Source: Okamejei kenojei
Lineage: Eukaryota
Assembly: GCA_035221665.1 (NCBI GenBank)
Contig: CM069135.1
Span: 26,598,001-26,662,000 of the forward strand
Reading direction: 5' to 3'
DNA length: 64,000 nt
The translations under genes and the position numbers were made by a program. Of the stretch, positions 1 to 64,000 are shown one piece after another. Below the pieces are notes generated by a model. It saw only the letters and a list, made by a program, of their open reading frames with translations, did no database searches and was not told the origin of the DNA. Every line of letters starts with the position of its first letter. Position 1 is the first letter of the stretch.

Positions 1-407
1 CCTTCTTCGCGCTGCTACCATTGGGGAATTGTGGAAAAGACTAAAGTCACACACCACCCGGTTCAGAAACAGCTACTTTCTTCCAACTACGTTCTTGAAA
101 CCAACCCGTATAAATCCAATACAAACCCGTATAAACCCAATATGAAACAACAGAAGACTACAATTCATCTCTGGTGCCACCATGGATTTGTTTTCTAAAT
201 GTGTAATTTTGCACTAAATGACTTGCCTTTAACACAGTATTTTACACTTTACTATCTTCTGTGTAATTTATGTAGAATTCGTGTACAATTTAAGTTTTTA
301 TGTATTGGTCCGAGTTGATGTGCCTGTGATACTGCTGCAAGGAAAACCTAGGATGTAGCTGCACTTTACCATACTTGTGCATATGATAATAAACCCAACT
401 TGACTTA
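1..407 (+). mobile_element. Degenerate Rex1/Babar-like LINE 3' end
   Basis: accacccggttcagaaacagctac resembles the RFRNSF C-terminal motif; AATAAA followed by (acttg)n tail near 390-407. Confidence 0.45.
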
Positions 408-469
408 ATAGTGCAACCAAATCTTTACATTCACCCAAGAAAGCAAACAAGATCTCTATTTAATCCCAT

Positions 470-600
470 TTGAAGGTTGGCAGCATTCCCTCAGTGCTAC
501 ACTGGGAGTTTTAGGCCTGGATATTAGGCAGAGTTCCCAGAGGTGGATCTTCAACTCGTAAATGTCTGACACAGGTGGGGAGAGTGTGCTTTCCACCCAA
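470..600 (-). mobile_element. Deu-domain (SacSINE1-like) SINE head remnant
   Basis: gcagcattccctcagtgctacactgggagt...cttcaactcg...gagagtgtgct resembles the tRNA-derived head in reverse. Confidence 0.5.
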
Positions 601-604
601 CCAA

Positions 605-838
605 GGTTCATACGATACGATAGAATTTTATTTATCCCAGGAGAAAAATTGGTCTGCCAACAGTCATAAAACACAACAATGTACATGAAATTAAAGTGAT
701 GAGTGGAAAGGATTGGGGATGTGCTGGGGGGGGGGGGGGGGGGGGGGGGGGGGATTCAGTCTACCCCACAATAGAGGGGGGGGGGGGGAATGTACAATTT
801 GATAGCTACAGGGAAGAAGGATCTCCTGTGGCATTTTG
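605..838 (-). mobile_element. LINE (L2/Rex1-type) 3' fragment
   Basis: (tacga)n microsatellite tail and tttatt polyA signal at the left end; internal poly-G runs. Confidence 0.45.
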
Positions 839-865
839 GATAATGTCTTTAATCCTGTGCAAACA

Positions 866-1080
866 CAAGGAACTGCAGATGCTGGAGTCTTGAGCAAAAT
901 ACAAAGTGCTGGAGTAACTCAGTGGGTCAGGCAGCATCTGTGGAGGGAATGTATCGGTGACGTTTCGGATTGGGACCCTTCTTCAGGCTGATCAATCCGA
1001 AGATGGGTCCCAACCCAAACGTAGCCGATACATTCCCTCCACAGATACTGCCTGACCCACTGAGTCACTCCAACACTTTA
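866..1080. mobile_element. Inverted pair of Penelope pseudo-LTR ends (palindromic remnant)
   Basis: Arms gtgctggagtaactcagtgggtcaggcagcatctgtggagggaatgtatcgg and ccgatacattccctccacagatactgcctgacccactgagtcactccaacac are near-perfect reverse complements. Confidence 0.7.
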
Positions 1081-3673
1081 TCTTAGGTCCTCGGTTCAGA
1101 AGGGAACTTAACTGGATGAGTTCAAGATCAAAGTCATCCAGGTCTAACAATTAGCAGTTAACCCACCATCTAATTCTTTCCACTACTAACTGCTCTATCA
1201 AGAGGATAACTTACAGGAACACATAGACTGCTCCCCAAGGAGCTCCTAAGCCAACTCCTTGGGGGAAGAGAGCAGGAGCTGTTCAGGAACAACAGATTCT
1301 TGTTCAGGACATGTGCCACTCCAACTTGGAAATGCAATGGACCTCTCCTTCATCAACTATAGATCCACATGCTGGAACGCTGAAACTAACATCATTGTGG
1401 GAGCATCATGCACACTGATTGCAGATCGCAGATCACTGCTAACTTCACAAGGGCAGTTCGAGGATGACTTTTAAATTCGCACACGGGCAATGCTCATGTT
1501 CTATAAATTTTTTCCAATTGTCACCAGTGCCAAGATCAGCCTAAAGAGTGAACCTGAGAACTAGGGCCACCAAACGAAGTCATTTAAAAACCTTGGAGCC
1601 CATTAAGCAAACAAACCTGATGCAAATATCACAGGATCCCATAAACATTGACTCAAGATTCGTTCAGAGATGTGGTCTCAGAAACTATCTGAATTTCTTT
1701 CAAATTTCACGTGAAAAAAGTTGCATTTGGAAAATAATTGCTCTGTGGAATTTTTATAAACTGCCGGGTCGTGAAATGCCAGAAACCTACCAAAGGTTTT
1801 GTGTTTTTTGGACCAGAAACTACCAAGGAATTAACTTCTCTTTCTGTGAAGAATCATCATGATTGTGGTCTGTAGCGAGGGTGGGTCTCATTAGCATGGA
1901 ATATACAGCAGTACAGTCACAAAGAGACCACGCTTAAAGATGATCAAATAAACCTGATAAGGCCTGACAATTTCCTCTGATGACGATGATGGGGAGAGGA
2001 GAGGGGGTTGAAATAGAGGACAAAATGAGGCAGATGTATTAAATGAAAGGCTTGCTGAGATGGCAGGAAGCGTTTCAAGGAGCATCTGTGGATATACAGA
2101 ACTTGCAAAAGGACCATGCGACCATTCGAGGCAAAAAACAGGGCAAAAACCATTAATTAAAGATAAAAACCAGCATTGCACTTCAGGGCATCACGTTAAA
2201 AAGAAATCAATGTGTTAATCCTCATTCAGGCTGCCAAGCAATGCTAGCTATTTGAACCTGCCCCTGCACCTTCCCTGTGGCTCAGCAACTTACAATTAAG
2301 TATAAACATTTAAGTATGAACTATTCCACACAAGTTTTCATCTCGCAATACCAGAGTCATCTCCAGGATTTTGCTTGCCAAAAGTGCATCTTACAAACCT
2401 GCAGATTCTTGGACAATCCAAACGGATTGGCAACTCGACACGCAACAGAACGAGGTTAATTGGAGCTAATTCAGTGATCTTACTGAGTCACAGTTCTCCC
2501 CAGCCCCGCCAACTGGCCTGCAGAAGGTAGTCACATTAGGTCTTAGTCAGATACCACAACTTCTTTGGTGGTTCAACCAACATTTCCGAGGCATTAAATA
2601 AATTAAGCCTGAAACTTGGATGAAAGTTGGATGAATAACACAAATTAAATATAACACAGTACAGTACAGGAGCAGGCCCTTCAGCCCACCATGTCTGTGC
2701 AGAGCAGACCATCTGTCTGTACATGGTCCATATCCCTCCATTCTCTGCCTCTTCATGTGCCTGCCTAAAGGCTACTTAAATACTGCTATCATATTTGCTT
2801 CTATCGCCCCTGGCAGCACGTTCAAGGCAGCAATAACTGATTGGGGATGATCAGCCATGGTCACATTGAATGGCGGTGCTGGCTCGAAGGGCCAAATGGC
2901 CTACTCCTGCACCTATTGTCTATAACCCTCTGTGTAAAAACCTTGCCCAACACATCTCCTTTAAACTTTGCCCCTCTCACTTTAAATCTTAACCCTTCTG
3001 GTATTGGACAGTTCCATACTGGAATATACATTCCGACTATCTACCCTATCAATGCCTCTCATAGTTTGCATCTATCAGGTCGTCCCTCAGCCTCCGATGC
3101 TGCAGAAAAACCAATCACTTTTCCTTGTAAATAATGCCCTCTAATCTTGACCACATGCTGGTAAAACTCTGCTGCACCTGTCCAAAACCTTCAAATCCTT
3201 CCCACAGTTTGGCAACTAGAACAGCACTCCAATGTGGCCAAACCGCACTTGTGTAGATTAAACTTCATCTGACATTTCAACACCCAGTGTTCCAACTGAT
3301 CCACATTCTGATGCATTCTTTGACAACCTTCCTCGCTGCCCTCAACACTACCATTGTTTGTGTCATACGCAAACTTGCTAACTGATCACCTGCATGATCA
3401 AAGAGGTCACACCATTGATCCTAGCAGAACATTGCTGGTCAAAAAAACACCCCTCTACCACTAATGTGACTTGATCTTCTAGATTAACCTACATTGTGCA
3501 ACCTTACCAAATGATTTATTAAAATTAATGTAGACAATATCCACTTCCCAATCCTCAACAAGCATCTTTGTTACCACCTCAAAAAACGAGGCAAAATGAC
3601 TTTAAACCCTACAACAGTGTTATGTTTTAAACAGTGGAAATACACAAGTCAGAAAGCGCATGGAAATATATGA

Positions 3674-4018
3674 ATTGATGCAGGAAAAATGTTCCCAATG
3701 TTGGGTGAGTCCAGAACCAGGGGCCACAGTCTTAGAATAAAGGGGAGGCCATTTAAGACTGAGCTGAGAAAACACTTTTTTACCCAGTGAGTTGTGAATT
3801 TATGGAATTCCCTGCCACAGAGGGCAGTGGAGGCCAAATCACTGGATGGATTTAAGAGAGTTGGATGGAGTTCTAGGGGCTAATGGAGTCAAGGGATATG
3901 GGGAGAAGGCAGGCATGGGTTATTGATAGCGGACGATCATCCATGATCACAATGAATGGCGGTGCTGGCTCGAAGGGCCGAATGGCCTCCTCCTGCACCT
4001 ATTTTCCATCTTTCTATA
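3674..4018 (+). mobile_element. CR1 LINE 3' fragment
   Basis: Encodes LGESRTRGHSLRIKG...VVNLWNSLP; conserved 3' UTR ggctcgaagggccgaatggcct and ttctat tail. Confidence 0.9.
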
Positions 4019-4202
4019 TGGTGATATTTATGAATAACTCCTTGGTAAACTGAATTGAAGAATATTTACTCAAAATGTATAATTTTCTATCCCTTCTATC
4101 AACTGAGTGACAGTTCCTCTTGACCATGGTAGTTGTTTATCAATGTTGTTTGATAACCTTATCCAAAGCAGTAATGTTGAATAATTCCCCGTGTTTGCGT
4201 AC

Positions 4203-4404
4203 CAGAGCTCGAGTAGTGGTACAGCTCAGTGTATGGCTCTATGTGCACGGTCGATTCTTGTGGAATTTCAGGCACCCGTCCCTTCTAGTGCGGTAGTAAT
4301 CGTGAGGTGGTTATGCTCATCGATCCCGCTGAACTGTTGGTTGATAGTCAGCTGCTCATTACCAGGGTTGAAGGTCACCTCTGCCCGACGTATGAATTCA
4401 CCAC
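4203..4404 (-). CDS. NID1: Nidogen-1 exon 7 (G2 beta-barrel), with an apparent +1 frameshift at 4280-4282
   Basis: Hand translation gives GGEFIRRAEVTFNPGNEQLTINQQFSGIDEHNHLTITTALEG, then after removing one G, RVPEIPQESTVHIEPYTELYHYSS. Acceptor tttactAG; donor GTACGC; 202 bp where a phase 1/1 exon needs 201. Confidence 0.93.
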
Positions 4405-5764
4405 CTAGTAAATAAACAAAACACAAGTTACCACCAAGTTCAAGAGGGTTTTATTGTCAATGTCCCAGATAGATCAATGAAATTCTTACTTGGAGTTATG
4501 ACTAATCACCAGATGCCAGTTTCCATATACTGAACATTTTATGTTTTACCTTCAATTATTACCATCATTGAAAGGTAATTAGTTTTTTTAAAAACTGACG
4601 TTGAGCCGCTTAAGATAATACCACAAAAGACAACCGTGAGTTTGATTAAAAAGGTTGGTTTAAAGATGAGGTGATTAACTCCAAATTTCTGCCCCCGATA
4701 GCTGAAGGCATGATATCCACTGGAGGAAATAAAGGAAAGAGGAAATAGCGAAAGATCCCTGAATGGGACAACTGCAGAGTTTTTGAACGACTGCAAGGTT
4801 GGAGTTTTGTGATATAAGGAAAGTTAAGACTAGGAAGGGATGATGGTATTTGAACAATTATAAGAAATTACAACCCAAGGATGGACCAGGGGCCAATGCA
4901 GGTTTGCAAATGTGCACATGATGTTAGCAGATACATAACATGCATATTCCAGACATATCACCACAGAACACTACAGTTCTGAATTTGCCAAAAAAGGTCT
5001 GGACTTGGCTAATGCGGTTAACATCTGTCTTCATCCACACGTTGAGACTCCCAAATGATTTTAGCGATCAACATTAGTTGGTAATTTTTGAAAATGTTTC
5101 ATTTGCCAAAAGGATTTCCATGAGGATTTTACAAATTTAATAACAAGACCCAGTGAATATTTGGAGTCCCTCTGGGACATTTTGGAATTTGTATAACCTG
5201 GCAGAACAAATTATTGAAACAAAGACTATCAGAATCTGCCAAGCGTTGTAATGCATATCTGCAGTATGGGTCACAGCACCGGGGGGGGGGGGGGGGAACG
5301 CAGCTTTCCCCCCCCCCCCCCCCCCACCCCAACTTTTTTGGCTAGACATGTTTCAATGTCTCCAGCTTTGGACGAGGCTCTGCTGTGCTCTGAGCAACCT
5401 GGTCATGGGTGTTGGAGAGCCGGGGCGGAGGGAGGATGGAAGCAGAAGCAGCAGCGGGGGTAGAGGCAGGCGGGGCAGAGGCGGACGGGGAGCCGAGGCT
5501 GGTGGGCCGCTCGCTGCAGCTACGACCACGGAGCAGCCTCAGTGCAAGAGTCCCAGGCCGTCGAAGGCATCGTTAGCGTTGAGCCGAATTCGCCCTGGTG
5601 ACCGGAATGGACCAGGCTGCAGCTCTGTGCATTCTGGAGGACAACCAGTGGCTGCTGGAAGTAGGTACCATGCACTGGGTAGAAGCAGTGGAAGATAGTG
5701 GCCTTCAAATGTGGGTGGTTGGAGAAAGCATCCTGCTTGCCTGCTAGATGTTCACTTACTGTAA

Positions 5765-6087
5765 CTGCAGGAAAAATGTTCCCGATGTTGGGGAGTCCAG
5801 ATCAGTTTAAGAATAAAGGGTAGGCCATTTATGACTGAGATTAGGACAAACTTTCTTCACCCAGAGAGTTGTGAATCTGTGGAATTCTCTGCCACAGAAG
5901 GAATTGGAGGCCAATTCACTGGATGTTTTCAAGAGAGAGTTACATTTAGCTCTTGGGGCGAGCAAAATCAAGGGATATGGGGAAAAAACAGGAAAGGGGT
6001 ACTATTTTAGATGAACAGCCATGGTCTTATTGAATGGCTCGAAGGGCCAAATGGCCTATTCCTACACCTATTTTCTATGTTTCTATG
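5765..6087 (+). mobile_element. CR1 LINE 3' fragment
   Basis: Same CR1 ORF2 end and 3' UTR, with (tttctatg)n tail. Confidence 0.88.
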
Positions 6088-7169
6088 CTTGAGTATATGG
6101 CAATAAAACTCGACCACTTGATTTTGAAGCATTCATGCATGGTGGAGGTATAATGTAGTCACAGAGTGATACAGTGTGAAAACAGGCCCATCGGCCCAAC
6201 TTGCCCACACCCGCCAACATGTCCCCGCTACACAACCTGCTTTTGGTCCATATCTCTCCAAACCTGTCCTATCTATGTATCAGGCTAACTGTTTCTTAAA
6301 TGTTGGGATAGTCCCTGCCTCAACTACATCCTCTGGCAGCTTGTTCTATACACCCATCACCCTTTGTGTGGAAAAAGGTACCCCTCAGCTTCCTATGAAA
6401 TCTTTTCCCCTTCAACTTAAATCTTTCCTCTGGTCCTCGATTCACCTACTCTGGGCAAGAGACTCAGTGCATTGAAATGTATATTTCTAATGCATTTTAG
6501 ATTTCTCGAAAGTCTTACTTTGAAAAAAGTTATCTTTCCACAAACATATACCCAGTTTATTAATGTCACGGTTTGATGATTCTAAATTCAAATCAAAATG
6601 AAATATACATCAAACGGAGAATGCACACTTTAAAAATACTCTGATTTTTTTTCCCCCCCAAGCAATACATAATTTGTATGACTTTGCAAAATCAGAAAAT
6701 GTTATGATTATTTCTTGTCACTTTTTCCGGCTACAAACAAAAAAGAGCACTTGAAATTATAACACATTTAAAAGTTTTTTTGTCAAATTTTCTGTACCGT
6801 GGAAGGCACAGGTGTCGATCTGGGGGGGGGGGGGGGGAAAATATGGGGTATATTCCCCCACTATTTGAGGTGGGGGATGACCTGTATTATCCCCCAGTTT
6901 TTGGAGGACACAAAAATAATAATCACCTGCTCCTATCTCTCATATAGGCCCTACATTATTTAAAAAATACTTCAAACAAAAAATATTGAAATCATACTTC
7001 TACATTGCATTAAAACATATTTTAATACATAAAATGTCATAAAGTCCCTACCGTGGGTAACCCCAAGGGGGGGCACCCCCTCAAAAAACACACACCATCC
7101 CCCTACTCAGTCACTCCACTCCCTCACCGGTAACCCCAAGGCCCGTGATCAGTGGGGCCAAGAAGATTG

Positions 7170-7356
7170 TAGACACAAAATGCAGGAGTAACTCAGCGAG
7201 ACCGGCAGCATCTCTGGAGAGAAGGAATGGATGACGTTTTATTCAAGACCCTTCTTTCAGAATGAAGAAAAGTCTCGACCCAAAGCATCATCCATTCCTT
7301 CTCTCCAGAGATGCTGCCGGTCCCGTTGCGTTACTCCTACATTTTGTGTCCATCTT
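7170..7356. mobile_element. Inverted pair of Penelope pseudo-LTR ends
   Basis: gacacaaaatgcaggagtaactcagcgagaccggcagcatctctggagagaaggaatgg and its reverse complement ending acattttgtgtc. Confidence 0.75.
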
Positions 7357-7357
7357 C

Positions 7358-7475
7358 AAATGACGTCACGCGCTCCAGACGGCTGTGCGGGCGCATGATG
7401 ACGCGCACGACTCTCGCGCGACCGTCATTACCGGCCTGTCGCGTAAGTGACGGCCCAAGTGGGACAGGCCCTTAA
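7358..7475. mobile_element. Right half of a PIF/Harbinger-like MITE
   Basis: Ends in agtgggacaggccct followed by TAA; same TIR as the complete MITE at 32629-32934. Confidence 0.55.
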
Positions 7476-9852
7476 GATCTCCAGTTCGAGAGTCTTCCAC
7501 AAGAGAAATGCCCACTCCTCATCCATTCTTTCTCAACAATTCAGTATCAAGCCCGTTCTCACCTGTTTAACTCCAACAGATACGACACTGATCTGTTCAA
7601 CTTTTCTTCATAAGACAATGTGCCTATTCCTGGTATCAGCCCAGTAAACCTTTTTGTGAACTGTTTACAATGTACTTGCATCCTTCCTCAAACAAGACCA
7701 AATCTACACACACATCACCATTTGGCAAAATGAAGAGTTCTTAGCTGAGTGGTCCATGCAACTGGCCTCACTAAGTAACACAGGATAGTCATAATGATAT
7801 CTCCGCTAACAGCAGGATCGAAGCTAGGGGCCATAAACATAATAAAATTCAAAGAAGCTTCATTTCTCATGTTTGTACAATGTGTAAACTCAAGAGAGGT
7901 TGAGGTGAATGGAATAGGTAGGAAAATAATGGGAAAGCTCGATATGCATTTAAAATTGCAATGGGAAAAGGGGAATGGAAATACCTGTTGAGAGGTTAGA
8001 CAAAGACGGGTAGAAGGAGGCACACAAAGGGCATCACCACACAGATCAGGCAGGCAGGCCATATGATCTCCAAGAGACATCAAGTAGTTACTCCATACAA
8101 ATTAACTTTTGGAGCAATTTGAAGATGAAAAGGATCTGATAAGAAAATTATTTCCTCTAGTGTGAGAGTCCAGTAAAGGAGACTGAGAAATTGAGCGAGG
8201 TTGATAAATAACGTCTTTGCAGCCTGCGATAGAAATCTGGAACTCTCTCCCGTCGGGGATTAAATGATAACAAAAATCCATCAATCTTTTTGTAAATTAG
8301 GAATAGATACTGTGGGTTATGGAAACAAGGCAGGAAATGATCAGCCACAATCTAAGAATAATTAACTTTAAATCTGACGGCTATTGATTTTTGCCAGCCA
8401 AGTTAAAGGATACGGATATGTGGAAGATACAGTATGTGGAATTAGGATGCAGGTAAGGTATGGTCTTTGAAATGAACACTCAAATCTAAGGGAAGAATGG
8501 CCCATTCCAAATCCTATGTTCATTATCAAAATTTAAAAGACACTTGGACAGGTACATCGGATAGGAAAGGTTTAGCCGGATATGGGGCAAACATAGGCAA
8601 GTGGAACGAGCCTAGGTGGGGCAGCTTGATCGGCATGGATGAGATGGGCCGAAGGGCCTGTTTCTGTGCTGCATGACTCTGTCAACCGGTACTGCTGAGG
8701 CTGTGAACAATATAGCGAGAGATCCCGTTATGCTTCACCTTCTCACATAACTGCTCCAGAGTTGGTGAGTACTAGACAGCAAAGGACTTCGAATAGCCAA
8801 TATGGAGCTAGATTCAGCATCACAGTGGAAGCAGAACAAGAGGATCTCATTGCTCTGGTATGGTAACTGTGCTGAACAGATGTACATATTTGAAACAACC
8901 AATCCAAAGATTGCCAGAGGAAAGAATGAAAGTTTGTAAAAATCTTATCTAAAGAACGGAACTTTAGGGCAGTAGTTTTATTTAATTTCTAGCTCATCTT
9001 TTCCTAATGGTGCCTCAAGGTACAAAGAGGGTAAAAAATAAATTGCACAGCTGCAGTTTGAGATTTTCTTTCCATTTGGCTAATCCACTCTTGGGGTTGC
9101 GAACAACAAGAGGGACAATACTTCTGGCTTATTTTAAACACTCCTGATTTCGCAATTTGAAAAATCAAGTGATTTGACATCTGCATCAGAATTCAGTAAC
9201 TTCTCTGGGAACATCTGCTACATACACCAATATTCAACATTAGGAACTTGGATTAATATAGACAACAGATTAAACAAAACACATCGGTATCACATCGAGT
9301 ATTTTAAACTAATTCCCTGAACTTGCACCAACTTAAAACTCAACTTCATTGACATCCGGATGACCAACAAGGTTGGATACATCCCCACCATATATATAGT
9401 CTACCGTCTGCTTAAAACCAGACTGCCCACTTAAAAAGTTCAAAACCTTTGGATTATTTTCCTTCATGATTGGAATACCAATTCCCTCCTCCAATTCGTC
9501 ACCCATCTACATACATTATTAAATAGTTGTTTACTGACCTATCCCAATTGCTCCTGCCCACTGTCATCTGTCCTGTCCTTCTCTGCAGTTTGTTTCAGGA
9601 GCGCGAAGTTCACCTGCTTGATCTGCTCTTACAAAAATTGAGCTGCAGATTTCCACCCCCCACCCCCCAGGGTCTCTGGCGCCGAGTGGCCGCAGCACTA
9701 CCACTGTGCTGTCCAATTGACTTAATCCTGTTCATGTACAAGACACCTAGTGAGGTAACCAAATGATATCACAACAATCAAAAACTAAAGAAAATCGCTT
9801 CTTGAGCAGCTTTTTAAATGTAGTTAAGCATCTTGGGGCAGTTCATACAGGT

Positions 9853-10046
9853 TGCGTTATAATGGAGCTAGAGGAGGGTAGCATTATAACGCAACTATTG
9901 TATAAGGTAATGTTATAGTGGAAGTATAAGGTAGGATTATAAAGAAAATACAAGAGGCCATGTTATAATGTAGATACAACACATAGCGTTATAATGTAGG
10001 TAATAAGAGGCAGCATTATAATAGACATATAAGAGGTAGCGTTAGA
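9853..10046. repeat. Degenerate minisatellite (about 30-35 bp, core gcRttataatgtag)
   Basis: Recurrent gttataat/cattataa...agagg motifs, about 7 copies. Confidence 0.55.
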
Positions 10047-10976
10047 ACAACCAAGCAAAATGTTTGCTCAAAGACTAAGGTTTTAAGAAGCACTATACCA
10101 AGTGGGACCCGTTGGGTCCTGTCCCCTCAACGCGTGGTTGCGGGGGGGGGGGGGGGGGCTGCTGCATCACACACACTAACCATCCCCCTTGATATTATAT
10201 TAACATTATTCATTCGCTCCTTTTACCCCATCCGCACCGTGTCCACACGCGCATAGCCCCCAACTCGCTGACACGGCTAGAGAGGGAGGGCAGGGGCACA
10301 ACGAGGGCAGGGGCACAGTGAAGGCAGGGGCTCAGCGAAGGCAGGTCGGCAGCTCGAGTCCAGGGCCCCGACCTGCTCGTTCTTTCTGCACATTTTGAAT
10401 AACTGGGGGGGGGGGGGTCACTCACAGCACGTGGAAGATGGCACGCAGAGCAGACCCATTGTGACATCATCAGCGAAAGGCACACGTTTTTAAATTTTGT
10501 TTTGTCATATTTTTAAACATTTTCAGTAATAACTCGAGAAATAAAGCATGACATTTTCAGTTAAGGCGTTTTGAACTCCACGGGAAAAACATAGATTTTC
10601 GCGAAGATTTAAAAAACACACACATCCACATACAAGATCAGACTTTTAATAGTTACTAGACAAAGTGGGAACCATTGGGTCTCGTCCCCTCAATGCGTGG
10701 TTGCGGGGGGGGGGGGGGCAGCCTGCGGCATCACAAACACACTAATCACCCATCACCCCCCTCACACACTAACCACCCCCTTGATATTATTTTAATATTA
10801 TTCATTTGCTCCTTTTACCCCATCCCCGCCCTATCCACTCATGCATAGGCCCCAACTGCACAGGCGCAGTTAAAGAGGGGGCAGGGAGAGAGGTCGTGGG
10901 CTGGCGTCGACCTGAGACAACGACCCGAGGACCGAGAGTTCTGCGGCTCCAGTACAGGGCCCCCGACTTGCTCATT

Positions 10977-11127
10977 NNNNNNNNNNNNNNNNNNNNNNNN
11001 NNNNNNNNNNNNNNNNNNNNNNNNNNNNNNNNNNNNNNNNNNNNNNNNNNNNNNNNNNNNNNNNNNNNNNNNNNNNNNNNNNNNNNNNNNNNNNNNNNNN
11101 NNNNNNNNNNNNNNNNNNNNNNNNNNN
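10977..11127. other. Assembly gap (151 N)
   Basis: Run of n. Confidence 1.
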
Positions 11128-11250
11128 TCACTCGCAGCGCGTGGAAGAATGGCGCGTGGAGCAGTCCCATTGTGATTCATCAGCGAAAGGTAGTCGTTTT
11201 TAAATTCAAAGTTTTGTCATATTTTTAAACATTTTAAACAGTAATAAGTC

Positions 11251-14200
11251 CGGCGGCGTCAATGGTGGGGTGAGAGACGCTGCTGTTTTGCTCTGCTCCT
11301 GAAAGAATGTTTTAATGTGCTAAAATACAAGTGGGAAGACGGGGGAGTTCTAAAATATACTACCGGAGCTGCTATTTAATTGTGTGTTATCAGAAATTCT
11401 GCTGATAACAGAGAATAACGGCAGTTTTAAATGAAAAAAGTGAAAACTCGCCAGAAGCCTGTAAAACCTGCTTCAAGACCTGCTACAAGAGACTACTTGA
11501 AAAAACTTGGAAAGACTCCTCAATCCCCTCAAGCATCAGCTGGAAGCTCAGAAGAAGAAGCTGACTTCCAAAATCTTTCTACAGAAATTACCTCAAATGG
11601 TACAAAGAGCATATGGAACAATTGGAAAAGTCAGTATTAACTTCAGTCACTGAAGTTATTTCTAAAGTGATACAAGAGGGGAATGTTGCGCTGGACAAAA
11701 GCCTCGCTGAAAAAATTAAACAAGGTAATGATACACTGACCGGGAAAATTGATGACTTAACCAAACGTGTGGTCGAGGTTGAGGAGGATTTAAACAAAAA
11801 AATTAAGCGGGTTGCTAAGGACTGTAATAAAAAGCTGGATGCAATGTTAAAGTCTACTGAGGCGGCTATGGAAGAGGAATGGATAATACGATAACTGAGA
11901 TGGCTGTCTAAGGAGATAAAGAGACTAAAAAAAAGGAGCAAGAAAACACTGGAGGGGAGCTTGCTAAAAAAAGAATGAAAGCATAAATGTACGGGTGTAC
12001 TTGGAAGTAAGATCAAGAAGGCAAAACCTGAGGTAGTTGGAGTAAAAGAAGGAAAGGAGAGTGGACAAAACTTTCAGGAGTTTGCTGCCAACTTACTCAA
12101 ACAAGTACTTAAGCTGCCTGAAGCCCCGAGAATAGATATGGCTCACCGGGTCCGACGTAAGGTTCAAGCAAGCCCAACTGGGCTGCCCCCCCCACCCCCC
12201 CCCCTCCCAAGACAGATTATTCTGAAATTCTATGACATTTCAACCCTGGAAGGAATTATGAAAACGATTCCATATGGTGTGCATTTGATGTTTGGAGACT
12301 TCCGTGATTTTCCAGCTGAAGTCATGGAAAAGAGGGACAAGTTTACAAACACGAGAAGGCTACTGAAAGAGGTCTCGGGAGTAAGATATGGGATAGTATA
12401 TCCAGCGAAATTGAGAATTACTTATAACCATGTTGAACGTGAATTCACGGATCCAGAAGAGGCATTTAATTACGCACAAAGTATCACAAAGGAGGACTAC
12501 TGATCATGAGAAACGACGAAGAAAGAACTGTGTTTCTTTTTTTTAACATACAAAAAATACTGCTCTGGTTAAGATGGAGAACTTTCCTCGAGACGTTGTC
12601 TAAACATTTTATCTTTGGAATGTTAACTCAAGGTCGGATTTTATGTTTCACTTCAACAAAGGATTGACAAAGAAGAAAAACTGTGGTGGGGAAAATAACT
12701 TGAGAATATGGAAAAATATTATCAGTGAACTTGTATATAGAAATTTATGATTTAAGAAACACACAATTACATACTAACATAAAATATAATTAATAAAATT
12801 GTGTAATCTTAAGGCATAGCTTAATAATGGCTGATGTTTATCTCATGATGTTAATTACTTGCTAAATATAAGAATAACGAGTTAAATGATTGATAAGTAC
12901 TAATAACATACTAACAAATTTTATGGATATAGTAGATTTAGTCTAAATTGCGCGCAAAGAGGGGGGAGGAGACTCGGATGCTTGGAAGTTATCCAAGGGT
13001 TTGAATCTGGTTAACCCCTTGGAACCTGCTGTTGTCTGATACAAAAGTTTGAGACTTAATTGTAATAGATCTAGGCATATCGATAGATATGGATATATAA
13101 TTAACATAATTACTGTTATAGTACATATAATATATACACTCGGAAACTCATTTTTATTTTGTTTTTCCTCTTTGAAGATATATTTCTAATCTATCTATTG
13201 GAGTGCGTGAGTGCGTTTTATTTTTAATATATTTATAAATATATTTTTAAAAAAAATATATATATTTTTTAAAACTTTGTATCGCTCTCTCTTCCAATTA
13301 ATAATAACTGGTCAAGGGGGCAGAGCGAAACATATAAAGACATCTACGGAAGTCAACAAGAATTTTTCTACCACCTGTTGGTGGTCTGTTTTTAATTATA
13401 ATATCTTTATTTTTGGATATTATAATATCACTTTTTGTTTGTTAAGTATCTTTTCACGACTCTACACTTTCTGGTCTTTTTCAAGGTCTATTCTGAAGGG
13501 GAGATGCCAACAAAACTTAACAGCTGGGGATGACTATCCTCCACCTAGAGTTCTGAGGTTCTTGGTTGCACCATATGAAGTAAAGGTATTAACATGATCC
13601 ATAATGCAAGACGATAAACAAAAGAAAGCTGGAGGAATCACGTTCGGTAGTTGGAATATAAGGGGCGCTAATGAACCAATTAAAAGGGGTAAGATCTTTG
13701 CCCAATTAAAAGACTTAAACAGTGATATCATTTTCTGACAAGAGACGCATTTGAAATATCAAACACAGATAAGATTGAAGGCAAATTGGATTGGGCAAAC
13801 ATACTACTCTTCATTTACTTCTAAATCTAGAGGTACGGCTATTATCATTCATAAAGGTATACCATTTAAATTAAAGCATACCATAGCAGATAAAGAGGGG
13901 AGGTATGTCATAGTCACGGGAGAAATTTATTCTACTCCACTTACTTTGATAAATATTTATGCTCCTAATTCTGACAACCCCCAATTCTTTAGTAAAATTT
14001 TGGATACAATTACGGAACTTAACAATCAAAATGTGATAATAGGGGGAGATTTGAATTGTGTTTTAGATCCATATCTGGATAAATCAGCAAAACAAAAAAG
14101 GATTAACATAAAATCTAAAACTAATGAACTCCTAAATACATACATGAAAAATACCAACATAACAGATGTATGGAGGATCGCTAACCCAGTAGGTAGGGAA

Positions 14201-17200
14201 TATTCATTTTATTCAACGGTACATAAAACATATTCACGTATTGATTACTTCTTAGTGGACACGAACTAATTCCATATACATATAATTCTAAATATCTTAA
14301 TAGTATTATTTCTGATCATTCCCCGCTAACTTTTTCTTTAAAATTAGATGGAATGCCCGATAAAAAAATCGTTTTGGAGGTTTAACCCCCAAATCTTAAA
14401 CAACTCATAAGGATGTACATATTTAAAAGAGCAGATGGGATTCTTTTTTGAGACAAATGATACACCAGATATTTCACCCTCCTTATTATGGGAAACTTTT
14501 AAGGCATTTATTAGAGGAACTATAATCTCATATCAAGCTTTCCAAAATAAAAAGAATACTGAACAATTGCAGTTTGGACAAGAAATTAGACAATTAGATT
14601 TAGAAAATGCCAAAGAACCAACTATAGATGAACATAATAAGATAACAATACTAAAATATAAATTAAATAAAATTTTATCGGCCTGAATAATAAGATTATT
14701 TCAAACTACAAAACAAGAAATTTTCGAATTTGGTGATAAACCACATAAACTCTTAGTACACCAACTGAAAAAACGGGAAACAGAAAATACAATTACTAAA
14801 ATTAAATCAGACAAAGGGGAATTACTAACACTACCTAAAGATATTAATAAAAGATTGCTCAATTTTATCAAAATTTATATACATCGAAAACCTCTGCAAA
14901 TAATACTCAAATTACAAATTTCTTAGACAATTGTAATCTTCCAAAATTAAATATGGTGGAACAAGATTTACACTTACAAAATTCTTAAGGGGTTGGACAG
15001 GCTAGATGCAGGGAAGATTGTTCCCGATGTTGGGGAAGTCCAGGACAAGGGGTCACAGTTTAAGGATAAGGGGGAAGTCTTTTAGGACCGAGATGAGAAA
15101 ATCGTTTTTCACACAGAGAGTGGTGAATCTGTGGAATTCTCTGCCACAGAAGGTAGTTGAGGCCAGTTTGTTAGCCATATTTAAGAGGGAGTTAGATGTG
15201 GTCCTTGTGGCTGAAGGGATCAGGGTGTATGGAGAGAAGACAGGTACAGGATATTGAGTTGGATGATCAGCCATGATCATATTGAATGGCGGTGCAGGCT
15301 CGAAGGGCCGAATGGCCTGCTCCTGCACCTAATTTCTATGTTTCTATGTTTCTAAGAGGGATTAGCAGCCCAGATTTCACTACAGGAAATAGAAGAAACA
15401 ATAAATTTGTTGAAGAATGGCAAAATGCCAGGACCAGATGGCTTTAGTAATGAATTCTATAAAAGATTCTATGAGATAATTTCCCCACGCCTGCAAGATC
15501 TATATATATGCTTTTAAAGAAAATAAACTACCAGAAACACTGAGTCAATGATTATACTTATACCAAAAAAGGATAAAGATCTAGACGACCCAGGCTCATA
15601 TAGAGCTATTGCACTCCTAAATACAGATCAAAGACCCTAGCGAGAAGATCGAGTAAATATTTTAGCTACCTAATAAACCCGGACCAAACAGGGTTTATAC
15701 CAAAGAGATACTCGTTTAACAATTTGAGATGGCTGTCTAATATAATGTACTCACATAATACTGAAGAAGAACTAGCAATTATTTCATTGGATGCAGAAAA
15801 AGCTTTCGATCAAGTAGAATGGCAATATTTATTCAAAGTATTGCAAACATTTAACATGGGAGATAACTTTATCTCATGGGTAAAATTATTACATGATAAG
15901 CCGACGGCTAGAATACTGACTAATAATATATTATCCCCGAAATTCCAATTAGCAAGGGGCAATAGGCAGGGGTGCGTACTATCGCCCCTGCTATTTGCAC
16001 TAGTGATAGAGCCTTTAGCAGAAAGTATATGTAGTCATCTGAATATTCATGGATATAATACCAAACACTCAAATAATAAAATTTCATTATATGCAGACGA
16101 CACATTACGATATATTACAAATTTGCAAATTAGCATACCAAATATACTAAACTTAATAGAGGAATTTGGTTCTTTTTCAGGATATAGAATAAATTGGAAT
16201 AAAAGCGAAATTATGACGATAAAACCTCAAGAGCCGACACATTTGTTGAAATTCCCCTTTAGAATTGCAACAGAAAAATTTAAGTATTTGGGTATCCAAA
16301 TCACTAGGAAATATAAATCATTACTCAACGCAAACTATATGCCTTTATTAACTAAATTAAATGGGTTGATCAAATTTTGGAAAACACTGCCGATGTCCTT
16401 AATAGGCAGAATAAACGCGATAAAAATGATCTTCTTACCACAAATATTGTGCCTATTTCAATCAATACCAATATACTTACCTAAACAATTCTTTAAAAAA
16501 CTAGGCTCTGATATTATAAACTTCATATGGGATTATAAATCACACAGAATTAAAAAAACAAAAAAACACTTGTGTAAATCTAAAGAATCAGGGGGACACT
16601 TCCTAACATTGTATTGCTATTGGGCAGTGAATATTAAAAATATAATCTATTGGTTGGACAGTTCTGCCCAACAGGTAGATTGGATGAGAATGGAGAAAGA
16701 GGATTGTTCCCCTTATAATACAGGAGCGATTCTTTTTCCCCCGATGAAACTGAACAATATAATATAAGACAAATCCAATTATTCACAGCATAATACGAAC
16801 TTGGAAACAAATAAAACTAACTTTAAAATTAAGAAAAATATCGCTTTTTTCTCCAATAGCCAATAATCCCTCATTCAAACCATCCATTATTGATAAAACG
16901 TTTATCCATTGATAAGAATAGGAATTAAAATGATGGGAGATATGTATGAAATGGGAAAACGTTTATCATTCCAACAATTACAACTAAAATATAATTTGAA
17001 AAGTCATCAATATTTCAAATATCTTCAAATTCAAGATTATTTGAAAAAATATATACAAGGATATCAAACTATAACCCCAGATTTATTGGAGGAAGGAATT
17101 AATAGAAAGGCAGAATCAAGCAATTTAATATCTTACTTATATAATACAATTCTAAATATAGAAACACCAATGACAGAGGCAATTAGAAGGGACTGGGAAC

Positions 17201-18088
17201 AAGAGTTATTGATAAAAATGCCAAACAATAGATGGGAAAAAATGTATTATATGTAAATAAATGTTCAATTAATGTAAGACATAACCTAATTCAATTTAAA
17301 TTTTACATAGACTATATTATTCGAAAACTAGACTGAATAAAATATTTTCAAATGTTTCCACCATCTGCGACAAATGTTTAACTCAAAATGCCACTATAGC
17401 ACATTCCTTTGTCTCTTGTATAAAACTGTATAAATTTTGGAATGAAATTTTTGGAATTTTTACAAAACTATTTAACACAAAATTGAACCCCAATACAGAA
17501 CTGATTATCTTTGGATCAATGGAAGAGGGAAGTAATCTAACTATATTCCAAGAAGCTTTTCTTAATTACGGCCTAATAACAGGAAAAAAAAACATACTCA
17601 AATTTTTGGAAAAACGCAACCACGCCAACATTCAAAATGTGGATTTCAAACATGTCTGAAATGCTACACCTTGAAGAAATGAGATTTCTCCTACTAGGCA
17701 AAGTAGACCTATTCTTAAAGACTTGGTCTCCTTTTATCAACTTTTTACAAGCAGATGGTGCAACATAAGAAATTAAATGGTTTAGAACCGGGTGACGGAT
17801 GGGCAAAAATACGAAATAGGTAGATCTCTCCTAATCGCCCTTTTCTTTACTTTCTCCTTTTCTTTCAATCTTTTTAGCTTCTTATCTCTGTCCTGTATTT
17901 CTTTGGCTATCTGTTCCTACTCGCTTGTCTATCTATTCCGACACTCTTTATTTCTTTTTTCTCTCACTGTTCTTTTATTATTAAATCAAAAGTACGAAGT
18001 GTACAAGAATGGAAATATATGTATGTATGTGGTACTCAAGTACCACACTATTGTACTTACTTCTAACAAAAATAAACAAAAACAAAAA
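11251..18088 (+). mobile_element. Full-length but decayed L1 LINE
   Basis: Short CpG-containing 5' UTR; ORF1 remnants 11431-12503 (coiled coil, RGIVYPAKLRI-like YGIVYPAKLRI); AT-rich spacer of about 1.1 kb; ORF2 13604 to about 17768 (SWNIRG, QETH, GDLN, SRIDY, LDAEKAFD, RQGC, YADD, C-terminal CxxC) with stops and frameshifts; A-rich tail; TSD AAGTC at 11246-50 and 18089-93. Confidence 0.93.
14967..15353 (+). mobile_element. CR1 3' fragment inserted in L1 ORF2
   Basis: CR1 ORF2 end plus (tttctatg)n tail; TSD AAGA at 14963-66 and 15354-57; removal restores L1 frame EQEGLAAQISLQEI. Confidence 0.92.
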
Positions 18089-18941
18089 AAGTCAAGAAAT
18101 TAAGCATGACATTTTCAGATAAGTAGATTTTGGACTCCACGGGAACAATGTCTACTGGAATATATAAAAATGGTATAGTTACCGCATAGATATTTGGCGA
18201 ATATGTAATAACACACAAACAAACACACATATCCACATACAAGATCAGACTTTTAATAGTTACTAGACCAATTGCAGACCCATTGCGTCTGCTCCCCCAA
18301 CACACCCGTCCCCTACCCATAGCCCCCACGGGAGGCGTGGGGGACAGAGAGGGAGCGGGAGAGGGGCAGTGAGGGAGGGGGGTAGAGTTTGAGAGGGGGG
18401 GTGCATTGTCACAGGGGAGGGCTGGTTCCCGAACGCAATACTCCCTCGCTCCTGGTGGCAGGCTCCGCATACGAGGGAGGGGGAAAGTGGTCGGGGGGGG
18501 GGGGGGGGGCGGGGAGAAGGGAGACTTCACTCGCAGTGCGAGCCAGAAGACAGCGGGTTTTTCCCCCAAACCTTTTTCAGATTTTTGAACATTTTCATTA
18601 ATAACTCAAGAAATAAAGCATGAATTTTTCAGATAGGCAATTTTGGACTCCACGGAAAAAATCTCGACCGGAATATGTAAAACTTTTATCGTTAGCGCGT
18701 CATTTTTTTTTGAGAAGATGTGATTATACACAAACAAAACAAATACACACACATACAAAATCAGACTTTTAATAGGTATATATGATATAGATATAGATGG
18801 TAAAGAGGAAGAGCTGGTAGAGGTAGAGATATTTAGGTAGGAGATACCTGAGCCTGGAGAGCGGAAGGCACAGTTGCCAATGGTGGTGCAATTAAAATAA
18901 ATTATTTCTCACAAACATTTTCAGCTACAGAAACGACTTAC

Positions 18942-19193
18942 CGACAATACTGAATCCATTTTCATAGTTAGGTTGCTCCAAAGCAAACATCCAACCAATT
19001 ATACTTCCAACTGAGGACAGTGGTAAAAGCGACCATCCCACGGCTGCGGGGATCCTGCTTATCGCCGTGTATGACCGCCCATCGTTCACCACCACATACG
19101 AATGAAGGTCGATGTCCTCAAACTGGACAGGCACCGGGTTGGTTCCCACAAAGATCTTTCCATTCACCTTCCCGTTCACACGCTGTGGGGTCC
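18942..19193 (-). CDS. NID1: Nidogen-1 exon 6 (G2 beta-barrel)
   Basis: GTPQRVNGKVNGKIFVG...DLHSYVVVNDGRSYTAIS...IIGWMFALEQPNYENGFSIV. Acceptor ttatcAG; donor GTAAGT; 252 bp, phase 1/1. Confidence 0.97.
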
Positions 19194-19994
19194 CTGATAA
19201 TGCAAAATAAAAAGGAATCTGTAGGACACCATGCTCTTGAATTTATTTGGCTGAAGAACTTAAAGGAGATTTATTTTTAAATGATTCCGATGGTCAAATG
19301 ATCATCAGCGGAAGTGTGAAGGGAACCAGCTTATGGCCTGGTGTAAATTAATCTATATTAGGTAGTGGTGAGGGGACTGCAGTGACAGGGGAAGAAATGG
19401 CAGAAACAATGTAATCCAGAGCATTCTCCTCCCAATCTTAGATCGCATGGGATCCAAGGAGAGATAGTTGAATGGATGGCAAATTGGATTCATGGAAGGA
19501 AGCAGAGGATAGGATAGGTTTAGAGGGACATGGGCCAAACGCAGCCAGGTGAGATTAGTGTAGATGGGGCATGTTGGTCAGCATGGGCAAGTTGGTCTGA
19601 AGGTTGATGCTGTAAGACTCTATGACCCTATATTGCCCTATGATCCTTTTTGGAACATGCACGGTGGACATCATATAATGTAAGATTAGATTCAAATCCC
19701 TCCCACAAAAGAATGTCTGGAGACAAATAGAATTTAAGACTAAAAATTATGATTTTGTTTAGCAAGGTTAAATATGGTTCCCATATTCCATTATAATCAA
19801 ACACCTGTGTCTGTCTTGGGGTCTCAAGTGTGAAATGAGTTCACAACCAAGATCAGGATATCACCTTGTAATAATCTTCCCGATTTCAAAATGATGAACC
19901 AGCACCCCTCGGTTTAAGTCATAAATCATAGAGAATGACCCTTCCCCACACTGTACAGAGATCCAGTTGGAGGAAGTAATGCGAGCAGACTCAC

Positions 19995-20144
19995 CCTCCG
20001 AGATGCACTGTTTGCCATTGCCATAATAGCCAGGTTTGCAATGGCAACAGAAGCCCGCGGCGTGGTCTCTGCATTGGCCATGAGCGGAGCAGATGTGATG
20101 ATTGTTGCTGCACCTCAGCTGCCTCTCCGTATTGTATGTAAAAA
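19995..20144 (-). CDS. NID1: Nidogen-1 exon 5 (EGF-like 1)
   Basis: VFTYNTERQLRCSNNHHICSAHGQCRDHAAGFCCHCKPGYYGNGKQCISE. Acceptor ctgccAG; donor GTGAGT; 150 bp, phase 1/1. Confidence 0.97.
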
Positions 20145-20159
20145 CTGGCAGAAATGGAA

Positions 20160-20370
20160 AGAGAAGCTTTAGAGATACACACGCTAGGGACAATTTACAA
20201 TTTTACCAAGCCTTCAAACCTGTATGTCTTTGGAGTGTGGGAGATAGCTGGAGATCCCGGTGAAATCCCACACAGGAGAGAATGTACAAACTCCTTACAT
20301 GGAACCCATAGACAAGATCCAACAGGTCTCTGGCGCTGTAAGGCAGCAACTCCAGCTGCCACACTGTGCA
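20160..20370 (-). mobile_element. HE1-type tRNA SINE (degenerate)
   Basis: gggacaattt...gtctttggagtgtgggag...ggtctctggcgctgtaaggcagcaactc; matches the copy at 40860-41178. Confidence 0.7.
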
Positions 20371-21029
20371 GCCCTCAAGGGATTTCAGTGGCTGAACCTT
20401 CCAGACAATTCAACTTCCAATCACCACCAACCACTGCTGAATGAAGTTCTCGAGAGCAAAATGACCCTAATTGGGAAATATTGTCCCAATACTCTTAACA
20501 TTTAAAAACCCTTTAACAAGTGTTGTAGGATTCCACTGTTTCACTACGGCTCTTCTGGACATAGATGTTGAATTTGAAGTCAGGAATTAGAACAATCTAA
20601 TTTAAAAGGTCCTGCGATTAATTGTTTGCCTTAACAACTTATTTTATGCAATAGGATGGATCAGAGCATTTGTTTTTGTTTCTTGCAATGTTAATGGAGA
20701 ACCAGGAGGAGATACAAGAGGCTGCAGATGCTGGAATCTTGAGCATAAATCAAAGAACGCAGTGGGACAGGCAGCATCTATGGAGGGAAATGGGCAGACA
20801 ACATTTTGGGTCGGGAACCTACTGCAGCCTGAAGGGCCGTGAGCCGTAATGCAATCTCACAATATCTCACTCATTTATCACAGGGTGCAGTACTTTGTTT
20901 TACACACTAACATTGGCAAATGCCATAAACCCACCTAATAGCCAATGACAACAAATACAGTTGTCTAACAAAAAATCTTGAAATGTTTGTAAAATTAATG
21001 AATGGGAACTCTTGCCAATATTCTCATAC

Positions 21030-21418
21030 CATTTCCAGTCACATCCAACTCTGTATCCAACAGCTCAACACTTTGATGGGGAAATTGTGGACGCCGGTAT
21101 TGGACAGGGTTCACAGCCACAACTGGAGCTTGGTCCACAATGTGAGACTCTTCTGGATTCTGCTCCGACGTGGACTTGTAGGCTACCATGGTTTCGACTT
21201 TCTGTTCTTCTTCAGTGGAATCATTATTCAGGTCTGCGCCATTCTCAGTTATATCCAGAAAATAATTCTTCTGGTGGTCCACAGTTGAAGCAGTACTAAA
21301 AGTGTTCAGGACGGGGTCTTCAAGACGGAGTGTCCCACCACTGGCGGGTACGATGGTGTGGCTAGAAGAACTCCCCAGATGGAAGATCCAAACTCCTCGT
21401 TCTCCAGAATTACCATCT
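21030..21418 (-). CDS. NID1: Nidogen-1 exon 4 (end of NIDO and G1-G2 linker)
   Basis: (Q)DGNSGERGVWIFHLG...ELDVTGN. Acceptor ttccatAG; donor GTATGA; 389 bp, phase 2/1, compatible with exons 3 and 5. Confidence 0.92.
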
Positions 21419-22699
21419 CTATGGAAACAAATTTTGGATAAACTTAAGAGAAACAAAGTACATTTTGTTTTTAACTTTGAAAGAAGCAAGCAACATATTA
21501 ACCCAAACTAGCTAGAGGACAATAAAAAAAAATCAATTGCTCAATTAAAAACAATTAAAAATTAAAAATGTTTTCCAGTAAACTAGTTAATTACCGTACG
21601 CACAATACTAATATTAAAGAGAAGAACAGTCAAAGTAATTACATGTTGTAGTCTTACCCTTTATGTTTCTAGTGTTAGAAATACAGAGCACAGATGTTGA
21701 CCAGTCAACTCCTTCCCCCCAAGCAAGAACCTTGTACTGCCTCTCCACCCGTCTCCCTAGGATATTTTTCTTCTCACACCAACTGACAATTTTTTTCAAA
21801 ATCCATTATGGGGCATGCTTCCTAAAAACTAAAATTTGAATATGCCAGGCAATCTTTGAGAGTGGTGAAAAAAAGTATTTCATTTAACCCAATCAGTAGG
21901 TGGTCTACTTATTCTTTCTTTCAAATTGCATATTGAAATAACCTACAAATTGTTAGTGCTGGTACATTATTATTCTTTCCCTGAATATTCTCATCAATAT
22001 TCATACATTGCAATCTAGTATCAAATGTTATCTTAGTAACAGTACGTCCTGCTTCAAATGGCACAACTGCCTTTAAAACCGCTATCTGGGAAACAGCTAG
22101 TCTCAGGTTCTGCGTTTTGACCGGAATTTAATACAATATTTTAATCTTTTTTTCTAATGTAGTTTAATTATTTTAGAGTCGCAATGTTTACACAAAAGAG
22201 TAGTTCTCACACAATTAAAATAATTGCTGTGAAAGTGCACATAACATGCTCTCAGACTGCTGAAATGACATGAGAAATAATCACGTTAAGTCAAGAAGTT
22301 ACGAAGAGGGTGCACTTCTAGGGGGGGGGGGGGGCGACTACCTTCTCCCATTATTGCCTCCTTTTCCTGCTGACACCACCCCAGATATCAACTGGTAAGA
22401 AGTGTCTGTCAAGGCTTGGGAGATACAAGATGAAGGCCAAGTTTTACAAATGCAATTGCTACTTTTTTTTTAACATTTGAGCAATTTTCTCTGCTGCATA
22501 CATAAACACAGCTAATGCTTCTTCCAATTCCCAAATCCTAATCATTAATGTGAACAGTGAACGTAGGTGGACCCAGCTGCATTCCCTGCGTGAACAACAC
22601 TTGCTACCTTTCATCAGTCTGAGTAGCCATGCTTAACCCCTCCCCACCTAATGGGTCCTGCTCTGTAATCAGCTTCACATCAGTTTTATTACTCGGATT

Positions 22700-23300
22700 C
22701 TCCAAGCTATGACAAAGCACTGCAGTAACTTGGCGCTGAGTTACGACAGCACAATGTGTCCTTTCTTGTGAACCAACATCTACAGTTCCTCGCTTCTCCG
22801 TGCTATTCTTAGTTATGTCCAATGGATGTCTAACTACATTCAGCCTAATACACCAACCTACCCTATTCTTTAAAGAACTGACGAAGATCGGTGAAGCAAT
22901 ACCTTCCCTTTTGAAACAAAGTGACTGGTCTTCATTATATTTTTCTATTACATCTTTGCTTAAAGAAGCCATCATCTCTCCAACCACCAATGTTAACTTG
23001 ATTGACCAATGGGTACCCAAGTTTGTTCTGCCTGCTTTGTTAAATACAACAATCACATTTGCTGATTAACTATCCCTGACAATATCCCCCGCTGTGTTCT
23101 TTTCCCTAACTTTCAATACTTATGCATCCAAATGAGGTAATGTATGCAGATTAGCATACTAGTCATCTCTCTCACCCCGACCTCACTAAATGTCTATATC
23201 ATTCATGATTTCTTTTTTGAATGTCATGACCACCTTTTTACACTTTGTGGTAAGTACAGAAGCAAAATCAGTCAATACTTCTACCATGTTGCTGTTATTC
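22700..23300 (-). mobile_element. Ancient CR1 RT fragment
   Basis: ORF 22604-23056 contains FNKAGRTNLGTHWSIKLTLVVGEMMASLSKDVI, a decayed FKKGGREKTGNYRPVSLTSVVGKMLESIIKD. Confidence 0.6.
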
Positions 23301-23436
23301 ATTAGTTTGTGCATTTCTTGGTGGTTTTCTCTCAGATATGATATTTCTGTTAGATATTTATATTTTATCTTACTTCATTTCCAACCTCTTCATATTCAAT
23401 TTTTACATCCTGGATTTTATTGTCTATATAGTATTG

Positions 23437-23745
23437 TTTAGTTTAGATTAGAGATACATCACGGAAACAGGCCCACCAAATCCACGCCAACCACAGATTA
23501 CCCGTTTACACTGGTTCTGTTATCCCACTTTCTCGTCCACTCCAAACACATTGGGGAAAATTTTAGAGGCCAATTATCCTACAGACCCTCACGTCTTTGG
23601 GATGCGGGAGGAAACTGGAGCACCCGGAGGAAGCCCACACAGCTGCAAGAGAACTTGGAAATTACACATGGACAGCACCCGAGGCCAGAATCAAACCAGG
23701 TCTCTGGCACTGTAAGGCAGCAGCTCTACCAGCTGCACCACTGTT
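23437..23745 (-). mobile_element. HE1-type tRNA SINE
   Basis: (gttta)n tail at the left; head ends aaggcagcagctctaccagctgcacc. Confidence 0.75.
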
Positions 23746-25860
23746 TCACCCTCGAGCCCACAATATCGTGGTTTCCATTTGACCTCGATTTCTTCTTTCA
23801 TCATGGTATTTTGCTGGTGTTTGCTGAAAGATGTATAATAGTGGTGACTGTGGACAGCTCAACAAATATGAGAACCAAGTCAATTATCAGCTTTGAGGTT
23901 GAACCAGACTGTAGTTATCAGAAATCTATGGAAACCCACAATTGCAAAACCGCAGAATCAGAAACTTGAAGATAATTAGTGGGTTTTTTAAACAACGGAT
24001 TTACAACCGCTTTCAGGGTGGAGGAAATGGTTTTAATAGCAGGAAACAGAGATTTGAAGAAAATATCTCCTATTCGTAGTGAAAAGAAACTTGGAACAGC
24101 TTCCAATTAAAGATATCAATGCAGTAACAAGATTTTCTCCATCCAGTATATTCACCCACAAGAAAAACATCTAACATTTTACTCAACTTTAAAACAATGT
24201 ACAAATGTTCATACAAAATTATTTTTAGTCTTTACCCCAACACATTCACAAGTGTTAGCTTTTCTGCAAATTTGGAAAGGTCAACTATCAGCAAAAAAGC
24301 ATAATCTATTATCCTATAGATAGCATTATTACTCAATCCTATCATACATATTGCAGGATCACACAAACATCCTTGAAGAAATGTCCCTGTGGGAAACATA
24401 CAGTTCCTACTGAAATAATGAATTAAACAGTTGGGAAGCACCATCTTTCATGGCTGTCTCTTTACTATGCATCACAGCTGCATATACAATAAATAACAAT
24501 AGCTATCCATATTCACAAGCTTAGCTAACCCATGGAAAATTGCCAATATAAACAACCATGCACAGGATGTGCAGACATTCTGTTGGAAATGTTCATTACA
24601 CAAAAAAAGTGGTCTAGTATAAATAGTAAATATAATGACAGACATCCGACCCCTCAAGCCTTTTCTATCATTCAATCAGATAACGGGAAAGCTCCGTCAT
24701 GACTCCCTGGTCTTCCAGAAGATAATGTCCTTTGCTAAGAAAAATTCTCAGTTTTGACTCTCGCCGTACATTGCTTGCACGCTCCCCACCCTGACCCAAG
24801 CCTCAATAGTTTCATGGGGAAAAAGTATCCCAGGTTTCCAGTGTGAAGTGATTCCAAATATCAGCCTAATTTTAAGGCAATTGCCCCTCATTCTGGGATT
24901 CCACACCTGAAGGAACAGTTTTTCCATCTCCTCCACCTCTCCTCTTTTAAACATCATTCACACCTCAGCTGGAGTCCAGTGGAAACACCCCTCAAACAAG
25001 GGAGGGACATTAACCCAGGAGGGCAGATGAGTGCCAGTGTTGTGATGTGGAAAGGAAACCAGAAGTGCCAGCACTACTAGATATAATACCAGCAATATTG
25101 AATTTATAGGCACTAAGATTTTTTTGTTTTGTATATATTTTTATTCTGAATAAAATGTATCTTTGAAATATTGATATAACACCTCAGTTGGATTCATCCT
25201 TAATCATCTGCTTCCAGACCCAGCCAGCGTCTCATTACCCTTATATATTAGACAGCAAACAAGATTTATTTAAATAATTCACATCCATTCACCCCTTCTT
25301 CCTCCTTCACATCTCCTTCTATCTATGTTCCTTCCTCCGGCTCCACGTCACACCTCTTCGATCCTTATCTCACACTTAACGACTGCTCATCTCTGTCCAA
25401 CATATCTGCCTATTAAAATCTCCCCACCCCACCCATATCCACCTGTTACTTGTCAGGCTTTGTCCCTGCCCCACCTCTCTTCTCGATTTCTCCCTTCTCC
25501 AGCACAATCAGACTGAAGGTCCCAACCCGAAACGTACTCTAGAGATGCCACCTGACCAGCCGAGTTACATCAGCACTTTGTATATTTTTTAAGGTTTAAA
25601 TAATGTTCAGCAAACTTCACTAATAGGAACAGGAACATTTCTACTTCACCATTTAACAGCATAATTTATAAGTAAAGAAAAAGCATAAGCTAGAAAGATT
25701 GAATACAACTACAGACTCTTCACCCAATAACCCTGCACTAGCTCTTCAGAAGAGTTACAAAATAGTTATCATTTTCCCTGCTGATGCTTTCCCTTTCCAA
25801 ATATTTACTCAGAGAAATCAACGGATACGTTTCAGATTAGGAAATGGTAATTATGCTTAC

Positions 25861-26102
25861 TGGTGGAGGTTTTGAACAGATTCTTCGTTGTCAGATGTAA
25901 CAGCATAGGATGAGCCCTCCAGGGTAATGAAAAATAAACTCCTTTCTCCACTGCTAAAGCCCACGCGAGCTGGCAGCTCCAAGTCAATGTTATTAAGCGT
26001 TTTGTGTTGCGTGCTGTAAAACTGCAAACCACCTTCAGGGTACAGAAGAACAGCGTAGGAACTGGATTCATCAGAAGCCAAAACCACTTGGAAGGTGTTT
26101 CT
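25861..26102 (-). CDS. NID1: Nidogen-1 exon 3 (NIDO domain)
   Basis: RNTFQVVLASDESSSYAVLLYPEGGLQF...SVQNLH. Poly-T tract plus TAG acceptor; donor GTAAGC; 242 bp, phase 0/2. Confidence 0.96.
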
Positions 26103-26199
26103 CTAACATAAAAAAAAAACCCTCATTAAAAAAAAAAATCAATACACAAACAGGAATCTACAACAAAAATCATTGGCGACTCGCTGACCCGAATAGGAT

Positions 26200-26520
26200 G
26201 GAATCATATACAAGTCCCACTTCAAAGATTGAATGTACTAATTCATGCTGCTGCAGAACAAAGGGATTGTCACCCCATCAAAGATGCCATCTTTCAAATG
26301 GGATCTTACGCCAAAGCTTACCTGCTCCCTGTGGAACCATTCCAGAGGGTAGCACGGTTAAGCCCAGTGTCATGGGCCAATATGTATCCATTAAGCTACA
26401 ACCAAATAGATTTACCTGGTCACTTAGCGCATGGGCAACCTATGATTGCTGTCCGCAAATTTCAATACGACTTCATTGGCTGTTTAATGGGACATCCTGA
26501 CATTAAAAGATTTTCACAAC
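26200..26520 (+). mobile_element. Ancient Deu-domain (SacSINE1-like) SINE remnant
   Basis: caagtcccacttca...gatgccatctttcaaatg...gtgtcatgggccaatatgtatcc...aaatagatttacctggtca resembles the head plus Deu core. Confidence 0.5.
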
Positions 26521-26594
26521 CAAACCTTTTCAGTTTATCCTTTTGTAAAGTGCCCTAACACATTTACACACACGTACACATTGTTGTTTACTTT

Positions 26595-26878
26595 TGTTTA
26601 ATCTCGAGATACAGCACAAAAAGGGGTCCTTCGGGCCGACCGAGTCCACGCCAATTATCGATCACCCGTTCACACTAGTTCCATGTTATCCACTCCCGAC
26701 ACACTAGAGGCAATTTACTGAGGTCAATTAACCTACACATCTTTTTGATGTGGGAGGAAACCGGAACAGCCGGAGGAAACCAAATGTGGTCACAGGGAAA
26801 TTCCACACAGACAGCGCCCAAGGACAGGATCAAACCCAGGTCTCTGGCGCTGTGAGCAGCAGTGCTACCACTGCACCT
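26595..26878 (-). mobile_element. HE1-type tRNA SINE
   Basis: ccgagtccacgcc...ggatcaaacccaggtctctggcgctgtgagcagcagtgctaccactgcacc. Confidence 0.75.
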
Positions 26879-27531
26879 TTACATTTATTAGGTTGTTCTG
26901 TGTAAAAAAAGCATAAACAAGTTGTAAATAAGTCATCTTACGTGGAAAAAAAGTATAAACAAGTTGGAAATAAGATATCTACAGAATCTTTGTGGGATTC
27001 GGTTCAGAAATGATCTGAAAGCAATTGTAACTCATGGCAGTATTCTGCGTAAAAGCAAATGGCTAGAGGTGACGCGAGGGTTACGAATTTAAAGTTCACA
27101 GCTGTCCATGGATTTTGGTTCTCCAGATTCTTTCCTAAGGGTGTAATTTAAGGCAGAGAAGTTTTCTTTTTGAGGGGGGCTGTGCAGGAAGTGAGCGGAT
27201 GGTGGCAGAGAAAATGAGTAGGAAGAACATTTTGTGCAAATGTAGAACAGCTTGCACATACAGTATAAGCTGCAATACTCTGTGAAGCATTATTCTCAAA
27301 TCCCTCAATAAAAACATCTGGACTGTTGCCATGGAGAGGCCCGTATGAATTATCTAAAAGGACATTTTTAAAACCAGGCAATATATTTTACATGGAGACA
27401 CAAGGAATTGCAGATACTAGAATCTTGAGCAAAACAAAGAGTGCTGGAGGAACTCAGCAGGTTTGGCAGCATGTGTGGAGGAAATGAACAGGCAACATTT
27501 GGGTCGGGACCCTTCCTCAGCCTCTGAATCT

Positions 27532-27975
27532 GAAACATAGAAAATAGATGCAGGGGTAGGCCATTCGGCCCTTCAAGCCTGCACTGCCATTCAATATGAT
27601 CATGGCTGATCATTCAACTCAGTATCCTGTACCTGCCTTCTCTCCATACCCCCTGATCCCTTTAGCCTCAAGGGCCACATCTAACTCCCTCTTAAATATA
27701 GCCGACAAACTGGCCTCAACTACCTTCTGTGGCAGAGAATTCCACAGGTTCACTACTCTCTGTATGAAAAATGATTTTCTCATCTCGTTCCTAAAAGACT
27801 ACCCCCTTATCCTTAAACTCTGATCCCTTGTTCTGGAGTTCCCCAACATCAGGAACAATCTTCTCTATAAGATCCCCCCTCAATCTTCTAAATTCCAGCG
27901 AGTACAAGCCGAGTCTATCCAGTCTTTCTTCATATGGAAGTCCTGCCATCCCAGGAATCAGTCTGGTGAACCCTC
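27532..27975 (-). mobile_element. CR1 3' fragment with internal deletion, lying within an inverted Penelope pLTR pair (about 27400-28115)
   Basis: aaacatagaaaatag tail; [39 protein letters not shown]; flanking arms are mutually complementary. Confidence 0.85.
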
Positions 27976-28479
27976 TCTGTAGTGGACGGTGGAAGAAACG
28001 TCCCAACTTGAGATGTTGTATAAATAAGTGTCCCAGCCCAAAACGTTATCCATCCATCTCCCTCCACGGATGTTGTCTGACCTGCTGAGTTCCACAAGCA
28101 GTTTGTGTTTTGCTCAATATATTTTACCTAGCGCTTTTCAATGTGGTGACGCATCTCAAGGCATCTCACAGGATCACATTAAGTAACAGTGGGGTAGATG
28201 GCAAAAGAACAGACCAGAGGGGACAAATGGCGAGTGAGGCCAAAAGGTGTTTATTTTTCTAGGATCTGACAGCCAGCATCTGTTGCCCATCCCAGATTGT
28301 CCTCAAGAAGATAATGAATGAGCTACCTTCCTGAACCATAGCAGACCTTCTGTTCAAGGTACGTCAGAATGGTGCAAGACCTGGTGGTGGTCCCATGTGC
28401 CCCCTACCATTGTCTCTCAGGGGTGGATGCCACAGTTTGAGGAGATGGTCCATCATCCCAGTCCATCCCTGCCCAGTCC

Positions 28480-28920
28480 ATCATCGGCTCTGACCTCCCT
28501 ACCATCGAGGGGATCTATCACAATCGCTGCCTCAAAAAGGCTGGCAGCATCATCAAGGACCCACATCATCCTGGCCACACACTCATCTCCCCGCTACCTT
28601 CAGGTAGAAGGTACAGGAGCCTGAAGACTGCAACGGCCAGATTCTGAAACAGCTTCTTCCCCACAGCCATCAGCTATTGAACTCAACTCAAACAAAACTC
28701 TGAACATTAATAGCCCATTATCTGTTTATTTGCACTTTATCTGTTTTATTTATTCATGTGTGTATATATTTATACAATGGTATATGGACACACTGATCTG
28801 TTCTGTATTCATGCCTTCTATATTCTGTTGTGTATTCATGCCTTCTATATTCTGTTGTGCAAAGCAAGAATTTCATTGTCCTATCTGGGACACATGACAA
28901 TAAACACTCTTGAATCTTGA
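28480..28920 (+). mobile_element. Rex1/Babar-like LINE 3' fragment
   Basis: Encodes ...IIKDPHHPGHTLISPLPSGRRYRSLKTATARF*NSFFPTAI; AATAAA and (tcttga)n tail; internal ~27-bp tandem duplication at 28804-28858. Confidence 0.75.
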
Positions 28921-30251
28921 TGGTTAAAGAGTGGGCTGAGCACTGTTGATGGTATATCCTCTGAGTTGGGAGTAACAGACTGCCATCAAGCAATGGTCAA
29001 TGGTGCTTTTACTGTCACATGTGTGAAGTGCTAACACAGTGAAATTCTTTGTTACTTGCAAACAGTCCAGTAGAATATTTCAATATCCCCAATTCTCAAT
29101 TAGCAAGTGTAAAAAAATAGTCTAGTGAGCCCACATGAAAGAGGCATGTTTCAAAGTCCACGCTCTAGTTCTTATGAGCTGTGCTGTTCCAGGCAAGTCC
29201 CAGTCTCCAGTTGTGGGCCTCCAGCCATCTCCTTCCTTGGATGCCACATCCCTCTCCTTGCCCGTACACCTTTCTTCCCTGGGGGAGCCTCCCATAACCT
29301 AACACCAGGGCCTGGTAGGCCAGACCCCGGTTCCCACTCCTCTCCGACTGATCATCATCATCACCATCACCGGTTCCATCCTCCCGGTCTCTGGTCTTCA
29401 GGGGATGAGCAGGGGCCAGCTCAGCAGACTTCCCCTTCCAGGCTGCCAGTCTGCCAAGCAAAACGATCAGGGGACCAACTCGGTGGGCTCCCCCTGAATC
29501 AGCGATCAGCCAGGTCTTTATTTGGCCACAGGGAGAACGGCTCGCCTGCAATCAGCTGGCCCGGGTCTTGAGTTTGGCCTCCTGATCCTTCAGCTGCGCA
29601 TGGCCAGAATAACTTCCTCTGAATTGTGTCAAGCTTCCTGACAGAAACCTGCAGGAGGTAGTGCACACTCCAGCTATTCCATGACAATGGAATGAATAGA
29701 AATTTGAGATGGCCTCAATCACCTGGTACATTTTCTCCTGTATGGTGTTGAGTTTCAATTGTAGTTGGAGCTGCATTCACCAGGTAAGCGGAGCGTGTTC
29801 CATTACACTCATGACTTGTTTTTTGGAGATAATGGAAAGCCTTGGGATGTTGGGAAATTAGCCTGGGACAAAGCAGGAGAACCAGCTTCTGATCTACTGT
29901 TGTAGGCACAGTATTTGTTCAGAGTTTTTCTTGGAGATAGTCACTGTCTGACACTTTTGTGGTGGAACTCTTACTTGACACTTACCAGCTCAACCTGAAA
30001 GTTGTCTAGATATTGCTGCATTCAGGAATGCTCTGCTTCATTTGCTGAGGAGATGCAAATGGCATCGAGCATCCGAATCATCGCAATAATTCCCACATCT
30101 TCCCTCATGAAGGATGGAGAGGTCACTGATGAAGGACTGCAGGTGTGTTCTTGGTCTTGGGATGATTGTTCTCTCTCATTCATAACCATCTTCCTTTGAG
30201 CAATGTAAGACTCCAATGGCTCAATTATTCTTCTTGACTCCCAATGGCTTT

Positions 30252-31217
30252 AGAAACTTAGAAAATAGGTGCAGGAGGAGGCCATTCGGCCCTTCGAGCC
30301 AGCACCTCTATTCATTGTGATCATGACTGATTGTCCCCTATCAATAACCCGTGCCTGCCTTCTCCCCATATCCCTTGACTCCACTAGCCCCTAGAGCTCT
30401 ATCTAACTCTCGCTTAAATCCATCCAGTGACTTGGCCTCCACTGCCCTCTGTGGAAGGGAATTCCATAAATTCACAACTCTCTGGGTGAAAATGTTTTTT
30501 CTCACCTCAGCCTTAAATGACCTCCCCTTTATTCTAAGACTGTGGCCCCTGGTTCTGGACTCGCCCAACATTGGGAACATTTTTCCTGCATCTAGCTTGT
30601 CCAGTCCTTTTATAATTTTATGTTTCTATAAGATCAGCCCCTCATCCTTCTAAACTCCAGTGAATACAAGCCTAGTCTTTTCAATCTTTCCTCATATGAC
30701 AGTCCCGCCATCCCAGAGATCAATCTCGTGAACCTACGCTGCACTGCCTCAATCACAAAGATGTCCTTCCACAAATTAGGAGACCAAAACTGTACACAAT
30801 ACTCCAGCTGTGCTCCCACCAGAGCCCTATACAACTGCAGAAGAATCTCTTTACTCCTATACTGAAATCCTCCTGTTATGAAGGCCAACATTCCATTAGC
30901 TTTCTTCACTGCCTGCTGTACCTGCACGCCAACTTTCAGTGACTGGTGTACAAGGACACCCAGGTCTTGCTGCACCTCCCCCTTACCTAACCCCATTGAG
31001 ATAATAATCTGCCCCCTTGTTTTTGCCACCAAAGTGAATAACCTCACATTTATCTATATTATACTGCATCTGCCACACACTGAACCTGTTCAGGTTACCC
31101 TGCAACCTCCTAACATCCTCTTCACAGTTCACACTGCCACCCAGCTTTGTGTCATCCGCAAACTTGCTAGTGTTGCTCCTAATTCCCTCTTCCAAACATT
31201 TAATATATATGGTAAAC
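30252..31217 (-). mobile_element. CR1 LINE 3' fragment (about 1 kb), inserted in an older LINE remnant
   Basis: FADDTKLGG, LEYCVQFWSP, LGESRTRGHSL; tagaaacttagaaaat tail. Confidence 0.92.
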
Positions 31218-32284
31218 AGTATCCTGGCTTTACCAGGATACATGATGCCAATCTCGGACAAATGCTGCCTTGATTGCAAGGGGCAACCATTCTCACTTCA
31301 CCAGTGGAACTCCAACCCATGATCCATCTTTGGATCAAATCTGTGAAGGGGTCTGGAGCTAAATAACAGTGGCAAAATCCAAGGTAGACGCTGGCAAAAT
31401 CCAAGCTGAGTAACGATGTGCAAAATGCTGGTGAGTAACATTTGCTTGAAAGCATCTTTGAAGGCAGATTCATTTAATTTGATAATGATTGGAATTGGAC
31501 AAATTTGATTTTTCCTGCTCTTCGTAAGTGGGACATTTTACCAAGGCAACAACTGTCTAGAAGAATGGTCCCAACCTAAAACATCACCTATAGATGTTCT
31601 TCAGAGATGCTGTCTGATCCACTGAGTTACTCCAGCACTGTGTATTTTTAGGCAATTATCCATTGTTGGGTAGATATCTGTGTTATAACTCTAGTGGAAC
31701 AGCTTGGCCAGAAGTGAAACTAGCTCTGGAGCTCAGGACGGCAGTACGACAGTTGGGATGCTGCCTGGTCATTTGTTGCATCCAGTGCTCTCAGTATTTC
31801 CAAACATTACTTGGGGCAAATCAAATTGCCTGAAGACTCATGGTTGTGATGGGCGTGATCCCAATAGGAAGCTCAAGTTAATTACAGGAGTTGAAGGCAA
31901 AACCAACGCAAGGCAACATCATTGGGAGGGGGGTTTAGACAAAGGAAAGACAAGAGCCTAGAATTGAGGAAGTGCAGAGTTTTGAGAGGATTCACAGGAT
32001 GGAGTCCGTTGCAGAAACAGAGCATGCCTACGTAAAAGGATTTAAAGACCAAATCAACGTAGGTCAGCAGGAAATTGACAGCAGGCAAAATTCCCAAGCA
32101 TTATAAAACACATTCAAACACTTAACAGTGGAAAGTAAGCAGAAACTGGTTCCAACTACAGACAGCTGGGATCTCCCTGGTCTGAAACCATATGAAAAAG
32201 ATTTAGAGCACACAATTCAAACCGCAACAGATGGTACCAATACAGAAGGGGGGGGCTGAATTGCAATCCTAAATTTCAGAGGCC

Positions 32285-32530
32285 AGGTTAAACCAAGGCC
32301 AGCCTGCCCCTTTACAAGGAGTAAAACTACTCTCCTCAGTGCCCTGATCAACATACTGTATGCAGGTTTCTGCTAGTATCACTAAAATAGATTACCAGCC
32401 ATAATCACATTGCTGTTTCTGCAATCTTACTGTGTTAAACAATGGCCACTGTGTTTCCTATATTACACTGCAGAAGGTTTTATTGCTGTAGATAACTTTG
32501 TGACATCAAATGAACTATATCCTTTTGCAT
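32285..32530 (+). mobile_element. Ancient Deu-domain SINE remnant
   Basis: gttaaaccaaggcc...atcactaaaatagattacc...atcacattgctgttt...atcttactgtg...aatggccactgtgtttccta resembles the Deu core. Confidence 0.55.
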
Positions 32531-32628
32531 CCTTTTGTGCCTTTCAGAGAGCAATACCAGTCAAACAAGGATTGCAAGGGTTGGAAGGAACTACAGATGC
32601 TGGTTTATACCAAATATAGACACAAAAT

Positions 32629-32934
32629 GCCTGTCCCACTGTACACGGTAATTCAAGAGTTCTCCCGAGTTTCCCCTGATTCGAACTCGGAGAATTATGG
32701 TAAGAGCCGATCGTAGGTACTCGGGGCTCTCGTGGACATTTTTCACGGTGCTGAAAAAAACGTCACTAGTTACAGCGTTTCCCCAGAGTACCTGCCGTTA
32801 GCATTACGAGCCGCTACGAGACATCCACAAGCTCCGACCTAGCCGCTAATTACATTCTACGTACCTGCCATGAGTTTGATTTTTTAAAAACTCGGGAGAG
32901 CTCTTGAATTACCTCGTACAGTGGGACAGGCCGT
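32629..32934. mobile_element. PIF/Harbinger-like MITE
   Basis: About 44-bp imperfect TIRs gcctgtcccactgtacacggtaattcaagagttctcccgagttt / aaactcgggagagctcttgaattacctcgtacagtgggacaggc; TAA on the right; inserted in a Penelope pLTR. Confidence 0.8.
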
Positions 32935-33513
32935 TAACTCAGTGGGACAAGCAACATCTCTCAGAGGAGGAATGGGAGACGTTTCAGGTTGAGACCCTTC
33001 TTCAGACAGTCAGGGGAGAGGGAAACTAGAGACATAGAAGGATACAAAGAGAACGTAAGTGTGAAGTGTGAGCGTAAGGTGCGAAAAGGACAGATCAAAG
33101 CAGAAAATGTTCAAGAAAAAGTACCAGGGTAGTGTGGTTCATAGCCTGGATATTCGATACAAAATACATTTCTTTTAATCCAGAGCCAGCCTAAGTATTC
33201 AGCTAGAGTGAACCAACATTTACCTCTTCCCTGCACCTTGACATCACCAAATCTGAATGTTTTCTCATGAAAATAAAGTGGCCCACTTAAGCAGACAAGT
33301 GAAGGACAAGTGCGTCTTCTCCAGCACTGGTGGGTTCGTCTCACTCAAAACCTGCATCTTCAGGTCATTACCCGTCATCTTGTTCCTCCTTTTGAAGGAG
33401 TGGACTTTGCACAGCTCTCTCATTGGCAACTCTGGCATTATACCACCTGATGCATGCTTCGCCAAAGTCCAAGCATTGGGCAAGTGGACTCAATAAATCC
33501 TGACAGTGACTTT

Positions 33514-35828
33514 ACATAGAAAATAGGTGCAAGAGCAGGCCATTCGGTCGTTTGAGCCAGCACCGCCATTCAATATGATCATGGCTGATCATCCACAATC
33601 GGTACCATGTTCCTGCCTTCTCCCCATATCCCTTGATTCCACTAGCCTTAAGAGCTCGATCTAGCTCACTTTTGAATGCATTCAGTGAATCGGCCTTCAC
33701 AGCCTTCCGAGGCAGAGAATTCCACAAATTCACAACTCTCTGGGTGAAAAAGTCTTTCCTCATCTCAGTTCTAAATGGCCTACCCCTTATTCTTAAACTG
33801 TGGCCCCTGGTTCTGGACTCACCCAACATCGAGAACATGTTTCCTGCATCTAGCATGTTCAATCCCTTAATAATTTTATATATTTCTATTAGATCACCTC
33901 TCATCCTTCTAAATTCCAGTGAATACAAGCCCAGTCATTCCATTCTTTCATCATAAGACAGTCCCGCCATCCCGGGAATTAACCTTGTGAACCTACCCTG
34001 CACTCCCTCAATAGCAAGAATGTCCTTCTTCAAATTAGGAGACCAAAACTGCACACAATACTCCAGATGTAGTCTCACCAGAGCCCTATACAACTGCAGA
34101 AGGACCTCTTTGCTCATATACTCAAATCCTCTTGTTATGAAGGTCAACATGCCATTAGCTTTCTTCGCTGCCTGCTGCACCCGCATGCTTACTTTCAGTG
34201 ACTGATGTACAAGGACACCCAGGTCTCATAGCATTTCCCCATTTCCTTAACTGACACGATTCAGATAATAATCTGCCTTCTTGTTCTTGCCACCAAAGTG
34301 GATAACTTCACATTTATCCACATTATACTGCATCTGCCATGTATCTGCCCACTCACCCAACCTATCCTAGTCACCCTGCATCCTCATCCCAGTTCACACT
34401 GCCACCCAGCTTTGTATCATCTGCAAATTTGCTAATGTTACTTTTAATTTGTTCATTTAAATCATTAATATATTGTAAATAGCTGCGGTCCCAGCACCGA
34501 GCCTTGCGGTACCCCACTAGTCACTGCCTGTCATTCTGAAAGGGACCCATTAATTCCTATTCTTTGTTTCCTGCCTGCCAACCAATTTTCTATCCGTCAA
34601 TACCCTAACCTCAATACCATGTGCTCTAATTTTGCCAACTAATCTCCTGTGTGGGAACTTATCAAAGGCTCTCTGAAAGTCCAGATACACTACATCCACT
34701 GGCTCTCCCATATCCATTTTACTTGTTACATCCTCAAAAAATTCCAGAAGATTAGTCAAGCATGATTTCTCTTTCGTAAATCCATGCTGACTTGGATTGA
34801 TCCTGTTACTGCTATCTAAATGCATGGCTATTACATCTTTAATAATTGACTCCAGCATCTTCCCCACCACCGATGTCAGGCTAACTGGTCTATAACTGTT
34901 TTCTCTCTCCCTCCTTTATTTAAAAAGTGGGATAACATCAGCTACCCTCCAATCCACAGGAACTGATCCAGAATCTATAGAACATTGGAAAATTATCACC
35001 AATGCGTTCAGGATTTCCAGAGCCACCTCCTCGTGTGCCTTGGGATGCAACCATCAGGCCCTGGGGATTTATCAGCCTTCAGTCCCATCAGTCTACCCAA
35101 CACCATTTCCTGACTAATGTGAATTTTCTTCAGTTCCTCCGTCACCCTAGATCCTCTGTCCCCTAGTACATCTGGGAGATTGTATGGCTCCCTGAGTGAA
35201 GACAACCAAAGTATCCGTCTTGTCTGCCATTTCCTTGTTCCACATAATAAATTCACCTGTTTTTGCCTTCAAGGGATCCACATTTGTCTTAACTAATCTT
35301 TTCCTTTTCACATACTTAAAGAAGCTTTTACTATCCTCCTTTATATTGTTGGCGAGCTTACCTTCGTACTTCAGCTTTTCTCCCTGTATAGCCTTTTTAG
35401 TTACCTTCTGTTGTTCTTTAAGTTTCCCAATCCTCTGTCTTCCCACACATCTTTGCTATGTTATACGTCTTCTCGTTTAGCTTTATACTGTCCTTGACTT
35501 CCCTTGTCAGCCACGGTCGCCTCTTACCCTCTTTAGAATCTTTCCTCCTCTTTGGAATGAAATGATCCTGCATCTTCTGGATTATTCCCAGAAATTCCAG
35601 CCAATGCTGTTCCACTGTCATCCCTGCTAGGGTCCCTTTCCAGTCAACTTTGGCCAGCTCTTCCATCACGCCTCCATAGTCCCCTGTGTTCAACTGCAAT
35701 ACTGACACCTCTGATTTTGCATTCTCCCCCTCAAATTGCAGATTAAAACTTATGATATTATTATGGTCACTACCTCCTAATGGTTCCTTTACCTTGAGTT
35801 CCGTTATCAAATCCGGTTCATTACACCA
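33514..35828 (-). mobile_element. 5'-truncated CR1 LINE (2.3 kb)
   Basis: GGSDHN, KSPGPDG, SQHGFTK.KSCLTNLLEFF, YLDFQRAFD, LEYCVQFWSP; 3' UTR and tail. Confidence 0.95.
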
Positions 35829-36253
35829 GGTAAAAAGGAATGCTGGTTTAAACTGTAGACACAAAATGCTGGAGTAAATTAGCGGGACATGCAGCATCTC
35901 TGAATAGAAGGAATGGGTGACATTTTGGGTCGAGACTCTCCTTCAGACATCGGGAATGCAAGTCCATACTTTTACTGTCCCTCCCTAGCCTTGGGCATCC
36001 ACTGTAATAATTAACAGCAGAAGTTAGCCAGGATGATAAACTTATAGATTAAAGGTGGAACTGCGTGAAACAATGCATTTGGTATCCATCCTATCAAAGA
36101 TGATGGTCTTCCAATCACTGACATTAGAATAAATATAATTTCTAAACTGAATAAACCAAGCGGGTTATTAATATAAATTTCAGCGTTTTCAACAAGAAAA
36201 TGACTTAAAAGTGAAGTAGTCTTCCATATCTTAAATCTCCAGTGGATACCCAC

Positions 36254-36568
36254 CTTATTCCCAGCGTAAATATTCAGTGGGAGGTCTCCTCGCCGCGGTT
36301 CCACATGGGCACTCACGTTTTCCCAGGTGGCAATGAAAATATTAACAGGTTGGAAGTTTAGGTTGCTGAAGCCTTGGTTTATCATCCATTCCACGCGTTG
36401 GAGGATTTGTGGAGAGGAGTCTTGCCTGTAGTAGACCTTCCCCACTCCATCAGAAGTGTCCAGGTCAGCCAGAAATGGCGCAATGGCTCCAAACCTTGGT
36501 GGGAACGTGCTGACATAATCCACCTCTTTTGGGGGCTTGCTGGTAGCTATGATTCCATTTGTGTTCAC
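36254..36568 (-). CDS. NID1: Nidogen-1 exon 2 (G1/NIDO)
   Basis: VNTNGIIATSKPP...FGAIAPFLADLDTSDGVGKVYYRQD...TWENV...GNK. AG acceptor at 36570-36569; donor GTGGGT at 36253; 315 bp, phase 0/0. Confidence 0.96.
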
Positions 36569-37599
36569 CTTGAGTTATAAGATAAAAGCATCAGATAAAA
36601 AAAGATTAAAAAGTAATTGTAACGTGAGCACGCACCTTCACTGCCAATCCTCCAAGCAACAGTGCTGGTAAGAATTCAGATAGTGTATTAATAGAACAGT
36701 ACAGCACAGTAACAGACCTTTTAGCTCACATTGTCTGTGATGAACAGGATGCCAAATTAAACTACCGTAGTCACTTATGTCTCCATGTGATCCACACCAT
36801 GCCATATTTATGTGTCGATCTAAACGCCTCTTATGCCACAACATATATGCTTCTGCAGATCAATGTCAAATTCCAGTCCAAGCTTAGAGCTATGCCCTTG
36901 GACTTTCCACCCTGGAAAAGGGGGTTTAGGAGTCTACCTTATCTACGACTCTCATAACTTAAAATAAACTTTTATCAGCTGTCCCCACAACCATTTAGCT
37001 TATCGAGAACTGCACCATAATTTAACAAGATCTCGGCTGATCTTAACCCCATTGACCCTGGCATTTCCATCGCCACCCTGACCCATCACAAACCCATCAG
37101 TCACTGTTCTCGACAGTTTCAATCGACCCCCTGCAGTCTGAACTTCTGCAAGATGAAGAGTTTCAGATTTCCCCCCCTCCGGAGGGTAAAATGCTCCCTC
37201 ATTTCAATGAGGTGGCTCTAGTTTTAAGATTTACAAACTTGTCCCCGCGCAAAAAGAAATTCGGATTAGAAGACGTAACAAATAGACCACCAGGATGAAT
37301 CGAAAGTCAAGAAACAGGCGGTATTAATCAAAATATCGTGACTAGGTGAAAAAAAACTGGTTAATATTGTGACAGAAAATCAAATCGATTTGGATTTTTT
37401 CCCCTCCACTGGAATAGGTTATTGTGGGAATATGTGGCATGGGATAGGCAGCAAAATTTACCCGAACAATTTTAATGATGCAAAACAACAAAAATCGCGC
37501 ATAACTTTGTTTAGCCTTCGAAAAGCTCGCTCAAAACTTAACGGCTGAGAATGAAACGAAGTAAATTGAAATTGCAATGTTTCGCTGTGTGGAAAGCCG

Positions 37600-38200
37600 G
37601 AGGGGGGCAGCGACGGGGGAGAGGTGAAGCCCCTGTCCATGTCGACCCCATTACACTTGATGCTCACTCCCCTCGTCGTCCTGCCGACCGATCTGCCGGA
37701 TACTCACGTACAAGTCCTTCACTGTCTTATCGAATAAATGCAGAGGCTGCGCCAACCTCACTGCCTCCGAGGACACATCGTCTCCGGGCTGCAGCACTTG
37801 GTCCCCATCGCCCTTGCCGTGGGGGAGCAGCTGCCCGGGGGAGAGAGCCCGGAGCCCGGCCGCCTGCAGCAGGAGCAGCGCCAGCGCCAGCAGCCGCACA
37901 GATCCCAAGCCCTTCAGCACCATGTCCGCAAACTGACCCGCACAGAGTGCGCCTCACAGACTACCCCACTCCGCCCAGACCCCCGTCCCAAGCCCACTCT
38001 CCGCCCCCCGGCGCTGCCCAGACCAGTCCGCGGCCCCGCAGCCGGCTCCGCCCTGTCCACACCCCGCCCCAGCGCTGAGCTCCAGCCCCTGACGCCGTCC
38101 CAAACCCACTACTGCACTGACCCGGCGTCGCTCACTCCCCTGGAGCGGCGCCGCCCTCTCTCATGCATCGGCCCCATCCCGCCCTCCCCTCCACTCCACA
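37600..38200 (-). promoter_or_regulatory. CpG island / GC-box promoter region of NID1
   Basis: CpG-dense, GC-rich block over exon 1 and upstream, with several CCGCCC (Sp1-type) boxes between about 37970 and 38190. TSS not determinable. Confidence 0.7.
37708..37923 (-). CDS. NID1: Nidogen-1 coding exon 1 (signal peptide and start of G1)
   Basis: MVLKGLGSVRLLALALLLLQAAGLRALSPGQLLPHG...DDVSSEAVRLAQPLHLFDKTVKDLY: hydrophobic signal peptide plus nidogen N-terminus. ATG context gacATGg; donor GTGAGT at 37707-37702; 216 bp, phase 0. Confidence 0.93.
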
Positions 38201-38375
38201 CACCCCAAACATCACCTGTCCATGTTCTCCAGAGATGCTGCCTGACCCCGTCGAGTTACTCCACCAGGGCTTTTAAGGTGATGGGGGGAAATATTTAATA
38301 GGAGCCTGAGCGGCAACCAAATGATGGTGACTAGAATAAGCTGCCGGAGGATGTCGTGGAGTCAGGTACTATGAT

Positions 38376-39397
38376 TAGCAATGTTACAAAATTTTGAGAT
38401 TTTTTAAAATCAAGCCTGCAATTTATCCCATCAGATAAAGCATAAAAATAAGTTTAATTTGACACCTAATTCACTTTCATGTCTTCAGTATTAAAAAGGT
38501 TATTGCCAATTTCATACTCGGAAATTAGCATCTTGTCCCCTATTGCTTTTCCATTTACTTAACTCAAAAACTGTGATCGAAGACAGTCAAAAGCCCATAA
38601 CTTTCTTAAACATTAAGAGAACTGAATGAAATTTTCAGTTATTGTAGATTGAAGCATTCTGAAACAAATATGAAACAACCTTACTTGGATGACCTGATTA
38701 GTTATCTAATTGTAGCTAATTACAAAATTCAATTACTAGATCAAAACATCTATCCATTTCTTAAGAAAAGGTTAACATTTTTAAATAGCCTAAGTGTCCA
38801 AATAACATTCACACAAGAATTCACAATATAACATGATTTTTAAATCTCAATGTTATGAATTTATAGGCCAAATGGAAGGAATTTAGTGTTTAATTCCTGT
38901 AAATTAAAGGCCAGTTTAATCATCTTGCGGGTGAGATTTTATGGAACGCGATCGATTGGAACGTTGCAGTTTGCGGAGAATTTAAACCCCATATCGGCAG
39001 AAAAAACACTGCCGGTTCGTATATTTACATCATCACATTTTCACTGATGAAATTTTGATTAAAGAAATCCTAAGAAGCAAGTTTATATGTAAAATAAACG
39101 ACTTGCTTTATGTTTTGTCCCATACGGGAAATCCTTCCCGTTGTCGCCATTGACGGCATTAGAAGTAGAATTTTATTTTACTCCAACGCTTAAATTGTCC
39201 CGCGTTTAAAAAAAAAATTCACAGAAAGGCAGTCGGAACAATTCTTCAGCATCACCTAGCAGCGCGAGAAAATATATCTCGGACAGGCAAGAGAAAATGG
39301 CATTATAATCCGCCCCCCCTCTCAAAGGCACCAAGTCGAGCACACGGTCAGTGACAGAACTGCAGCGCCGCTGAAGGTAAGTTTTGTAACAGACCTA
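38376..39397. mobile_element. Non-autonomous DNA transposon (about 1.02 kb)
   Basis: Imperfect TIRs TAGCAATGTTACAAAA / TTTTGTAACAGACCTA; imperfect TSD ctatgat (38369-75) / ttatgat (39398-404); splits a CR1/SINE-tail fragment; no transposase ORF. Confidence 0.75.
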
Positions 39398-39667
39398 TTA
39401 TGATAACATTTAAGAGACACTTGGACAGGTATATCAATAGGACAGGTTAAGAGGGATATGGCTCAAACGTATGCAGGTGGGACTAGTGTAGACGGGGCAT
39501 GTTGATCGGTGTGGGCAAGTTGGGCCGAAGGGCCTGTTTACATGCTGTATGACGGTATGGTTGAGCTTGCCTCAGCGACGATCCCACCTGCCACGCCGAA
39601 TCCGCCCGTACTGTTGCCAGGGCCCCGCTGCACCCACACTCCACGCTCCCGCGGCAGCTTCGCGCTC

Positions 39668-40740
39668 CGCCCACACTCCCCGCACCACCCACACTCCCCG
39701 CACCACCCACACTCCCCCCACACCACCCCCACACTCCCCCGCACCACCCACACTCCCCGCACCACCCACTCCCCCGCACCACCCACACTCCCCCACACCA
39801 CCCCACACTCCCCGCACCACCCCCACTCCCTGCACCACCCCACTCCCCGCACCACCCACACTCCCTGCACCACCCCCACTCCCCCGCACCACCCACACTC
39901 CCTGCACCACCCACACTCCCCACCACCCCACTCCCCGCACCACCCACACTCCCTGCACCACCCCCACTCCCCCGCACCACCCCACACTCCCCGCACCCCC
40001 GCACCACCCCACTCCCCGCACCACCCCCACTCCCCCGCACCACCCCCACTCCCCGCACCACCCCCACTCCCCGCACCACCCCCACTCCCCACACTCCCCA
40101 CACTCCCCGCACCACCCCCACTCCCCGCACCACCCCCACTCCCCACACTCCCCACACTCCCCGCACCACCCCCACTCCCCGCACCACCCCCACACTCCCC
40201 GCACCACCCCCACTCCCCGCACCACCCCCACTCCCCGCACCACCCCCACTCCCCGCACCACCCCCACTCCCCACACTCCCCGCACCACCCCCACTCCCCA
40301 CACTCCCCACACTCCCCGCACCACCCCCACTCCCACCACTCCCCGCACCACCCCCACTCCCCGCACCACCCACACTCCCCACACTCCCCGCACCACCCCC
40401 ACTCCCCGCACCACCCACACTCCCCACACTCCCCGCACCACCCACACTCCCCGCACACCCACACTCCCCGCACCACCCACACTCCCCGCACCACCCCACA
40501 CCACCCCCACCACCCCCACACCACCCCCACACTCCCCCCGCACCACCCACACTCCCCACACTCCCCGCACCACCCCACTCCCCACACTCCCCGCACCACC
40601 CACACTCCCCGCACCACCCACACTCCCCACACTCCCCGCACCACCCACACTCCCCGCACCACCCACACTCCCCGCACCACCCACACTCCCCGCAACACCC
40701 ACTCCCCCGCACCACCCACACTCCCCGCACCACCCACACT
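39668..40740. repeat. C-rich minisatellite (about 18-bp unit ccacactccccgcaccac, with shorter variants)
   Basis: About 1.07 kb of tandem variants; causes stop-free ORFs in five frames. Confidence 0.95.
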
Positions 40741-40859
40741 TGGGTTTTCTCTGGATGCTCCAGTTTCCTCCCAAATTCCAAGGACATGTGGGTCCGCTGG
40801 TTAATTTTACACTACACTGGCATTAGTCAGTAGATGATTGATGGAATTTGAGGGGAGTT

Positions 40860-41178
40860 TAGTTGTTTAGAGATACTGCGCGGAAACAGGCCCTTCAGCC
40901 CACTGGGTCCGCGCCGACCAGTGATTCCCGCACATTAAAACTATCCTACATTAAAACTAGGGACAATTTTTACATTTAGCAAGCCAATTAACTTACAAAC
41001 CTGTACGTCTTTGGAGTGTGGGAGGAAACCAAAGATCTCAGAGAAAACCCACGCAGGGCATGGGGAGAACGTACAAACTCCGTACAGACAGCGCCCATAG
41101 TTGGGAATCAAACCCAGGTCTCCGGCGCTGCATTCACAGTAAGGCAGCAACTCTACCGCTGCTCCACCGTGACCGCCC
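40860..41178 (-). mobile_element. Full-length HE1-type tRNA SINE
   Basis: Minus strand gggcggtcacggTGGAGCAGCGG (A box) ... GGTTTGATTCC (B box); aaactaaact-like tail. Confidence 0.85.
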
Positions 41179-44005
41179 GTTGATGGGGATGTGGGGGGAA
41201 TAATACGTTGATGGGATTACTGTAGAATTGGTGTAAATGGTGGCGTAACTGTTTCCGTGCGTATCATTCTATGATTGTGCCAATTATTTTGTACAACCTA
41301 AATCCCAAAGACATTGGGGTTTATAGATTAATTGCCTCTGTAAAATTGCCCTTGATATGTAGGGAGTGGATGAGAGGGTGGAATCACATGGAACTAGAGT
41401 GAACGGGTACGCAATGGTCGGCGTAGACTGAAGGCCCTGTTTCCACACTGTGTCTTTCAATCAAATCAATCAATTAAACTTATTGTATGTTATTTGCCGT
41501 TTTTAAAAAAAATATTATTCGCTTGCCTAAATCATTTGCATGGATCAAGAGTTTCAAACCTAACCCTACAAAAGCTGCCCTTAACTTTTATCTTAAAATT
41601 GAATGATCTACGTGGAAATGTGTACAGCAGCAATGTGCATCTTCACATAGAAAAATGTCCAAAGACCCAAGCTGACGATCATTCAACCAAGAAAATATTA
41701 GGACAGATGACTAAAAGTGAAATTGTATAATTTTAAAGTGGTTGCAGGAATAGTGTGAAGGTGTTGGAAAAGGTGAAGGGACTGTTCGAAAAGTATGGAA
41801 GATCTTTGGCTTTATAAATAATATCTCTGAGATCAAATGCAAGGGAAGCTCAACCCTCTATTATAAAACACTCCAGCAATGGTTAGTGGTCGGTTCTGCC
41901 CATCACACTCAAAGGATGTCGCCACCTAAGAGGGGATGGTGAACAGGATGGTGCTGGGATCAAAAACTTGATCTACATTGAAGGACAGGAAATGGGTTTA
42001 GGTTTAGGCTTATTACTGTCACATATGCAGAGGTCCAGAGAAAAGCTTTTGTTTGTGTGCTATCCAATTGAATCAGATAATGATGATACATAACAACATT
42101 CAAGTCAGACACAAGTACAGAAGGTTGAGCAAAGTGAATACCGGTAATCTATGAATCAATCCCACACTGATATTGTTAACTCTTAACTATCTGCAGAATT
42201 GGCCTAGTAATTACAAGAAAGCACAGCGTGGACAGCAGTAGTTCAAGAAGAAAGTCAATTCTGCTTTCCCAAGATTTGCAATAGATGTCCACATCCCTAG
42301 AAAGACAAAATCATTGGTTGGACAATGCTGTAATTTTAAGGGTGAGGTTATCATTGGTCATCATAATTACTCAGTAGACAAAACTGCTTTGTGTGTGTAT
42401 AGGCAAACACGGAAAGTTGATGTCTAAGATATTCTACCCTTTGAGATGCTTTGCATAACTGTTTCTCTCTGAGGAACATAATTTGTGTGTGCATGACGTA
42501 CTAAACTCAGCACAAGAAGGTATTATTTGTCCTTTTCAGTTTAAGTCATTTCTTAATGATGTGATAAGTATGAATTATTACCAAGCACCCTCTCAAACAC
42601 AGAATATTAACCCACAAAGGGCAGAGTCTAATTTATTTTAAGGTTAAATTACATACAACAATAATAGTAAACTAAACTAATAAAAGTGAAATAATTTACG
42701 TTTTACTTCTTTGACTTTCTCACTATTAATCGTAATCCTTTAGCCTATCTTTATTTTACAATTTTCTAATTTGACAGTTGCCTGGTTCAGATTCGATGTT
42801 CTACAGGAATCATTGTCAGTGTTAGTTCACAGTTGTGTATAAATTTGTGATCATTAAATGAAAAATAATTTTACCAAGATTTATGTAAGAATTCAAAATC
42901 TGACAATCCCTTCTGAGCAACTGTGACCAAGTTAGTTTGAAATGCCAGAAAACCTTTATTTTACAGTTGTAAATCCTTAGTACACAAATTGATTCAATAA
43001 GCCTGAGATATAAATTATATTTTTAAAAAGTAATAATTATCTAACCAAGCTAAATTGTCAAATTATATGCCTTCTCCAAAACATTTCCCCAAGTCTAAAT
43101 CGAAATCCTGCCCATATTTCACATAAATGTTCCAAAACGAAGGCAATATTTTATGTGTGAAGAATTTGGACTAAACTGACTACTGAGCATTTATTTATTG
43201 CAGATAAATGATTATTCAGCCTGTGGCATAAAACTCCTATTTGTCTTTTTCAAAAATCCTGATGGTACTTTTTAACATTTCCCCTGAGTTCAGTTTCTCA
43301 TGTTGGGAAAAAGATCTGTTTAATTTACTGCATCCATCATTGCGTTCTTTGTGCTTAATCTTACAGCAAGCTTCATTTCAACACCTCAAACTCGTTCATT
43401 AATTCCAGAGTCAAGTATTGTACCAACTCCACATTTATCAGCCAGATGTACAAATATTTGGAAAAGATGCAGATTTTGTTTTGTCTTTAAAAATAAATCT
43501 TGTACAGATGTACATCTATTCAAGAACATCAGAGGCCGGCTTGTGAGGAAGCATAGTTACAAGATTAGGAGATGGTAATTTAAAACTCAATGGCATGGGA
43601 ACTTCTTTTCTGGAATTCTCTACCTCAGAGGGTGTGGAAGCTAGATAATTGGAAGTATTTGAAGAGGAGGTGTATTGAAAGATTGGAAATTGATGCTTTG
43701 GGGTACAGATACAGTGGAGGGGATGAGACCTTTGTCAGATCAGCCATGATCATATTGAATGCAGGTCAGGTTTGAGGGGCCTGGTGGCAAGTTCCTGTTC
43801 CCAATTTCTTGTGTTAGAAAGTCATACAGAACGGAAACAGGCTCCTCGGCCCAACTTGTCCATGTTGACCAAGATGCCCTATTTGGCTAGTTCCATCTGC
43901 CTGCGTTTGGCCCATATCCATCTAAGCCTTTCCTATCCAATTACCTGTCCAACTGTCATTTAAATGTTGTAAGAGTATCTGCCTCCTTTGGCAGCTTGTT
44001 CCATA

Positions 44006-44826
44006 AAGTGGGCGGGGGGACCGACGTTCCTGCGGCCTCTGCAGTCCATCTGTCTTTTTTTTTGTCCCATTGAGTGTAGTTTGTAGTGGTTTTTAATTGT
44101 TTTTAACTGTATGTGTGGGGGGCGGAGGGGGGGGGGGAACATTTAAATCTCTACCGTGTACGGGGGACCCGACCTTTTCCCTGTCGGGTCTCCATTGTCG
44201 TTGGGGCCTAGCACCATGGAGTGGCCACCAACCCGGAATGACCTGAGGGCTCCAGGCACGGAGCCTGCGGACTTACCATCTTACCAGTGGGGCTGGCCGG
44301 CTTCGGAGCGTGGAGAGCTGGGGTGGCGTGCTGCTGCGGAGGCTCCAGCCGCAGGTCCAGTGGACGGTAACATCGGGAGCTCGTGGGTCCCTGGTGGGAG
44401 ACCGTTTTTCGGAGCGCTCCCGCAATGGCAACTTCTCCCGCCCGAGTTGCGGGGTTGAAATTGACCCGGAGTGGGGCCTTACATCGCCCAGCGCAGCTTA
44501 AACGGCCGTGGGACTTGCCAGCACCCGCTGGGGGTTCCAACTTCAAGACCCAGGCAGGGCCTAACATCACCTGGCGCGGCCTTAATGGCCGCGAGACTTG
44601 CCATCGCCCGCCGGAGGCTTTGACATCGGGAGAAGAATGGAGAGCAGGGGAGAGACAAGACTTTGCCTTCCATCACAGTGAGGAGGAGATTCACTCTGAT
44701 GGATGTTTGTGTGAATTGTGTTGGTGTGTGTCTTGGTTCTTTTCTTCTTGTATGACTGCAGAAACCAAATTTCATTTGAACTTCATTTGAGGTTCAAATG
44801 ACAATAAACGGTATTGTATTGTATTG
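44006..44826 (+). mobile_element. About 820-bp non-coding retroposon with LINE-type tail
   Basis: Interrupts a SINE-tail fragment (ggcagcttgttccata|tacccac); ends AATAAA plus (gtatt)n; shares head and tail blocks with 49821-50685. Confidence 0.65.
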
Positions 44827-46206
44827 TATACCCACTACTTACAATGTTGTTACATTCTAAGAGATTGGTGAACTGCAGGCATTGCTAAGCTGCATGCTGA
44901 GAGCCTCTGTTGGATCTCTATGGAACTGCAGGCATGACCACACCACACACTCATGTCCTCCTGGTTAAATTTGTGCCTCAGCTGTACAAGCATTGATTAT
45001 GTTACCTCACCCAGAGTTGTGGATGGGTGGTATGGCTTTCATCACAGCACTGGCAATAATGTTATGTGCTTCCAAGTCTATCATTGACAGCATTGTCGCA
45101 GATTCAGAACGTAAGATTATAAAAGAGGACCGGTCAGTATACTCTGTAGAATATTTGGCAAGACACCGTATTTCCCCAATCTTTTAAGGCAGTAGAGGCA
45201 TTGATGAGCTTTCTTTGTGATTACGTCAATTTGCCTTGGCTAGGACAGATATTCTGTAATATGCACGCCCAATAGTTCAATGTTGCTTTATTTGTCACAT
45301 ATGCAACTGCACAGTGAAATTGTTTTTGCAAAGTCCAGTCGACCATGCGCTTGATATACTGGAGCAGTTCCTAGAAACCGATGCCTCTCCTCTCCTCGCC
45401 ATTTTGTTTCCCGGGGCACCTCCTGCAGCCGACCTTGGAGGCATTACCCCAGTTCACCCTACTACCGGCCCCTGTTTCTCGTGTCCGACATCTCCGATGG
45501 AACCCACCGACCGACGAGTCTTTGGGTGGGTTCCCGACCCCGCCAAGCCTTTGTGTGGTTCCTGGTCCCGCCGAGCCTTTAGGGTGGCTACGACGAACCT
45601 TCAGGCGGGTACCCAGTCCTGGCAAACCTTCGGGCGGGTTACTGGTCCTGATGTCTGACGAGCCTTCGGGCGGGCCCAGACGAACCTTTGGGCAAGGTCC
45701 CGCCAATTGACGAACCTTCCAGGCAGGCACTGCAGCCAATGCACCTCGGGACGGCCATTACGGCACCTCGATGTCCACTCTCTTCACTGCCATCCCATTG
45801 ATGTAGATACATCATCCAGTTCAACCAGATCGTGCTTGTGCATTAATTGTATTCATGTATAGTAATATCTGATTTGATCGCATAGCGTGCAAAAATAGTT
45901 ATATTTCGTGCAATAATAAACCAATACCAACTTCAAACAGGTCATTTGGCCCAATTAATCCATGCCTTCCAAACCTCTGGCGTTATTAACTCCATCATCT
46001 GTCACTTGGTCCATGGAAATATGCGGAAAATAGGTTACAGGGAAACTTGGAGGAGGAACCAGATTGCTCTATGAGCCAGTGTACAGTCGAATGGGTGAGT
46101 CACCTGCAATGTTGCAAGAAAATATGAAATTGTGTGTGGCATGATATTTCTTAACTAGGAGATAAATGTTTCTTAACTAGCAGATAAACATTATCTTGAG
46201 GAGGTG

Positions 46207-48240
46207 CAGAGATAGACACAAAAAGCTGGACTAACTCAGTGGGACAGGCAGCATCTCTGGAGAGAAGTAATGGGTGACGTTTTGGGTCGAGACCCTTCTT
46301 CAGACTGGTTAGGGATAAGGGAAACGAGAGATACAGACGGTGATGTAGAGAGATAAAGAACAACGAATGAAAGATATGCAAAAAAGTAACAATGATAAAG
46401 GAAATAGGCCATTGTAAGCTGTTTGTAGGGTGAAAATGAGAAGCTAGTGTGACTTGGGTGGGGGAGCGATAGAGAGAGAGGGAATGCCGGGGCTACCTGA
46501 AGTGAGAGAAATCAGTAAACAAAATATGAGATGCTGTTCCTTCAATTTGCGTTTAGCCTCACTCCCCAGGAACCTTCCCCTGCAAAGATGAGATGCTGAC
46601 AGTGGAGGAGACCGAGGACAGAAAGGTCTGTGTAGGAATGGGAAGGAGAATTAAAGTGTCCAGCAACCGGGAGATCAGGTTGGTTCAGGTGAAGGTGTTC
46701 CGCGAAACGATTATCCAGTCTGTGTTTGGTCTCGTCGATGTATAAGTCCACATCTTGAACAATGGATACAGTAGATGAGGTTGGAGGAGGTGCAAGTGAA
46801 CCTCTGCCGAACCTGAAAGGACTGTCGGGGTCCCTGGACAGAGTCAAGGGAGGAGGTATAGTGGCAGGTGTTGGATCTTCTGTGGTTGCAGGGGAAGGTT
46901 CCTCGGGAGCAAATGGTTTGGGTGGGAAGGGATGAGTTAACCAGGGAGTTGCGGAGAGAACGGTCTCTGCGGAAGGTGGAAAGGGGTGGAGATGTGAAAA
47001 TGTGGTTAGTGGTGGGATCCCATTGGAGGTGGCAGAAATTTCGGAGGACTATGTGTTGTATGCGACAGCTGATGGGGTGGAAGGTGAGGACAAGGGGACT
47101 CTGTTGCGACTACGCGGAGGGGGAGCAAGGGCGGAGCTGTGGGGTACTGAGGGGACACGAGTGAGGGCCCCATCTATGATGGGAGAGGGGAACCCCTGTT
47201 CCATAAAGAATGAGGGCATCTCGGATGTTCCAGTATGGACCACCTCATCTTGGGCGCAGATGCGGCGTAGACGGGGGGAATTGGGAGTAGGGGATAGAGT
47301 CTTTGCAAGAAGCAGGATAGGAAAAAGTGTAGTTGAGATAGTTATGGGAGTTAGTGGGTTTGTAATAGACGTCAGTCAATAGTCTATTTCCTGTGATTGA
47401 GACTGTGAGATCAAGAAAGGGGAGGGAGGGGAGTGCAGGATGAAAACTGGTGGTGAAGTTGATGATGTCCATGAGTTCTGCATGGGTGCAGGAGGTGGCA
47501 CCGATGCAGTCATCAATGTAACGGAGATAGAGTTCGGAGATAGGGCTAGTGTAAGCCTGGAACAGGGTGCCCATAGCTGCACCTTGGACTTGGAGGAAGT
47601 GGGAGGAGTAGAAGTTGTTGAGGGTGAGGACCAGCTTCGCTAGGCAGAGTGGAGTGTTAGTAGAGGGAAATTGGATGGTTCCACTGTCTAGGAAGAAACG
47701 GAGGGCTTCAAGGCTTTCCTGGTGGGGGATGGAGGTGTGGAGGGACTGAACGTCCATAGTAAAGATGAGGGAGTGGGGGGTCGGAAAGCGGAGTCATTAT
47801 ATAGATGAAGGGCATGTGAGGTATCTTGGACATAGGTCGGGAGAGATTGGACCTGGGGGGATAGGATGAAGTCGAGTTACGTGGAATTCATTTACGTGGG
47901 ACAGGAGCAGGCAGAAACAATGGGACTGCCAGGGCAGTTGTGTTTGTGGATTTTGGGGAGAAGGTAAAAACGGGCTGTGCGGCGCTGGGAAACGATAAGG
48001 TTGGAGGCTGTGGAAGGCAGACAGTGATTAAATCAGTAATGGTGTTAGAGATTAAGGCCTGGTGCTCATCTGTGGGATTATAGTCGAAGGATAAGTAGGA
48101 GGAAGTGTCTGAGAGTTGTCGCCTGGCCTCAGCCAGTGTCACCTGGCCTTGGTCAGTGCAACAGACTACCACGGCACCCCCCGTGTCAGCGGGTTTGATT
48201 ATAATGTCAGGGTTGCCGCAGAATGACCGGAGGACTCCCC
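46207..48240 (-). mobile_element. Penelope-like element (RT plus GIY-YIG, 3' pLTR), decayed
   Basis: IIIKPADTGGAVVV, MDVQSLHTSIPH, GAAMGT, YLRYIDD, LPFLDL, LYIDETKHRLDNRFAEHL; pLTR 46207 to about 46480. Confidence 0.9.
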
Positions 48241-48559
48241 TTACCTACTCCAACTTCCTTCTTATGCAGAGATAGAGATGTTTGGTGTACTTGAGACATT
48301 GAATGCAGGATCAAAGCTGAGACAACCTACAGCCATGCTACTAGGTGCCACCAGTAGCCCAGTGCCCTGGCAGCAGGGGATGTAATGTTCTTATGCAGTG
48401 CCTTGCATGGCACCCTGATAAAGAGCCAGTGGATTTTGGGAAGACCTGGGTTTGTCTGCTGCCCATATTCTGACTAACTTGAATTGTGCAGACAATTTCA
48501 TAATCAATCAAATTTTAAGATTTTCTACTGAGGGTCATGGGAAAGGGAAACAAGAGATA

Positions 48560-49130
48560 TGGACAGTGCCTATATATCGGTGAGACCGAGGGCAATCGTT
48601 TCACTGAACACATTCGCCTTGGCCTGCTTGATCTCCCAGTTGCCAAACAATTTAACTCCCCTTCCTATTCCCACACTGATCTTTCTTTCCTGGGCCTCCT
48701 CCATTGTCAACAGCAGTACCCCATATTTCGCTTGGGCAGTTTACAGCCCAGCAGTATGAATATTGATGTCTCTAACTTCAAATAACCCTTACATCTCCTC
48801 CCTCACTATCCCTCCCCCACCCTAGTCATCGTACTTTTGAGTTGCACTGTCTGTATAACTCCTTATCACCCAGCCCACAGCCAACAATGGACCATTGTGG
48901 GCTCCACCTTTCATTGATCATCGTTACTTTTTGCATCTTTCATTCATTTGTTACAAATCTCTCTGTATCTCTCGTTTCCCTTTCCCCTCACTCGCAGTCT
49001 GAAGAAGGGTCTTGACCTGAAACGTCACCTATTCCTTTTCTTCAGAGATGCTGCCTGATCCGCTGAGTTATCCCAGCTTTTTGTGTCTATCTTCGGTTTA
49101 AACCAGCATCTGCAGTTCCTCCCTACACAT
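48560..49130 (+). mobile_element. Penelope 3' fragment (GIY-YIG plus pLTR)
   Basis: LYIGETEGNRFTEHIR...EQ-like QQQYPIFRLGSLQP; pLTR with CTGAAGA...GAAACGTC. Confidence 0.85.
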
Positions 49131-49820
49131 TTAAGATTTACGACGTACCTTTAAAAGGGATCAATGTACTCACTCAGCAGGCTGTGAAACCCATAAATAA
49201 CGTGTTAATCGTGGGTGAAAAAGGTTAGAGTCATAGAGTGATACAGTGTGGAAACAGGCCCTTCGGACCAACTTGCCCACACCAGCCAACATGTCCCAGC
49301 TACACTAGTCCACATCCCTCCAAACATGTCCTATCCATGTACCTTAAATGTTTCTTAAATGTTAGGATAGTTCCTTCCTCAACTATCTCCTCTGGCAGCT
49401 ACAGCAGATTCACTGCGTTTTCAGGCTTGGTGTTGCTGGCACTCAGTTATTGGCTGAGATGCCAGGTGGTTAGCCTGGCTCCTCTTTACTCTTGGCAATT
49501 GTATACCTACCTGAGTGAGATGCAAGGCCCATCTTAAAGATGTGTAGGATGGACTCAGGTGCTTGTTTAGATTGTTTATGCAGGTTTAGAAACAAAATGC
49601 TGGAGTAACTCAGCGGGACAGGCAGCATCTCTGGAGAGAAGGGATGGGTGACGTTTCGGGTTGAGACCCTTCTTCAGACCTAGAAGTCACCTTGGGCAGT
49701 GCAACAATCTGAGTGTGCATTGGCTCTTTTAGAAAGGAGGTGAGGAGGAACTTCTTTAGACAGAGGGTAGTTAATCTGTGGAACTCATTGCCACAGAGAG
49801 CTGTGGAGGCCACGTCAGTG

Positions 49821-50685
49821 CACTAGGGGTGCTGGACTGCCAGCAGCCTCTGCCTGCAGCCCATTTGTTTTTCCATCTTTTTTTAATTTTTTGTCAGTTT
49901 AAAGTTTGTTTTTGGGGGAGTCTTTAACTTTTCTATGTGGGGGAGGGGGGCAGGGTAAGGGGGAAACTAACTCCCAGTCACTTCCTGGCGGGGACGCGAC
50001 TATTTCTCCGAGTTGCGTGCTCGCCCCCCACCTCGCGGCCTACCTCCTGGATCGGAGCGGCCTTTCCTGCCGGGGACCGGGAACCGGACCAGAGCTGCAA
50101 CAGCGGCGGCGCGGTGCTGGAGTCACCACAGAGCGGGCGATGCCTACCTGGGTCGCCGTTGGAGCTCCGGAACGTTGGGCCGCTGCTCCAACATCGTGGA
50201 GCTCTGGTCTAGTGAGCTCCCAACGCGGGCAGCGCTGAACAACTTCCTGCAGTCCTGGGGCCCTTTGCCGAGGGCCTCCAGCGTTGCATCTCCACCCGGC
50301 GCGGCCAGTGGACTTTGGGAGCCGCGGACTCCGGTAGGAGGGGGCCGACTCTGGGTCCAGGCCGCTGAGGACGTCCTTCAGTCCCGACGTCGGACTTACA
50401 TCACCCCGGGGAGCGGGCCTGAACATCGGGCCGCCCGGAGCGGCGACTGCAGGGGGCTCGGGGAGGCCCCGACCACGGGGGAACAGTGGGGAACATTGGG
50501 AAGAGACTGACTTTGGTGCCTTCCCTCACAGTGGGAAATTTTGATCCTGCTGTGTGGGGATGTTTTATGTTTAATTCTATCTACTCCATGTTGTGTTCTT
50601 TATTTTTACTGTATGGCTGTATGGTGATTTAATTTCGCTGTGCCAATTGGCACATGTGGCAAATAAATGCATCTTATCTTATCTT
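49821..50685 (+). mobile_element. About 865-bp non-coding retroposon (relative of 44006-44826), inserted in a CR1 3' fragment (about 49725-50845)
   Basis: Host CR1 ...gccacgtcagtg | atatttttaaggc... is split by it; ends AATAAA plus (atctt)3. Confidence 0.65.
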
Positions 50686-51447
50686 ATATTTTTAAGGCAA
50701 AGATAGACAAATTCTTGTTTAGAACGGGTGTCAAGGGGAGAAGACAGGAAATGGGATTATGAGGCAGAGATCAGCCATGATTCAATGGCAGAGTAGACTC
50801 AATGGACCTAATGGTCTAATTCTACTCCTATAACTTGTGAACTTGTGTCTTTATTCAATTTACTGCGATGGATCTTGAACCACATATTTGGATAATGAGA
50901 TAAATGGATTAAATGCTGCACATGGTGGCCAAAGGGCCGGTTTCCATGTGGTATCTTTCAATCAGTTTAATCAAGGTTGCCCGTGTCAATGGGACTCCAG
51001 ATGGGTGCATGCATTGGTGACCATGGTTTACTGGATCTGCATTAGAGTGGGTCGAAGGATCAGGATATCTTCCCTTTTCCCATATAGGAAGATGCTGAGT
51101 TAAGAATCAAAGTTTCTAGCCAAATCAAACCAAAGCTGTAATGTTGCTGCCTTGAATCACGACCTTACTATTGCTCTTTGCAGTCTAGGCTCCACTGTGA
51201 ACTGATTCCTCGGGGGAGTTACCGTAAAGATCCAACTGGCTGTGGAAATTTAGATCCCAAAAGACAGTGGAAAAATAAGCACAAAATAATGTTGCAACAA
51301 TGTACACGTGACTAACTCGTTCGTGCGGTTTCTCTTAAAGCATGAACATTGTGATGTGGTGCCTGCGTCTTTTTGCAACAAAAAACAGTTGGGTTGTACT
51401 TTGAATTTGTATCTTTGCGATTGTAAATCGTTTTCTAGCTAACATAT

Positions 51448-52030
51448 TGTAGAGAAGGTACACAGACACCTTAAAGTCTTCACTACTTTATTAAGCATAC
51501 ATTATATATAGCCCTGGGTGTACGTGGTCTGTCACGATCACTAGAGGGCGAGCTAGGGGCGTGTAGGTTACAATTGTACTAACTGGTGGGGGAGTGGTTA
51601 GCATGGACATCGTTACTATCAATTAAAGGTGTACACACATATCATCTACATCCTACCTCTACCAAAACAAACAGTGAGTGACAGGGCGACCATGTCTCAT
51701 GCGCTAGGGTGAATGCAAACAGTAAAGCACAGGAATACAGGATCACACGTAATTGTTGTAAATTTAGCAAGCAGACAATCAGGGTCCTGGATACTCTCAC
51801 CCTGTCCATAGATGAACGACTCCGAACGCTCGAGCGCTTCGGGACCAGCCAGGTTAAGCAGCAGGGAAGCCTTGACAGCGGGGGCCACAGCAGGGTGGGC
51901 GATGGCAACATAATGCTCAAAGTCCCGTCGGAACACACTCTAGCGATGAGTGATGTCTGCATCAAAGACTAGGATGTCAGGTTTACGACAGGCAGAAGCC
52001 ATCACGGCACAGGGAGGGGGTACTGGGACT
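51448..52030 (-). mobile_element. Internally deleted Ty3/Gypsy remnant: gag start, PPT and 203-bp 3' LTR (51448-51650)
   Basis: LTR has TGTAGA...TCTACA termini and AATAAA; PPT AGAGGTAGGA at 51660-51651; from ATG 52002, MASACRKPDILVFD...FEHYVAI...KASLLLNLAGPEALER...DPDCLLAKF, which is gag-like. Confidence 0.75.
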
Positions 52031-52054
52031 AAGAAAATAAAACGCAATAGACTT

Positions 52055-54983
52055 ACATAGAAACATAGAAAATAGGTGCAGGAGTAGACCATTCAGCCCT
52101 TCGAGCCAGCACTGCCATTCAATATGATTATGACTGATCATTCAAAATCAGTACCCCGTTCCGGCTTTTTCCCCATATCCCTCGATTCCCTTATCCCTAA
52201 GAGCTAAATCTACAGCTTTGGTTTGATTTGGCTAGAAACTTTGATTCTTAACTCAGCATCTTCCTATATGGGAAAAGGGAAGATATCCTGATCTCTTGAA
52301 AACATCCAGTGAATTTCACTCAACTGCCTTCTTTGGCAGAGAATTCCACAGATTCAAAACTCTCTGGGTGAAAATGTTTGTCATCATCTCAGTCCTAAAT
52401 GACCTATCCCTAATTCTTAAACTGTGACCCGTGGTTCTGGACGCCCCCAACATCGGGAACATTTTTCCTGCATCTACCCTGTCCAATCCTCTAAGAATTT
52501 TATATGTTTCTGTAAGATCCCCTCTCATCCTTCTAAATTCCAGCGAATACAAGCCCAGTCTAACCATTTTTTCATCATATGTCAGCCCCGCCATCCCGGT
52601 AATTAACCTGGCGAACCTACGCTGCACTCCCTCAATAGCAATAATGTCCTTCCTCAAATTAGGAGACCAAAACTGCACACAATAGTTCAGGTACGGTCTC
52701 ACCAGGGCCCTGCACAACAATGAAGGCCAACACGCCATTAGCTTTCTTCACTGCCTGCTGTACCTGAATGCTTACTTTCAGTGACAGATGTACAAGCACA
52801 CCCAGGGTCTCGTTGCACCTCCCCTTCTCCTAATCTGACACCATTCAGATAAGAATCTGCCTTCCTGTTCTTGCCACCAAAGAGGATAACCTCACATATG
52901 TCCACATTATACTGCAACTGCCATGCATCTGCCCACTTACCCAACCTATCCAAGTCACCCTGCAGCCTCATAGCATCCTCCTCGCAGCTCACAGTGCCAC
53001 CCAGCTTTGTGTCATCCACAAACTTAGAGATCTTACATTTAATTCCTTTGCCTAAATCGTTAATTTATATTATAAACACCTGGGGTCCCAGCAACGAGCC
53101 TTGCGGCACCCCACTAGTCACTGCCTGCCATTCTGAAAAGGACCTGTTAATTCCTGCTCTTTGCTTCCTGTATGCCAACCAGTTCTCCATTCATGTTAAT
53201 ATCCTACCCCCAATACTATGTGCTCTGATTTTGCACACTAATCTCTTGTGTGGAACCTTGTCAAAGGTTTTTTGAAAGTCCAGATACACCACAGCCACTG
53301 GTCTCCCTCATCCATTCTACTTGTTACATCGTCAAAAAATTCCAAAAGATTAGTCAAGCATGATTTCCCCATCATAAATCCATGCTGACTTTGACCGATC
53401 CCGTCACTGCTTTCCAAATGCACTGCTATAACATCTTTAATAATCGACTCCAGCATCTTCGCCACCACCGATGTAATGCTAACTGGTCTATAATTCCCCG
53501 TTTTCTCTCTCCCTCCGTTCTTACAAATTGGAGTTACATTGGCTACCCTCCAGTCCACAGGAACTGATCCAGAGTCGAGAAAATATTGGAAAATGATCAC
53601 ATTGAAACATAGAAAATAGGTGCAGGACTAGGCCATTCGGCCCTTCGAGCCTGCACCGCCATTCAATATGATCATGGCTGATCATCCAACTCAGTATCCC
53701 GTACCTGCCTTCTCTCCATACCCCCTGATCCCTCTAGCCACAAGGGCCACATCTAACTCCCTCTTAAATATAGCCAATGAACTGGCCTCAACTACCTTCT
53801 GTGGCAGAGAATTCCAGAGACTCACCACTCTCTGTGTGAATCACCAATGCATCCATAATTTCTAGGGCCACCTCCTTGAGTACCTGGGGAAGCAGACCAT
53901 CAGGCCCTGTGGATGTATCTGCCTTCAGTCCCAACAGTTTACCTAACACCATTTTCTGACTAATGTGGATTCCCTTCACTTCCTCCCTCCCACTAGACCC
54001 TTGGTCCCCTAGAATTTCCGGGAGATTGTTTGTGTCTTCCACAGAACCAAAGTACTCGTTTAACTGGTCTGCCATTTCCATGTTTCCCATTATAAATTCA
54101 CCTGTCTCTGACTGTAAGGGACCTACATTTGTCTTCACTAATCTTTTCCTTTTTACATACCTAAAGAAACGTTTACAGTCAGTTTTTATATTCCCTGCAA
54201 ACTTTCTTTCATGCTCTCTTTCCCCTCAATTAACGCATTTGTCCTTCTCTGTTGAGTTCTAAATTTATTCCAGTCGTCTGACTTGCCACTTTTTCTGGCC
54301 AATTTATATGCCTCTTTCTAGGATTTGCCGCCACTATCCTTGACTTCCCTCGTCAGCCACGGTTGAACTGCCTTCCCAGTTTTATATTTTTGCCAGAGAG
54401 GGATGAACAATTTCTGGAGTCCTTAAATCATTGCCATTGCATATCCACCGTCAACCCTTTAAGTATAATTTGCCAGTCTATCCTAGCCAATTCCCGTCTC
54501 ATACCTTCAAAGTCTCCTTTATTCAAGTTCAGGAGCCTAGTCTCCGAATTAACCGTGTCACTCTCCATCCTAATGCAGAATTCCACCATATTATGGTCAC
54601 TGTTGCCCACGAGGCCTTGCACAACAAGATCACTAACTAATCCTTCCTCACAATACCCAGTATAGGATGCCACACATATCCCTAATTTCCTGCTTGATGC
54701 TATCCCCAACCTCCCTACTGCTATTTGTATACAACTCCAACAAGTGTTTTTTGCCCTTGGCTATTTTATAGTTCTACCCATACTGATTCTACAGCATCCA
54801 AGCTAATGTCTCTCCTTGCTATTGCATTAATCTCCTCTTTAACCAGCAATGCCACCCAACCCCCTCTTCCTTTCTGTCTATCCTTCCTGAATATCGAATA
54901 CCCCTGCATGTTTAGGTACCAGCCTTGGTCACCCTGGAGCCATGTCCCTGTAATTCCAACTATATCATATCCCTTAACTACTA
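52055..54983 (-). mobile_element. 5'-truncated CR1 LINE with nested CR1 3' fragment (53601-53839)
   Basis: EN (YDIVGITGTW, FRKDR..GRGG, GNSDHN) and RT motifs; nested copy flanked by TSD ATCAC at 53596-600 and 53840-44. Confidence 0.93.
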
Positions 54984-55199
54984 ATATCATATCCCTTAAC
55001 TACTAATCATATCCCTTAGCTACTATTTCCTCAGGGGAAATCTAAATTATTCCGATCAAAAGTTGAAACTCGGCTTTCTGTTATAAGTAGACGATTGTTT
55101 AGACGATATACAAGAAACTGTTGATGCTGGTTTACAAAAAAAATGACACAAAGTGTCTAGAGGTTAGCGAGCGCAATTTGAGGCGGATGTTTGATCCCA

Positions 55200-58100
55200 A
55201 ATGTAGCGCATTGAATACCCAGAATATTCAAGGGTATACCTCCTATCGAAGGAGACATACAGGTGGGCAGAGGGGGTGAGGTAGCTCTGTTGGTGAGGAA
55301 TTAAATTCAATCCCTTGCAAGGGGTGACATTGAAACAGGAGATGTGGTGTCAGTATGGATTGTAAGTGTAAAAATACCCTAATGGGACTTATCTACAGGC
55401 CCCCAAACAGTAGCCTTGATATAGGGTGCAAGTTGAATCAAGAGTTAAAATTGGCATGTCCTATAGGTATTGCTACGGTTGTTATGGGAGATTTCAACAT
55501 GCATGTAGACTGGGAAAATCAGGTTGGTACTGGACCCCAAGAAAGGGAGTTTGTGGAATGCCTCCGTGATGGATTGTATTGGAGCCTACCAGGGAGAAGG
55601 TAATTCTGGACTTAGTGTTGTGTAATGAACCAGATTTGATAAGGGAATTGAGGTTAAGGAGCCATTAGGAGGTAGTGACCATAATATGGTAAGTTTTAAT
55701 CTACAATTTGAGAGGGAGAAGGGTAAATCGGAGGTGTCAGTGTTACAGTTGAACAAAGGGGACTATGGAGTCATGAGAGAGGAGCTGGCCAAAGTTGACT
55801 GGAAAGATACCTAAGCAGGGATGACAGTGGAACAACAATGGCAGGTATTTCTGGGAATAATATAGAAGGTGCAGGATCAGTTCATTCCAAAGAGGAAGAA
55901 AGATTCCACGGGGAGTAAGGGGAGACCGTGGCTGACAAGGGAAGTCAGGGACAGTATAAAAATAAAAGAGAAGTAAAACATAGCACAGATGAGCGGGAAG
56001 CAAGAGAATTGTTTAAAGAGTTTAAAGATCAAGAGAAGATAACTAAAAAGGTAATACGGGGAGAAAAGATGAGGTACGATGGTAAGCTAGCCAAGAATAT
56101 AAAAGAGGATAGTAAAAGCTTCTTTAGGTATGTGAGGAGGAAAAAATAATTAAGACCAAAGTTGGACCCTTGAAGACTGAAAAAGGTGAATTTATTATGG
56201 GGAACAAGGAAATGGCAGATGAGTTGAACAGGTACTTTGGATCCGGCTTCACTAAGGAGGACACAAACAATCTTCCTGATGTACAAGTGGCCAGAGGATC
56301 TGGGGTGACGGAGGAACTGAAGGAAATCCACTTTAGGCAGGAATGGTGATGGATAGACTGATGAGACTGAAGGCTGATAAACTCCTGATGGTCTGCATCC
56401 CAGGGTACTTAAGGAAGTGGCTCTATAAATCGTGGGCTTGGTGATAATTTTCCAATGTTCTATAGATTCAGGATCAGTTCCTGTGGATTGGAAGGTAGCT
56501 AATGTAATCCCACTTTTTAAGAAACGCGGGAGAGAGAAAACAGGGAATTATAGACCAGTTAGCCTGACATCGGTAGTGGGGAAGATGCTGGAGTCAATCA
56601 TAAAAGCTGAAATAGCGGCACATTTGGATAGCATAAACAGGATCGGTCCGAGTCAGCATGGATTTACGAAGGGGAAATCATGCTTGACTAATCGTCTGGA
56701 ATATTAAGGATATAACTAGGAAAATGGACAAGGGAGAGCCAGTGGGTTTTAGTGTACCTAGACTTTCAGAAAGCATTTGATAAGGTCCCACATAAGAGAT
56801 TAGTGGTTAAAATTAAGGCACATGGTATTGGGGGTAGTGTGCTGACATGGATAGAAAATTGGTTGGACCTTTATCAGAAGGGGACTCTTTCCTCCTTCCA
56901 AGAGTTGCAGGAGAAATACGATCTGAATAATTTTTTCAGATACCTCCAGGTTATGGACTATGTGAGAAATACAGGCGACTACTCCTCTGCAGGTCCAGCC
57001 AAACTCGATGAGTGTCTGAATAGACATGCAGATACAGAGAAGTTGATATCCTACATTTACAATGTCCTTCAAAACATCAACACCCCATCATCTGAGGTTT
57101 ATAGGCGTGCATGGGAGGATGAGATGGGTCAACAAATCTTCAACGATATATGGGGCGAAAGCTTACAATACATCCACTATTGCTCCTTAAATGCCAGACA
57201 CCGATACAGTTCAAAGTGCTGCACAGGCTATACTACTCAAAGACCAAATTGAGCAAGATTTTCCCCAGTGTTTCCCCTCTTTGCAATAAATGTCAGTCTC
57301 AAGAAGCCACCTAAACCCACAGTTTTGTACTGTGTACAAAAATAGGACGTTTTTGGACGGAAGTATTCAGCGTCATCTCCAAAACACTGAAAATCCCATT
57401 AGAGCCAGACCCAAAATTGATAATACTGGGAATATCAGAGGCATGTAGCAATATAACGGTCTTTCAATTACACTTTCTCGATTACGGTCTAATATCAGCA
57501 AAAAAACGTATACTTAAATTCTGGAAAAAGACTGCAGTCCCTTCAGTGAAGATGTGGATTACAGAGATGACGGATACACTACACCTAGAGAGAATTAGTT
57601 TGGTCTTGAATGATAAACTGGAACAATGTTTAAAAATATGATCTCCTTTTATTGAATTTCTTGAGCAACACAAATGTTGGACACAAATTCGAAACTGATC
57701 ATAGGGCTGGGTGAGCGGGCGCATGGCTGGGTCGACGGATATATCTCCTCTCTTTTCTTCTTTCTTTCTTTTCTCTCCCTCTTCTCCTTCGTCTCTTTTT
57801 AATTTAATGTTCTGCTTGGAAAATGTTAAAATCAAAGCTGTTCACAAAGTTGTAACATTGTCAAGTTTTTTGTACAATTGCTTCCAATAAAATAAATATT
57901 TAAATAAATAAATAAATTAAATTGGTTGACAGATAGGAGTAAGGATTAACAGGTCCCTTTCAGAATGGCAGGCAGTGACTAGTGGGGTACCGCAAGGCTC
58001 GGTGCTGGGACCGCAGCTATTTACAATATACATCAATGATTTAGATGAAGGGATTCAACGTAACATTAGCAAATTTTCAGATGACACAAAGCTGGGTGGC

Positions 58101-58997
58101 AGTTTGAACTGTGAGGAGGATGCTATGAGAATGCAGGGTGACTTGGACAGGTTGGGTGAGTGGGCAGATGCATGGCAGATGCAGTTTAATGTGGATAAAT
58201 GTGAGGTTATCCACATTGGTAGCAAAATCAGGAAGGCAGATTATTATCTAAATGGTTTCAAGTTGGGACAAGAGGAAGTACAATGGGATCGGGAGGTCCT
58301 TGTTCATCAGTCAATGAAAGTAAGCATGCAGGTACAGCAGGCAGTGAAGAAAGCGAATGGCATGTTGGCCTTCTTAACAAGAGGAGTTGAGTATAGGAGC
58401 AAATAGGTCCTCCTGCAGTTGTACAGGGCCCTAGTGAGACCACACCTGGAGTATTGTGCTTAGTTTTGGTCCCCTAATTTGAGGAAGGACATTCTTGCTA
58501 TTGAGGGAGTGTAGCGTAGGTTTACAAGGTTAATTCCCGGGATGGCGGGACTGTCATATGCTGAGAGAATGGAGCGGCTGGGCTTGTACACACTGGAGTT
58601 TAGAAGGATGAGATGGGATCTTATTGAAACATATAAGATTATTAAGGGTTTGGACACATGGAAACATGTTCCTGATGTTGGGGGAGTCCAGAACCAGGGG
58701 CCACAGTTTAGGGGTATAATCTAGGGGAATAAGGGGTAAGCCATTTAGAACAGAGACGAGGAAACACTTTTTCTCACAGAGAGTTGTGAGTCTATGGAAT
58801 TCTCTGCCTCAGAGAGTGGTGGAAGCCGTTTCTCTGGATACTTTCAAGAGAGAGCTAGATAGGGCTCTTAAAGATAGCGGATATGGGGAGAAGACAGGAA
58901 CGGGGTACTGATCGGGGTTGATCAGCCATGATCACATTGAATGGCGGTGCTGGCTCGAAGGGCCGAATGGCCTACTCCTGCACCTATTGTCTATTGC
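55200..58997 (+). mobile_element. 5'-truncated CR1 LINE
   Basis: IYRPPNS, MGDFN, GNYRPVSLTSVVGK, SGVPQGSVLGP, FSDDTKLGG; 3' UTR and (ctattg)n tail. Confidence 0.95.
56866..57918 (+). mobile_element. L1 3' fragment nested in CR1
   Basis: L1 ORF2 C-terminus (FFRYLQV, CNKC); (aaat)n tail; 10-bp TSD AAATTGGTTG at 56856-65 and 57919-28. Confidence 0.92.
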
Positions 58998-59403
58998 ATC
59001 GTGGTCCACATCCTTTCAGTTCATGTAGACACAAAGAGCTGCGGATGCTGGTGTATTATTTATTTTTTTTTAAAGCATGAAGTGCTGGCGTAATTCAACG
59101 AGTCAGGCAGATTCTGTCGTGACCCTCTGAGTTGCTCCAGCACTTTGCGCCCATTCAATTAATGCTCCGTCTGCGTGTCTCCACCAAAGCAGGGAGTTTT
59201 CTCTCGGTGAAAGCAGGGTATCTCTCTGTCTTCTGACAGAGAGAGCCTCCCTTTTAATGAATCATTTTGCTTTGGTCATGTGCTTCTTCTGCCAGTCTCC
59301 AGCTGCGGGAGCAGGAAGTATAGTCTTTTGTTTGGTTGTTCACCCGATGACATGAAGCGCCTGATCTCATGGCTGCACGGAACTGCGAGGCGGCAGTGAA
59401 GCG

Positions 59404-59754
59404 ATGGATGCGGAGGGCGAGGCGCCCCTCTTCCCCACCCTCTCTCCGGCCATCTCCTTTGTGAAGCTGGGCTTGACCGTCGCCTACACCGTCTTCTACT
59501 CGCTGCTGTTCGCGTTTGTCTGCGTTCAGCTCCTGTTGATTCTGCACTATGGGCACAAGAGGCTGAGCTACCAAACGGTGTTTCTCTTCCTCTGCTTGAT
59601 CTGGGCTGCCCTGAGGACCATCCTTTTCTCGTTTTATTTCGAGGATTTTGCGCCAGCCAACTCGCTCGGTCCCTTCCCTTACTGGCTGCTCTACTGCTTC
59701 CCAGTCTGTCTTCAGTTCTTCAGTTTAAGTTTGATGAACCTGTACTTCACGCAG
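59404..59754 (+). CDS. GPR137B: GPR137B (TM7SF1, lysosomal 7TM protein) coding exon 1
   Basis: [26 protein letters not shown]...[52 protein letters not shown]. Donor CAG|GTGAGT, phase 0. Divergent neighbour of NID1, as in mammals. Confidence 0.93.
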
Positions 59755-61489
59755 GTGAGTGCTGGCGCGTTTGTTTCTTGCCCACAAAAGCGTTCGAGTT
59801 GCTGAACTGCATTCTGACAGTTAAGCTTAGAGGTAAAAAAAATCGCTTTTCATTTACAGGTAGTTTTGCTATAACGCAATAGTCGCGTTATAAATGTCCC
59901 AATGAGCAAAGGGGTGAGGTTGGGGAGTTTCAGATTCACAATAACTAAGTTATTTTCTCCCGCAGGGCTTTCAAAAAACAAAGGCCTTTTTAATAGCTAC
60001 GTTTATGTCTGTTGCTGCAAGTTAAAAGTAGGAAAATCTGCATGTTATATTATTAAATAGACTATTGGCGCGCAAGTGTCAATAGAACCGATCGCTTGTC
60101 AATTTCGATGATCACCCGGGACGAAACTCTGTTTAAATCCAAGACAGCATTTTCGTCTGCTTGGCAGTTTCCAAAGTAACTTTTAATTGGTTCTCTAGTT
60201 CCCTATCAAAATTGTTGTGTTGTAACCAACTTAATAGTGATATCATTGTTACTGTAGTAACCGTGTCATACCAATAGTATTAAGCTTTCAGACATCTTTG
60301 ATCTGAAACATCCACTGTTTCTCTTTCCTTTGACATTCCTTGTCCAGTGGAGTGTTTCCAGCAATTTGCTTTTTTTTTTAAATTTGCATTTGGTGTGTAT
60401 TTCACCTGATTATCTCCAGAGAGGTTATTGTGATGTAATATTATTGAGGGCAGGAATCAAGCTAGAATTTGAAAAGGTGGCAACTCCAGAGATCAGTCTG
60501 CCCAGGCTATTCTTCTGAATTTGGGATTTTAATGAAAAATTAAATTTTAAAATCCACTTTGCTTCTACTGTGATCCAGGGAGCTGTGAAGGGTGCCTTTG
60601 CAGCATCTTCCCTCAAAGTTATTCCTCTTTCTGTGACCTTCCATTAGCAGCTGTCATATCAGCATGGTGGGTGTGAGCGAGACAAGTGGTCTTGCAACAA
60701 ACTGTCCTAAACATGTCCCTCTGCCACCTCATGGCACTCCAGTTGCTGTTTTCTCATTTGTTGCTCACTTGCTGGATGACCTACCTACCTACCTGACATG
60801 GGGAAACCAGACTGCAGTGGTTTCCCCATGCCTGCTGGGTGAAGGTGGGCACTGAGACACGTGAGCAGAACCTCTCTGCTTTAAGGGTGCACAGATTTAC
60901 AATTACGTTGGACAGACATAGGTTGCAGGCTGAAGGAGATTGCAGCCAAACTTAAAATGCTTCAGGAATAGCAGTTGCGATTAGTAGGTTGGGCAGATGT
61001 AGGGGGTGGGACCGCCGTGAAAATGTTCAAATCCAGGAACTCACTAAATAATCCCACGGAATAATAAAAGCACAAAAGGCAGAACTGAAATCAGTTGAAA
61101 ATGAAGAACTGACAGACTTCACTAAAGCTTCTCCTTTTCCCCATGTAATGCCCTCACTGATTTATCACTGTGGCGTCAAGCTCACAACCCCCAAGAACCA
61201 CTTCTATTCCCAGCTCCACTACCTGCATATTTCCAAATCCTCCTCATTTGCCCAATTACACTATTGAACCATGGCAGCAGCAGGGACACTTGCAAGCATG
61301 AGAAGCCCACCTTGAGTTGCCCACCATCTATCGACCTGTCGACTGCAACAGGCTCTGTGCAGAACCATCAATATTCTGAAATATAATTGATAAAACCTTC
61401 CCATAACTTTCCCTGCTGTAAAGTAAACAAGGTTATCCACGTAATTGTAGTTTTTTGTCATTCCTCAAATCCTGAAATGATTGTAATTG

Positions 61490-62390
61490 CTAAACAGAGT
61501 TTTAATAAAGGCTAAGTATTTTATACCACAAGTTAAGAAATCCTGGATCTATATTTATACACAGCAGAAACTACCAGAAACGTTAAATGAATCTATTATA
61601 ACACTTATACCTAAAATATAGAAAGATCGGGATGACCCAGGATCATTTAGAGCTACAGCTCTTTTAAATACTGATCAAAAGATATTAACTAAAATATTAA
61701 CACAAAGGCTGTACAGTTTTTAATGAATTAATTCATCCCAATCAAACAGGATTTATACCAAAATGATATTCCTCATATAACTTGAGACGTTTATTCAATA
61801 TTATATACTCAAAAAGAGGTATTAATAAAGATCTAGTAGTTATTTCGTTAGATGCGGAGAAAGCCTTCGACCAGGTGGAATGGTCTTACTTGTTTTCGGT
61901 TATGGAAACTTTTAAATTGGGAGAGAAGTTTATTACTTGGGTCAAATTATTATACACTAACCCAACAGCCAGAATAATAACAAATCAAACACTATCAACT
62001 AAATTCAGTCTATCTCGAGGCTGTAGACAAGGTTGCCCTTTATCCCCACTACTATTTGCACTTGCAATAGAACCATTAGCTCAACGTGTGAGATCACATC
62101 CTGATACCAGAGATACTGAAAATAAAATCTCCTAGTATGCGGATGATGTATTACTTTATATTACAAAACCGGAAATTAGTATCCAAAATTTATTAAAATT
62201 AATAACTGAATTTGGATCTTTTTCAGGATATAGTATTAATTGGAATAAAAGTGAACTCATGCCAATAATGGTAAATAACTTACATATATTACAACAATTT
62301 CCTTTTAAGATAACAAACGAAAAAATTAAATATCTTGGAATTTATGTAACAAAAAGATTTGATTCTTTATTTAAATCCAACTTCCCACTC
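61490..62390 (+). mobile_element. L1 ORF2 RT fragment
   Basis: ISLDAEKAFDQVEW, GCRQGCPLSPLLF, YADD, KYLGI. Confidence 0.9.
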
Positions 62391-64000
62391 TTTTTTTTAT
62401 TTTTATTTTTAAATTTTATAATACAACTTAGGAGATAGGTCCGTAGGTACAGAAAACAAAACTATTCGTCTAGTCCTGGGTTCAAGCTTCCGTCGAGCCT
62501 CAGCGCTGACCCATTCTACCCCTTCAAATAATCTATGAACGGGGACCATATTCTAATAAATAATTCAGGTTTGTCGATTAAGACAAATCTTATTTTTTCC
62601 AGATTTAAGGTCTCCGACATCTCCATAATCCACATTTTAGTTGTAGGGAATGCAGGGTTTTTCCAAAATTTTAATATTAGTTTTTTTCCCAGTTATTATA
62701 CTATAATCCAGGACATTTCTTTGGTTTATTGTTAGTTTTGGGTATTGTTCAGATATGCCCAATATTATTAATTTAGGATCGGGATCCAGTTGAATATTAA
62801 CCACTACGGAAATAATTTTAAAAATATCCACCCAAAATGTTTTAATTTTTATGCAATTTACAAAAGTATGGGTTAAATTAGCCTCAGAGTATTGACATTT
62901 GTCGCAGAGAAGAGAGATATTAGGAAAAATTCGGTTTAATTTTGTTTTAGAATAATACAATCTGTGTAATATTTTAAATTGTATTAAAGAATGTCTGCGT
63001 TTAACGAACATTGATGTATATGTTGTAGGCTTTCATCCCAAATATCTTTCGTTATGGGTTGAACTAATTCATTTTCCCATGCTTGTCTATGTGATTCCGT
63101 CGACGGATTCTCACTATCTAACAGAATATTGTAAATATATGATATTAATTTGACTGCATTGGGATGTTTATTCAAACATTCGTCTAGAATCTCTGGTTCT
63201 CTAATTCTGTATTCTTGTGTATGTGATTTAACATAATCTTTCAATTGTAAATATCTAAAAAAATTATTTGAATGTAATCCATAATTCTGTTGTACCTCCA
63301 GAAACGAGAGGAACATACCATTTCTATAAAGATGTCCCATCTTTTTAATTCCATAGTTTTTCCATTGTGTGAAGCCTTTATCCAATACCGAAGGCTTAAA
63401 TGAAGGGTTATTTGCAATAGGGAGCGAAAGTGATAAATTATCCAATTTTAATGTTTTTTTTATTTGTTTCCAAATTCGAATGTATTATTATTGGATACAT
63501 AATACTATGTATTATTGGATTTTCACTATAGATCTTTTTGTTCAATTTTGTAGGGGATAGGAGAATCGGACCAATTTCAAATGGCAGACAGTCCTCCTTT
63601 TCCATCTTTACACCAATCTGGTTGTTGATCCATATCTTCCAACCAGAAATTTAAGTTTTTGACATTGACTGCCCAGAAATAAAATAAGAAATTTGGTAAG
63701 ACTAATCCTCCGTTCGTCTTAGATTTACATAAGTGTTTTTTACTTATTCTGTGATTCTTATAATTCCAAATAAAACTTGTTACAATAGAGTCAATTTTTT
63801 AAAAGAATTTTTTAGGTAGGTATATTGGAATTGATTGGAAGAGGTATAGAAGTTGAGGAAGGAAAATCATTTTAATTGCATTAATTTTATCGAGCATTGA
63901 AATAGGAAGCGTTTTCCAGTATTGAATATTCTTATGCAATTTATTAAGTAAAGGCACGAAATTTGATTTAAATAAAGAAGTATATTTCTTGGTCACATAG
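62391..64000 (-). mobile_element. L1 3' portion in antisense, continuing past the window end
   Basis: KINAIKMIFLPQLLYLFQ, NFFRYLQLK, LIQFKILHRLYY, CDKC; poly-A tail read as a T-run at 62391-62410. Confidence 0.9.

Follow-up and report, generated by a model that had tools for sequence, protein, structure and literature searches.

Insertion of Helitrons at the 5′ ends of other Helitrons is already in print for Fusarium, Metarhizium and maize. The closest described cases are the self-inserted FoHeli elements of Fusarium oxysporum and a triple Helitron of Metarhizium acridum (PMC5148889, PMC13342296). As characterized in the relevant sections of those papers, FoHeli are non-canonical Helitrons with variable repeated 5′ pieces of 31–85 nt and usually one 3′ end. 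The maize accounts of multi-terminus Helitrons describe a preference for sites near or inside other Helitrons and nests that yield several 5′ and 3′ ends (PMC3288121, PMC12477314); their sections on this subject report no fixed nucleotide, and the internal 3′ ends mostly lack CTAG. Insertion near or into other Helitrons has thus been reported, and the passages of that literature on which we draw leave its cause unexplained. Among vertebrates, the Helitron1 elements (Helibat/Helraiser, PMC4778049; Heli1Xen1, PMC12001565) are described as having a TC start, a TA-rich 5′ motif, a hairpin followed by CTAG, insertion at A|T and short non-coding copies, features shared with the elements reported here, the likeness being one of description only. 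The tandem arrays described for Xenopus are mostly Helitron2 minisatellites (PMC12001565). Our initial annotation had placed tandem Helitrons mainly in plants and insects; these sources extend them to fungi (PMC5148889) and, head to tail, to a bat (as cited in PMC2267711).

The window analysed, a 64-kb stretch of the genome of the ray Okamejei kenojei, holds a block of three related non-coding Helitrons, here called A, B and C, on the minus strand at 10093..18797. The block lies in a batoid nidogen-1 intron in sense orientation and begins 144 nt into the intron, next to a host exon at 18942..19197 (minus strand, start approximate). The host insertion site is CCA|TGC. Read on the minus strand from 18797, the 5′ edge passes from the flank CCA into TCTATA TCTATA TCATATATAC CTATTAAAAG, and the outer edges are A|TC at the 5′ side and ATAG|T at 10093. 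A contig from the same organism (X1 record 8) spans 18747–19450 with 1 difference in 704, so the 5′ edge of the block is no assembly error. There was no target site duplication at either candidate 5′ edge (length 0) and no terminal inverted repeat in the block. The three-Helitron stack is real, as first noted: the letters and coordinates originally quoted all match, and so do the proposed Helitron-type ends (TC...CTAG in A, CTAG in B, ATAG in C, A|T edges) and the insertion at A|T without duplication. The block was absent from the Tandem Repeats Finder output, Rfam gave 0 matches within 9500–19500, and the window contained neither further copies of the family besides A, B and C nor any repeat covering both flanks that could show an empty site.

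Unit A, the innermost, is a complete 523-nt non-autonomous Helitron (18263..18785, minus strand) running from TC to CTAG. It carries a conserved 5′ box, CTATTAAAAG, at 18766..18775 (minus strand) and a 3′ hairpin at 18274..18292 (minus strand; z −2.36) with one stem mismatch; substituting the letter found in most other copies makes the stem a perfect 8 bp. Unit B (10656..18262, minus strand) is a headless body running from TAACT to CTAG, its Helitron parts being 18089–18262 and 10656–11250. Unit C (10093..10655, minus strand) is a 563-nt headless body from TAACT to ATAG, one change from CTAG, before the host T. The box recurs at 18250–18259 in B and 10643–10652 in C, also on the minus strand, and these 3 matches, all within the block, are the only ones in the window. 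A hairpin about 10–15 nt before the 3′ end is present in A and in C (10105–10119, minus strand; an intact 6-bp stem) and decayed in B (10667..10683, minus strand; not significant); taken alone, the hairpins of B and C were each no better than shuffles. Upstream of A, on the minus strand, lie two further TC heads: the outermost TCTATA (18792..18797), preceded by the host A and probably the 5′ end of C, and a second TCTATA (18786..18791; TCATA in one orthologous contig, X9 record 32), probably that of B.

B and C are 86% identical (446 of 517 aligned bases, with long indels), whereas the similarity of A to these two is confined to its first ~200 nt and last 33 nt, and its 3′ half is another one. 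The initial annotation called both the body and the hairpin of A different; the hairpin belongs to the same family as those of B and C, and its difference is smaller than claimed. Unit C lacks 5′ segments common to A and B, with a 39-nt gap relative to A whose edge is at 18707. Four listed joints, which we did not count, end beside that edge at 18705 and hint that the short form of C is a subfamily. An assembly gap of 151 N inside B (10977..11127, unstranded), opposite about 40 nt in C that include a poly-C run, could hide sequence.

The bulk of the 8.7-kb block is a 6.8-kb decayed L1-type retrotransposon within unit B (11251..18088, plus strand), with an A-rich tail and a 5-bp target site duplication, AAGTC, at 11246–11250 and 18089–18093. 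We take it to be an L1 from its ORF1/ORF2 layout; its domains include RVT_1 (E 1.5e-29) and Exo_endo_phos (E 1.7e-7). It contains a dispersed repeat fragment (14975..15349, unstranded; 92–93% matches at 27532–27866 and 53599–53840), presumably a CR1/L2-like 3′ end. The L1 entered B at a later time. No RepHel-like frame was recognised by eye among the 20 ORFs of at least 170 aa in the window.

Judged from their sequence, namely the termini, the hairpin, the A|T site without duplication and the dispersed family, the stack members are canonical non-autonomous Helitrons (Helitron1). Helitron2 or Helentron elements (HINE, DINE-1) have terminal or subterminal inverted repeats and insert at T|T; the A|T edges, the CTAG ends and the lack of terminal inverted repeats do not fit this type. 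Pattern searches elsewhere returned four metagenome-contig loci and one locus in prokaryote genomes, alike only at the 20–23-nt pattern and judged to be chance; viral contigs gave 0 matches in two pattern scans, and prokaryote genomes gave 0 for the 3′ pattern.

The sequence CTAG|TAACTATTAAAAG stands at each of the two internal joints (18263|18262 and 10656|10655). A scan of the window that tolerated up to 2 mismatches found these 2 and no others, and 100 shuffles gave an expectation of 0.00. Each joint lies 3 nt before the box, at the same A|T step, though the head offers several. In contrast to FoHeli, the ray stack has canonical TC/CTAG ends, heads of 5–6 nt, all bodies and 3′ ends kept, and a joint fixed to one nucleotide. 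Same-strand maize Helitrons joined directly after CTAG are a likeness, and are read there as consecutive insertions; there, however, CTAG|TC is the joint and the 5′ end is preserved in full, while the ray joint falls 5–6 nt inside the end and the heads are stacked. The 5′ edge has three TC-starting heads for three bodies, so the proposed match between heads and units stands; two TC-starting AT-rich heads directly before A|T occur at only 2 of 8374 background A|T sites of the window.

Two details of the initial annotation fared less well. It had taken solo copies to start TCTATA|TAACT. In simulation such a start would align through 18782 in all cases, but 18782 is reached by 43% of the depth in one run and by only 11–14% in the other three; by contig depth, the modal family head is shorter than TCTATA. 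The proposed offset of 6 nt is probably not fixed either, because most copies have shorter heads and one orthologous contig, whose flank is about 4% different, also has three heads, of 6, 5 and 8 nt; the constant feature is the placing of the joint 3 nt ahead of the box. In that orthologue the second head plus the start of B reads TCATATAACTATT, which differs by a single letter from the start of A in the same orthologue. Removal of the inner unit would thus leave a TC head and box one letter from the start of A, in this one orthologue and with a modal head shorter than TCTATA. Overall, the Helitron ends, head count, joints and non-identical units of the original interpretation survive, and the fixed start and 6-nt offset are not supported.

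Contig data came from four public runs (X1, X3, X5 and X9) of 15 listed, with 3192–6924 contigs aligned per run. The Helitron family is multi-copy and dispersed; depth ratios of 2,200–3,800 indicate scale only and are not copy numbers. At the 3′ boundary of unit A, 36 contigs (X3) and 33 (X9) of solo type leave the window right after CTAG-TA, and their flanks are unrelated, TA followed by AT-rich letters, agreeing at 0.44–0.47, as unrelated flanks of ~80% AT do. Two related organisms carry the head of A at the orthologous site. The comparison of that locus covered the head of A in three organisms; all carry it, and neither an empty site nor an intermediate (C alone or B plus C) was seen.

Under the tool's 31-letter rule for bridging, 1 of the 32 pieces displayed (of 19,863) bridges the joint fully at another locus and 2 do so partly. 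The full one, X1 record 3, spans 18215–18340 at 85.5% identity and leaves unit B after 48 nt; it is another locus, since that organism's orthologous contig differs at only 1 of 704. X5 record 18 crosses the joint by 14 letters and X3 record 9 by 9. Recurrence of the joint at other loci, full in one record and partial in two, agrees with successive insertion. In nine contigs of X5 the match to the window stops after TAACTATTAAAA, 12 nt past the joint. The majority line of their ends is similar to the TG-rich head of the family (matched in score by 2 of 2000 background windows), and this suggests other joint partners. These loose ends agree at 0.5, within the 0.44–0.52 of unrelated flanks, and beat shuffles only weakly (17–47 of 500); very AT-rich flanks can reach the end position of the nine by chance under lenient scoring. 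Depth at 18789 was 4–6% in three runs, within chance, so stacked heads are not shown to recur at other loci.

The reading towards which we lean is that C, then B, then A inserted one after another at the same nucleotide; we infer the order, the assembly in place and the cause alike. Each newcomer is predicted to have been pasted by a RepHel transposase at the A|T that precedes the resident's box by 3 nt. The older TC head would thereby be displaced to the left and the CTAG of the newcomer joined to the older body, leaving stacked heads and headless bodies. For Helraiser, the transposase is described as both binding and cleaving DNA inside the terminal 40 bp, with insertion at AT (PMC4778049). 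As the cause we favour a RepHel bound to a resident copy at its 5′ box, with a nearby A|T taken as acceptor, since the nick at its own 5′ end and the target nick are both A|T cuts. That the family in this way homes to itself, the box-bound RepHel nicking one set A|T, three bases ahead of the box, as its integration site, we propose tentatively, as possible rather than probable.

A nest built elsewhere might instead have been copied here as a composite, RepHel nicking at the outermost TC, reading through A and B and stopping at the end of C. End bypass and composite Helitrons are established (PMC4778049, PMC4224331 and the model in Fig. 7 of PMC5148889), and composite copying would likewise make the joint recur. 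It would also suit the stem mismatches in the A and B hairpins beside the intact 6-bp stem of C, but one or two stem changes per unit are compatible with ordinary decay. We consider this origin unlikely: A and B retain CTAG while the outer end is ATAG, whereas internal 3′ ends in the maize set described lacked CTAG in 99 of 100 (PMC3288121), and the partner after the joint seems to vary, X1 record 3 leaving B after 48 nt and the nine X5 contigs after 12.

Ordinary target choice, A|TA in AT-rich DNA including the family's own head, at high copy number and without homing, fits the TA and AT-rich letters that follow solo-type A ends (the same 0.44–0.47 agreement) and Helraiser's preference for AT-rich DNA 3′ of the site. 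A chance model, for which genome size and copy number were assumed, gave 0.1–14 expected triple nests without homing when 30,000 copies were combined with a narrow, TATA-only target. The host site CCA|TGC, however, means that the target is not TATA-only, and with A|T or A|TA targets the expectation stayed at or below 0.003 for the same 30,000 copies; at 3,000 copies the figure was at most 0.014 under any of four target models. Of the several A|T steps that the head offers, moreover, a single one serves both joints, and we think it quite improbable that target choice of this kind suffices.

A rolling-circle concatemer or tandem product with imprecise joints, the TCTATA hexamers being host microsatellite or slippage of A's start, is very improbable: hexamer repeats in the upstream flank (TCTACC twice here, three times in X9) and head lengths that vary between orthologues indicate that slippage acts at the locus, about half of undigested Helraiser circles have aberrant junctions (PMC5876387) and the B/C divergence (14%) is close to that of ordinary copies, but A's other 3′ half and the segments missing from C are impossible from one template, and two unconnected chance events would be needed, truncation at identical points and TC heads in the matching number. 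A precise circle junction would carry TC (PMC5876387), and both joints, CTAG|TAACT, are without it; with units that are not identical, this supports the original preference for separate insertions.

The stack itself is an old, inert nest in an intron. Under successive insertion, an empty orthologous site is expected to lack TCTATATCTATA. Insertion one after another would offer a route to mixed tandem arrays without a concatemer, in which stacked heads would date the insertions in order, and a joint fixed to one nucleotide by the 5′ box predicts that resident ends serve as RepHel landing sites. If homing is true, arrays of mixed subfamilies would extend from their 5′ side, the number of stacked TC heads would give the number of events, the landing site would be measured from the box rather than the terminus, and target choice by vertebrate Helitrons would be partly protein-guided by the element's own end.

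The block at 10093-18797 (minus strand) is a real, well-resolved nest of three canonical non-autonomous Helitrons, A, B and C, with A innermost. The letters and coordinates given for it in the initial annotation all match the window sequence. Unit A (523 nt) spans 18785-18263, B 18262-10656 and C (563 nt) 10655-10093, all on the minus strand. B is a short Helitron that contains a 151-N gap and is interrupted by a decayed, near full-length L1-type element (11251-18088, plus strand) that retains remnants of ORF1 and ORF2 and is flanked by a 5-bp TSD; RVT_1 and endonuclease matches were found in two of the five ORF pieces scanned. A repeat fragment at 14975-15349, with several copies in the window, lies inside the L1-type element and brings the nesting to four levels, and a distant relative of that element (64-68% identity) lies at about 61568-63988. 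B and C are 86% identical (446/517). A has its first ~200 nt (81-83%) and last 33 nt (78%) in common with B and C, and 5' segments common to A and B are absent from C.

The host gene is nidogen-1, with best named matches to batoids (78-82%) and sharks (72-75%) and at least seven exons within 4213-37839 on the minus strand. The block begins 144 nt into an intron of about 14.5 kb, in sense orientation, and makes up 8.7 kb of it. Elsewhere in the window, a 1.1-kb GC-rich minisatellite (39623-40740) has a 9/18-nt period and most frames open on both strands.

On the minus strand, the 5' edge of the block reads host A, then TCTATA TCTATA TCATATATAC, then CTATTAAAAG, a conserved motif (the box) that is also present after both internal joints. 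Those joints, at 18263|18262 and 10656|10655, both read CTAG|TAACTATTAAAAG, which has only two matches in the window at up to two mismatches (0.00 expected from 100 shuffles). The 3' end is ATAG|T at 10093, and comparison of the block ends revealed neither a TSD nor a TIR. Of 8374 background A|T sites, 2 are directly preceded by paired AT-rich heads (short 5' pieces starting with TC). Just upstream of the stack, a TCTACC hexamer repeat at 18813-18830 (minus strand) has two units in the window and three in a contig from run X9; slippage is active beside the heads. At 54959-55026 (plus strand), three copies of a 22-nt unit with CTATATCATAT resemble the Helitron heads and are without the box.

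Contigs from four of 15 public sequencing runs (X1, X3, X5 and X9) were aligned to window positions 18000-19450; the individual pieces and loose ends described below are those among the matches listed (32 pieces out of 19,863, and 24 loose-end rows out of 1,697). X1 and X3 contigs show 0-1 differences from the host flank in ~700 letters. They therefore come from this organism or one very close to it, and they bear out the 5' edge. The number of matched contigs per run was 3192-6924, most less than 95% alike, which marks the family as old and abundant. Among the matches listed, 36 X3 and 33 X9 contigs depart from the window immediately past CTAG-TA. The letters beyond that point agree at 0.44-0.47, the value for unrelated ~80% AT flanks in simulation, so the end of A after CTAG is a 3' boundary of a mobile element. 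More than 90% of X1 and X3 depth carries letters other than the window's at 18272 and 18286; substituting these majority letters gives A's hairpin a perfect 8-bp stem whose core, GACCC-AAY-GGGTC, is common to A, B and C. This common core places A's end in the same family as B and C; the hairpin, initially described as different, differs in its outer stem and not in its core. Between A-type (18274-18292) and C-type (10105-10119) ends the outer stem letters differ and are complementary in each, a small covariation favouring a hairpin.

Three pieces cross 18263|18262 among the matches listed (32 of 19,863). The only one of them to pass a 31-letter bridging rule, an X1 contig piece (record 3), extends 78 letters to one side of the joint and 48 to the other at 85.5% identity and then departs from B; X5 record 18 (90%) crosses by 14 letters and X3 record 9 (85%) by 9. 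Nine X5 contigs end after TAACTATTAAAA. The majority line of their loose letters is TG-rich and resembles the family's head (equalled by 2 of 2000 background windows and 17-47 of 500 shuffles). Two points speak against a family head there: the letters agree at 0.5, consistent with unrelated flanks, and chance extension of AT-rich flanks to that point would account for 0.1-43% of the 18261 class, depending on scoring and AT content. There is a fair, not a firm, case that this type of joint recurs with different partners.

Solo copies had been proposed to start with TCTATA and then TAACT, with the joint 6 nt inside the 5' end. Such a start aligned to 18782 in 150 of 150 simulations under each of four scoring schemes, while shorter starts mostly failed. 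Observed depth there relative to 18777 was 0.12 (X1), 0.11 (X3), 0.14 (X5) and 0.43 (X9), which argues against that start, with the caveats that contigs break in repeats, that B/C-type copies were possibly aligned on B and that the contig aligner is unspecified. At 18789 the depth is 0.26 in X9 and 0.04-0.06 in the other three runs; simulations put the values expected by chance at 0.01-0.33, and depth thus lends no support to recurring head stacks. A's head is present at the orthologous site in two related organisms (flank divergence 2% and 4%). With its gaps taken literally, X9 record 32 has the heads TCTATA, TCATA and TCATATAC, with 3 of 27 substitutions not displayed that could change them. 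The second head plus B's start then equals A's start save one letter, and head number is conserved but head length is not. The constant feature is the position of the joint, 3 nt short of the box.

The successive-insertion model of the initial annotation is the best one, once the offset is counted from the box: its 6-nt offset is probably not fixed, because most copies have shorter heads and head lengths vary in X9 record 32 under literal gaps. C would have arrived first, at host CCA|TGC; B would then have inserted into C's head and A into B's head, and the L1-type element into B. Chance insertion at high copy number into a narrow target might also produce a triple nest. A rough model with assumed genome size and copy number gives at most 0.014 triple nests at 3,000 copies, but 0.1-14 when the target is TATA-only and the copies number 30,000. 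The host site is not TATA-like, which weakens the TATA-only route. Possibly a composite of A, B and C was copied in one step, since Helitron end bypass is established, and composite transposition is described in bats (PMC4224331). However, the block keeps CTAG at its inner ends and has lost it at the outer one. Maize shows the opposite, with CTAG missing from 99 of 100 inner ends (PMC3288121). In a rolling-circle concatemer the units should be alike and joined as CTAG|TC (PMC5876387), but the joints here are not CTAG|TC and the units are unlike, which bears out the original preference for separate insertions.

Helitron self-insertion and nesting as such are already known. Fusarium Helitrons self-insert to yield several 5' termini (PMC5148889), up to five (PMC13342296); three copies in Metarhizium are explained by two 5'-end insertions or by rolling-circle replication (PMC5148889); and maize Helitrons are described as having inserted one after another, head to tail, in a source that also cites bat cases (PMC2267711). 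Insertion close to other Helitrons is reported as well (PMC3288121, PMC12477314). Among the papers listed from literature outside subscription journals, none described nested Helitrons in cartilaginous fish or a Helitron joint fixed to the 5' box, which is a weak indication in both cases.

Helraiser cleaves its left end at A|TC and requires no more than the terminal 40 bp to do so precisely; its insertion sites are AT dinucleotides within AT-rich DNA (PMC4778049). By analogy, a transposase bound at the box of a resident copy would have an A|T within reach as an insertion site. It is plausible, if somewhat doubtful, that the RepHel transposase may home in this way to resident copies of its family.
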